From positions 124,001 to 188,000 of the forward strand of contig NW_026861690.1 in NCBI RefSeq assembly GCF_026571515.1: a stretch of DNA of 64,000 nucleotides, read 5' to 3'. Below, piece by piece: positions 1 through 64,000 of this stretch. The DNA comes from Ruditapes philippinarum. Taxonomy: Eukaryota. The position numbers and the translations under genes are program-made. How positions within the stretch are numbered: position 1 is the stretch's first letter; the number at the start of each line of letters is the position of its first letter. Under the pieces are notes generated by a model. It ran no database searches. It had not been told where the DNA came from and saw nothing but the letters and a program-made list of their open reading frames with translations.

Positions 1-885
1 ATATAGCTGCCATAATTACTCAATAATAGGCATATGATTAAGTTCATATTAATTTTATTTTAGTTTAATTGTGTAAAAAGTCAAAATTAGCTTATAGACA
101 CAACTTGAATCTTTACTGTGAACCAACCAGTACTGAGCAGTGAGTGTAAAGTTTCTTGCTTAAGGAAACAACAGCGTGCATGGCATTATGAATATTTGCA
201 GCCAGCGATCCTTCAGTTACAAGTCTTAAGCCTTAACTACTCTGGTCATACCGCCATCTGCAAGGCATCTAATTGTAATCTTTTACTTCCATTCAGCTAG
301 TTTAATATTCCTATCCTGTGTTGTGAAGAAAAAAATCCCCCTCAAAACCCAGTACAGGTACTTGCACTGCAAACTGTGATTTAAAGCAGGAATCTTGCAT
401 ATTTGACAGCCAAGGCCTCCTTAAAATTGATTAAATTCAACATGGCAAAATTTTTTTTTCTCAAATTGAGTAAGGAAATATTTGAAAGAAGAAGAAAAAA
501 ATTCGTAAGTTTGATAAGTTAAAATGAGATAAAATTATGAATGTAAGGGTGCTTGATTCAGCCAATATTATTTTTACTCTTATCTCAAAAGCTGTTGGAT
601 AATGAACTTTATGAGTCTTATGGAGTATTAGTTAAGTAAATATTGTCAGTGTACTTACTGTTATTCAGTCTCCATATGTAACACTTTAAAAAGTACATGG
701 AAAATTTATAGTGTTGTTTGAGTAATGTCAAGTTTTCGATTTTTAATGCTATTTTTGTCTGTTTGGCACTTATGTTTTAAAAACATAGATTGATATTTAA
801 AACATGACTTAATATTGAGCATTTTTTTAGAGACTTCATTCTGGCCCAGTTACTGGATAGGTTTTAGAGTATGCTTAAGCCAAAC

Positions 886-1142
886 AGTGAGACTAAAAAA
901 AGTGATGGAGCACCACACTAAATATAACTGTATTCTGGTATATACCGGACAAGGTGCTTGTATGATTAAATGCTAATATCTCGCCTTTTCACTGGCCGAA
1001 ATGCACATAAAGATGCCTAATTCATCTCTTTACACGCATAAATGAAAAATGTAAGAATCTGTGAAAAAAGCCGTACTTTTCTACTTTGTGATCATGATTT
1101 TTGCAAGCATTTAGAGGTACGGCTTCGACACAGTAGTGAGTT
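886..1142 (+). repeat. Unclassified interspersed repeat (copy 1)
   Basis: Aligns colinearly by eye with 19755-20021 (gtgagact.aaaaaa...ggagcaccaca...ggtata...tgatcatgattt.tgcaag..t.tagaggta). Confidence 0.7.
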
Positions 1143-1750
1143 AAATCCTAAGCCTAAAGATGACATTATGTGAAGCTCAACTCAGAAATTGCTTATGTCT
1201 ATAATATCACAGCTCTAACGCTGTTGAGAACTCTTTGAAAATTTGCATAACAACTACAAATATATGGAAAATCAAAAAAATAGTTTTTTTGCGATGTTCA
1301 AGAGAATGTAGGGGGCATTACGGCTGTCGATAATCTATAGGAAACTACTTGATGCGAACATGTTTTCTAACATAAATATATGACACTCGGCCCAGTCATC
1401 AGTTTGTTTATGACTAAACTTATTGACTTTACGACAAAATACCCAAAGCCATTGTTGGTTTAATCAATTGATTAGCTGGCAGATGAACCAATTTTCACTT
1501 GGGCAGAGGTTATTTAAAAAAAAATTATTTTTGTAAAATTTGCTTAATTCAAATTTTTTTATGTAAATCTTTGATTTAGTTATGAGAGTATGTGCTAGAT
1601 GCCATATTAAAAGAGGGGGAAAATTTTGTAATGAAGTGATGATCTATTATCTATGAGTTTGCCACGCTAACTAAATTGTTCTAAAATGCCTTCTTTTCGC
1701 ATCTGGTCTGAGTAACTTATCTTAAATTGAATAAAAAATATATGAGTTTT

Positions 1751-3054
1751 TATTAACCAGGTTTTCAACGAAAACCGGGTTATTGTAATGCCGAAGTCGG
1801 CGGGCGGGCAGGCGGGCGGGCGGGTGTCAACTTTTGGTTTCCGCTCAATAACTTTAGTTTGCTTTGGCCTATTGACACCAAACTTGGTGTATGGATAGCT
1901 AATATCAAGGGGCAGGTTGGGATTGCTACCCAGGTGTCTGTGATCAAGGTCAAGGTCACTGTTACTAAAAATAGAAATTCAGTTTCCGCTCAATAACTTG
2001 AGTTTGCTTTGGCCTATTGACACCAAACTTGGTGTATGGATAGCTTATATCAAGAGGCAGCTTGGGATTGCTACCCAGGTGTCTGTGATCAAGGTCAAGG
2101 TCACTGTTACTAAAAATAGAAATTCAGTTTCCGCTCAATAACTTGAGTTTGATTTGGCCTATTGACACCAAACTTGGTGTATGGATAGCTTATATCAAGA
2201 GGCAGCTTGGGATTGCTACTAAGGTGTCTGTGGTCAAGGTCACTGTTACTAAAAATAGAAATTCAGTTTTGGCTCAATAACTTGAGTTTGCTTTGGCCTA
2301 TTGAGACCAAACTTGGTGTATGGATAGCTTATATCAAGAGGCAGCTTGGGATTGCTACCCAGGTGTCTGTGATCAAGGTCAAGGTCACTGTTACTAAAAA
2401 TAGAAATTCAGTTTCCGCTCAATAACTTGAGTTTGCTTTGGCCTATTGACACCAAACTTGGTGTTTGGATAGCTTATATCAAGAGGCAGCTTGGGATTGC
2501 TACCCAGGTGTCTGTGATCAAAGTCAAGGTCAATGTTACTAAAAATAGAAATTCAGTTTCTGCTCAATAACTCGAGTTTGCTTTGGCCTATTGACACCAA
2601 ACTTGGTGTATGGATAGCTTATATCAAGAGGCAGCTTGGGATTGCTACCCAGGTGTCTGTGATCAAGGTCAAGGTCACTGTTACTAAAAATAGAAATTCA
2701 GTTTCTGCTCAATAACTCGAGTTTGCTTTGGCCTTTTGACACCAAACTTGATGAATGGGTAGCTTATATAAAGAGGCAGCTTGGGATTGCTACCCAGGTG
2801 TCTGTGATCAAGGTTAATGTATTTAGTTTTCATGTTATAACTTGAGTTTGCTTTGACCTTTTGACAATAAACTTGCTGAGTGGCAGCTTTGGATTGCTAC
2901 TTTGATATCTGGGAGCAAGTTCAAGGTCATTTGCTTACAATAGAATTTTCAGCTTCTACTCATTAACTTCAGTGTACTTTGACCTATTGATTGCTGTCAC
3001 ATCAAAATTTGGTCGTTGAAAACCTGGTTTTCATCGCATTGCGGCGCTTCTTGT
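1751..3054 (+). mobile_element. Non-autonomous Helentron/HINE (DINE-1/pearl-like) element with a central ~145-bp tandem array
   Basis: Perfect 17-bp subterminal inverted repeats (aaccaggttttcaacga 1755-1771 / tcgttgaaaacctggtt 3013-3029), a 5' hairpin, a (GGCG)n microsatellite at ~1798-1824, ~8 tandem units, a 3' palindrome cgcattgcg and T-rich flanks. Confidence 0.8.
1837..2990 (+). repeat. ~145-bp tandem repeat, ~8 copies (3' copies degenerate)
   Basis: Unit gtttccgctcaataacttgagtttgctttggcctattgacacc... recurs at ~1837, 1982, 2127, 2266, 2411, 2556 and 2701. Confidence 0.95.
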
Positions 3055-6000
3055 ATTATTTGATAAAGTATATTGGTGCTACAAGGAAATTCCATGTGGT
3101 CATTTATTCAGTACATATGTATTTAAAAGATGCTTGATCCTTTCTTGCCCATGTTTTGGTATTGGTATAAAATTGGAAAGTCCTGCATTATAACCTTCTA
3201 ATATGGGTAGATGTCCTCTTATTTAGACTCCATAGCATTTTTCTGATTGAAGGAGTGCTGCTTACTAAAACATTAATTTTTGTTATGTACAAATCAATAA
3301 AGATCATTATACATGTATTGAGTTACATGCATTATGGGTAATATTTTTCAATTTGTTAAATAACATGACATGTATATAGCAAGATCATCGGGGTTCTGGT
3401 GGGGATGTTAATAGGGGTGGTTTTGGGCGTATCTCTGGCAGATTTTTGAAGGTCGCTTGTGACTAAGAATCAGTTTGTAGCAAACTTTCACAGCCAAATA
3501 TGAGCTAGAATCCCTGTCGGGGATGATAAAAAACTTTGAGGCAACTGTCTAGTGTGTTTAAGTAAATTACGAACCCTACAATTATAATCGCCACCTCAAG
3601 GTTTTATATAGCACAGGTTACGTCTCCTTCAAATTATGCTCCTTTGAATTATGCGGCAGCAGTTTAGTGTACAAGCATGGTCGAACTTGATGTTTAAACT
3701 TTATATATTATGATAGTCTGATTAAAACTGTCTGGTCTTTATTTATATATATTTATGGAAAGGTTTTAATAGCAAAGTTGAAAGTACTCTTAAAGTTTTC
3801 CCCTCAACATATTTTTATAGATTATAAAAAGTACAAAGCGTAAACTTTCCTATTAAATATACATCTGTATGAAGTATGCTATGTTATAGTATGAATAGGT
3901 CTCCTTCTGTTCATACAAATTTCTGTTTTATATATTGGTATGAACTGTTTAATAATTGAAATGTTATAACAATGAAACAAAAGCTCAGTATTTATGATGT
4001 GTGACGTTACCTTCTTTTCACAGGAGTTGGATTATTTCAATTAAATGACATGGCTATATGAAACCCTTCATTTGCGACACAATATCGTCGGAATTATATG
4101 AAACGAGAGTAGTTATGTTAAATATACATGACTACTTATTACAGTGGTCGAATAATTAAAGGGAAGAAATCAAAGCAAATAAATAAAAAATAAAAAAATA
4201 ACAGGGTAAAATAAAGAAATAAAAAATATACTATGTTAAAATTATTTATAAGCTAGGGAAAATCAATTTCATGTTTTACAGTTTATTGTTTGAATTGTAT
4301 TGTATATACACTTTAATGGGAGAAAATTTAAAAGCTATTGTTGAAAGTTTGAAAATTAATATTCTGCTGGAATGTACAAAATTTCATTTGTTGAAAAAAA
4401 GTCACCCCTATTGTCTACTGATTTGAAATTACGATAATGGATTTTAAAAAGTCCAGACTTGTCAAAAGTAGTTGACCCGTTGATCCTGTTAAAGATAAAT
4501 AGACTCAACCATACAGGTGTATTTAATTGTTCCAATCTGTAATGGATTAGTCCACTTTAGAAGAAGAATGGGGGCAGATTATGGATCAGATAGATATTGG
4601 TTAAAGTTTTCACCAGTGATTTTTACCAATATGGATCCATGATTTTGAATGACTTGAAAGGCCTATATATGTCATATTTATATATACGGGTGGAATAAAC
4701 AGGACCCCGTTTAACAGTTTTACCGATTGTCATGTTTATTAGAGTAAACAAAATAATGGGGAAAAAAATTTGTAACAAAGTATCATGGAGATAAACATCG
4801 TGAAATGACAGTTCATTTGATTTTATGGTCGTTTTCATGCTTAATGGATTTATGAGTGCAAAGAATTTAATGAAGAAGTGAAAGAAGGATTTTTATATAC
4901 CGGATATATGAATGGAAATTGAAAAGTAAAAAATTAACAGGAAAGAAGAAGAAAAAAGTTTTATTTTCGTGATTTTAGGACACATAATTATGTGAATGTA
5001 AATGTCATTTGGTGTTGTTTTTTTAATTTTAAAAAAGGAGCTTAGTTAACTTTAAATGCTGATATGAAAATTGAAAATACTTATATGTTAAGTTTATTTC
5101 TGGCATGTAAACAACACTATAAAAAAATGAATTTAAGCAACAAATATAGCAAACAGAGATTATATTTTCACTTAGTCATATTTTAAATGTTATCAGTGTG
5201 GAAGGGTGTCTTTTTTTTTTTTCGTTTTTCAACAAATGTTAAACACGTAGGATTTAAAAAAATTAAAGAGAGGATTTAGAAGAGAGAATATTTCTATGTT
5301 ATGTAAACAAATAACAGTGGATTCTAGTCTCAAAAATCTTAGAGTGATCGTGAAAAAAACGGGTCTTGGAGTTACATGGGTAAAGGAGCAAGTCTTATTT
5401 GCGGCAGGTCAGTACAAAAACAAACTATTTCATATTACTGTGGGGGGGGGGTATGTTTTCATGTCATATAGTAGTACATGTTTTGAAATTATTGACATTA
5501 ATAAAGAAGTCAAAATGGAGGTCGAATATTGATATGTAAGGATTGGATGTGGAAGGAGCGTCACTTTCTTTTTTGTTTAAATGATAATTGGTTTTAATAA
5601 TCCATTGATCTTAAATATTTTAAAGGTTCTTTAATGAAAAAATTTACATCTCTTATAAAAAAAAAAATGTGAAAAATCATGATTAAAAAAAATGCTGCAA
5701 TGTGAAAGAAATTAATTACTTTATTCATTCCAAATTTTTCAGGGATTTGAAAGACACAATGGATTTAAAGTAGAAAACATACAATTAGTTCTGTTATAAA
5801 GGCCCACAATTCCTTTGATCAAAATTGACAATGTAATATAATAGGGAGGCCATTTACACACTTTTTACCTTTAATAGTGGTTTTAGTACATTAAAATGAG
5901 AAAAATATTCTAATGTATATTGGATGGGTGGGGAAAAGACATTTACATGGTACTCCTACATGCTGCATGCTGCCAAATCTTTTTTCTACATTTGTATTTT

Positions 6001-6235
6001 TAACCTTTACCTGCTAAATATTTGAAATAGACTTGTCCATCATTCAATTGGGACAAAACCATTCATCCATTTTAGGGGAAATTACAAAATTTGTACTGAC
6101 TGAATTATAGCAAATATTGCAGACTATGATCTTCCCATTCTTGGTTTGAACTGATTGAATCGGTTACACCCAGCAGGCTTCTTATTAAGAGTAAAGAATG
6201 GCAATCAATTCATTCTTTTATTTGACTTTTGATTT

Positions 6236-6395
6236 TAGCCGTGTCGTGACAAAACCAACATAGTGCGTTCGCGACCAGCATGGATCCAGACCAGTCTGCG
6301 CATCTGCACAGTCTGATCAGGATCCATGCTGTTTGCTATCAGTTTCTCTACTTGTAATAGGGTTGGTAAGCGAACAGCATGGATCCTGATCAGAC
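6236..6395. mobile_element. Same palindromic MITE family, truncated
   Basis: Left arm and centre are present; the right end is missing. Confidence 0.8.
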
Positions 6396-9300
6396 TTAAA
6401 ATTAAAAAAAGAAGGCCTGAATTTATTTTATTTTTGAGTTGCAATAAATTATATTAAAACAGTCTGATGGCCAAAAGCATTATGATCATTTGCAATTCAC
6501 AGACAATTATTACATCAGAAGGAACATTTACCGCATCTGAACAGGTTAAGATTTTCACAATTTTCTGGTTTTGGTAAAAAAAATTATGGTTATCTACTGG
6601 TTTTGGTCAAGAATATATGGAATTAAATCTACCAGTTTTGTTAAAAAAAATTTACCTTCTTCTGTCTATTTAAATGCTTTGTTTAGTCATGTTGCTTAAT
6701 TATCATACAGATACGAAATTGATAAGCTTTATATTACCATCTTACATGGATTTATTCGGTATGTTATATTAAAAAAGATATATATATATTATAGACATAT
6801 TACTTATTGCGTACAATATCTGTCTGTTTATCTAACCATATTATATTTGGTAACAATGTATGCCAACATCCGTAAAATGTCTTCCCTCGCCCATGGCCAT
6901 GAATTTATAATTAAAAGCCGAGGTGAACAGCAACAAGGTTCATTTCGAATCCAATTTACATATAATTATTGTACAGTATAGTATGTCTTAACTTAAGATA
7001 CATGTACTGGTCATTAAAATTTTATCAAGTAATGTTATATATGGGACCATTGAGCTAATAATTTAAAGCAGCCAATTATACCAAGACTGGAATTGTGCAT
7101 ACCAACTTTCCAGTATTATAAACCCTTTACCATGCTAAATATTTGAAATGAACTTGTCCATCCTTCAGTCTGGACAAGTCCATTCATCATTTTAAGGGAA
7201 AATTTTAATAATAATTATTAACTTTTTCGTGATCAGTTCAGACCACGTTGTTTGATCTTGGTCAGCACTATGACTAATGGCATGGAGAGATTTTAAAGTC
7301 ATGGCCACTTTTTGTAAAGACTTGGTCAAACTTATGTCATTATAAACCTGTATGACAGTACGGTTCAATCAGCTATGACTTAAACTTTTAGAGGCCCTAT
7401 ATGCCCTGAAACTCATATATTGTAAAAATCCCTGCTTTAAGATCCCGGCTTTAAGATCGCCTCACACTGCAAGTTCATTTGATATTCCCAAATTGTTTTG
7501 GTACCAAAACAAAAGTACGGCATGGACATGGCACAGTGCTTGAACAGACAGGCTTAATTTCCCAGCCATCTTTGCTGTTTTGCCCGGCTTCGGTTTTTTT
7601 GCTGGACCTCGTTTTTTTGCTAGGGGTGTCAGGCAAGGGAGAGGGGAGGTTAGTTGTTTATCAAAATACTGGTTTATTTAGTGTCAAGTGTCTTGTTGTC
7701 ATTTATTTACATTTTGACTTTTTTAAATTGTTAAAAATTTAGAAAATTTAATTTTTGTCTCGGTTTCAAAAGTGGCAATCATTTACATTTTTTTGTGTCA
7801 TTTCTGTAAGTGTGTAACAAAGGTATTGAGAAGGGGATGTAATATTTGATCGGCAAATATTCAATCAATGATCTAGTACTTAAAACCCTGTTGAAAGTGG
7901 GAAACTTTACAATAGGACCTGTTTGCTAAAGTCATTAGCATATAGGATCAAATGGATAGAAAACCAACACAACTTTATTCTTACTAAATGTTTGATTAAA
8001 GGCGAAGAAGGACAGCTTAGTTTTGATAAAAGCGTCAGAGAAATTTCATATTAGGGTAAAAGTGTGAATTTTGTCCGTTTTAAACAATTGAGTTAAGTAT
8101 AGGCCCGTTTTGAAGCTTAATTTTTTAGAAAAAAAATATTGAGTTTAATTTTATTCTATCTGCGATTTATTGATTTTATTTTCAATGTTAAACATTTTGA
8201 TTTATTTAACTTATTTAGAAAATAACTACAGTATCTTATATAAGAGGAACACTCGACAATGTCGGATTAAGTTAAAAAAAATTATTCAAAACCTACTTGT
8301 TTTGAGTATGCACTACCCTTTTTCAACTTATTTAGAAAAAAAATCGCAATAGAATATAACCCATAGATCTGTCATGTGTATATGTAACTAAATTTTATAC
8401 ATTGAATTCATAGATTAGAGCCTTGATTTTGAGGTTTATATATTTTAATTCTACATATTGTACACACAGGAGAGGTATTTGATAGCACTTGAGGTGTTTT
8501 AAACTGTTATTTATATCTGTAATTTATTGATTAGATATTGAAACCTTTTGTCTTGACCCCCAGCATTGAACTATTTATTCTTCGTGAAATTCGGCCCCGA
8601 TTTTGTAGTATGTATAATATTCTGTCTTGCACGTAAATTTGTATTATTCTCAGAGATATAAGGTTTTCGTACTCCTGCAGTATTCTCCGTGAATTTTGGC
8701 CCCGCTTTGAAGTAAAGCTGGAAAGTCACAATATTGTCCTTAATGTGTCTGTGTGACTTAAATAAAAACAACCATAAAATAACCCCCATCCACACAATCC
8801 CCCTGCCCCGCCCCAAAGGAAAAAATTTGTTGCATGAGTTACATGTTGATTAGGTTAGAGCTCTTGGTGACAAATTTACTTATGAGTACTTACTTCAAAA
8901 ATCCTTCACAGCTGTAGGTTCAAACTTGTAATGCGGATTGTTTTGGAAAAAATCTGTGGAATGAGATAAAGTAGGACACGTTTGGAGGTAGCTTATCCAG
9001 AGGAATTGAGTGAAGAAAAGGCATTGTTCAGATTCAATGGTATTGAAAGGTTTGAATGTGTACTTGTATGTTCTCATAAGAAACTTTGATTCCGGTTTAA
9101 AGACTGTATGATAAAAACAAGAAAATAAAAGAAAGGAAACAAGATAGGAATGTCATCAAATTTTAACAAGTATTTCATACCATTAAAGAGCATGTTACAG
9201 TTTGAATTATGATTTAATCCAGACCATTAAAACTTGCAAGTTTTGAAATAAGTGATAGATTTATTGTATCTGCCTGAATAGAAGGGTAAGTTTATGACAT

Positions 9301-12140
9301 AGAATTAAGGTAAATTAGAATTTCACTTTGTCACTGATCGCCGTCTCTGAATATGATTGTACCATATTAGGCAACAGTGTCATAACTGGCCAATTTGTAT
9401 TATTTAGTTACAGTAATATTGCCTTAAACCGTCAAAAATATTATCATAGGATATAAAGAAGTGAAGGTCTCTATATAGGTGTTCCTTCATTAAAGTTGTC
9501 AAAAAATTGAAACGTTTGCTAACACTTAAAAGTATTTAAAAGAGATGATCTGTTGAAAAAGCACGTAATAAGAACGATTTAATTTGAGAAGGTCAGGAAT
9601 ATCCCCCTAGATTATTGGAATTAGTTGTAAGATAAGAAAAAGAAATATGCAAATCAGTTACAATCAGTCAACTTAACAAAATTTGATATGCTTTACAAGA
9701 CCCGAAAAAAATCAAACTTATATTATAAAACTGAGATTTGATACAATGATACGTTGTATGATAACAAAATGGTTTATTTTTGGGGAATTGGCCAATCTTG
9801 GCAGAGACGGTCTCTCTTTAAAAAAAAGTTATCTTACTGCTGTTATTGCTACAGGTCTTCTACATGTATATGTTGTCCTTATTTAAGAATGCATTTATTC
9901 CACTGGTATGGCTGTAATTATTTTCTTTCGTTATAAGTTTTTAAAAAAAATTATACACTTGTTCGTCAGAATTTCTTTTTTCTTATTTTAATCACTGCAC
10001 ATGAGCCCTAATCTCCAAAATCATACCTGAAGTAATTTACAGACTCGGGGCATTTGGGGATTTCCCTCTGACTGCAGAGATTGAATTAAGAAGAATTATG
10101 AGTCAAACCATTCCTTTCTGGAATGGAAAGTTTTTAGCTTTTGCCACCACTATAGAGACAGGCCGTCCTTCACTTCTGTACAGTCTGACCAGGCTTAATA
10201 TATTCAGCAGATCAACTTAGATTTTCATCTTGATATCCCCAAAAATTGTTAATGGACAGTTCCCAAATACTAAATTGAAGCTGGACAAAGATATTGATTT
10301 TTAAGAAATTTAGAAGGTTAAAGCATTCAGACATTACCAAAACTGTAACTAAAACAAAATGTCAAACATTTCCCTCCCACTTCAATACACCTGCTATACG
10401 GTAATTTATGTTTTGAAATTTTAAAAGTATAGTAGAATGGACATTCCACGATATCGTTGTAAGCTTATCTTATTGTTTAAAATGAAAAACGAAAAGAAAT
10501 AAAGAGTAAGAACTTTCACAGAGTAATTCAACTGACAACTTAAAAGACAAATTTGTAAATATAATTGAATTTTGAGTAATTGATTTATCACGTTATTGTA
10601 TCTTTCATATTGAGAAAGCAAATAGAATGGAGATATTTCAATATTATTGGAATGTGTCGCAAGTTGTCGTAACACACGAATGTTTGATCAATGCTAGGGC
10701 ACTGGGAGAACAAACATTACCGGATACAGCATTATTCCGTTCCTAAACAATCCATATGGTTTAATGGGATATTCCACATTTTGTATGGTTAAGTACACGT
10801 GTGATGAAAAATTAGATTTTGAATAATAAATGGTTTTGCTGCAACTGTACTATTAATAACAGATCTTTACAATTTCTTCATTCATGTTTGTTTTTTTTTA
10901 CCAATTTTGATGACTGATATTGGGCATATTCCCAATTCCATTAAGTATTATTTTTCCCCAATTTACACGAGAAAATTCACAATAAAAGGAACTAAAAAAA
11001 GAGTAAAATTATTGTCATTTTGTACATGTCATTTAAGTGCACTGTGCAATAGAAAAATTGTGATCCTGTATTCCTTATTGTAATATGTGCTTAAATAATA
11101 TGACTGAAATATAAAAGAAGTTTAATTAAATATATAATTGATTTCTGTGACTGTCTTATTTTGATGTTTACAATTTATTGTCAGTTTTTTCCCAATTTGT
11201 CTAAAACATTGTAAATATTCCCAATTTTTGGGGTCAGGTCATATTCCGATAGTGCTGAGAATAAACCGTATAGATCATAGTGGTACACTCGCCAGATTAG
11301 CTATAATACGGAGAGGATTGTTTTTGCTATACAGAGGTCGCTGGTTTGAGCTAAGGGACAAGGGGAAAACTCGTCTTGGAGATTTAGTCTAATGGTCATA
11401 ATGTCTGTCACAACTGACTCAGAATTCATTTGGTAATAAAAGTTGCTCAGTTGCAGAGAAATGTGATTCTATTGAATTACTGTTTTGTTGATTTTCCCCC
11501 ATTTTTTGGCCATTTTAACAATTTTAATAATATTTTTGTTTTTGTTGATGTGGTTTCATCCATTTTAGGGTAGGCATGAAGATATTTTTTCTAGTTAGGA
11601 AACTGTGTTCTTCATCAATTATTATAGATTGATGAGATGATTGGACAATAAAAATATTTATATTCAGTAAAAATAATATGATACAGAACACCAACTGATT
11701 TTAAATGCATTCTGTCATTTGAGATCAATGATGCATTATCACATGAGATACGATTCACTGCCAGTTTCTCGTGCATTTCATTCAAGTTTTTTCACAATCA
11801 CTTCATCAATACATAATTATGATTTCATATACGTAAAGTGGGGGAGAAAAAAAATCTTGACATTTTAATGTGATTGTCCCTTAAAGTGAATTTCTGCATG
11901 AATAGTTATGATTGTTTATCATCATTTGCATTAATTATGCAAATGAGCAAGACTGCAGGTAATTGGAAGAGGTTTAAATCTTTTACGCTTTCAGAACAAT
12001 TACTAGATGGGATGAGAAATTTTTTTATCATTTCCTCCCATTACTTTGATAAGAATAAAAGATTGATCATGCTTTATTATGAAATTACTCATGAAATTAG
12101 ATTGTTCAACTTGCAAGAATAAAAGCATGATCTTTTAATA

Positions 12141-12335
12141 CAGTCAAACCTGTATTAGAGACAACCTCAAAATAAACACCAACTTGTAAGTAAAGACCAC
12201 TCTTTTCGCAAACCTTTATTGATAAAAACAAAAACAACAAAAACTGATAAAACTCTGAACATAGATCTCTTGTCTATACAGACCATGTATGGTCTCTCCT
12301 TTGAATGGCCTTTATATTATTCACAGGTCTGACAG
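12141..12335. mobile_element. Tc1/mariner(pogo)-type MITE
   Basis: ta|cagtcaaacctgt ... acaggtctgacag, an imperfect 13-bp terminal inverted repeat. Confidence 0.6.
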
Positions 12336-14000
12336 ATAAAGAATGTTTCTGAGTGCCCTTTAAAAAGATTACAGTGAAAAGACATGCTATTTAAGTTATT
12401 CAGATATTTTTTGTAGCAAAAAGAGGTTTTAATTTTTAGAGACGAAGAAAGTTGTGCAATTTTTATCTCCCTTTTAAAATTTATTGAACTTATGTTTTTA
12501 TGTAGCTTTTAACATTTTTTGTAATGAAAAGAAAAAATAAATTATCTCCCTTTAATATGTTCAGTTCATCAAGTTTCTGACAATTATTTGTGAAATTCTA
12601 TTGTAGATTTAAATGCAAATATTTCTTTAAATGTAAATTGATAACATTAAAGCCCCTATTGATATTGCTAATCCTTTCTTACATGCATATTAAATTTGGT
12701 GAATAATCTGGTATTTGCGGGGATTAAACTTTATTAAAAGACATTTAAATTGAATACATACTCATAAAGGTTTTTTTAACTGTGAATGGAAAAGTTTCGA
12801 AAAGTTTTAAATGGCCTTTAAGTCAAATGAATTGATCTTGGGGTCAAAATGATCAAACACTTTAATTCATTTTATTGATTTGTAAAAAAAATCATAAATA
12901 TTTCCATTTCTCAAGTGAACTTAGAATTCTGATACCTTTACAATTTTTGATTGATTTTATTATGATTAGAAATATAGATGATTATGTCTTGTAAAAATGT
13001 TTATTTGTGCCATGAAACAATATTTTCTCAACATTTTTGGCAACTGATTATAAAACCTGTTTTTAATGAAACTCTTTTTTTGTGTGTGAATGTGCGTCAA
13101 TAATAATTATCTCTTTAGAAATGTTAGCACTGTAATTTTGATATACTGTAATGAATATTTAACATAATGTGATGTTTTTTCCTTAAACAGTATGAAAAAT
13201 ATGCCATGTATATCATCCCATATAAATGGTACAAGACATATGATGTCATGTTATATGTATTTGATGTCATAACAATTAGCAGTAATTAGCCAGTTGGCGG
13301 CAACTGAATCTACTCACGCAACCACTGCCCGCGCAACCAGTGCCGACCAAGATCAGCCGGCATATCCATGGTGTCTGGTCATGGTCTCTTACTCCGCACC
13401 TTTTCAATTAGTATACTTTTAAAATTTTCAGCAATAAATGGATAAATCAGGTTTTGTTTAAAGTTGATTGGTCTACAATGGACACATTTTTCATTAGCAT
13501 TTTATAATATTGATGAAAACAATAGAGATGTATCATTTGGATATTCTTATAAAAGTTGCATGAAAAAAAAATGATGATAAAGTTCTTAGTGATTTAGAAT
13601 GAACATTTATATGATAAACAATAATATTTTGTTCTAGAAGGCTTTATTATCTGCTATATATTAATGTATGTAATATAGGATCATGTATCGGATCATGTAT
13701 CTGATGGGGTCCAGACTCTCAGTGCTTGAAAGGGCGGATGGACCCTCATTAAGCCTAGAATTCATGTATCTTACACTTGCCAACAACTTCCATGTATAAT
13801 GTTTTCATGATTTGTTGTTATAATATAATGTTATTATAATATCTAATACTAAATACTATCAACATAAAGTTGCCACTCACCGTTGTCAATATGTGAGTTA
13901 TAGTATTACTATATGAACTATTTTTCATTTGTTAAATTCTCACAACTTTGTCTTAATGAATTTTCTGACAGATATCTCTATTTATTGTGAGATTAAAGAC

Positions 14001-14088
14001 GTTTACATTGACTGTTTACATTTAGGCATTGATTGTTTACATTTAAGCATTGATTGTTTACATTTTTAACATTGATTGTTTACATTTA
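14001..14088. repeat. ~20-bp tandem repeat (gtttacatttaggcattgatt)
   Basis: 4-5 visible copies. Confidence 0.8.
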
Positions 14089-14460
14089 GTGCAATCAAAA
14101 GTGAGTTCCTGTATAGATCTGTAGTTTATAAAAGTAATAAGTCTGAATTTAAGATAATTTATTGATTGAGAAATGCTGGTGCTGTGGAATATGATAGATA
14201 GAATCATGCAGTGTCAATATGTAAATAGAGAAGATTTTATGTTTGCATGTTATCAAGTTAATTAATCTTTACTCTCTATCTACCCAGTCTTTGCTTAATT
14301 AACATGATATACCTTCCCACCTTAGAATTTTGTCAATTGAATATTCAGATGATATTAAGTTCTAGAAACAGAAAAAAAAATTGTGTAGTGAAATAGAATT
14401 GAGTTTGTCACTTGGTGTTCTATCCTGATGTTGTTTTGAATTGCCATAATTTGATAAAAA

Positions 14461-14740
14461 GAGGAGTTCTATGGTTAACTAAAGTAGTTATGGTTGCTGA
14501 GTTTAAAGCACTTGGGCTACTATTAAAATCACAACAGTGGTGCTTGAATCTTTTCAGAAACTTCTGATCCTTTATGTGTCATGGTGATTTGAGAAAGCTA
14601 TCCAGTTTTTATTCAGGAGGTTGATGGTTATACCCAGGTGCCCATTCATGCCTCAACTCAGGTGCTTGTTCATGTCTAAACCCAGATCCCGCTCATGCCA
14701 AAAGTAATGTACAAAACAAGCATTTGAGGTCTTTCTCCAT
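14461..14740 (+). mobile_element. Degenerate SINE copy (further fragments at ~15610-15720, 36300-36560, 45290-45385 and 56050-56370)
   Basis: agctatccag...ggttatacccaggtgccc...tgaggtctttctcca core fragments. Confidence 0.6.
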
Positions 14741-16162
14741 TGCTTGCATACATATTTAGTATCATTCAGTGAATTACTAAATTCAAAATTTATAGGTCAT
14801 CTTTTTGAAGATTATAACTTTAATGATCATGAATGGTGACATGTCTAGGAATTGTACAGTGCCTGAAAGGACCATTAGCCTAGAATCCATACATTCATAC
14901 ACACATGCTTTCTCCACCAGTACAGCTGCAAAGTTACCATATGTAACCTTGGCTGTGAATGATTGGCAATGTGACTTAGAATCAAAGAAAATATTAATGA
15001 ACAATATTGAATACATTTACATATTTGCATTTTGTAATTTTCTCTCATGCTATCATTAAACACAAAAGATTTATGGAAAAAAAAAGGCCTGATTTCATTA
15101 TTTCTATTTCCGGGCCAAACGATTCCATCTTGTCTGCAGAATATATTAAAAGTCTAGATATTTACATTATTCATGGCGGCAGTGTTTTGTATTATGGAGT
15201 GTTTGGCAATGCAAATTTCTTGAAAGCTTTTAAGAGTGTTTTAGTTTGAACTGTACTTAAAATTTGCATAAATGATGGTTTGTTTACAGTTGTAGTGAAA
15301 TTGTAAACAATATTCTAATGTATATGTTTGTTCATCATTATCAACTTGGTACTTTAATGTTTGAATTGTGTGCCCATATGTTTTAGTGGGGTATTTTTTT
15401 ATTATTTTATATTTTACTGGGGCTTAAAAAGACATTAATAGTCGCAGTAAATTGATGTCTTCCAATATATTAAGGTTTTTCTAATAGATTGTGGTAGTAT
15501 TAAAGATTTCATGTGCTGAACCATATCTTAAATTTAAAGCTGCATGCCTCCAGATGAGTCAAAATATTTCAAGAAAATTAAATGTGAGCAAAATGTACAA
15601 GATTCTAAGAATGTCAGTGGTTCTGTTCAGGTGCCTCTCATGCCTTAAATAATGCGCACAAGGGCACCTGAGGTCTTCCTCTACCAGTAAAACTGATGCA
15701 ATGTAAAATCCAACTAAAAGAAAAAATTCTCATTTTTGTATCTTTTCCTTTTTTAGAAAACAGCAAGTAAATCAATAAATCTTATTTATTTTTGCTTCTT
15801 TTTGTGAGGTTGTATAAATTAATTTAGCTTGGTAACATTTTCATATCTTTTCCTTATTTGGAAAGCAGCTAGCTAACAAAGATTGTTTTTATTTACTCTA
15901 GGTTATAACGATGCTTGAAATTAGAAATATAAAGCCATACCTTGAAAATAAGTAATAAATTTTTACTTTATTCTTCTGTTAATTTGTTTTTCGTGTTTCT
16001 TTTGAATTGGAAATAATCAGAAATGTATTCATTGATTATACAGATATTTAAATGCCCTTGTTTCTGTCCAATCATACCTTAATGGACGGCAATTAAGCCT
16101 ATTCATTAAACATATAAAATACAACTTTATGAATGCTGATTCTATATAAGAGATAAAACTAT

Positions 16163-16405
16163 TTGAGCCGTGTCATGACAAAACCAACATAATGGGTTTG
16201 CGACCAGCATGGATCCAGACCAGCCTGCGCATCCCCGCAGTGTGATCAGGATCCATGCTGTTTGTTAAAAAACTCTGTAACAAGTAAAGAAACTGATAGC
16301 GAACAGCATGGATCCTGATCAGACAGACTGCGCGAATGCGCAGGCTGATCTGGATCCATGCTGGTCGCAAACGCACTATGTTGGTTTTGTCATGACGCGG
16401 CTCAT
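16163..16405. mobile_element. Palindromic MITE (TA-flanked), full copy
   Basis: Long inverted arms tgagccgtgtcatgacaaaaccaacata...gcgaccagcatggatccagaccagcctgcgcat and their reverse complement. Confidence 0.88.
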
Positions 16406-19400
16406 TTATATTTATGATGTATATGATAAAGATACAAATCTGACAGAAACTGCTTAACCTCTTTTTATAAGTTGTCTGTCCAGGTATTGTACACAGTGAT
16501 GGTATCTTGAATGAATCTTAACAGTTCAGCTTTGTATCCTAATAGATGGCGCTGTGTCCACTGTCAAAGATAGGAAAGATTTATGTGGACTCCAAACTGT
16601 GATCTTAATAAGTGACGTGAATGGGCTGAGGAATGAGGAAACAAATTCTTCACATAGGCCAAATTTAAGATGACTTAATAAAATCTTATTTCTTGCTTGA
16701 ATGTTTGTCCTTGAATAACGTGATTTTGACATTAACTCTTCTTCATTTTAAGCTTGACTATGTGAAGAATAGGGAGAGAGCTATGATACTCACTAGGCAA
16801 CATGTATATTGATGCTTGATTTTGATTAAAGCTGGAAGCTAATTTGAGTAACTAGTACTGGTGCCTGGTATAAGGCAACATGATCCTAGATTTGGCAGGG
16901 CTCAAACCCACGACCCCCAAGGTTGAGAGTCCATTACTTTAACCAACCGACCATCATAATCGTCTTTCGCTATATTACTGAAAAGCTGTTAAAAGTTGAG
17001 CATTGGCAAACGAAACTAAACTAACTTAGTATTGCTGGTGCATTGATCATCACCATGTATTGTAAGTTGATAGTATAAATTGATCTGTATTCTTAGACAA
17101 CTGACTGGTTCTATTTGTTTAAGGAAAGTTTCTATTGTTGTGTAAGATGAACAGGGTCGTTATATTAGCCAATCAATGTATTGTACAATAATATCAAATG
17201 TCATTTACAAGGATGGTATAGGCATGCTTCTTTAGATAAGCAGGTTTTCTTAGCTGGCTAACTTTTCTTTAAACTGGTTAACTGGTTAAATTTTCTTTAA
17301 CTGGTTAACTTTTCTTTGAAGCTGCACACCTCCATATGAGACAAAATATTTAAAAAAAGTCAAACTTCAGAAAAATGTTTTATGGATATTATACTTAATT
17401 TTTCTTAGTTAAATATCTCGAAGATTTGTTAACTCATTCAGAGTATGCAGGTTTTACAAACAACAACAACTCTTCAAGGATTCGTAAAGTCACATTATAT
17501 TCATTTGTAACTCTTAACAATAGAGAAAATGATTATGATCTGTTACCTATGACTCCTTTATATAATGCAGAGTAGCTAATCGGCATGGTCTTATGTGCAT
17601 ATGGAATTATGAAAGAATGCCAGAATTACAAAGGTCATGAAAAGTCTATAGTCGGCCATTGTTAAAGATCTTTAAATCATGCAACAGTTTATAATTCTAT
17701 TGTTATATGAAAAATGAAAAAAAAAAATGAAAATGAAGGCTAGGGCAAATTTTCTAGGTCAAATAGAAATGTTAGATTATTATGCCAACGTTATAGATGC
17801 GGTAGAAAAAATAAATTAAAAAGAAAATCAAACAACAACAAAAAAAAAACAAAAAAACAAATCTGTGTATGTAACTTTTTGATTAAACATTTTCAATTTT
17901 AAATAAATGAAATAATTTTTTTTTGACGTGTGTTGAACTATAATGCTTCTATTAACAATACAAAATACTACCACAATGAAGAATTCAGCCACTTTTGGCA
18001 TTTTGTCCAGGCTTGGTCTTGATTGTTTTAGTAATTAATTTTAGTAAATTAATTGTTGTGGTCTGGTAAATTAAGATGCCAGGAATTTGAAATTTGAGCC
18101 AGTTTGGTGTCACAAGTCATACAACTGCAAACCGAAATGTGCGGGCTAAGAAGAACTTGTTTTTTAAACAGCGATATAATTATGTTAGAACGACATGTTT
18201 TGCTTTTTCAAAGTTTCTGGAATAAATGTAAATGAAAAAAAATTGCGGACAGTGTCATCCTTGGACTTTTGAATAATTCTCTGCCTACAAAGTATAGTAC
18301 AAAGTCTGTAGAGCATCTTCCATTTAGGAGACACAGATTTTGATAGCTGCTGCCACAGAGAGTCAGATTAGATAACTCTGAAGACTTTAACTTCAAGAAA
18401 AAATTATCCTGTTGTTGTTAAGAGGTGATTGTTGTACAAAGGGACACTGAAGATGTTGTACTACATACAAAACACCTAAGTCTTACAATGATTAGAATGA
18501 TTGTTGTTGTTTAAATGGCAAATATGGTCCTGTTGTTGAGGTGATTGCTGTAGAAAGGCTCCCTCTGCAAAGGTTGTTATATATACAAAATTTGAACAAG
18601 ACACAGAATGATTGTTGTTCTTGAACCTGAATTCCGTCACATTCACAGTGGACCATTCCAAATTCAATGTTGGTCAAGTCCATTTTACAAATTAAGTCTG
18701 CACTGGGTAGAGGTGAAGAAACATTGTAAGTTGTAACCATTTAAAGACTTGAAAAAAATTTAATCTTTAAAGCTTTAAATACCATATAATCCCCTTAACC
18801 TGTTCATGTTTTGACTGATTATATATCAAACAATATGAATATTTAAACTTTGTCTTGAGGATATTTTGTGTTTTGGGGATGAAAATATAGTGGAAGTTGC
18901 TAGGTAAAAAAACAGCATACAAGTGTTAAAGATTGATAAATGGTTGAGAAAAGGTAAAAATGCATCCTTTATTTCACATTCTATAATCATTTTTCATTTC
19001 TAAGTAGGAATAATTAGTAATAAAAAATTGTAGTTTCATACAGTAAAGAAAGATAACTCATGGTGTCATAATTATGTAAACACTGCTCATTATTGCAAGA
19101 GTTGTCTCCCTTTTTTTCTCAAGAGATGGAGTAAATCATATTAGATCTGTTTGGCTGTGCTTACAGGCCATTTTCTTGTATTTTCTAGGGGATATAACAG
19201 GATTGTAAGCTATTAAGTCATTCAAAGTTGTTACGGAACACCCACGCTAGAGTTGTTAATTCTATCTTGGCAAAATATGGTGGCACTCCTGAACAATTTA
19301 GAGAAAAAAAGTACAGACCATTGAAATTTATTGATAAGAATTATGATGTCATTTTTATCAAATCAGTTCTTTCTGAGTTTTCCCATATGATTGATTTTTT

Positions 19401-19754
19401 GAGCCGAGGAGTTTACGTAAATTGTCTCCATTGTTTCTTAACTGATATTGATTGGATTTCACGGATGTAAAAATTAAGTCTGAACTCCAAATGATGTATT
19501 AAACTGATGATTTGATTTGTCAAACTTTTTTTTATTTCATTTGAAAGCAGTTCTTTTTGTGAATTGTGAATAAATCCAAACACAACAGCTTGTCATGAGC
19601 AAAAAATATTTGTATAAATTCAAGATGGTGGCTATAGAGACTTACAATACAGAGGGATAAGAAGCTCTAAAATTAGAACATTTTCACGTCCAGACCCACA
19701 ATCTTTTGCGTGAGATTCAATGGCCCTTGAAGTTGGTCAGTTTGGTAAATTTCG

Positions 19755-20021
19755 AGTGAGACTGAAAAAAGGATTGGAGCACCACATCCAATATACTTCA
19801 TTCCGGTATAATGTACCGGGCAAGCGCTTGAAAGATTAAAATCACGCTTTTTCACCCAATGGAATGAACTTTAAAACATCTAAGTCATTTCTTCACACTG
19901 ATTTATATACAATAATGAATGAACAATGTAAGAACCCGCGAAATGAATGATATTTTTTTTTATTTCATGATCATGATTTCTGCAAGTGTCTAGAGGTATT
20001 CCTTGAACACTGTAAGGAGTT
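19755..20021 (+). repeat. Unclassified interspersed repeat (copy 2)
   Basis: See 886-1142. Confidence 0.7.
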
Positions 20022-21555
20022 TAAATGTTTTCATATATTGATAACCTTTGAATTCAGTGTCTATTCATTGACATTTAGATGCTAAAGGTTTAGATATAAA
20101 TTTTCTGTAAATGTCAAGGTCGTTTTTCCATATCTTAAATATCATCCAGAATGTTAAAATTAAAAAAAAAAAAAATAACATTGCTAAAATAATATTTGGA
20201 TAAATATGATGATATAAAGTGTAATAAGATATCAGTTAATGTGGTCATGGCAGCCAGCTGTTTATTTATTGTGAAAATATATATATAAAAAAGATAGACT
20301 GCTGTGTGAGGGAGTTATTTAAAGGTTAGATACTGAAAATCTTAACCATTGATATATCCTAGAAGGTGTTCAAATATTTCATTCCCCCTCTCCCACCCCC
20401 TCTGCTGTTTAAAACATATTTTGTTAGTTGGAGTGTGAAATTGATGCTAGTAGCTTAAAATAAGGCTTAAAGAATAATGTTACAATAGGGGATGTTGTAA
20501 TTTGTTTCTTATAGTTCACCATGACATTTTGGTTAAAATATGATAGTGAATGTGCGTGGGTAATGGTTTGATATATATAAATATATATGAATAAAAAAAC
20601 AACATAGACTGGTTTTCAGACTTGTTTCAGATTGTGCAACACTATCTTTACTCAATGAACCTAATGGAGATTCATTTAACCTAAAGAAAATTCAATGAAC
20701 CTAAAGAAGATTTAAGTTACAAACAGGGTTGCGGTAGTCAGTTTTTATATGAATATTCAAACATTTGAGAACAAAATAAGGATGGGCAAATTAAGAATTC
20801 ATATATACAGTATATTATCAAGACTCTTTTGAGAAATCGTGGGATATTCTGTTTTTCCGGGAAGAATGAATATTGTAAAATTTTATGACGTAAACTGAGC
20901 TAGTTTTTCTATGACAATATATTATAGGATATATAACATATAAAAGGCAGTAGTATCTTTCTCGAGAATCATTTGATTCATGGAAATAAAAAAAAATGAA
21001 CTCATGTGTGTGTGATATTTTAACATTGGAAATATTGGCTCGGCTTTATCAGATTGATTGCAGCAGCGTTTTTTTTGCCGGATAATTTTTTCTCCTCAAA
21101 CTTCGAAAATTATTGTCTATTACACAAAATTGTTTTTATGCTATTAATGTAAAGTGGTTTTCTCTAGGGGTAATTTGGAAGAGCAAAAATAGAATTACTA
21201 GGGAAATAACTGGGCGGATGCTGAAGCAAGATCATTGAATACTGTAAAGGGAAATGAAGGCTGATTTGTGAAACAAGAACAAGTGTTTAGAGACATTGGG
21301 TCGGATGTATATCGATACATATGGGAAGTAAACAATTGAAACTGGTGCTTTTATCGTAGGCAGGATCACAAGAATATGGTTTGATATGTTGTTCAGATGG
21401 GTTTGATTTCATCTTGATGTTTTTGAGATATTAAATAAAATTTGAGGAGCTCGTCAGTTTGAGTACAGAGATTCTGGCAGTGCTCCTTCTTTATATTTGG
21501 GAATTTCTTGTGGAGGATTTGAATTGTACGGTTAAATTGACTGGAAATTAAAAAT

Positions 21556-21662
21556 ATGTTTACCTCTATACTGTTACATTTAGAAAACTTCAGCTTTGCT
21601 AAGTGTCTGGATTGTTTTAAGTGGCAAACAAGGAGGAAGTCAAACTATGAGGATTTGGAAGG
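21556..21662 (+). CDS. Candidate short alternative first exon MFTSILLHLENFSFAKCLDCFKWQTRRKSNYEDLE(G)
   Basis: ATG in A-rich context, 35 codons + GG, then gtgaga. The phase-2 donor joins the phase-2 acceptor at 27740 (GG+T = Gly). Confidence 0.4.
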
Positions 21663-22129
21663 GTGAGATATTTATGTCAAAACATCTTCATTTTCATACT
21701 TTTTTTTTAAAGTTTGAAAATCATACTGACACAATGTTAAAAAATCTGAAAACAATAAAGGCTTCTATTTTATGATTGTTTCATGGCAGTTAGTTATGCA
21801 AATGTTTATTTAGTCATTCATATACAAATGAGGTTCTTTTGAAGGTGCATATTACGTCTTTATTTTAGGGATTGAACTGATGTATGGTGTTTAATTTTTT
21901 GTGTGTGTTTTAATTTATTCAAAACTTTAAGAGTGATACTAGTACACTATGGTATGTTATTCAATCTGATGTTCTACTTTCTTAATTGTCTAGTTAGTGG
22001 AAACTTAGTGTAATATGCTCTGCCAAATTGTCTGCATTTTGTTAGGTTTTCACTATGCTGGCAGCAACAAGTTAGTGTAATGTCCTACCCTAACTGACCT
22101 GCTTCTGTTAGTTTTAACCCCTGGAAGCA

Positions 22130-22550
22130 AAACATGACCTTTGCTCTGCCAGTGTGACGTCCGAATTTACTATAATATTGTGACCTTTACGCTGCTAGCG
22201 GCACCTGAATTTACCCACGTGACCTTAACCCTGCTGGTGATACTTGAATCTATCATCATGACCTTTACGCTGCTAGAGGCACCTTAATTTTCCTAGGTGG
22301 CCTTGATTTACCGAGGTGACCTTTACCTTGCTGGTGACACCTGAATCTACCATTGTGACCTTTACCCTGCTAGCGGCACCTTAATTTACCAACGTGACCT
22401 TTACCCTGCTGGTGACACCTGAATCTACCGTCGTGACCTTTATGCTGCTAGCGGCACCTGAATCTATCAACATGACCTTTACACTGCTAGCGGCACCTGA
22501 ATCTACCCACGTGACCTTTACGCTGCTGGTGACACCTGAATCTACCGATG
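22130..22550 (+). repeat. ~39-bp minisatellite (gtgacctttacgctgctagcggcacctgaatctacc...)
   Basis: About 10 diverged copies are directly visible. Confidence 0.9.
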
Positions 22551-22597
22551 CTAATGGCTGCGACCCAACATGCCATCTGATTACATTTTTCTTTTTT

Positions 22598-23755
22598 TTA
22601 GCTCACCTACCTGTCACTTTATGACAGGGTGAGCTTTTGTGATCACTTTTCGTCCGGCGTCTGTCTGTCCGTCGGTCGTCCGTAAACTTTTACTTTAAAT
22701 GACATCTCCTCATAAACCACTAAGCCAATTTCAACCAAACTTCACAGGAATGTTCTTTTGGTGGTCACCTTTGAAAAATGTTCAAAGAATTTAATTCCAT
22801 GCAGAACTCTGATTGCCATGGCAACCGAAAGAAAAAACTTTAAATATCTTCTTTTAAAAAATCCAAAGAGCTAGAGCTTAGATATTTGGCATGAAACATC
22901 TTCTATTGAGTGTCTATCAAGTTTGTTCAAATAAAAGCCCTAGGGTCAAAATTGGCCCTGCCCCGGGGGGTCATTGATTTTCCCATTATGCATATAGTAA
23001 AAATTTAAAAAATCTTCTTTTAAAAAACCCAAAGAGCTAGAGCTTAGATACTTGGCATGAAACATCTTCTATTGAGTGTCTATCAAGTTTGTTCAAATAA
23101 AAGCCCTGGGGTCAAAATTGGCCCCGCCCCAGGGGGTCATTGATTTTCCCTATATGCATATAGTAAAAACTTAAAAAATCTTCTTTTAAAAAACCCAAAG
23201 AGCTAGAGCTAAGATATATAGCATGAAACATGTTCTAATAAGTGTTTACCAAGTTTGTTCAAATAAAAGCCCTGGGGTCAAAATTGGCCCCGTCCCGGGG
23301 GTCATTGATTTTCCCTATATGCATATAGTAAAAACTTAAACAATCTTCTATTAAAGAACTTAAAGAGCTAGAGCTAAGATATTTAGCATGAAACAATCAT
23401 TATGTTCTAATGTGTGTCTACCAAGTTTGTTAAAATAAAAGCCCTCGGGTCTAAATTGGCCCCGCCCGGGGGTCATTGATTTTCCTTATATATGTATAGC
23501 AAAAACTTAAAAAAATCTTCTTTGAAAAAACCAAATTAGCTAGAGTTTAGATATTAAGCATGAATTATCTTCTAGTGAGTGTCTACAAAGTTTGTTCAAA
23601 TAAAAGCGCTGGGGTCAAAACTGGCCCCGCCCAAGGGGTGTCATTCTTTTTAACTATATGTGTAAAGTAAAAACATAAAAATTCTTCTTTTAAAAAACCC
23701 AAATGGGCCTATAATACAGGTGAGCGACCTCAGGGCCATCATGGCCCTCTTGTTT
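22598..23755 (+). mobile_element. Second HINE/Helentron-like non-autonomous element with a ~167-bp tandem array
   Basis: 5' tttttagctcacct...ggtgagct hairpin, (GTCY)n microsatellite, ~5 tandem units, 3' aggtgagc subterminal repeat, hairpin agggccatcatggccct (23732-23748) and cttgttt end. Confidence 0.82.
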
Positions 23756-24658
23756 GCAATTCAGTCTAACATTTCGAAATTTTCCTTATAATTGATACAA
23801 CGGTTTTGTCAAAATTGAAAGATGTACATGTCCATTTAAAAAAATTTAGAATGGCATGATTTAGTGGGATATTTCTGTCAATTAAGTTGGAAAGTTGCCA
23901 CATGAAATGTTTTGGTGTGATTATTAATACAAAATCAGGAGAAAAAAACAAAACAAAAAACCAAAAAAAACCCCCCACTTTGTTTGGTGGTCTGTCATAT
24001 TTGATATTTTTAGCTTTGTTATTTATTTAACAAGGGTAATCACCCTTTTCAAACTACAGATATTCATGGCGAACTAATGGCAAAGGCTTGTCGTACTGGC
24101 TGAACAAAAAAACTCAAAACTTTAAGATAACAATTTTACAGTTTTCATTGCAAATCATGATATATATATTGATCGCGCTTTTAGCGCACAGACATGGCAG
24201 ATTTTCTTTCTGCACAAAAATATCTCTAAGGTAATTATGAATGAATTTTGTTTAACATAGTTGATGGTGGAGAAAATAGTTTGTGACAGGAAGTTCATTG
24301 GCGTCTTATTGTAACACTGTTTTAAGAAGAGCAGCTCACAGACAAATTAAGGATGTGGCAGATTTTTGTGTGGAACATTTGGTGTTTTTTTCTCTCCAAA
24401 CTTTCCTTTCTCTACAGGAGAGGATTTATTTTCTCCAGGAGTGCTTCTTTTTTGAAAGAGGGAAAATTTCTTGACAGCAGTCAAGTAAAATACAGAGATT
24501 AAGAGTGGACATGTCTAGAAATAAAAGATGCTGTGCACTGGACTGACAGCCAAACTGTTTTATGTGAATGTTGAAAATGAGTGCAAAAAAGACTGGTTTT
24601 GCATTATTACACATTTATTTTTCAAAAAAGGGTTTGGCCGACCTTTAACTTTTTACAC

Positions 24659-24877
24659 AACCGCCTCCGTGGTCGAGGGGTTAGAGTCGATGACTTCTAA
24701 TCCAGTTACCTCTCTGGCGTGGGTTCGATCCCCGGGAGATGCTTTGGTAGTTTAGCGCGGAGGAAGGTAGTCTAGTACTGGTGTAACTCTCCAGGAACGA
24801 TGGTTAGGAAACTACCCGCCTATATGACTGAAATACTGTTGAAAAAGGCGTAAAATGAAACAAACAAACAAACAAAC
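24659..24877 (+). mobile_element. tRNA-derived SINE with an (AAAC)n tail and a 12-bp target-site duplication
   Basis: A-box-like tggtcgagggg, B-box ggttcgatccc, 3' atatgactgaaatactgttgaaaaaggcgtaaaa and (aaac)n tail. It is flanked by the exact direct repeat aactttttacac (24647-24658 and 24878-24889). Confidence 0.88.
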
Positions 24878-27171
24878 AACTTTTTACACCAGTCTGATAT
24901 GAAGATGAAATTAGTTTAATTGATTTCGAAGATGTCTGCTTGAGATGACTGGCCTCTACCCTGAGGCATTGTGGGTAATGCAGCTATATTTGGTCACCTC
25001 TCCATCATGTCCATGTTTTTCATAAATTAATTGTTACAATATCATAATGTTCTAACGCAGTGTTCAGATACGTTCCTGAAAGTACATGTAGTCTTAATAG
25101 TAAATTTTATATGGCTCTATTTAGCTTTCATCAGGAAGGAGTTCTGATCAATTAAATATGTTTTAAGAACACTACCTCAAATGTCAAGGTCACATTGAAT
25201 TAGAATATGTGGGAGTGAAATTGAGTTATGGTTAATAGCTTGATTACAGATATTTTATAAGTGCTCATATTTATACATATTGTTTTAAAGGAAATATATA
25301 AGAGCTCTGGTATGAAATATTTAATTTCAATTTAAATGAAAGTCCATTGTTTAAAAGAGCTTGTTTCCTTATTGTAATTGATACTCAGGCTCACATTTAG
25401 AGCAAAATGTGTTTGTTACACAAGTTCAATTAAGTATTTTTTGTTAGATGTTTGATGTAAATGACTATATAGTTCAGATCATGTTTGATGTAACAGAAAT
25501 ATTTAAGGCAATATAATGCATCTTGAACATATAACTTTCAGTGATCCATAATTTATTATGTACATTTATTTTTCAAAAAGATATACTATAACATTTTGAA
25601 TGAACTGATTGGTTTAATTTGAGGTCTTTAGAAATTTACCTAAAGAAGATGTAATGTAACTTTACATGTAGTGTCCTTCACTCTTTGCTCATTTTCCTGA
25701 AAGTTTTATGAGAAAATGGGCCTGTTAGCGCAGGCAATCATAGCTGGGAAGTGTCATAAACTTTACAATAAACATGGCTCTGAATGCTGCTTTAATATTG
25801 TCAACTTCTGCAGAAAATGCCATTAAAACATTGCATGATGTAATTAGAAGTTTTCTAAAAGAAGATGTGGCAAATTTTTTTATTGATCTCTTTACTAAAA
25901 GACAGGTATTTTAATCTCTGAATACTGAACAGTTATGCCAACTTTCCCAAAGGCAGGCGTTTATAATATGGCCTAACCCTTGAGCTCAATTAAGGGAGAT
26001 AGCATAGTTCTGCTAGTGCTTGGTCATGTGAATGCTTTCGTTCATAAATTTGGTTTTAATTCAGGGATAGCATAATTATCAATGGGCAGTTAAAATTTCA
26101 AAGCAATTAAGACATGGACATTGCATGAATTTAAGAAGGTAAATGCTTATTATGAAAAGAAGAAAGTTTTATTTCAAGGGCTGTCTAAGACAATCAGATT
26201 GCCATAGCAGAATGTTTCTGAAAACATAACTGATAATCTCTTAGATATTTCTCTTTCAAACTGATTAACACTGGAGGCTTTGGCAGTGTTGTCTGCTTTT
26301 GTCATCTGGTTACCTCATTGTGCCCTCTGTTTTGCATCTGACTGGAATATAAAAATAAAATAGCAAGCAGATTTTTTTTATTAAAAAGGAAAAGTTGAAC
26401 AATTTTTTTGAAATGGAATACATTTTGATAAAAGGAAAGGCACAAATGACTCAATTATGACTTTCTGATGAGCATAAAAAATTCTGAAAATTAAATACAT
26501 TTTGATTTTGACGTAGATGTCTAGAATTTAATAGCAATCATAGAGATATATAGAAGTAAACTATAAATTTAAAAAAACCCAAAGAAAATGCATCTGTGGA
26601 TACAATAATATTTATGCCATAATATTTCCTTAATTTTAAAGAATTATTTTACCCCAATACATATACCGATATAATCTTACTGACAAAAGTATGAAACATG
26701 AAATGCAATAGGTTTAGATACATTACAATTGTACGAAATTCAAATGATATTTTACATTTTCTTAAAATCATATATTTCTCCGTATTCTTACAAGTTTTGT
26801 TATAGATATCCCTATCTAAATAATCTTTATGTTGTAAAATGTGTAATTGGTTTTGAAACTTCCTGTAATTATTCAAGTTTATCTGCAAAGCATGATGTGC
26901 ACAAGAATTCGTCTCTGGCGTATTTTAAAATATCTTCTTGTCTGAATTTGTATCTGGAGAATCAATTGATAATTTATCATAATTGTATAAATACATCATT
27001 ATATAATGATGGGATGTCCATTTGGGTAATCAAACATTGCTATATCAGAGACATGATATTACTGCACGCTTAATGAGTTTGTGGCGCAGAGGTACTTATG
27101 AGTAATAATAACTTGTCGATGCCATCGGTAAAGATCGAGCTGGAAATTTGTAGTTAACCAGTCCAATCACT

Positions 27172-27385
27172 TTAACGCTTTTACCTGAATTTCTGAAATG
27201 AACTCATCTAGCTTCCATTTTCGGAACTGTCCATTATCAATTTAGGGGATATCAAGATGTAAATGTAAGGTAAATCAGCCGCCAGTATAGAGCCTGGTCA
27301 GAATGCATGGATGTGAAGGCTGGCCTGGATCTATATTGGTGTCAAAGGCTTAAATCTTATTGGGTTCCAGCAGGATATGTGTTAA
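27172..27385 (+). mobile_element. TTAA-flanked MITE family (piggyBac-like ends); other copies at ~6001-6190, 7121-7290, 10110-10320(-), 39461-39600, 39660-39856, 47829-48001(-) and 58810-59010
   Basis: Shared core taaccct..acctgctaaat..ttgaaatg.acttgtccatc.ttcaat.tggac.a..ccatt..cattttagggg; TTAA at both ends of the 27172 and 47829 copies. Confidence 0.65.
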
Positions 27386-27739
27386 CCTATTATCACAGTT
27401 CCAACAATAGGAAACAGGACTAGTCCATATCAGAAATAGGCTGTACACTGGGAAGGTTTTGGTTGCCATGATCTAGTGATGAATTATCTATACAAAATAC
27501 AAGGCTCGTTAGGAATTATTGACTTGTCAATACATTGTTGCATTTCAATGAAATGAATATAAAATCTACAATGATGTGACCTTTTGTGGAATCCAACCAC
27601 TGCCCAGGCCCAACCACCTAAATTAAATGTGGCCAACTCCCTTCATTTTATTCGGACATAAAACTTTTCAACTTTTTATATGACTTCAAAGGTATTTTAA
27701 AACTTTTAAATATCTATGTTTATTTTCATGTATTTTCAG

Positions 27740-27899
27740 TGATGGTGGATTCCTTGCGCACAATGCCACCAAGGACACATATCCCGCACCAATTCCGACA
27801 AAGAAGGTCAACTTCACCGGGAACGGAGCAGCTATTACCGACGCCAATCATAACACTGGCAACAACATCTGTGATCTTCCAGCATATAATGACTGTATC
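27740..27899 (+). CDS. PTPN4: Internal linker exon (phase 2 to 0): [53 protein letters not shown]
   Basis: Acceptor tattttcag, donor ATC|gtaagt, 160-nt GC-richer open frame; the phase-0 end matches exon 51470. Confidence 0.75.
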
Positions 27900-30800
27900 G
27901 TAAGTACCTTAGTTGTATTTCATATGATTAATAACGGTGTCTTAAGTTCTGTGATTGTAATTCATTGAGGACTTTGTATCATAAGTACTGAAATTGTATT
28001 ATTATAGGAATGATAAGTGTATCAGAAGTTAATAGATTGTGTTTCATAGATAAATGTATTGTAGCTTTTCATATGAATAATAAATGTATCATAAGTTCTG
28101 AGATTGTATTTCGTAGATAAATGTAACGTAAGTACCGAAAGTGTATTTCATAGAAATGATACCTGTGTATTGTAAGTACTGAAATTGTATTTCATAGAAA
28201 TGTTTACTGTATCTTAAGTACGGAAATTGTATTTTATAGAAATGGTTAGTGTATTGTAGGTTCAGAAATTGTATTTCATAGAATGATAATTGTATCATAC
28301 ATACCAACATTGTATTTCATAGAAATGAATCATGGTCATTTTCAGCTATTAAGCTTGTAGAATGCTGTCACTCTGATGATTTTGGGTAAAGCTTTAAATG
28401 TGCCGTGTCATGACAAAACAAACATAGTGCGTTTGCTACCAGCATGGATCCAGACCAGCCTGCACATTCGGGCAGTCTGATCAGGATCCATGCTGTTTGC
28501 TATCAGTTTCTCTACTGCAAACAGCATGGATCCTGATCAGACTGTGCAAACCCATATGTTGGTATTGTTGTGAAGCGGCTCAAATATGATGAGGTCTACG
28601 ATCATTCAGCTACTTTAGCTTCATCAAGTTATACTTTTGCACTATACTCGAGCCTTGATAAATTGTATGAAGAAATATTGTATGCAATTTTTGAGCAGTT
28701 GTTACATTAATTTGAATATTGCAGAACAGACAATTATTGGAAATGCATGTGGCAAGGGGGAGCACTCAGTGCTTAATGTATGATTTGGTAAAGACAGAGT
28801 TGTGTGGTATATAATAGTAGCTACTTAGTGTATAAATAATACCACCAGTGCTATAGTACCTTCAAAGGATTTTCTTTAAACTTTGCTAACATGTTCTTCA
28901 GTCCTTAGGATAATATAAGGGACATAATATGTTGATGCATATTTTTAAAAGGCCCTGGTAAATGAAAATTTAAATACTGTGAAAACTATTGAATTCAGAC
29001 CCCTTCCAGTCAATTTCCTGAAATCTATGTAGATTATTATGAAAGTTTCCTGAATATGTATTTTTTCCAGTATAAGCAGATATGTGTGAAGGAAACATCC
29101 TGTTAATTGTTTATCAGCAGTTTAGTGGTCACTTACTTTTAATTGAGTTTTAATTGGGTAATGTTACCAAAGTACTGCTATATAACAAGAAGATATTATA
29201 AGATTTTCTTTTCATTTAATGAAAATAAATTGGACGGGGGATTAATATGGATAATGGTGTGTTGAGATTACAGTTTCCTCTGTATTGTCCGTGATTTGTT
29301 TGAGAAAAAAAATCTGTCTTTATGGCAAATGAAAATATTTGAATAATATATATGCTTTTCTCTTGTCGATTCGTGACTCTTATTTGGAAAAATTGCACTT
29401 GCACAACAAATATCAGACATACATACAGTTCAATTAGTGCATTTGTTAAATAAATTCATTAATATCTAAAAGTTCAAAAACTTTAAATTACTTCTAAAAA
29501 CAACTGCTCAAAGATTAGAGCAACTGAACATGTCAACCATGATTGTCTTGCTCTGCTGGACGCTTACTCATCGATTCGTGAAATCAGATTCACCCTGTGA
29601 CGTCATCAAAATATAGGTGCTCACACCACTAAATGTTTGCATGGTTATTTTCAGCCCGATCTGATCAATATATGTTTCAAAGTCTTAAGTAAATTCTTAC
29701 AGCATAATGAATATTTTTTTGGCTTAAGTGTAAGTCTGTTTGATAAATTAAAACATCAATATCGAATATTTTAAAGTAATCAGGTCACCAGCTGATTGTA
29801 GGGTGAGGTCATTTACACCTGTTCATTTACGCATTTTGATTGGATAGAATTGTCAAATTGAGTGTCTTATAAAACTTGTGTAGTTTTCGGATGGTGTATG
29901 TTCTTGCAGAAGAATTTATACCAGACAATTATTTAGGTCACGAATCAATGAGAAGGCACGAATCGATGAGAATAAGGCATACTAGTTTAAAGTGCATCAT
30001 TTTATACAAACACTGTTATAAATGTATATTCTGCTATTTCAATATTCATAAAGTGTGTTATCCTTGGAGACTTAAAATGCATTATATCATTTGCTGATAA
30101 ATTGATTTTGTTTGAAATGAAATTCCTTCAGAACATTGACTTTGGAGAAGAAAAAAAGCTTCGATTTGAAACAAATTTTCATTGATTTTAGTTGATTCAT
30201 TCCTTATACAAATTTTATATTCAAAGTGGTGTGTCACATGACTTTTGTAAAAGACTTCTTTGTTTGTTTTAAGTATTGAGAGAATATTCAATTCGCACCA
30301 CTTGCTCATTATACACCTTTAGTATACCAAGTTCCATAAATTAAAAAAAGTTTAAAGGCTATTTTGAAAGGCATCGGTTCCATATTATTATAATGGTTGA
30401 TAGATACTTATTTTCCTTTTATAAAAGAAAAAAAAAACCTTTTAACTTTTGTCACATAAATCGTTCAAGATATTGAACAAAAATTTCTTGCCGCTTTTCT
30501 TTAGTTGGAGATTTAATAATGAGCGACATTTAAGTCCGTTTTTGTGTATATTTTCAATATAACCAATAATGTGTCATACATTAATAATATGGAATAAAAG
30601 TGTTTAATGTTTGGTTTGTAGACTTATTACAATGATTTTCATAAATATACATAATAAGTATGGAAAAAATGACCCTGTAATCACCAGGTCAGATATCTAT
30701 TGAGATCCAATTTCACATTGAATGGGAGAATTTATTATTTTTACAAGATATAAATCATTATATGGAAGAAAAAAAATCATCATATATATGATCGAGCAAA

Positions 30801-33800
30801 CAAGGTGATTTGGGTGATTTGTAAGTTCACTGTGTTGGAATTTTTTATTTTGGAAGAATGCAGATATGAATAAAAACTGTGAAAAGATAATATGATTTTC
30901 GGATGATTACAGTGTTTCGACTGATGAGATGTTGACTTGAAAACTTGTCAAATGTAAGCATAGAATACAGTGAATGTGTCTTGTATTATGTGGTTATGTT
31001 ACATTAAAGGACTAAGTGGTTAAATTGAAGGAAAAGGGGAATAAGGGGTGGTATTAAGGTTTAAAAGATGCTACAAATTGGACTCAAAATGTAATTTAAA
31101 TGTTAGGAAACATATCTTTTAAAGTTTGCTGTATTATAACATGGCACTGTTTCAGTATTATTTTTTAGCAAACATGCGCAAGGGTTACAAATATACTGAT
31201 GAAACTGCTTGGTCTTAATGTGTCAAAATAGCAACCCACCCAGTGCTTCTGTAATTCACAGACACTCCTGTACTGGTATCATTAATCTCAGTATGTGCTT
31301 TATATCATGGATTCTTCTGTCCAATTCTGATGCCTCCAATGCTTACACAGAATGTTTTACATTTGAGATTATTCTATAAAAAAGCAATGAAATTGATTTT
31401 TCCATTTAACTTTTTGCCTGCTGCCGACAAAAAAAAGCCAGTTGCAGACCAAGATTTTCAGGCACATCTGTGTTGTTTGATTATCAATCTGCACTGTCTG
31501 CTAGTAATTAGTAATTATCTTGAAATTTTCTCTAAAAGTGATAAATGGTTTTGCTGAGATTAGGATTTACATTGTACTTAGATGAGTAAAGATCCTTGTT
31601 GTAAAGTTAAATATCATTCAAATGCACAAGTCCATCTTGAAATCTGGTCATAACTTTTCAGTATTTTTAAGGAGCATTTCAAATTATGTACATTACAGTG
31701 CAGAGATAAAATCATATGGCACTGATATCTACTGACTGATTGTGGTCTGCACTTGTCACAGGGGTACAGTTTGTTGCCACCAGAAGGCTAAGAGTAAAGA
31801 AGATATTAATTATTTAAGAGAATTACGTTAAAAAATGTGACAACAATTTTAAAGGCTTAACTGTGGATACTTTTCATTATCTCAGTTGAAGACTGTTGTA
31901 TTTTGCATTTAAGCAAAGAGATAAGATAAGTACAAAACAAGATACATTTTTATAGATCAGATTTTCTCACCTGTAGTAGTTACAAACTGTGTAGGAGTGG
32001 CAATTAACATCATTGCCAAACTGCCAGGCTCCTACTGTCTTACAGAATTGATCAGGTAAAATACTGAGTTGCTTATCATATTTGATATTTCTACACGATT
32101 GTGAAAAGGATAGGGAATCTTGAGAATTATATGCATTCTATGAGATCTTGGATGCTTAAAATTTTTAAACAAGATAGATAGTTTAATTTCCAGCCCATAA
32201 CAAACATAAAATAAAGTATACACAGATCTTCAACAATTCTTTAAAAAAAAAAAAAAATTAATGTTAGTTTAAATAGGAGATAAATGAAACAAAGTATTGA
32301 CCTTTATTCAAATTCCTTTCTCTGAATCAAATAGCATTGCTAATTTTTAGTATGGATTTTTAAATAAGAACAATTTCCTAATAGTAATATCAATTAAGTC
32401 TTAAGTATTAGCAAGATATTGTGACAGTTTTGTATATTTGGGAAATAGAATATAAAAACCTTAATATTTAGGGGTTTTGGTTGTCTTCATTTATATGAAT
32501 TAAAAGTGTATTGTACAGTTTTTGTGTAACACAAATTATATGGACATACCTACTGAGAGTACTCTAAGCTTACATATGTTAATGTCACTTAACTTCTTAA
32601 ATCATATAGAAATAGCACAACAATTAGCCAGTCAATCAAATGTGTTATGGAAACCAATGAGAACTAGGCTTTGAAGTAAAAGCAAGATGTCAAATGCAAT
32701 TGCAACCATTCCCAATTACTGTAGCTATGAAACATTCAAGACTGGCTTTTCTGAAGGTATAGGAGTATATAGTGAGACTACAACAGCACCTGAAAATGCC
32801 AAATATCCAAACAGAATCAGAGTGTTATACTGGGGAAAAGAGTGGAAAGTAAAAGCTACATTTCTCGTAGATGCAAATAATAATACGAAATGCGTGCCAA
32901 AAAATTTGAAATTGGCAAATAGTTGCGACTGGTTTGATGCATACAGTGTGCAGTATGATGACAAGGCGAAAGATCACATATCATCGTCAGGGGAGGATGT
33001 TGTTGAGGATCATTACCAGGACATTGAAGATGAATTAAACGAGAGAATCATATCTGTTGTGTCAAATTCAGATGATTCGGGATTATCTAGCAGTAGAAAT
33101 AGTACGGCAAAGTCTTGGAGACGGAGGATTGAACGCGAGACTGAAAGCTTTCGATATTCGGCAGAGAAAGGTTGCATTGAGTGGCTTGAGACTGGCAGTA
33201 TTGGACTAAAGAAAACAAACTCAGATCAGGACCTTATTAGGTCATTTGAAGAACAATTCAAACGGAGGAAGTTTGGCGTAAAACTTTCTGATAAGATAAA
33301 ATCTGAAAACGTGACCGTAAATGAAAGTGGAATGTTTCCGGTGTGCCAAACTCATTTACATAGAAAGTTTGGTACGGATAACAGTTTATGTGAGGATGTT
33401 CAGACATTTAATGCAGGGGAGAGTACTCTAGAAGAAGAAGTGTTTGAAGAGGATTTGTACTATCTTGGACCACCAAAGGTATGTTAATTATCTCCCCTTG
33501 TATTTTACTGAAAGGAGAAATTCAATCAAAACTTCAATCAAATCTTATACTTGTTTAAACAAGCAATAGTTTCCTATCTTCAATAGATAAATTTTATTTT
33601 CAGAATATTTCTCACCCTATGTGTTTTTGATTATAAAATCAATTGCATTCAATTTAATACAGGAGTATAATCCTATAGCAATGAAAATTCTCAAGTTTAA
33701 AATTCCATAGTGATTCTTGCTTAGCATTTTTTGCTATCAGCGGTTTATAATCAAGGTAACAATCATTGTTTGAAGTGGACAGGTTTTTGTTAATCTACCC

Positions 33801-36800
33801 ACTGTACACCTCACCTGACCTAGATTATCTCTTGTGTGTAACCCAGTTACCTTAATTGCCTGTAATATTATCATAGGACCATTGTAAAAACAGCAGAAAT
33901 GACAGCATCTACCATCATAATTTAGACATGTACTGCCTTGATGTGAGACTCCAGTATACACACACATTGCAATACTGCACTTTACCTGCAGAAGGGTATG
34001 TACATGATAAATTACAACCCCCACATGACAGTTTTCCCAGGCTTTCAAACTTGGTTTTTGGAATGTTGTACAAGATTGGGTATCATTTTGACAAGATTTG
34101 GAACTTACAGATAAAATTATGTTGCCATTATTATTTATCATATTATGATTATCAACAAGAATAATATCATAAAAATGTGGGATATCTGCAGCAATGAAAC
34201 TGGTTATAAGGTTTGGATAGGGATACTTGGTACTGGAATATGAGCAAGCGAGAATTCGTTGGTATCACTTTAATACAATATCAGTTCATTGGTACTGGTA
34301 TAGTATCATTTCATTGGTACTGTGGTACAATATCATATCATTTTGTTGGTACTGATACAGAATTGTACCATTTCGTTGACTGTGGTACAATATCATATCA
34401 TTTTGTTGGTACTGATACAGATTTGTACCATTTCGTTGACTGTGGTACAATATCATATCATTTTGTTGGTACTGATACAGATTTGTATCATTTTGTTGGT
34501 ACTGTGGTACAATATCATATCATTTTGTTGGTACTGGTACAAGAATCGTACCATTTCGTCATTAACAGTATCCAATAGAGACAAACAGATTCCCTAAAGA
34601 ACGCTCAAAACGACAGAATTAAAAATTGTTGCAGGCTTGGTTTGATTAAGCCTTAGCTGATGATTTTTAAGCCCTCTCACAGATGAGTGTTACAAGACTC
34701 TGTAACTGATTGCTGGTCTTTGATATAAAATTACCCAAAAATAAACAAAATCTAAATAAAGACATACAATGAACAGTTTCAAATCAAAGAAGGATAATGC
34801 CATGTCTATGATAACATTTAGTTTAGCATTTTTAAAATAAAGGGAAAAAGGAACATGATGTTTAAAATAAGGAGGGCTATGTGTACATGTGAAATCATAT
34901 CTACGGGTGGCCATGATCATTACCCCTTCTTACAGTGCTAGTTTGATGTACTTTAGTTTCTAATGATCGAAGCAAATGTATGTTGAAGAAATTTGGTAGA
35001 TTATAACATTAAGTTTACTTTGTTGTTTAAAAAATATTCAACTGTTTCTTTCATTAAAGAACATCAGTTCTGTTGAGACTTTGTGACATACACAGTAAGC
35101 GGTGTTCACAGTAACAGCGTTCACAGAAATAGGGTTCATATTAAGGGTGTTTACAGAAATGGTGTTCACAGTAATGGTGTTCACATTAAAGGTGTTCACA
35201 GTAACAGTGTTCACAGTAATGGTGTTTACATTAAAGGTGTTTACAGAAATGGTGTTCACAGTAATGGTGTTCACATTAAAGGTGTTCACAGTAACAGTGT
35301 TCACAGTAATGGTGTTTACATTAAAGGTGTTCACAGTAACAGTGTTCACAGTAATGGTGTTCACATTAAAGGTGTTCACAGTAATGGTGTTCACAGTAAT
35401 GGTGTTCACATTAAAGGTGTTCACAGTAATGGTGTTCACAGTAATGGTGTTCACATTAAAGGTGTTCACAGTAACAGTGTTCACAGTAATGGTGTTCACA
35501 TTAAAGGTGTTCACAGTAATGGTGTTCACAGTAATGGTGTTCACATTAAAGGTGTTCACAGTAATGGTGTTCACAGTAATGGTGTTCACATTAAAGGTGT
35601 TCACAGTAATGGTGTTCACATTAAAGGTGTTCACATTAAAGGTGTTCACAGTAATGGTGTTCACAGTAATGGTGTTCACATTAAAGGTGTTCACAGTAAC
35701 AGTGTTCACAGTAATGGTGTTCACATTAAAGGTGTTCAAAGTAATGGTGTTCACAGTTACAGTGTTGACCGAATTTAAGGCACCCCACGATATATTATCT
35801 TGATATATTATGTTGTAATGCTGTTTTTTAGCAAGTATACTCTACTGTCAGTCTAGCTTTCATTGAAATATTCTTGGAAAATACACACATAGCTTGAATA
35901 GTTTGGCATTCAGTTTTCTTAATTAATAGTGTAGTATTTGAAGAGAGAATTGCTGATGGTGTATATATAAGATATTGGCCACACACCAACCATAACAGAT
36001 CTCAATCTAGAAATTTGATTAGTATATTCTAATTGCTTTGCTTTTGTGTATTTAGTAAGTGATTCATGGCTAAAAGTAGCAATACTTGAGTACAATATAG
36101 GTTTATTGCACTAGTAGTGTTCAGAAAATAATGTTACTTATATTGGAACACTTCATGCGTGAGTTGCCCATATGGATTTCCATGCCAAACTTATCACACA
36201 CTGTGAGTAGAATGAATCTTAAAAGTAGAAAAATTATGTAATGAACACTTTATTTACAAGGACAGTTTTTGAAATGATTTTATGTAACTAATCTGTAAGG
36301 TTTCGGACTTGGAATCATCACTTGCACCTTTACCAATCTGGGTTTGAATCCAGCCATTGGCTTGAGATTAATACTTTTATCAGAAGGTATATCCATGCAG
36401 TCAATTTACAGATAGTCTCTGACACTAACAAAGTTCCTACTTCTTCTTATTAAATGGTTAAGTCTTGAGGGTCATCTGAGGTGACTTCTCCCAGCTTGAA
36501 AGCTGTAAACTTATAAGCCATACAACTCTAATATTTTCTGTATAGCTTGAACCTTAAATCTTCTGGCAGCAACAGAATCTACCCATGTGACCAGTGCAGA
36601 CTAAGATGATGATGGCAGCAGCAGAAACATCTGTGCTTTCTGATCGTGATCTGCAGTGTCCATTTTGAAACTTTTAATAAAAATAATGAATGGTTTTGTT
36701 GTGATTGACAGGTGAACATGTTCATTTTATATATTTAGAGGGTTTTTTTAGAGTCAAACCTTCTTCCCTCCCTGGCTTAAGAAAAGGTGGAAAGATGCTC

Positions 36801-39800
36801 GTGTTTCAAAAAGATTTTATTCTACATCCAACGCCCTGATTGACAAAAAAGAAATTATCATATTAAAAGTTGCTTGAATATTTTAAGATTTTAACTATTT
36901 TCATAATTATAGTAATAGACAGAAATTTGTCAAGTTTAAAAATAGCCCAAGGATATGCCTCAGCATTTCTGTTATATATACATATTATACAATCAGATAA
37001 AAATTTAGCTCGCTTTTTTGATGTACCAAACTTTAACAATGATAATGGATTGTGCTTTATTAGAATTTTAATGTCGGATGAACATGAATTGATTTTAGTT
37101 ATTTTATCAATTTTAATCATTTTGAATTTCATGTAATTTGAATTTATGATAGTGCTTAGATAAAGCTTTTATATAATAGAACTATTCTCTGTGGTGTATG
37201 ATTGCGATTATTAGAAAAGAACTGCTTTGAAATTAGTAGGCATTTAAATGGATAGATAAGAAATGGCTTTTAATTTTAGATAATGTGAGCTGTCAATTAT
37301 TTACTACACAGTACTGAGAGGTCTTTTCTCTCTTGTTATTGATAAATATTTCATAAAAAAAAAAAAAGAGAAGATTTTTATCTATAGATTACCTTAATAT
37401 GTACCAGAGAAACTATTTTTATACTCCCTACCTAGTAAGGTTAGAATTTTACTGAAACTATTCATCGAATGATTTATCGAAAACCTTATGTACACGTACA
37501 GTGCAAACAGTTTATAAAAGTTTCTATAGGCTGTACTTGAAAAGAAATATTTTTCAATGATTTATTTTTTCTGTCATAATCTGTAAGATAAAAGCCGTTT
37601 TAATCTTAGACCTGATAAATTTTAAGGCTTCGCACTATGTGTCATTATTTTAAACTTTGTACAAGTCGCCCATAAAATGTGCATTTTTCAAAGACATAAA
37701 ATGCATATTTGAACTTAAAGGCCCTTCACCACATTCCTTTCGCTTGATAATTTGGTGTAACATTTGATTTGATTGGGTAACAGTGACATAATTTCCTGTA
37801 AGAGACAGTTTGATTGGCTGACAAGTGACCTTACGTTTGAGTGTATTGTAGTGAATTCAAGTGTGTCTACATACTGAAAAATAGAAGAGTAAAATTTATC
37901 ATAACCGCTACACTTGAGTTATGTTGATAGATGAAATCCTGTTTTAAGATTTTTCGATAGTCGCTTTTTTAGGTATAGGGGATTAAAACTGCCGACTGTC
38001 TGTATGTTAAAAGCGTCATTAAGAAATGTAAACAGTTGGAATTAAAAACGGGCTTTATAAAAATGTTGTGAAAAGTTTAAAAAAAGAAGTATACAAAGCA
38101 ATTCTTGTGTTTATTCTATGGATTTATTGAAAAATTATGATGACAGAATAGTGTTATTACGAGGGAATAGTTTGTTAACGGTTATTGGTGAAATGATGAT
38201 TTATGTACTTTGAATGTATGGATTTATTATTCTATTGAATATATCAATGAAATGTTCGTCATAAACTTGCATCATGTGGTTTTGAAGAAATAGAACTTTT
38301 TTATAGGGATATTATTTAAGGATATAAAATAAGCACTGTCTGTATACAAGAAAAGAATAATATGTTGTTTATCATTGGGGTTTGAACCATCATTAAATAA
38401 GAGATGATTTGTTTCAAAGATTACATGAAGACGTAAAAGAAATAACTGGCTTAAAAGTTGGTCATGAAATTTTCTCCTTTACGTACCGAATTTATACAAA
38501 TTGTTTTTGTACCGAATTTGTGCAAACATTTCAAGTGTACAATATAACTGCACTTTTTTGTTTGCTTCGCTGCATTTTAAACACATTTCAAGGTGTTGAG
38601 TGTCATAAGATAGCAACGTTTAAATAAATTAAGAAATAGTTACGTCAGTTGGGGCTGTATTTGCATGCTTGTGGTATAAAGTTTTAATGGGAAATTTATT
38701 TCAAAAGTGAATAATAAATTTTAAATTATGCCAGTTTCAAACATAACTTGAATAATGTAAATTGTCATCTTGGCTCAAGACTAATGTAAATGCAAAATGA
38801 ATAAAGGAACAGGTGCGATAGTGTGGCGCTGAGGCGACGGATATTTATATATATAAGATATACATGTATAAATATGTGCGATGCTTCATAATCTTTAAAT
38901 GACAGATGCATGTGGCCTTGTCTAGATTTTAGGTATTCATAACCTTGAGTCAGTTAAATTATATTTTTCATGTAAAAATGAAGAAAAAATATACATGCCA
39001 TCAAAATTTTAATCAATTCTGTTTTGAAATATGATATTTTGTGATGGTAATTTCTTGATTTCAGTGAATATGATATGGAATTTTTGAAAGATATAATTTA
39101 TATATCTTATTAAATCAAAGATTGGGAAAGAAAAATACAATATTTTCAATAATCGGTCAATTTTCTTGTTCAATATGAGAAAATTATATAAAATCATGAT
39201 AATTTCCCGATTAATTTGCCGGTTTTGTTTTAGTTGTGGCTTTTTTTGCTCTTAAATATTGAGCTGTCTTGACCTTTAACATTTGAAATTTTAAAGTGTT
39301 TAGATATCCCCTGTGGTTAATGATGACCAGATTATTATGTACTCCATATGTCACAAAGAAATTTTTACGATCAAATTTTGAAAGTTTCCGAAGCTTCACA
39401 TTTTTATTACAAGTTTATACATTAAGTCCTGAATGTTTGGTCACTCAAATAGTAATTAATTAACCCTTAACATGCTAAATATCTTAAATGGACTTGTCTG
39501 TCTTTTAATCTGGAAAAAATCATTCATCACAATAGGGAAAAATTTCAAAATAACTAAGGAATGAACAGTGAAGATCATGAACAGAAATCATGGATGGCTT
39601 TTAACTAAATTTTAATTCTAAGCTACTTGCTATGTTTCAATGATTTGTATACAATAATGACTTATATCCTGTATTCTCCCGACTTTCTTCAATGGACCAG
39701 TCCAGTTTCCACTTTAAGAACTGCCCATTTAATATCAATATTTTGGGATAACAAGACAATAAAATTAAATTAAAAGGTCTGCAAACCATATATGTGCCTA

Positions 39801-42800
39801 GATAGGCTGACCTGGCCTTACACTCATGGCAAAGACTTTCAAGCAGGGGAAGGGTTGAAAATGACTTTACAAGTTATAGGTGAGGGCTGGTTGCTTTAAA
39901 TTTGGGTACCGCTTTGGATATTTATAGTGATATGTTTCAGAATGATACAAATTTTCATTTGAAAACAATGATGAGGCCAAGTCACTTTAAGCTTGATATA
40001 AGCATGTATGATGTATAGGTTTTGTCCACATAGTTGACATATTTAAGGTGTTTGTTTACATTCCCATGATCAATAGACACCACTATATATTACACAGTAA
40101 AATAAGCTTCAGGTTTCATTCCAAACATTAACAAACAAACTATGTTTAGTTTCCTTATTGTGTATATCAAAATATTTAATAAATGTCAATAAAGAAATAG
40201 GTGAGCGGGGGAGGTAGAGTAGAGGGTGGGCACATTCTGGACTGTAATTAAGGCTTAATTGTTAGAGGTTGGATACTTACCTTTTGTTATATAGATCATG
40301 CTCAAGATTTGTTTTCTATATAATTGATAATTCATTTCTTCTGTATTTTCATAATATTGACTCTTAAATTACAAGTTGTAAGTATAAACAAACTTGACTC
40401 CACCACAGTGATTAAGTGGAGAAGTTAATAATGACATGTGGAGGAAAATGTCAGATGGGATACAGAAACTTGTTTATTTGATTAATGATTATGAGTAACC
40501 TTAGAAAACTTGTACAAAGATAAGTTTTGTTGAAATTATGATAAAGACTTAAGATATTCAGTCACTTTAATCTATAAAAAATCACTATTTATAATCAGCC
40601 TTAAGTCAACAGTAATACTGGGAATAATCAGACTGTACTCACAAATATGTAAGGAGAGGTAGTGATCCCAAATTCCTTTTCCTAAAATGATGTGACTTTT
40701 TTATTTTTTCTGTACTAGATTAACCTGTTTTAATAAAATAAACGGGATCATCTCACCCACAAAGATAGATATGAAAAGTATAATGATGTATGAAATATGC
40801 ACATTCCTAGGGTGTGTAATTAATGGGGGAAATCTCAGCCGCTTTGGTTGAAGTTGAGAATATTATAAAACATACTTCAAGACCAAGTGAATATTGTCAC
40901 TTGTTTTTCTGGTGACTTTTTTTTCTGACTTATTCAAAGGTAATTTCTGATGCTAAAGGAGCTGATTTCATACATGTATAATATGTGTAAAATATAAACA
41001 CATTGAAAATAAACTGAAAATAAAATTGACATTTTATTGCTTAAAAAATTAAGAAATTTACAGACCTTTCATTACGGGGAGAGTTTTGTTTTGGTTGGCC
41101 TTAAATTTGAGACAGATATAGTTGTATTTGTTGATTAATGAATGTAAAAGTTTCATACTGTAATTTATAATGGATATGTTTTATCATTTTATACTATAAA
41201 AATACTGGCAAGTGAAGGGGGAAAAAAGAAATATGTAGGGAGGTGATAAACAAGTGTGGAATTTCACTTCTACTTGATAAAAACTGACATAGTTTACAGT
41301 AGAGGGACACTGTTCAAGAAAAAAAAAATAGTTTGAAACTAGGAACATATGATATGGCTATCTTGAAATGTGTTTAAATGTGGCTGTTTGGTAAATATTA
41401 AGTGAGCAAATTTGGAAAAGAAAACATTTATCACAAAATTTGGATTTTATTTTAATATTATTATTTATTTATTTATTTATTTTTTTTTAGTGAATGTTAA
41501 CAAAATGTAAGGATTAGTAATTTCTGAGTAAAGGAGATTATTTGTTGATTTTATGAATGTGTGTTTAATAACGGATAAAAAACAAAATTATATATATTTT
41601 TGTATTACCAACCATGAGCCAACAGCTTAATGTATTAAATGAAAAATAATACAGAATTAGGGCAGTTTTGAATTTAATTTTTTAAGAAGCATGTTAAATT
41701 GAAGTTTTTATTGGGTTGGAATGTCAAATATAAAGTGTCAGACCAGCAAAAAATTATTCCAGGCTTAAATTTAAATGTCAAATGTATTCTTTGCCTCATT
41801 TTTGTAAATATTTTATTCATCATATGGGCTGGAAATATTCTTCTTTTTTTATCTTTTAGAAAATTAACAGTGCAGCTGTTACCAGTGACTAACCTTAGTG
41901 TTAAAATGAGCCGTGTCACGACAAAACCAACATAATGGGGTTGCGACTAGCATGGATCCAGACCAGCCTGCGCATCCGCGCAGTCTGATCAGGATCCATA
42001 TTGTTCGCTAACAAACCCTATAACAAGTAGAGAACAGCATGGATCCTGGTTAGTCCAACTAATTGTACTGCGCGACGAGATATTGTGCTATTTTCGTGTT
42101 TTGGCAATATCTCGCCTCTACGAGATTCTGTCCCAGAACGAAAATATCTCAGAATCAAGCTCTGGCACGTCAATATATTTTGACTAGGATCCTGATCAGA
42201 TTGCGCGGATGTGCAGGCTGGTCTGGATCCATGCTGGTCGCAAACCCATTATGTTGGTTTTATCATGACATGGCTCAAATATTCTTTTCATGTTGCCATG
42301 AACAATTAATTGGATTATAGAAAGCAGGTTTTAGGGTCAATTCATTAACTTTGTATTAAGTGGAATTTTTTCTTGGCTTTTAAAGTTCATCAGATAAATC
42401 ATATTTATTTTTTTTAAATTTCAAACTTAAACATTTTGGAAGTCAAAATTGGGTATTTAGTAATTTCTTTCCATTTTCAAACCACTTAGTGTCTTTAAAC
42501 AAAATCAACAGATTTTTAAAAAGAAACGTTGTGTTTGAAATTATGGCTTATACTGTAATTGATGTTCAAATATCTTGACCATTAGTGCATTCACCTGAGT
42601 TTAAACATAAGTGCGGTCAATTATTAAAACATACTTTTATCAAACTATGCTCTCTTTAATAGACATCAGATTCTGAAAAAATAAAATCAAGAGTATAAGT
42701 AAATAACTATTGAAATTGAAGTATTTATTCGAAATTTTCTGTTGTCATCATATTAGAATAACCGTTACTTAAACAGGTGTGATTTTGTAAATACTAGAAA

Positions 42801-45800
42801 AAGAAACCCACTCAACATTTTTGCAAACACAAAAACATTGAAAGAATATTTTAACAGCCCATATGTTAGAGTAAATATTTACTCCTGAAAACCTTTCTCA
42901 TTCAGATTTGCTAGACTAAATATTAAGTGAATACCAAGAAAAAAAGGAACGAACAAAAGTTTTTATTAGACCAAATACAGCAGGTATAAAGGACACAATA
43001 TGAAGGACTTTGAAAAATTCCCAGCCAAACTGACAGGTGTTGGATAAAAAGAATGGTGTTCATGGCACAGAGGGAACAAAATGCTGAAAATAATGGCAAA
43101 AATCTGTCTCAAATTGAAGGGGAACAAGTTGACCTTGAGGATATATCAAATGATGTGTTTGACATTGAATCTAATAAAAAGAAATCGAGATATTCCTTTC
43201 CACTTGCCAATAAAATGATGACGATGGAAGGTGATTTTGACGATAGCTTTCAAAGGCCAAGGTCATTCTCCGATGCTTCCATAAGTAGTGGAAGGCATGG
43301 TGTTAAAGTGCTGAATGATATGTTCCATGCTGATGGAAGAACATCTATGAAAGTATTTGTGAGAAGGGAGAGCCATGTGATTTCAAGGGACAAAGAGCTA
43401 ACCAAATCTGCTGTGGCAGAAGATGCCCTTGCAAGAAGACATGACCTTATGTTTGAATCAAAAACTAAAGAAAGGGTATTAAGTTTAGACGATATAAGAA
43501 ATAAAAGTGTAGTAAACGAAGGTGCCCCACCTAAACCAAAGTTGCCATCAAATTACAGAAAGTATTTAAATGAACAGTTAAGGATTTATTATGAAACAAA
43601 TGATAAACGTAGAAACGCTGGCCAGAATTTACAACCTGAATCTGGTGCTAAAACTAACTACACGCAAGGTGCTGATAAATTGGATAAGAGTAGAAATGAT
43701 AATCAAAATGAACAGTCTAAACTTAAAGCTTCCAATTTTGGGACTGAAAAAAGACCACTTGCTGGAAATCTTAAAAGAGGAAGATCATCAGTGTCTGACT
43801 TTGCATCAAGGCCGGTCATTTACAGACATTTTGATCCTGAGTTGCAATCTCAACTATTAAAAAAAGAGCTAGACACATTGAGAATCTCAAGAAATGTTAG
43901 AAAGAAATCAGAGACCATGAAACAGTGGATCGAAAGTGGTTCAAGACCTAAGTCCACTGGTGACCTGCATGTAAGATTTTCAGACGAAATAACTGTGAAA
44001 GAACTTAAAGACTTAGATAAAGACATACAAAAGTATGGGATGAATAAAACACTGCTAAAGCAGTCTAAATCTGTAGATATTCCACAAAAAGTAGATATTT
44101 CACAGAAAGATCACAGAAGCATAGACAATAATGGACAAAGAAAAACTTCCTCAGCATTCCCACCCAGTGGAGCTGCAGGAAGTAGAATGCAAACTCATAA
44201 ACGGGAAACTGTTGATGATAAAAGAGTAGACAATGAAGCAAAGACTTTTCGATCTAGGGAACAGGCTCTCAAACGAGGACAAGCACCTATCAGATCAAAG
44301 TCTGCAACAGCACTGGGAAGAAGCAGGGATGTTTCCAGACAAACAGGAGAACCAACACCATTGGGAGAAAATAAAAATTCTCAACTTTCTAAATCTACAT
44401 CGAACTTGAGAAGGAAACAAAACATTATTACAAAATTCAACTACTCTTCCGTGGAACAAAAGCGAGAAAATGTAAGAGCCAGGTATCAACAAAGTGATAA
44501 ACAAAACAGACTAGATTCATTTTCTCCTGGATTAGATGAAGCAGGTAAAAGGGAATCAGGTGATTTTAAAACAGGTGGTTTACAAAAATTTGATCTCAGA
44601 GATGGTGCTAATACATCTGATCTCAAAGATATGAGAACAATTGGTGATAACAGATCGGATGAAGAAAAATATGCTGCTTTATCAAGAAGTAAAATAGTTC
44701 ATTCAAAGTCTTCATCTTTAGACTCACAGCTTGACCAAAATTCTGGAAGAGTAAGGACCGAATCTGCCGAGTTTAGATACAACAACAACAATCGGCCTAA
44801 GTATGACTCTGTTAATAAACTTGGACCAAATCATATAGCTGATAGAATGAAATTGACATTCAATTTGGATAGAATTGCTCAAAGGTCCAGTAAAACTGTT
44901 GCTCAAAATGTAAATGTACCAAAGTACAAAGACAAGAAAACTATTAGAGAGGAATCTGATCCCTCCTATAGTGATAGTGAATACATAGTGAACAAAGGTG
45001 CTAAAAATGCTCACAATGTGCCAAATTTAGGGTCCAATTCTTCTCAACAAGGGAAGATTGTGTTAAGACAATGTAGGATAGGAGCGGATGTTGTTTTTGG
45101 GCTAGTTGCTGTCCAAGGCGGCACTTCCCAAACAACAGTAGCAGCAGCAACAACATCAACAATTAAACATAAGGTGAGAATAAAAAAAATATGAGAATTG
45201 TTTTAAAAAAGATTAAAATTCTTCTCTCTAATATGAGATTTTAGAAAATTCCATGTTTAATATCTGATTAAATGTATTTGTTCAATAATGTACAGAGGGA
45301 CACCTGAGGTCTTCCTCAGCCAGTAAAGCTGGAAAGCCCCCATAATTTTATGACCTATAATCAGTTTGTGCCTTGTTTAAACCCATTTTTTACCCAATGT
45401 ACAGGATAAGGTATTTTTTAAGGAATTTCTTATTAACCTAATGTGTTAACTTGAAATGGAAATAGTTAGTTAATTTGGTCTGTTAAAAGTATTATGCTTG
45501 TGCGATACCTTTATTTGCCCTATTCTTGATTAATATTCACATTTTGTCTGGCAGCAGCTGTCGCTTAATACGACCGTAACCTTTTGGACTGCTTCTGTTA
45601 AATGACCATCCATATTTGGACTATAAAAAATCTGCAGCTGCTAAATTAATTGTTTGGTTAAAAGGACGTGATGTTACACATCTGACTAGAGATTTATACA
45701 ATTCTTTTTGCACCTAAACATTGTATCCAATGTATGATCATGCATGCATTATACCTTTTAATTTTTCTTTTTCCTTCTACACACTTCAGTCTAAACTTAA

Positions 45801-48800
45801 AAAAAAAAACTAAGGGGAATTTACTGTTTCAAATCATGCATTTCATATTGAAAAAAAAAGGAAAGGAAAAAAATGCGGTATTTGGATTTTGAGGAATTTG
45901 AATTAATGTCTTGAAAAGATAAATTTTCCATGGGGGTTTAGATAGGTGGAGATGAGTCATCTGATAAAATACATTACACCAGGGGAGAGTGAAAATCTGT
46001 CATCTAACTATTGTATGGTTTATGATGCATATTAGAAAAAGGAAGGCTGATAACACTGGTTTAACTGTGTAATATTGTCAAATCTTGGCTGGTCTTTTGA
46101 AATATATTTTTATATATACATAAAAGGATATTAGATATCAAATGCTAAACATAATTGCAGTGTATTGCATCTGTATTTTTTTTTCTGGCTAAAATCAAGG
46201 AGAATCACTTTCTTAATAATGATTGAAATTATGTTTATTTAAAGTATAAACTATGTAAAACTTAGTATGTTTCATAAACTAATGTACACATAATTATGTG
46301 CATAATACTGAAAGTCTTAATATCTTGAAGTTGTTATGAGTATTCCTAATGTATAGCAGCCAAATAAATTTCTCATTATTTATGTAACAGCTAAGTATTT
46401 TAAGTTTGTTAGTTTTTGTATAACAGCCAAAAAAAGCTTATATAATGTTATAAGTTATAATATGAACTATTTATTGTAATAGTAAGATAAATAGTGTATA
46501 ACAGCTCTACATCACATGAACTACATGTATGTATATAATGGTAAGACTGGATGTATAACAGCAACTGCACATGAACTATTTTTGTAATGGTAAGACTGAT
46601 AGTGAATAACAGCAACTGCACATGAACTATTTTTGTAATGGTAAGACTGATAGTGAATAACAGCAACTGCACATGAACTATTTTTGTAATGGTAAGACTG
46701 ATAGTGAATAACAGCAACTGCACATAAACTTGTTATGTTATAGTAAGATTTAAGTGTACAACAGCAACTGAACATGAACTATTTTTGTAATGATAAAGAC
46801 TGATAGTGTATAATAGCCACATATCACATGAACTATTTATGTAATGGTAAAAATCATGTGTACTATTTAAGACAGGTAATAAATTTCTCATGAACTATAT
46901 GAAAAGTAGGTAGTTCTTTTTATTATAATGTTTATTTTATTACATCATGTATGATGTCAACTACATTGTTCTGCTGTATGAACAATTATAATATTATAAA
47001 ATTTTAAAGTGTTCACTTACACCTGAATGTGGTGAATATAACTTTAGAAAATGTGAAGTTGTCAAGGGGAAAGAATTTTAAATGCTATTTAAACCTGTAT
47101 TTTGATTGCTGGGTTGACATTTGAGGAATTTGTCATCATCATAAAAGTACAGTGAAAGTAATTCAAACAAAACTTAAAAACGATTTAAAAAGCTCTAAAA
47201 CTGGTAATTTCATGCTTACCTTACCTTTGGAGTGATGAGGTGTTTGTAAAACGATCATTGCTGTTAAATTTCTTCTTCTCTTCTGTAAATATTCTGTAAC
47301 TTGCTTTCCCTTTAATATTGCTGAATCTGAATAATGGACTTGTCCAGCTGCTGTTTTATGGACAAGCTATTATAGGTTGAAGGGATTGCAACATCAAAAT
47401 CTTAAATCTTCACAGATTGACCAAAAATGTGAAGTCTGATGACCGAGACTACAAAATTTGATTGCGCTCGATCTGCAGAGGTGAATTAACTGTATTTGGG
47501 CATTTTAAAGATTTGATGCATTTGGGACATTTTAATGTTCACCTATATTTATAGTTTAATTTATGTCCCGCTGAAGTCCCTCTTGCGATAAACTATTTTC
47601 TTAATATTTTTCAATCAATCACATATTTTTTTTTCCACATTGTTCAAACAAAATGTTAACACTGTTGGAAATGATAAAGATATTGTTTTTTTTACACAAG
47701 CAAACATTGACAACCTTTTCCGAACTTTGGAATGTTTCCATGTATAAATTCTCTTTACATGATACAAAAAAAAAATAATTTCACATTCTTTAGGATTACC
47801 TGAACTGTGTCTACTTTTTAAAATCATTTTAACCCTTAGCAATCTTGACCCTAGCCACTGGTATGGAGCCAGCCTGTACCTCTGTCTATACTGATGACGG
47901 CGCAAATTCAAACTTGCATCCTGATATTCCCAAAACAGATAATGGACAGTTCCAAAATAGAAAATAGAATAGTCCATTAAAATAACAGGTTTATAGGTTA
48001 ATTTATCATGACCCAAATGAAGGGAGGGTGTTTGGTCTTTGAAACCTCAGAATTTTAGGTTTGGATGGTTATAGCACTAGCATCACTTTACCTTTCATAT
48101 TTCTAATTTTAGACAGTGTGTCAAATGCCTTAAGCAAATACAATGTATTTATCGATTTACTGGTTGGTTTTATCAAGGTAAGAATGCCAGGAGCTGCCCA
48201 ACTCCTTTCATAGCTTTATTGCTTTTTGTTGGGGTTTAAATGGGCACCAGCAAGTAAAAGCTAATCATATGGGGGAGAAAGAACCTCTCTACCCTTTTTG
48301 GTGGCATAAAAATATTTCAGGCACAATGGCATTGAGTAGAACCAAATAGATAGTTCTGTATTAAGGGCTTAGCTGGATTCCCTAATGGCTTCCTCACAAT
48401 GGACTTACTTAATATGTTTCCTCAGAGGCTAGACAGTGTTGCTATAACCTTCAACCCATTCACAGGGTTTTATATACCAACAATATCTATTTTTGAAGGA
48501 GACACTGTGTTAATTGATAGTAAATTAGTGTTTAATGGCTTGTCACAAGATAATTATGAAGTATTATATTCCCAAGTTTGAAGCAAACTGTCTGCTTGAT
48601 GACACATGTAATTATAAGGTAGAAAAAAAACTTTATGTGTAATTTAATTTGATTTTACCAAAACTAAAAAAAATGTTTATATATGAATTTACTCCTTGCT
48701 AAAAGGAGATATTTACTTTGGTGGTTTAAGGTGTTTCATTCAGTCTGGTTCAATACTGCATTATGTGCAATAAGGACACAGATTTAATATGCTACCAGCA

Positions 48801-51800
48801 TAGATTAAATTGAAGCCCTCAGCAGCCCTAGGTATGACTCAGGCCTCAGTCAATATTGTTTGCATAGGTAAAGCATTTTTGCCATTGGTGCCAAATTTTT
48901 GAAAAGAAAGTCGAAAACGCTTTTATCAAAAAAAATAAATATTCGAGAAGTAAACATGTAAAGAAAATTGTTACATATATATGTAATGTATATGTCATAC
49001 ATGTACTGCAAGAGTTAATAGATTCATTTTGATTTAGTATCTGTTCTTGACAGCATAGCTTAAGCTTCATGGACTGTGTATGACAGATTGAGTTTTTTTA
49101 TTCCACATCTTGTGTTACATAAAATGCTACAACAGTTTAATTACAGTTGTGTTCAATACTTCAGTATCATGTATTTAAAGCCTGTCTAACCTATAGAATA
49201 ACTTAATACTGTTAAATGAATGTGACATTTAAAAATTATGGTGTGGGAAGTTGTAAAATACTGAATATTTTAACGATAAGTCACCAGTGAATATTAAAAA
49301 AACTTTTGATAAAAGAAAATTTATTGGTAACACACCATTTTATTGTAAATCCTGCAGATTTGTGCAACCTTTCATTGCATATAATGGGCTAAAATATCCT
49401 TAAAGCAATACGTATTCCTGATAATAGAAAACATATTTTGATGAATATAGAAATGTAAAACATAGAAAATTCTAGGGATTTCTATAAATGCATATGCTGT
49501 TTTTTGCAGTCGAGGTCCAAAAGGCTGTATTAAGTATGGGTAAGAGTTCGTATTAAGACGACCGTAGGGAGTCTTATCGAACTCTTACCTATATAACTGC
49601 AAATCGGCTCTTACAACTCGATATTCAGATAAAAAATAGAAAGTGTCACCTCTTTAATTAAGCAAAAACATTGTTTTTCCCAGCGAGTCACGTACAACAT
49701 GTTTCCTAGTCTACAGGTGGATGGCTGTCAAATTACCTAACTGCTGCAATGTAATTCAAAGTAATTATTTTTATTCACATCTTCATAATTATCTTTGATT
49801 ATTAATGCAGTTCATTCCTATTATATGAAACTTACTTTTTCTAGAAATATTAAAACAGTTCATAAACATTTTATAAGGATATCAAAATGTTACTATGTAA
49901 TCATTTGTCACTTACCAATCCACGTTATTATCTATGTAATAAATTTGAATATATACTCAAATTGCATCAGTGTTATCAGCCTTTTTAGAAACACCTGACC
50001 TGGCTAATTAAAATATGCCAATCACAATTATCACTATCAGCACTGGTCTCTTAATGAAAAAGTGGCTACACTAATTATTGTCGAGTAAGAGCCTATTTGC
50101 AGTTATAAAATCTTAAATCCCAGAGCTTTATTGTTTTCACTATAGATAAGAAGTTAATCACTAGAGAATGACACTCCACGAGATTGATATAGCATTAGTT
50201 CACACGGAAATAGTGGATATCTAAATTGTTTGAAGTTTTTTCTCCATGAATAAAAGTGTGGGAAAGTTCTGTTGTATTTTCTGAGAGCATGTGTCTGTGG
50301 AATTCGCTTAGTAGCAGTATTTTGATGTATTAATCATTGAGGACAATCTGTCAGTTGCCCTAGAAATATTGTTGTATATTTAGTTATTATATTCTGCTGT
50401 AGTGCAATATAGGATAATATAGCCTGAATGAAATGAATACTTGAGGGTGGATATTTGATATTAGTGTTATATAGATCTTGGAATTTATTGAAATACAAGG
50501 CTTGTTTTATCAATTTGTTATTACATGTAATATTGAACACATAAAAAACATATCTAGAATGATACATAATATTATGTGGTACTTCACTTTCAAAAAATGT
50601 CTAAAAAAGCTCAAATTAACAATCAAAATGAAAATTTTTTGAAAAGAAATACAATAAAATGTACTAATTCATGTTAGCAAATAACAAATAAATGTTAAGT
50701 TGAAAATGTAGAATTTTGCATTTTACAAAAAAATCAATATTTGGCTTGTTATTTGAAGTAATGAGTACTGAGATATTACATATTGACTGATTATAATTGA
50801 CACATTATCTTGAATGATCTATACCAACACATTATCTTGGATGATCTATACTGTCACATTATCTTAAATGATCTATACTTTTTGCTCCTGAGGAATTGTT
50901 TTCCAGGTAATAGAGGATTTATTTCTGTCTTTTCTGCATTGTCAATATAACTGGGGTTGGGGGTGGGGGGAATGTAATATAGCTTTGAAATTCATATTTG
51001 TATTATAAGGGGCCAGTCAATGTGGTGATGATGTACTGAATTCTTTTATGAAATAATGGAGAGTGTCCTAAGTTATTGAAGTTTATCTGTAATGTATTCA
51101 GTAGAAGAAGTTTGTTCTGAAGAAGTACACTTATAGATTAGCTTATATGTTAGGTAGAATAATCTACTGTTATGTAGAATAAAGTTATAATTTAGAAGTA
51201 GAATAATTATATACATGTACTGATAAATGCTTTGGCTTTGATCAGAAGAAAGGTGAATTTTGATTCAAAATGTAAGCTTGTGCAAAAAAGGTATTATTGA
51301 GTGAGACTGGAGTTGATTTCTGTCCCATAATTTATGTTGTGTTACAAAAAACAGAAATGAAAAAATCGCCACTGCAGCAGGAATATGATAATAATGATTT
51401 TATTTTTCACATGTAATGGTTATGTGTTAATATAAAGTATATTGAGTTTATTTGTTTGTTTATTTTCAGCCTAATGGCAATGGTTACCTTGATGGACAGG
51501 GTCTGGTTACCAATCCGGATGATCCCCGGATGATCCCAGGTGGCCCAGATTGCTTCCAATGTCAGGTGACGTATCCTCATTAACCCCAACCCAATCTTTA
51601 ATATACCTTCTTTTTTTTTTTTTTTTTTTTTTTTGTTTATGTTTCTTCATATCTATGTCTATTCTTCACAATTCTTGTTATTAGCCTCTTTATTTACCCT
51701 ATAAATTATTTTACTATTTTCCAGCTACGCTTAAGTCATCCGTTCTTAGAACGTCTCTTATTTAATTCTTTATTTTATTTTTATTTTATCTCCTCGCACT

Positions 51801-54800
51801 TCCACCATAGCGGACGCAAAGAACTCTCTCCTCGTATTTGCCTTTTTTGTTTATTATTTATATTTTATCTACAAATCTGAACTCGACTCGCTTCTGTGAA
51901 TTATCTTCATTATTTTTTCCAGCCTTAAAGCATGCATCCTTTTATTTTTCTCATCTTTTAACAACTTTAATCTATTCTCTTAGTATCTTCCTAATTTTAA
52001 TGATCTTTTTTTCTTTAGCTTTCTTCTTTAATTGTATCTATTTTTATTCTTTTTTCTTTTTTCTTAAGTCAGGCTTATTTTTTTCCTATTTTTACTATAT
52101 GTAGAATAGTTTGCATGGTTTCAAAGTGGTTTCGAGTCCTACCAGGGATTTCATGTTCTTTTACATAAAGAGCAGTGATACCAGTTGTTTTCATATTGGT
52201 CTTTGGTTCTACTCTGGTGCCCATGTAATCAGGTTTATCAAGATAAACATGCATTCAGGTGTAATTGAAAGATGTTGTTGGTGCTTCTGTGGTTGAGTGG
52301 TTACCCCTGTTGACTTCAAACCACTTGCCCCTTAACCGCTGTAGGTTAGAATTCTCTCAGGGGCTTTGGATTCTTTCATGTGATGAAACTATCCAGCTGG
52401 CTTACATAACATCGGTGGTTCTTAACTTAGGTGCCCGCATGTGCCTTAAATTATGTATGGAGGGGCACCTGAGGCCATCCTCCACCAGTAAAAGTAAATA
52501 TGACCTTTACTGTGTTGGTGCAAAACCCAACAAAAAAGGAAAAAAAGAAGAGATGATGTCACCTTTATGTAAATGATAATTGTTGTCATGTTTCAAGGTA
52601 GGTTACTAAGCTTCATTCTGAACATTTTACTCTTTTGAACATTATACTTGAGTCTTCATGGCTGAAATCTTTTTATATCTAAATATTGGGAAAAAAGTTG
52701 GGCTAGGCTCAACTTATTCCTATTATGGCAATTCTTGGATAAGGTTTTGCAAAATGCAGTTTCATATCTACTTAACCACTTACGTTTTTTTCTTGGAACA
52801 TCACTAATTTTCTTTTTCAAAACGCAATTGATGGTCAGTATTCAAGAACCATAACTCTTAATCTGGAGATGTAGTTGAATTATTGTCTTTTTGAATAATA
52901 TAGAAAACAATTCAGCTCAACTCTTATTTAACCATCTATAATGCTGTGAATTGTTAGGAGGCTGTCTTGTCAGAAAGCTTTTGTTCATAAAATGATATTG
53001 CAGATGCTTTATGTAAAGTTACATGATATTTTTATATATACACATTTCATATTCTTGTCTGTCTGTAAATGTTTTTGTCTGCACAAAATGTGTAATTAAT
53101 TTTTGTTCACTTGTCAACTTGAAAGGAATTGGTGAAAGAAAGTTACAAAGACTTGATAAGCAATAGATATGGATGATTTTTATATATGATGATTTCAGGG
53201 AGGGGCAGATCAGGGTATGCCTATAATAGTATCACGGGTGGCTCCCAACACTCCAGCGGATAATGCTATACCTCGCCTTAATGAGGGGGACCAGGTGCTT
53301 TTTATAAATGGTCGAGACGTCTCCCAACATACACATGAACAGGTATGTCAGAAATTATTTAACTTATTTGCCTGAATAATTTTAATTTGTCTGTTATGAC
53401 ATCTGATGATCATGATGGTATTGATGATTGATGTTGATGACTGATAATGATGATGATGATGTTGATGATGATGATGATACATTTGGTTTGTTTTATGAGT
53501 CTAACTTTCTCAGGAAATGCTTCCTGAATTGAGGTTATCCAAAACTCATAAAAAAAGAGAAGAAAAAGAAAACTTATCAAATATTGGTTTTTTCCCATCT
53601 TTTTTGTGGGGTACACATTTTTACGGTTACAGCTTCACGATGCCCAGTTGTTGGATGATGAATGTGTTGCTCTTAATTTTGTTCAATAATTTTATCATGT
53701 TGTAACTGTAAAAGTTTGTTTTTACCCCCAGATAAGCTGGGGAAAAACACAAATATTTTTAATTCAGAAGTACTGAATTTCATCCCTGTCTTATTAAATT
53801 CACAAAATTTTATCTTCAATGAAATTATCCAATATTCTCAAGTATACCAAGATAAAACTTATGCATATCTTTTATATATACTACTATAAATATAACTGAA
53901 TAAGTGAAATACCAAAAAAAACCACCCCATTTTTGTGGCCTCCAAGGCAGTGGCAAGTGACGCACCAAGTTTAGGTCACTAGTGTTAATTCTTAAAATAA
54001 AATATAAGTTCTGGACAGCTAGACAGTTAGTAGTTGTACTCGGTTTTCTGTCAGCGTCTAAACATACACAAATATAAGCAATCTGACCTCTTCCTTCACC
54101 ATTGAAAACTAGAAACTGATCATGTGACCTTTTTAAGTTGTCATGTGACTTTGACAGTGATGATGTCATTTAAAAGTAAACAAAAATCTTAAAAAAAATA
54201 TATAAAAGAACAAAATATTACTTACTATTATTTTTCATTTTCTCCATAATTTATTATTATCTAATGTAAGATGAAAATGAATTCTTTTAAAATATGCTGT
54301 TTTAATATGAAATATATATATATTTGTTTCTTTCTCAATAATTTATAATATAATATATGCTGATTTTATCTGAAATTGGTTATTCTTAGGGTTTTTTTTT
54401 GCTTTTTTTTTTTTGACAAATGTTGATAACAATTTAAGAAAATATACCTCCCTTTGCACAGGTTGTCATGTTTATACGTGCCTCTCGTGAAACGCATTCC
54501 GGAGAACTAGTTTTAAAAGTTCGACCGAATGGTAAGTGTGCATGCTGTAAAGTTACTTTCATTTGCTTTTTTTTTCTTTGGTTTTCATTATCGTCTTTTG
54601 TGCCGTTTTTCCTAGGTTGTGCTATTTATAAGACAATCGAGGGAGTCTCGTACGAAGGATCTTAATTTGATAGTTAGACCGAATGGTATGTATTAAAAAT
54701 GTGTTACAAGGAATGGGGTGTTCTTTTTTTTGTTTTTTTTTTATATACTGCATAATAACATCAGGTAATAGTGGTCCATTATTGTATAATATGTGTGATC

Positions 54801-57800
54801 CTAATATATGAATGTTTAAATATTAACATCCCTTATATAGATAGAAGTTATAACACTATTAATATACCTGTATTGTCATATTTTTAATCATGAAAATTTT
54901 TTTTGTGATTTTATTTCTCTATTCTAGGAACTTCTCATAATAGTAAAAAAAAAATAATAATATTAAACAGGCCCAAATGGATAGCAATTTTAGACTGAAA
55001 CTTTGTGTCAGCTCGAAAGTTTAGAATCTTGCAGTGAAATTAGGTCAAGAGTGGGCTGATGGTCAATGCATGAAGACTTAGAATCCGGCATTAAAATTAG
55101 GTCAAGAGTGGGCGCATAGTCATGTTTTTCAAATCTAGTCATTGGATTGAATCCATATATAGTACCAAGGATTTCTCACACACACAAACAAATTCAATGA
55201 CACTTGTCAATTCCAATCCATCAGAAAAGCGTAGACTTGTTTTAGGTTTCTAACTTTTATCCTTGCAGTTGAGCTAAAATGACATACATGTATATTGCTA
55301 TGCTTAGGTAAATTTCAAATTTGAGTTGCTGTCTTAGTTTGATATATTAGACAATAAAATTGAAGTAACCTCAATTTTGGTCTCAGAAAATTCAGAATTT
55401 ACCAAAACCATAATGCAGGATGTTAGGAATCTAATTTTAACATTCTGCTATTCACCTGCTATCAAGTTTATCAGAATTTGAATTCAGTGAAAAATTTTTA
55501 TAAAATTTTGTGATTTCTAGGAATAAGTATATTGAAAGGATAATTACATAAAAAAACTATTTAACAGAATTAGAATCCAAAAATAGAAAATTTAATGGTA
55601 TCTTGTTAATGCATATCAATTTTTCTTCCTTAGTTTTGTTTTCTTTGTTTACTTATTTCATTTGTGTGTACCATCAAATCTAACATGTTTTTTCGTAAGA
55701 CTATATAATATTGCATGTTATATGACACTTAATTATTTTTTGACAAGATGAATTGCATCGTGGTGTATTCATTTTTCAGATGGTTTTTATGGTTTTATAT
55801 TCTGTATTTTATGTTATCAAAAATTACATCTGTACATTGATGCAAGGATTGCCGGTTTCAAAAGAAATAAAAAATTGTTGGTATAAAGTTTCACAAGGGA
55901 AAACTTTAAAATGAGAGCATAATTTTCCTTATGTAATATAAAGTTATAAATATTTTTATGAGAGGGTTGTATTTAAAAAATTGTTGGTTTTGAAGTCTCA
56001 TGATCTGGGACAGGGGGGTGGGGTCTATGGGCTGGCTCTTATCTGAGATATTTAACATAGGGCCTGCTGGGGCTTCTAAGGTCTTGTGCTCGCTGATGCC
56101 TTAAATATTAGATATAGGGGCACCTGGTTTCTTGGGCATGCTCATGTATAAATATAATACAATACAGGGCACCTTGGGGCCTTTGCTATATCATGCCTGA
56201 AATACTTTAAATAGGGGCACCTGGAGTCTATCGGCTGGCTCATGCCTGAAATAGAAAGCATAGGGGACCTGACATCTTGGGCTGGTGTGTACCTCTTATA
56301 TTAAATGGAGAGAAAACAGGGCTTCTTCACCAGTAAAGCCAGATTGGCACCATATGACTTAAGCTGTAAGACTGAAGTTCTTGTGCAGTAGTGAAATGAA
56401 CCAGAAATCTTAAGATTGACTGAATCAGAATGTTAATCCTTAATTAACTCATTTAGTTTGTGGTGTTTAAGATTTTTGAGGTTGGAATCGTAGAAATTTT
56501 GTATTTCACTTTATTGTGGTTTGCAAAGAACTATCCTTTATAACTTTATGGAATTTATTTTAGAACTATCCTTTTGGTGATTCGTATAATAAAAAAACAG
56601 CTCATACATTTAGACAGTGCAGGTATTTAATTACCTGTCTGGTATGTACATACCTTGACTAGCTTTTACAAGATGTGGTATCTTGTTCTATATAGCAGCT
56701 GAGATAATACATTTTTGAAATGAACTTTCAATGAATGGGGGTTAGTTTACAATTTGTCCTTCAAGGATGAAATAATGAATGCATAATATTTTTTTTTATG
56801 TCTGTATCTAGTTACTGGTCATGTACAGCTTATTATTATACATATGTTGCAAATTATCTACCTTTATATTGCAAAAAAATTTAGGGAAAATATTATCATT
56901 TCTTCATTTCTAAATGAAAAAGGAAGAAATTGTTTATGTTTACCTGTTTATTTTTTAGCTTTCCTTTTTTTTCAACTATAGCTAAGTTTGTACAATAATT
57001 ATAATTTATGAATACTTCAGAAAAACAAAAATTGGTGTACCAGATTAAAAAATCTATTCAATTTTATAATAATTTCCTTAATGCATATTTCATTGTATCA
57101 TAGTTTGTAAGTTATAAAATTATTTAGTATATAGATGGTCATATCATATAGGATGGTGTTAAAGATGATGTTAAGATTAAAAAATTACATTTATTTTCAT
57201 GCTTTTGTCAGTATTTGTAGTGTTTTATTCCCTCTCAATTGTCTGCCTCCTATAGCAAACTTTAAATGTTTCAACTTTTGATATGGAAAAAGTTTACCAG
57301 TCATAATTTCATGTTTTACTTTTCGTTTATTTACAGCATATTCAGGTGACAATAATTCAGACAGCTGACGGTTCTGACGGTTCTGATTTATTTTTTGTTT
57401 ATTTTACAACATATTCAGGTGACACTAATTCAGACGGTTCTGATTTATATTTTTTGTTTATTTACAGCGTATTCAGGTGACGATAATTCAGACGAGCCTG
57501 ATTTTGTGTATGATCCTGAAACTCATCAAATATCAAGTGCTACAACAGGAGCCAATGCTTTAGATCTGTCCCTTAAATTATTAGAAGAAAGTTTAGAGAG
57601 TGGTGCGGCACTTGCTCAATTTGAAGTAAGTCTTATTGTAGTTCACCCAGAAGTGATAATGGGGGCAACCTTGGTGGAGTGGTTAAGGTCATCGACTTCA
57701 AACCACTTGCCCCTCACTGTTATATGTTCAAATCCCAACAGATACTTTGGATTCTTTCATTTGAGGATGCTAGCTTACCAAATGTTGGTGGTTCTGCTCA

Positions 57801-60800
57801 GGTGCCTGTTTGTGAGGAGAATAATGGAATGGCACCAGAGGTCTCCCTTCTGATTTGTATATAAGAGGTCACTTGTCCTACTTATGAGAGGTCTGTGGTT
57901 CTAGTTATGAGAGGTCTGTAGTTTTACTTATGAGAGATCTGTGGTTCTATGTATGATTACTGATTAGGTCTGTTGTTTTACATATAAGAGGTCCATCTTC
58001 TACTTTTGTGTCTGATTGTGCCTGAAATAAAGCACATAGTGGCGCCAGAGGTCTTCCTCCACAAGTTAAGTTGGAAAGTAGCCAGAATTATGACCTTTGT
58101 GCCTTAAAAACTAAAAAAACAAATAAAAATGTTTAGCAGATGTTCAGAGTTGAGCTATCTTGGGTTGTCTTGGCCTTCTTGTATCACTGTTATTAGGGTT
58201 GACGATTTGATGAACTGAGGACATTTTCTTAGAATTAGTGTATCATAGTTAGCCTCAGCACTTTGATTAAATTTTGTAGTCACATATGTTATGTTATGAT
58301 GTACAGGGGCAGTGTTTTCATACTGCATATTATTTCACACATACGAAATATAACCAATGAGCCGTCAAGATTTGAACCATATGATGTTCCAACAGAAATC
58401 ATTGTTAGATACATGTACAATGTTATCAATTTATCCTCTTTTACTTTTTCAAAATATCCATATGAAATGCAAATGCGGTAACAATAAAAATGGTGGTGTG
58501 AAATTGGGAGGTAATTATATATATATATAGATAATATTTGAAAGCAATTTACAGCTGCAAAATTTATATCAGACTTGGCTAGTGCCTTGTCCAGTAAAGG
58601 TTTGCCAGCTGTGTAATTCAGTATTGTTCTAACCTCATATAGTCTTGCATGTAATGATGTACAGTACAAGTGTATTGATATATTATATGTTGTGATTTTC
58701 AGCAATTATATAGGAAGAAACCAGGTATGACTATGAACATAGCACGATTAGAAGCCAATGTACCAAAGAACAGATACAGAGATATATCACCTTGTAAGTT
58801 ATCTCATACCTACCCTACATTTCTTAAATAGACTTGTCCATCATTCATTCTGGGCAAGCCCATTTCATGATTTTTAGGGAAAATTTCAAAATATGTATCC
58901 ACTGAATACCAAACAGTGCAGACCATGATCAGACAGAAAGGATCTATTGGATATTCTTGGTATACACTGGTTGCATGTGTAGATTCGATTGCCACTAAAG
59001 ATTAAAAGGGTTTTTTTTTAACGCCATATATTAAATCTATGCAGATTTGGTTGAATTTTTATGAAAACTTAAGAGTTTGGGTAAAAATTTTTAACCTTTT
59101 TTTATGCTCTTGTGAGGAGCTTTGTTTTGTTGTGTTGCTCTGATTAATAATAGGGAGATAAACTTTTAGTGTGTGATTTTAACATAGGAAATAAGCAGAA
59201 ACAGTTTATTCTTAGAAAAATGAAGTAAAGGTCTGGTGCAGAATAAACCAACGGCCATTTAGTACCTGAAATAGATGATATACAATTATATGTACTATAA
59301 TACTACACATTTGTAACGTTGCTTTTCATTGGATAATCTAGAGGGTTATAAAAACTATATACACAACTTCTGTTATAAAGTAATTAAATTTTTTTTCTGA
59401 AAATAAGGAATTTTGCTTTATTATTAATTTCGTTAAAAAGATTCTTGACAGTTTATATGGCTGTATATAGATGGTTATATGCAATATAACCCTTGGTTGT
59501 TGACGGCTCTGGATTTATGTATGCAAATAACGGTTTATATAGTGCCATGTCTAACCTGTCTAAAATCTCTATAACTAATAAGAATAAAACAAAGTTAACA
59601 ATGTAATCAACATCAGACTGTCATTCTAATCCTTAAAGTTTCATTTTCACAGATGATCAGACCCGTGTTATGATTAAGAACGCAAACAACGGGGACTATA
59701 TCAATGCCAACTATGTAAATGTAAGTATTTAATTTTTCCATAACTGCAAAGAAGGTTTAACTGGCTTGAAGTAAGTTTGAATTCCCAAAGGGTTTCTACA
59801 CTGGCATTATGTCATAGAATTCTCTTAGCGTCCCAAACTGGGATGATGTCAATTTGAATTTTTTTAGGGTCCCTTTCTGGTGTGATTTCAGTAGACATTG
59901 GCATGATGGCAAGTAAGTTTGAATCTGAATATTGTTCTATACTGGCATGATGTCACTAGAATTCGTTAAGGTTTCTTAACTGGCATAATTATATAAGTTT
60001 AAGTTCTGTAAGAGTTTCCACACTATATTAAGATATAGAAACAAAACATTCTGTACACAAGTTTTGAACATTTTATGTTTGTGTCAGGTTTGGATTATTA
60101 ACAACTTGTGAAATATATGAATATAAAGTGATAATTGTTACCATAGCAACTTGAACCTGACAGTGTACATTATAACATTTATATAATTTTTTTTGAAAAT
60201 AAATACTGTAAATGATTATGAAACTGTCTGTGTGAAAAATCAACATTTGATGAAAGGGAGGTAATAAAAACTTATTTCAATTTAGAGCTTTTACTGATGA
60301 ATGTATGTTATGTATGTGCATGACTGCTGTAAATTATTTCTGAGTTATTTCTGAGAAAACAATTCTCCAGTGTTACAAATTTATCATAGGTGCATCTGTG
60401 ACTGAATGGTTTTGGTCATTGACTTTAAAACACTTGCCCTTCACTGCTGTGGGTTTAAATCCCGATAGGGACTTACTTATGATTCTTTCATGTGAGGAAG
60501 CTATCCATGTAGTTTTTGGCATGTGGTGGTTCTACTCAGGTGCTCTTTCGTGTCTGGAATAATGCAAAGGAGGGCACCTAAGGTCTTCCTCCAATAGTAA
60601 ATCTGGAAAGTTGACATATGACCTATACTGTGTTGGTGTGACATAAACCCCCCCCCCCCCAAAAAAAAATAAAAAAAAAATATATATATAAAAAAATTAT
60701 TTTGCAGATTTTTGACCAGTCACATGACAGTGTTTGCTATATAAGTTTATTACCATTCATATTGTACTATGTACATGTAGCCTATCAAATTTCTTTGTAA

Positions 60801-63646
60801 CTAAATTAATAGAGTGTGGACAGTTTAAATTCCAAATTCCTGTGCCTACCTTTACTGTTGCAAGCCTTGAAAAAATAAATTACCTCCTTCACCTGGAGTA
60901 CTGTTATTTTACAGTACTTGGGAAAAGAAATGTATGTCAGAAAAGAAATGTTTCTATTAGCATACCATGGGATTTACACATATGCAGATACAGAATTAGC
61001 AAGACTTAGTTCTAAATATCAATTAGGGAAAAGAATGCTTTTATAAATGTTCTTTTATGATGGAATGTTCTTTTAGTATGTGGTATATTGAAAACAGTTA
61101 AACGTTTTGAAATGGGTGTTACTGAACATCATAATTACACTGTAGGAATGCTTGTGGATTTTTGTGATCTCAGAAGTTTTGTAATGGGGCATGTGCACAA
61201 AATATCTTCTTCCCTTTCCATAGCACTAATCTTGTCTTCTAAGTTTAACAAAACAAAATTTGATGAAATGATATGACATGAATGTAAGGATATGCTTTAT
61301 GTAACAGCTTTTTGATAAAAATCTTCCAAGAATATTGTAGTGGATGTAAAAGGTCAAAGTTGAATAATTTACTATTATGTCAAGAGCATTTAAAAAGTTA
61401 TGTGAGTAGGAATCCCTCCAGGTAAGTTGATATGTGTTGATTTCTTCAAGGTATCTAGCTTTGTTCTGTGGATCTTGTCTGGTGGTTTACCTGTAGGTTA
61501 GACTCCTTTAAAACTCAATTTTTAACCCAAGGCAATGAAGATTTGACCTTATACACCAAAGGCAAAAAAATGAATGGGTCAATAAATGGAGATTGTTTTT
61601 ATTTACAGATGGAAATCCCAGTATCTGGAATATTGAACCGATATATAGCCGCTCAGGGTCCTTTGCCAACTACGTGTATAGACTTTTGGCAGATGATCTG
61701 GGAACAACAATCTACACTAGTCGTTATGCTTACTACCAAGGTATACATCTTATATCTAGATATTTGAGCTGTGCCATGACAAAACCAACATATGGTCTGG
61801 ATCCATGCTGGTCGCAAACGCATTATGTTGGTTTTGTCATGGCACGGCTCATTTTATTATCTAATTCATTAATGATATATGCTTTTTATAACATTTATCA
61901 CATGCATGTAGATTCTTCGTTAATGAGTGTGTTTATGAATGCTCCATTGTATGATACAACAATTTATTTGAACTTGAATTTATCTTTTCCTGTGAATTTA
62001 TTTGTATAGTTCTGCGATAATGAAATTACAACACTTTATGAGATCAAAAGTGACCTCTCTAGCCTAACTAACATAACAGTAAATATCTCGGGCTTAATCT
62101 TTACATATTTTTGTATCATCAGGTGGAGCGAGGTCGTATAAAATGTCACCAGTACTGGCCTGACCTGTACGAGACTTCAGACTTTGGCCCTCTACAGATC
62201 ACATGTGTTAAAGAGGAGGAGTCAGCCTCATTTGCATTTAGGGAATTTAACTTGACTCATGTGGAGGTAAGTCATTGGAAAGGGATATTCTCTTGATATC
62301 TTGAATGGGGGCATTGTATCAGTAGCTTGAGAAATAGCTTGAGAATAAGGAATAACAGATACTTCCCTTAACAAGGAGATACTTAAATAATATATACCTT
62401 TGTTCAATAAAATGGATAAATAACTTAAATCTTTTCTTCAACAATTCATTTCCAAACACTATATTTATTTAATACCGTTCCTTTTACGTGCTAAATTTGG
62501 CGTCTATCAACTTACACGTCTGTTTTGTATGTTTATGTCATTTCCTTTGTTATTTATCATATCAACTCACTGATGAAGTTTAATAAAGAGAAACATGTTA
62601 TAATAAACTTAGTTGGTTTGTGATCTTTTTATCATATTATACAAACCATGACAATTTATAATTTTAAGAGGGAACATATTTTGTTTCACTTCCGTAAAAT
62701 TGAAAAGCAAGGGCGTCAAACTTTTGTGAATGGTAATGAGTATTTTATGTGTGTAGTTTTAGTTGGTATTGATAAATAGAGTCTACCTGCTATTAAAATA
62801 TTAAGTTGTTATTAACATAAATTTTAGTGAACAACTAACTTCTTATTATTGACTTCAGCATAAGTTTTAGTAACCATCAAACATATTATTATTGTGTTTA
62901 TTACAGTCGGCGGAGGAGCGACATATATCTCACATGCAGTATATAGCATGGCCGGATCACGGTGTACCAGATGATCCGGCCGATTTCCTCGATTTTGTAC
63001 AGAAAGTACGGCAAAAACGGGTCGGTCTAGTAGAACCATCAATAGTCCATTGTAGGTAAGTGGTCGTTGATTTATAGGTGAATTGTTTTTTTCCAGAGCT
63101 CACTTTGTTATTGTCATAGTCATTTACTAGGGAGACAGTGCCTTTGGGTTCGAACTTAAGATCATTGAAAGTGTAAATAGTATGAAGGTTCTACATGTAA
63201 TACATGGTCTTAACCTTAGTTATTTTAGAGCATTGTATTTCAGTAGAGTTTGATGGTAATTTGAGAGGTTTAGTCAGGTGTTAATTTTATCCAAGATGTT
63301 CAGATTGTTAAATTAAACATTACTTACAATACTCAGGCTTTAAACTCATAAATACTTACAAACAGTATTTAACCAAGTTTGTAGCATTTTTTGTTTGTTT
63401 TTCTTATGGTTTTGTTTTTTAATGCTGCAAAATACTTTTAAAAAAAATATAAAACCAAATCTTATTTTTATAGAATTTAATGTGTTAACACTGTAACTAT
63501 CTGTTTACAGTGCTGGTATTGGTAGAACAGGTGTTTTAATCACCATGGAAACAGCCATGTGTCTTATAGAAGCTAATCAACCAGTATATCCATTGTCTAT
63601 AGTTAGGCAAATGAGAGACCAGAGAGCGATGTTAATACAGACTCCG
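27740..63646 (+). CDS. PTPN4: Multi-exon PTPN3/PTPN4 (PTP-MEG)-like non-receptor tyrosine phosphatase, partial (linker, PDZ and PTP domain; FERM exons upstream and last exon downstream of the window)
   Basis: Manual splicing at GT-AG sites gives a phase-consistent ORF. It contains a PDZ domain ([21 protein letters not shown]...[16 protein letters not shown]...[13 protein letters not shown]...VRPN) followed by a classical PTP domain ([59 protein letters not shown]). This order is characteristic of the PTPN3/PTPN4/Ptpmeg family. Confidence 0.93.
27890..28330 (+). repeat. Degenerate ~37-40-bp tandem repeat beginning at the exon 27740-27899 donor
   Basis: Unit tgtatc(g/a)taagtactgaaattgtatttcatagaaatg repeated ~10 times. 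Confidence 0.8.
28399..28582. mobile_element. Same palindromic MITE family, internally deleted
   Basis: Shared arms. Confidence 0.8.
29560..29880 (+). promoter_or_regulatory. Candidate intronic promoter/enhancer (perfect CRE TGACGTCA 29598-29605, E-box CAGCTG, inverted CCAAT 29839-29843)
   Basis: Motif cluster in non-repetitive sequence ~2.8 kb upstream of the 264-aa exon; motif evidence only. Confidence 0.3.
32687..33478 (+). CDS. Putative alternative first coding exon (264 aa novel N-terminus) of the phosphatase
   Basis: A 266-aa ORF in AT-rich intron with an in-frame TGA (32672-32674) just upstream of the ATG. It ends at AAG|gtatgt in phase 0, two codons before the stop, which is compatible with the acceptor at 51470. 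Confidence 0.65.
34300..34560. repeat. 60-bp tandem repeat, ~4 copies
   Basis: The segments starting at 34321, 34381 and 34441 are nearly identical. Confidence 0.93.
35101..35768. repeat. 15-bp minisatellite (ggtgttcacagtaat / ggtgttcacattaaa), ~44 units with a 45-bp higher-order pattern
   Basis: Directly visible; it explains the repetitive ORFs in three frames. Confidence 0.97.
37760..37830 (+). promoter_or_regulatory. Candidate intronic promoter (two inverted CCAAT boxes at 37772 and 37813 flanking an ETS core)
   Basis: gattggg and gattggctg lie 41 bp apart with ttcctg between them, upstream of the 707-aa exon; motif evidence only. Confidence 0.3.
41907..42277. mobile_element. Same palindromic MITE family, carrying a nested 136-bp insertion
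   Basis: Same arms as 16163; insert at 42051-42186. Confidence 0.85.
43053..45173 (+). CDS. Putative large alternative first coding exon (707 aa, K/R/S/D-rich, probably disordered)
   Basis: An uninterrupted 713-aa ORF with an in-frame TGA at 43011-43013 upstream. It ends at AAG|gtgaga in phase 0 shortly before the stop and has no transposase or reverse-transcriptase motifs. Confidence 0.72.
46460..46900. repeat. 51-bp tandem repeat, ~8 copies
   Basis: catgaactatttttgtaatggtaagactgatagtgaataacagcaactgca at 46570, 46621 and 46672, plus degenerate flanking copies. Confidence 0.92.
49592..50107. mobile_element. ~516-bp MITE with ~28-bp terminal inverted repeats
   Basis: tataactgcaaatcggctcttacaactcg ... 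cgagtaagagcctatttgcagttata. Confidence 0.72.
50800..50878. repeat. ~27-bp tandem repeat x3 (cacattatcttgaatgatctatac)
   Basis: Directly visible. Confidence 0.8.
51470..51565 (+). CDS. PTPN4: First PDZ exon ([14 protein letters not shown]... then frameshift-scrambled IRMIPDD..FNV)
   Basis: Acceptor tattttcag and donor CAG|gtgacg. The expected PDZ betaA/betaB sequence (IRMxPD..GRFGFNVK) is recognisable only by switching frames. Confidence 0.7.
52278..52545 (+). mobile_element. SINE, same family as 60389 (partial second copy at ~52120-52225)
   Basis: Shared head and core sequence. Confidence 0.78.
53199..53342 (+). CDS. PTPN4: PDZ exon [48 protein letters not shown]
   Basis: ttcag acceptor, CAG|gtatgt donor, 144 nt, phase 0-0, clear PTPN3/4-type PDZ sequence. 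Confidence 0.95.
53405..53478. repeat. (GAT)n microsatellite
   Basis: Directly visible. Confidence 0.85.
54462..54531 (+). CDS. PTPN4: PDZ C-terminal exon variant A: [23 protein letters not shown]
   Basis: tttgcacag acceptor, G|gtaagt donor, 70 nt, phase 0-1. Confidence 0.93.
54616..54685 (+). CDS. PTPN4: PDZ C-terminal exon variant B (duplicated, likely mutually exclusive): [23 protein letters not shown]
   Basis: Long pyrimidine tract plus cctag acceptor and G|gtatgt donor. Same length (70 nt) and phase as variant A, with 14/23 identical residues. Confidence 0.85.
57468..57625 (+). CDS. PTPN4: PDZ-PTP linker exon (A)[17 protein letters not shown]...[11 protein letters not shown]
   Basis: tttacag acceptor, GAA|gtaagt donor, 158 nt, phase 1-0. 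Confidence 0.9.
57660..58110 (+). mobile_element. SINE copy of the same family, interrupted by a ~21-bp tandem expansion (57860-58005)
   Basis: Shared head, core and 3' end; internal repeats of cttatgagaggtctgtggtt. Confidence 0.7.
58703..58793 (+). CDS. PTPN4: PTP exon [30 protein letters not shown](Y)
   Basis: ttttcag / gtaagt splice sites; KNRY pTyr-recognition loop. Confidence 0.95.
59653..59720 (+). CDS. PTPN4: PTP exon (Y)[22 protein letters not shown]
   Basis: ttcacag / gtaagt splice sites; DYINAN motif. Confidence 0.95.
60389..60680 (+). mobile_element. tRNA-derived SINE, second family (near full-length copy)
   Basis: tRNA-like head, core attctttcatgtgaggaagctatcca...ggtggttctactcaggtg...ggcacctaaggtcttcctcca...atatgacctatactgtgttggtg, and an A-rich tail. 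The same core recurs elsewhere in the window. Confidence 0.8.
61609..61740 (+). CDS. PTPN4: PTP exon [44 protein letters not shown]
   Basis: tttacag / gtatac splice sites; YIAAQGP and DFWQM motifs. Confidence 0.95.
61765..61851. mobile_element. Same palindromic MITE family, collapsed 87-bp copy in a short PTP intron
   Basis: Both termini are retained and the centre is deleted. Confidence 0.8.
62123..62266 (+). CDS. PTPN4: PTP exon [16 protein letters not shown]...[10 protein letters not shown]
   Basis: catcag / gtaagt splice sites; KCxxYWP motif. Confidence 0.95.
62907..63055 (+). CDS. PTPN4: PTP exon [49 protein letters not shown](S)
   Basis: ttacag / gtaagt splice sites; WPD loop and catalytic HC. 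Confidence 0.96.
63511..63646 (+). CDS. PTPN4: PTP exon (S)[45 protein letters not shown]
   Basis: tttacag / gtatgt splice sites; completes the [11 protein letters not shown]-loop and the Q-loop. Confidence 0.96.
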
Positions 63647-64000
63647 GTATGTTTACCTAACTTAATCTCTTTGAAATCAAGTAGGCAAAAAGGAATTTAG
63701 AATGCCACCTGTATATCAAGTATAGTAGAGTCAGGCCAGTTTGTATATATTGACTGCCGCATACCCTTCAAAGCAGGTAACATTGGGTCGTACCATACTG
63801 GGTTTACAACAATGTTTTCTTATTTTACAATAATTATTACAAAGAGTTGTTTGAATAAACTAAAACTGTCTTCATGATCAAACTTTAATACTAGGGATGG
63901 GAATGAATTCTGAAATCAGTATTTGAATATTCGGTTTTGTCAGATTCAATTATAATGGCATATTCGGTTTTAACTTTTTATATAAATTACTTAAGATCAC

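Follow-up and report, generated by a model that had tools for sequence, protein, structure and literature searches.

Does a giant open reading frame lying within an intron of a Ruditapes philippinarum tyrosine phosphatase gene belong to the message of that gene, and if so, what could its product do there? The window, a stretch of 64,000 nucleotides of genomic DNA analysed here as a whole, carries on its forward strand a frame of 713 open codons at 43053–45194, in which a phase-0 donor (AAG|gtgaga, at 45173), placed six codons ahead of the stop, follows the 707th codon. The original prediction took these 707 codons for an alternative N-terminal exon replacing the FERM domain of a PDZ-containing phosphatase (PTP), and on rereading, its account of the frame, the upstream in-frame stop (43011–43013) and the donor was correct. 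Counted from stop to stop, the frame (43014–45194) extends over 726 codons, whereas shuffling never produced a stop-free run longer than 137 codons (window, 30 shuffles) or 184 codons (ORF alone, 300 shuffles). The ORF is also richer in G+C (37%) than the window (32%).

Splicing and transcription of the giant exon

Twenty public runs from 12 studies, none recorded as RNA, contain at least half of the sampled words, and we compared contigs of seven different runs with the window, in two sets of four runs. In the first set (downstream; best 15 of 97 joints listed), a GT..AG joint from 45173 to 51470 was present in all four runs, each from a different study; its short side measured 32 letters in three runs and 29 in one, and the junction thus exists as originally proposed. 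In the same four runs, the PDZ and PTP exons are likewise connected by GT..AG joints, up to 62266. As genomic DNA would not give GT..AG joints, we regard these contigs as transcript-type. In the second set (upstream; best 15 of 63 joints listed), a GT..AG joint connects 38215 to 42906 in three of four runs, with a short side of 255 letters in X9 and 30 in both X5 and X6, and a single X9 contig comprises 37926–38215 followed by 42906–43699. A contig of X17 crosses 42906 unspliced. Contigs start at 42906 in three of the four runs that cover the giant exon together with downstream exons. The acceptors anticipated directly 5′ of 42906 and 51470 are thus both present in the DNA and both used.

No single contig from the seven runs spans the leader to the catalytic exons, and the isoform is therefore a chain of overlapping joints. 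Taken together, the two joints identify the 707 codons (43053–45173) as the first coding exon of an isoform, probably transcribed from an internal promoter, and we consider it very probable that this isoform is a spliced, PTPN3/PTPN4-type phosphatase in its architecture. As expected of an alternative first exon, it is spliced in frame (phase 0; 4/4 runs) to shared exons and has a 5′ leader of its own. The description as an N-terminal exon holds for the coding sequence, yet in the transcript it is the second exon, behind a non-coding leader. Its 5′ untranslated part (42906–43052) ends with a 15-codon upstream ORF (43000–43047, forward strand) that closes five letters ahead of the main ATG.

The leader exon occupies 37918–38215 on the forward strand, with an approximate 5′ end: contigs end at 37918 (X17) and 37926 (X9) without extra letters, and contigs cannot show a start. 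It has 11 upstream ATGs; together with the first 147 letters of the giant exon there are 12, all closed, against a chance expectation of 10.9, and thus no fewer than expected, a point against the proposed isoform. A likely internal promoter lies directly upstream (37500–37917, forward strand), where a CpG-rich stretch begins and two ATTGG (inverted CCAAT) boxes, of the kind bound by NF-Y, are found at 37772 and 37813; alone the pair means little, since the window has six such close pairs. The segment 37501–39300 has the highest CpG observed/expected ratio (0.82; median 0.40) of 208 segments of 1.8 kb, a size chosen post hoc. Invertebrate methylation is mostly found in gene bodies (excerpts of PMC3985014 and PMC4776710), and the CpG peak over the leader is as expected for an unmethylated promoter within a methylated gene body. 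We infer that transcription of the isoform likely starts at this promoter, near 37.9 kb. An additional leader at 29.4–30.0 kb, suggested by contig depth, was discarded: it matches an element with terminal inverted repeats, other copies of which probably explain the depth. This MITE-like element (29351–29981) measures 630 bp and has terminal inverted repeats of 28 nt.

The host gene and its presumed FERM-bearing form

The exons shared downstream of 51470 encode a single PDZ domain (by Pfam on the homolog P0003, which the window exons match at 75–98% identity) ahead of a classical PTP domain that has an intact WPD loop and HCSAGxGR active site and is closest to PTPN3/4. They match the Mercenaria protein at 75–100% identity, and in the PDB the Mercenaria homolog is matched best by human PTPN3 (E 5.5e-160) and PTPN4. 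The encoded protein is a putative tyrosine phosphatase. The original prediction had suggested looking for bivalve relatives fused to PDZ-PTP, and two are found in RefSeq, each as X1 and X2 models fused to PDZ and PTP without a FERM: LOC123530832 of Mercenaria mercenaria (1111 aa; 64% identity over the giant-exon product, hereafter the arm) and LOC128237607 of Mya arenaria (1119 aa; 35% identity over the arm).

The first shared exon, which begins the PDZ, is placed at 51470–51565, its end being the next GT in the window. All four runs leave the window sequence after 51512, and their contigs have 90 letters here, as does Mercenaria, versus 96 in the window. Across 51513–51600 the window contains a short duplication and differs from the four transcript runs and from Mercenaria. 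The departure after 51512 is probably an assembly error. The PDZ core exon (53199–53342; contig joints, 98% identity to residues 719–768 of P0003) is followed by two mutually exclusive exons of 70 nt each that encode the alpha2 helix and last strand of the PDZ domain. Exon A (54462–54531), the one closest to human PTPN3, is spliced in four of four runs and matches P0003 and P0019; exon B (54616–54685) is spliced in three of four and matches P0018 and P0011, and both variants are present in the Mercenaria and Mya models. In human PTPN3, the alpha2 helix starts at the ligand-binding histidine, H572 (excerpt of PMC10185773), and exons A and B may give the domain two ligand preferences. The PDZ–PTP linker and PTP catalytic exons follow at 57468–57625, 58703–58793, 59653–59720, 61609–61740, 62123–62266, ~62907–63053 and ~63509–63646 (tblastn, with joints as far as 62266), the last coding exon being placed past the window end. 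All of these exons are on the forward strand.

Members of the PTPN3/PTPN4 family carry a FERM domain. With the FERM_C-bearing Dreissena model P0017 as query, no FERM exon was detected in the 64-kb window. The last upstream coding exon of the long form (27740–27899, forward strand) encodes post-FERM linker, with 58% identity to residues 202–241 of P0017, and ends in a phase-0 donor; an X9 contig carries this exon with 980 letters before it and 30 after it that do not belong to the part of the window compared. Because only the linker exon matches P0017 and the X9 contig continues for these 980 letters ahead of it, the FERM form of the same gene would begin upstream of the window. The original prediction thus stands in describing a PDZ-PTP isoform devoid of FERM, there being no Pfam family in the arm and no FERM in the homologs P0003 and P0011, while the replacement itself is deduced from the resemblance of exon 27740–27899 to a FERM-bearing Dreissena model and from knowledge of the family.

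With a phase-0 donor at 27899 and an acceptor 147 letters (49 codons) ahead of the ATG, the giant exon might be suspected of being an internal cassette of the FERM-bearing transcript. In the frame of 27899, however, a stop occurs two codons past the acceptor, and the exon is therefore no cassette of the long form. Among the joints listed (best 15 of 63), only 38215 feeds 42906 and none comes from 27899, and the two clam proteins in RefSeq begin around the corresponding methionine. We consider a cassette extremely unlikely.

Conservation and anatomy of the arm

The giant exon is under purifying selection: of the 30 best-supported SNPs inside the ORF, 19 are silent and 11 alter a residue, with no stop gained (pN/pS 0.16, p 7e-7). 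A word search retrieved 15 arm homologs among 7,992 scored candidates, and a profile search added four to these, having returned 13 matches among 1.84 billion representatives. The named relatives are only clams, all Neoheterodontei (M. mercenaria, M. arenaria and a 97-residue fragment from Dreissena polymorpha), and the remaining homologs form three deep groups on a quick tree that carried long-branch warnings. The Dreissena fragment (P0037, DPMN_107927) matches arm positions 459–548 and lies on a chromosome-scale contig of 145 Mb, whereas the FERM model P0017 of this species lies on one of 76 Mb; it is possibly a detached copy.

The splice site is conserved along with the protein. In each of the 17 homologous ORFs that are unspliced, the footprint that a phase-0 donor leaves in the protein (K/E/Q-V-R/S/G/stop; a pattern written after looking and with a chance of ~5% per sequence) comes soon after a hairpin near the end of the arm (described below), and the donor is visible in the DNA at both homologous genomic loci. 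This bears on whether the ORF serves, additionally or even predominantly, as an independent nested gene that yields a 713-residue protein through read-through and intronic polyadenylation. A stop lies six codons beyond the donor, AATAAA/ATTAAA hexamers occur at 45179, 45212 and 45267, an X5 contig covers the intron at 45450–46202, and many homologs are recorded as stand-alone ORFs, all of which would suit such a gene. Against it, four of four runs splice at 45173, and the read-through tails vary in length and sequence while the donor footprint is kept in 17/17. Moreover, polyadenylation hexamers are common in A+T-rich DNA, and the stand-alone records appear to be gene calls on unspliced contigs, as was demonstrated for L001 and L002. 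A nested gene is thus very unlikely, and we continue with the ORF as the first coding exon of the phosphatase isoform.

In composition, the arm is biased toward S, K, R, D and N. It is not of low complexity, as had been thought, an entropy of 2.2 bits or less being reached in just 7 of 696 twelve-residue windows. Its supposed richness in motifs of basophilic kinases proved modest: RxxS/T occurs 16 times versus 9.8 in shuffles (p ~0.03; one of 11 patterns tried) and RxRxxS/T three times versus 0.85 (p ~0.06). The net charge is +37, and lies between +16 and +35 in 17/17 homologs. Disorder prediction, which had been recommended for this peptide, labelled most of the arm as disordered: by charge and hydropathy, 87% of its windows were so classified, compared to 1% for the PDZ and 31% for the PTP domain, although the measure is rough since a FERM_C control also scores 54%.

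Within this predicted disorder, 71 of the 707 columns are at least 90% identical among 19 sequences, 31 of them being S, T, R or K, and they are gathered in about 10 blocks. In the N-terminal half these include RPRSFSD (residues 68–74), KVxxRE (100–107), PPKPxLP (159–165) and a helix (262–294), and in the C-terminal half RSKS (414–421), a helix (464–484), the DNRSDEEK helix (532–545) and a beta-hairpin (668–687). With motif patterns written after viewing the alignment, RPRSFSD, KVxxRE(S/T), the KELxxLR helix, RSxS, DNRSDEEK and the RQC hairpin are found in 19/19 sequences, PPKPxLP and an SxSNL block in 18/19, KSSSxD in 17/19 and VRF in 13/19. The motifs singled out originally therefore differ in standing, RPRSFS and the RSKS block being kept in all 19 and RxKS in 12, whereas RVRTES is not conserved. 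AlphaFold places helices at 168–183, 262–294, 464–484 and 536–545 and a hairpin at 668–687, on conserved blocks, with pLDDT below 50 in 584 of 713 residues. When the whole Mercenaria isoform was modelled (22 aligned sequences), no confident fold emerged anywhere, including the PDZ and PTP; as the same method, given a shallow alignment, failed on folded domains, the picture of the arm is weak evidence. Searches of the arm returned no Pfam family and, in the Atlas, only scores below 0.8. A PP1-docking site at HVRF (306–309) was considered and rejected: HVRF is found in 12/19 sequences and RVRF in 1/19, with neither in the other six, among them one whole clade, and the docking consensus [RK]x0-1[VI]{P}[FW] (excerpt of PMC4794898) is matched in P0013 only.

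Possible functions of the arm and relation to known systems

Taken as a whole, the best explanation, and in our judgement a probable one, is that the arm replaces FERM as a targeting and switching module. The isoform protein would comprise ~1,130 residues, its basic arm, predicted to be disordered, taking the position of the FERM membrane anchor. We postulate that its invariant basophilic serines (in RPRSFS, RRES, RSKS and KSSS) could be phosphorylated by kinases of the Akt/PKA/AMPK families and then bind 14-3-3, that the short conserved helices, the proline motif and the terminal hairpin could fold on binding partners, and that the arm may in this way tether the FERM-freed phosphatase to a different cellular site. 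We read the arm as a phosphorylation-switched tether because its invariant serine motifs fit kinase and 14-3-3 patterns and because, in human PTPN3, FERM sets the location and its removal raises activity (excerpt of PMC10185773).

The two components of this explanation differ in strength. That the arm acts as an active motif scaffold we consider quite likely. Switching of the 14-3-3 type, predicted from motifs, we would place slightly below an even chance. According to excerpts of PMC2773716, whose motif definitions we used, RXRXXS and RXXS, in some cases with leucine at +4, are the site types usual for AGC and AMPK-family kinases as well as for 14-3-3, and the 14-3-3 binders already known include PTPH1. 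Conserved sites of this kind are present in the arm in 19/19 sequences (RPRSFSD and the RSxS block), and the invariant RPRSFS (S73) and RSKSATAL (S417) fit the patterns of both the kinases and 14-3-3. Speaking against the switch, enrichment of the basophilic motifs is only modest, and those that are conserved have no proline at +2, which is canonical, though not essential, for 14-3-3; the one RxxSxP of the arm, at 632, is outside the conserved blocks.

The isoform could also be real and the arm mainly an inert spacer, the purpose being the loss of FERM, by which the PDZ-PTP would be freed or activated. About 90% of the columns do vary, arm length ranges from ~600 to 890 residues, FERM loss alone suffices to raise the activity of the human enzyme, and this same role has been proposed for FERM-truncated human PTPN3 isoforms. 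However, 700 residues are unneeded just to drop FERM, the pN/pS ratio given above is low for a spacer, and 19/19 sequences, otherwise down to ~28% identical, keep the hairpin and blocks such as one of 15 residues [15 protein letters not shown]. We therefore hold an inert spacer to be unlikely.

Another alternative is that the arm acts inward, with the invariant tyrosine helix (EEKYAAL) or the hairpin inhibiting the PTP or PDZ of the same protein until phosphorylation releases it. The hairpin lies ~5 to 25 residues from the donor in 17/17 ORFs, and therefore always near the PDZ; the EEKYAAL tyrosine is kept in 18/19 sequences, and the PDZ and linker already regulate PTPN3/4 activity (excerpts of PMC10185773 and PMC6016963). 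On the other hand, homolog P0036 has phenylalanine at the tyrosine position and no structural result supports a contact. A predicted hairpin–PDZ complex scored 0.27 and 0.02, below the mark of 0.34, which speaks neither for nor against one. Inward action appears improbable to us, and we retain the arm as an outward-acting targeting and switching module.

The clam isoform resembles PTPN3 (PTPH1), PTPN4 (PTP-MEG1) and Drosophila Ptpmeg in placing one PDZ ahead of a classical PTP domain. It differs from the canonical FERM-PDZ-PTP arrangement in that ~700 unrelated residues stand instead of FERM and that a choice between two mutually exclusive exons supplies the end of the PDZ; where the clam has its arm, human PTPN3 has FERM and a linker of ~200 residues (excerpt of PMC10185773). 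Of the three human PTPN3 isoforms described in that excerpt, two have a truncated FERM, their location and role being given there as unknown. They are alike in releasing the PDZ-PTP from FERM-based location, but lose sequence, whereas the clam isoform gains a conserved arm from an exon and leader of its own. The RefSeq models of Mercenaria and Mya share the arm-PDZ-PTP architecture with both PDZ exon variants, although they are automated and named 'uncharacterized protein'. The open-access literature (supplement isoform tables and subscription papers being outside the scope) yielded no paper on the arm, the clam models or the PDZ exon pair. What is known is thus the family, the FERM-truncated human isoforms and the unnamed fused RefSeq proteins of two clams; the replacement arm appears to be new. 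A conserved arm in the place of FERM offers a natural experiment in the retargeting of an enzyme by a new exon, its few invariant blocks can be tested one at a time, and the PDZ exon pair adds a second switch beside the ligand groove. Gene callers log the exon as a stand-alone orphan or an 'uncharacterized protein', which masks its membership in PTPN3/4.

Variable first exons spliced to constant exons are familiar from plectin, the clustered protocadherins and UGT1A. The clam gene would be alike in having tandem alternative first coding exons with phase-matched donors and one shared acceptor. A second intronic exon at 32610–33478 on the forward strand is a candidate alternative first coding exon (ATG at 32687, 264 codons, phase-0 donor). 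It differs in that its intronic start exons are paralogs neither of each other (best blastp E 0.18) nor of FERM. An X5 contig at 32610–33478 begins directly after an AG and continues for 27 letters beyond the donor. Over its full length, the 264-codon exon is 45% identical to part of the Dreissena protein P0017, a model that puts the counterpart inside a FERM-bearing protein, and four of six listed SNPs in it are silent; the Atlas gave no usable match for the 264 residues. The exon is transcribed, and its last part is acidic and includes two tyrosines.

More tentatively, the gene may be read as a combinatorial phosphatase, in which a single catalytic domain would be combined with two PDZ grooves and at least three unrelated N-termini (FERM, the 264-residue arm and the 707-residue arm). 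The longer arm would then be an intron-born bivalve invention, and its DNRSDEEK helix and RQC hairpin, binding modules outside any known family, would have taken over targeting from FERM. We regard this joint reading as possible rather than probable.

Rfam gave no matches in the window. A long tandem array of short units at 35090–35770 contains ORFs of more than 230 codons on both strands, with no gene evidence seen. Tandem and interspersed repeats are found in the large upstream introns, at 1750–2830, 22180–22550, 22600–23750 and 34280–34530.

What the first reader, a model, noticed from the sequence alone, without database searches (positions are those of the whole stretch)
54532..54615. 84-nt inter-exon intron carries an RBFOX motif and a long AG-free pyrimidine tract: a candidate exclusion and switch mechanism
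Seen: TGCATG at 54539-54544, directly after the exon A donor, then ~60 nt with no AG and strong T/C richness up to the exon B acceptor. Known: RBFOX binds UGCAUG, promoting an exon when bound downstream and repressing it when bound upstream. A branch point too close to the upstream donor sterically enforces mutual exclusion (alpha-tropomyosin model). Inference: one site could favour A and repress B in muscle or neurons, and a distant branch point could prevent A-B joining.
Basis: partly seen in the sequence, partly recalled or inferred. Interest (0 to 1): 0.7.

Follow-up and report, generated by a model that had tools for sequence, protein, structure and literature searches.

The report
Clam phosphatase exon-swap switch intron
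This 84-base intron separates two duplicate exons of a clam signalling phosphatase gene (PTPN3/4) that are each spliced in on their own, and its short length, a likely conserved RBFOX-type motif and a predicted RNA hairpin likely govern the choice, which makes it a new example of a well-known kind of splicing switch.

Summary
The intron is 54532-54615 (84 nt), TGCATG lies at +8 to +13, and 61 nt are AG-free. The flanking 70-nt exons are alternative ends of the PDZ domain of PTPN3/4.

RNA-like contigs join A alone (3 of 4 runs) or B alone (4 of 4) to both neighbours. No A-B joint is listed, but 31 joints were hidden. B-type proteins were seen only in Mercenaria, Mya and Dreissena.

The AG-free zone is ordinary here: 4 of 23 other acceptors match it. 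The pyrimidine content (82%) and the short length are not ordinary. Read-through translations of orthologous introns force TGCAYG at +10 in one relative, allow TGCATG in a second, and exclude it near the donor in two others.

Tissue specificity, RBFOX binding and the real branch point are untested. Verdict: new member of a known kind.

The parts
53197..53342 (+). Upstream constitutive exon (PDZ core, ends HTHEQ); start approximate because the preceding exon is garbled in the assembly
   Evidence: PTPN4/PTPN3 PDZ match E 8e-20; donor used in contigs
54462..54531 (+). Exon A, 70 nt, ancestral type, [23 protein letters not shown]
   Evidence: Joints up-A and A-next in 3 of 4 runs; 22-23 of 23 residues shared with Mercenaria, Mya, Mactra, Mytilus, Lineus
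54532..54615 (+). Intervening intron, 84 nt
   Evidence: Sequence; shortest of 24 introns of the gene
54539..54544 (+). TGCATG, RBFOX-type motif at +8 to +13
   Evidence: TGCAYG forced at +10 in P0187, TGCATG allowed at +10 in P0186
54556..54575 (+). Distant branch-point candidate (A 54561, +30/-55) followed by a U9 tract
   Evidence: 4 of 5 YNYURAY positions; 4-codon match to P0187 not significant, p 0.10; unmapped
54586..54615 (+). Conserved 3' block with normal-distance branch candidates (A 54587, -29; A 54590, -26), pyrimidine tract and TAG acceptor
   Evidence: 25 of 30 nt compatible with P0186 and with P0187, against 12-19 for 23 other acceptors and 0 of 20,000 shuffles; P0189 not significant
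54577..54683 (+). Predicted long hairpin pairing the intron's last 39 nt with exon B
   Evidence: -34.2 kcal/mol, z -3.5; lowest of 24 acceptors, 1 of 300 segregated shuffles; 37 of 1500 synonymous recodings
54616..54685 (+). Exon B, 70 nt, derived duplicate, [23 protein letters not shown]
   Evidence: Joints up-B and B-next in 4 of 4 runs; 43 of 70 nt and 14 of 23 residues identical to A
57468..57625 (+). Downstream common exon (PDZ-PTP linker)

Best explanation
The intron lies between two 70-nt duplicate exons of clam PTPN3/4 that are each spliced in singly, and double inclusion is likely prevented by several layers together rather than by one site. Shown: single use of A or of B, a duplicate seen only in venerid and myid clams, a short intron, and frameshift stops if both or neither exon is used. 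Inferred: A-to-B splicing is inefficient because the intron is unusually short for this genome and U2 likely uses the +30 branch site beside the U9 tract, helped by a predicted hairpin that buries the -29/-26 sites and B's acceptor. Any leak would be removed by nonsense-mediated decay. The UGCAUG next to A's donor likely binds an RBFOX protein and shifts the A/B ratio between cell types; favouring A is the likelier direction but is not shown. The swap keeps the predicted ligand-contacting helix residues and changes the helix end, loop and last strand of the PDZ domain, so it would tune partners or autoinhibition rather than change ligand class.
For: Joints up-A 3 of 4, A-next 3 of 4, up-B 4 of 4, B-next 4 of 4; no A-B or skip joint among the 15 listed. 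13 of 154 long homologues are B-type, all Mercenaria, Mya or Dreissena; RefSeq has A and B isoform pairs in Mercenaria (P0004/P0121) and Mya (P0130/P0008). The A-B join stops at nt 120 of 140, and skipping both stops after 31 codons. Orthologous introns are 89, 107 and 78 nt. TGCAYG is forced in P0187 (null 0.0004); 2 of 22 control donors allow GCATG. Hairpin statistics. Contig depths of A against B differ between runs: 122/87 v 107/66, 6/6 v 17/5, none v 229/202, 44/44 v 117/84 (a weak measure). Precedent: 14 of 19 non-3n C. elegans clusters depend on NMD and 11 of 29 carry UGCAUG (PMC4165533, passages).
Against: 31 joints were not shown and contigs drop rare forms, so absence of A-B mRNA is not proven. 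AG-free length is ordinary. The best-conserved intron block holds the normal-distance branch candidates, which would be +56, +61 and +79 from the donor in the window, P0186 and P0187, above a 50-nt threshold. The hexamer is excluded near the donor in Mya (only GCATG possible, prior 0.05) and in P0189. P0186 and P0187 are close relatives of each other, so they count as one lineage. 4 of 39 hairpin pairs are impossible in each of them. B is the stronger form in 3 of 4 contig sets, so the hairpin is no strict silencer. No tissue labels were available.
Confidence: 0.5

Rival explanations
1. NMD-only exclusion: the intron uses the normal-distance branch point (-29/-26), A-B joined RNA is made and degraded, and exon choice follows splice-site strength and factors binding the conserved 3' block.
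For: Both exons are 3n+1 and joining gives a stop. The strongest conservation is the last 30 nt. 377 of 629 human MXE clusters are non-3n and only 57 are steric candidates (PMC5740500, passages).
Against: It does not explain why the intron stays 78-107 nt in four lineages while the gene's others are 382 nt or more, nor the U9 tract lying 40 nt upstream of the acceptor.
Confidence: 0.25
2. One reading: one RBFOX site promotes A and represses B in muscle or neurons, and a distant branch point alone enforces exclusion, as in alpha-tropomyosin or OGDH.
For: Branch candidate at +30 before U9, 9 nt after the last AG; motif recurrence in P0187 and P0186; OGDH distant branch points lie 25-41 nt from the donor and restrict intron size (PMC7969005, passages).
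Against: AG-free length is ordinary; the distant block is not significantly conserved (p 0.10, 1.0, 0.86); the motif is missing near the donor in 2 of 4 translated relatives; no tissue data.
Confidence: 0.15
3. The MXE pair is real but TGCATG is incidental, and the site at +8 either does nothing or hinders A's donor.
For: The motif is at chance frequency genome-locally; outgroup locus L006 has one about 50 nt after the same donor with no duplicate exon; motif choice was post hoc.
Against: TGCAYG is forced within 2 nt of the same position in P0187 (null 0.0004; compatible at that position 0.008).
Confidence: 0.1

Closest known systems
Distant-branch-point MXE pairs: alpha-tropomyosin exons 2/3 (cited in PMC1431707; exon numbers recalled) and OGDH exons 4a/4b (PMC7969005)
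   Same: Duplicated exon pair, size-restricted U-rich intervening intron, branch candidate under 50 nt from the upstream donor.
   Different: The AG-free zone is only 61 nt (the human study treats 100 nt or more as enriched, and 80 or more as likely to include many cases); a competing normal-distance site is conserved; the branch point is unmapped.
RBFOX-regulated MXEs of C. elegans: egl-15 5B/5A and unc-32 7a/7b (PMC4165533, PMC3585155)
   Same: Invertebrate homologous exon pair with a UGCAUG in a flanking intron.
   Different: There the working site is upstream of the first exon (egl-15) or downstream of the second (unc-32). Here it is in the intervening intron, 8 nt from the donor, and binding is untested.
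NMD-enforced non-3n MXE clusters (PMC4165533, PMC5740500)
   Same: Equal 3n+1 exons; double inclusion or double skipping gives a premature stop.
   Different: No NMD-block data for this gene.
Dscam exon 17 (steric hindrance plus RNA structure; only the title was seen, in a reference list)
   Same: Two-exon cluster with a possible combination of short spacing and secondary structure.
   Different: Paper not readable here; the clam hairpin is only predicted.
Human PTPN4/PTPN3 PDZ-linker-PTP regulation (PMC5554198, PMC10185773)
   Same: Orthologous domain; the exons encode the end of helix alpha-2, the last strand and the start of the linker.
   Different: Vertebrate, pteriomorph, unionid and gastropod homologues seen here have only the A-type segment.

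Membership tests
Mutually exclusive homologous exon pair | Same length, phase and homologous sequence | tested here: met
   70 nt each, same phase, 43 of 70 nt identical
Mutually exclusive homologous exon pair | Each exon joined singly to both common neighbours | tested here: met
   A in 3 of 4, B in 4 of 4 runs; RefSeq A and B isoforms in Mercenaria and Mya
Mutually exclusive homologous exon pair | No stable double-inclusion mRNA | tested here: inconclusive
   No A-B joint among 15 listed, 31 hidden; contigs drop rare forms; raw reads too few
Distant-branch-point steric MXE | Used branch point under about 50 nt from the upstream donor | not testable with these tools
   Candidates at +30 and +56 score alike; no lariat data
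Distant-branch-point steric MXE | Unusually long AG exclusion zone | tested here: not met
   61 nt; 4 of 23 other acceptors are longer
Distant-branch-point steric MXE | Intervening intron kept short and pyrimidine-rich | tested here: met
   84, 89, 107, 78 nt; pyrimidine 0.82, highest of 24
RBFOX-regulated exon | Conserved (U)GCAUG near the exon | tested here: inconclusive
   Forced TGCAYG in P0187, allowed in P0186, hexamer excluded near the donor in Mya and P0189; peptide-level only
RBFOX-regulated exon | RBFOX binds and changes inclusion | not testable with these tools
   No binding or knockdown data; the search for an RBFOX gene was uninformative because the controls were also blank
NMD-enforced MXE | Double inclusion or skipping creates a premature stop well before the last junction | tested here: met
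   Stops in exon B and in the next exon; eight more introns follow exon B's downstream exon
Structure-controlled MXE | Conserved pairing with compensatory changes | tested here: inconclusive
   Strong in this species; the peptide-level test has no power, own sequence 13 of 60

The most novel reading that the evidence does not exclude
A complete switch packed into 224 nt: a hairpin between the intron's 3' half and exon B hides the normal branch point, forces lariat formation at +30 where it clashes with exon A's donor, and RBFOX bound at +8 flips the pair. Structure would thereby create the steric exclusion, and the switch would tune PDZ control of the phosphatase in clams only.
Probability: 0.15. 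Interest if true: 0.6.

Novelty: new member of a known kind. Interest (0 to 1): 0.36.

Why it matters
It gives a very compact, clam-restricted mutually exclusive exon pair in which four known devices (short intron, frameshift, RBFOX-type site, hairpin) can be separated in one small minigene. It also gives a natural variant of an otherwise almost invariant PDZ segment of PTPN3/4. The isoforms are already present in RefSeq models, and each device is known from other genes, so the surprise is modest.

Tried and rejected
Raw-read lay: 53, 52, 3 and 7 reads laid, no joints. X21 and X22 show many loose ends at GATC, so they are probably proximity-ligation DNA despite the RNA label (inference); nothing was drawn from them. 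No listed holder was on record as RNA; the four contig runs are treated as RNA because they join across GT-AG introns.

Orthologous intron DNA was not obtained. The metagenome scan gave 5 loci, none with an exon B; its pattern required a residue that P0186/P0187 lack. Viral and prokaryote collections gave 0. Conservation therefore rests on translations only.

RBFOX gene search with PF12414 was blank with blank controls. A 5' hairpin pairing A's donor with +29 to +35 is not significant (z -1.3). Sampled back-translations of P0186 and P0187 showed no folding advantage (45 of 60, 22 of 60), but the same test fails on the window's own sequence (13 of 60). No convincing docker-selector repeat was found; the inverted repeats listed are A/T-rich (25 of 114 shown). 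Three A-type read-throughs with the clam-like lysine (P0193, P0219, P0225) show no exon B within their open frame and no near-donor GCATG (P0193 computed; the others read by eye). They may lack the duplicate or have a longer intron.

The Mya row matched the wrong stretch and was redone. Earlier scan findings gave nothing on this locus. No description of this exon pair was found in paper searches; the library lacks most subscription journals. No supplements were read.

Full report
Gene. The exon upstream of the pair matches the PDZ domain of human PTPN4 and PTPN3 (E 8e-20). The window's exons reproduce named Ruditapes philippinarum proteins P0085 and P0126 at or near 100%, so this is the PTPN3/4 (PTP-MEG) gene of a venerid clam. 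I mapped 23 introns by spliced translation. Two junctions around one FERM-side exon and the garbled junction before the PDZ exon were left out.

Observation. The intron is 54532-54615, with TGCATG at +8 to +13 and no AG for 61 nt. TGCATG is at chance level in the window (37 against 40.2). Its chance of falling in an 84-nt intron is about 0.026, or 0.004 in the first 20 nt, and none of the 23 other donors has it within 100 nt. The AG-free length is matched by 4 of 23 other acceptors. The pyrimidine fraction (0.82) is the highest of 24, and the length is by far the shortest. A rough sample of 63 myosin introns gave 62 of 125 nt or more and one doubtful 30.

Mutual exclusion. Four of the 24 runs listed were laid as contigs (four studies). 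Up-A and A-next joints appear in 3 of 4, up-B and B-next in 4 of 4. No A-B or skip joint is among the 15 listed; 31 were not shown. Contig depths suggest that the ratio varies, from about equal to B only, but this is a weak measure without tissue labels. Four raw-read runs gave too few reads and no joints.

Distribution. Of 154 homologues of 370 residues or more, 13 carry a B-type segment, all from Mercenaria, Mya or Dreissena. RefSeq has both forms in Mercenaria and Mya, and one Mya model holds A then B in tandem. The 45 listed cluster members of mussels, oysters and scallops, and the three unionid proteins that cover the site, are all A-type; only 15 of 44, 46 and 27 members were listed. Five metagenome loci of other animals have a single exon. 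A is nearly invariant (22-23 of 23 residues) and B drifts (18-21 of 23). The ligand contacts named for PTPN3, H572, D573 and K580 (PMC10185773, passages), correspond by my alignment to H and E in the constant exon and R in both A and B, so ligand class is predicted to be unchanged. In PTPN4 the PDZ domain and the linker that follows regulate the catalytic domain (PMC5554198, passages).

Conservation of the intron. No orthologous DNA could be fetched. Gene callers, however, had read through the intron in unnamed relatives, giving lengths of 89 (P0186), 107 (P0187, also P0188 and P0218) and 78 nt (P0189). The codons of P0187 force TGCAYG at +10 (null 0.0004 within the first 20 nt), and P0186 allows TGCATG at the same place (0.25). 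Two of 22 control donors allow GCATG. Against this, the Mya model allows only GCATG at +10 (prior 0.05) and P0189 only at +38, and P0186 and P0187 are near relatives. The last 30 nt are strongly conserved with P0186 and P0187 (25 of 30 compatible; others 12-19; 0 of 20,000 shuffles) but not with P0189 (p 0.18).

Branch point. Two candidates score alike: A 54561 (+30, before a U9 tract and 9 nt after the last AG) and A 54587 (+56, -29, in the conserved block). The steric threshold in the literature is about 50 nt (PMC7969005 and PMC5740500, passages); none is known to me for molluscs. The +30 block matches P0187 over four codons, which is not significant (p 0.10). The distant-branch model is therefore possible but not shown.

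First, both exons are 3n+1. Joining them stops at nt 120 of 140, and skipping both stops after 31 codons, so NMD would hide any leak, as in 14 of 19 such C. elegans clusters (PMC4165533, passages). Second, the last 39 intron nt are predicted to pair with exon B (-34.2 kcal/mol, z -3.5). This is the lowest of 24 acceptors, reached by 1 of 300 shuffles that keep intron and exon apart and by 37 of 1500 synonymous recodings. It buries the -29/-26 sites and the acceptor and starts just after the U9 tract. Four of 39 pairs are impossible in each of P0186 and P0187, although the register is the best of 13 tried, as expected from sequence similarity. The peptide-level folding test has no power.

Mechanism and verdict. 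The pair itself is close to certain (about 0.95). I put a selected RBFOX-type site at about 0.6, use of the +30 branch point at about 0.45, a functional hairpin at about 0.4, and the layered model as a whole at 0.5. RBFOX control of invertebrate MXEs is known from egl-15 and unc-32 (PMC3585155 and PMC4165533, passages). AG-exclusion-zone background is from PMC1431707 (passages), and PMC7404189 was seen as passages. PMC12021676 gave nothing usable. That GCACG is a secondary RBFOX motif, and the clade names, are recalled. No paper on this exon pair was found. It is a new member of a known kind.

Noticed in passing
window 57320-57470: Three tandem copies of the acceptor and first bases of the downstream exon. 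The first copy keeps its AG (exon would start at 57337) and leads to a stop after about nine codons; the second has lost the AG.
   Followed up: partly
window 51500-51580: The exon before the PDZ core looks garbled in the assembly. All four contig sets join 51512 to 53197 with unknown letters between, and the named protein model ends there, so the gene is split in two records.
   Followed up: partly
window 54656-57467: In 4 of 4 runs a contig starts at 54656 and runs into the intron after exon B, and that intron is covered at depth about 5-16 while some other introns are near zero. This may be slow removal of the intron after B.
   Followed up: no
window 43053-45131: Large exon of about 690 codons matching the N-terminus of Mercenaria isoform X1, apparently an alternative start that gives a FERM-less phosphatase; Mya has a similar isoform.
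   Followed up: partly
window 32675-33484: 270-codon open frame on the + strand inside a long intron, not matched by the five homologues tried; possibly another alternative first exon.
   Followed up: no
G000:C10177 near 101240 (L016): One FERM-side intron of the gene appears to use a GC donor.
   Followed up: no
L002, L004, L006: Other animals have lost the intron after exon A (L002, L004) or the one before it (L006), so intron positions around this exon vary.
   Followed up: no
window 62860-62980: The acceptor at 62907 also folds more strongly than its shuffles (z -2.3; 3 of 60 segregated shuffles), a reminder that such hairpins occur at constitutive exons.
   Followed up: no
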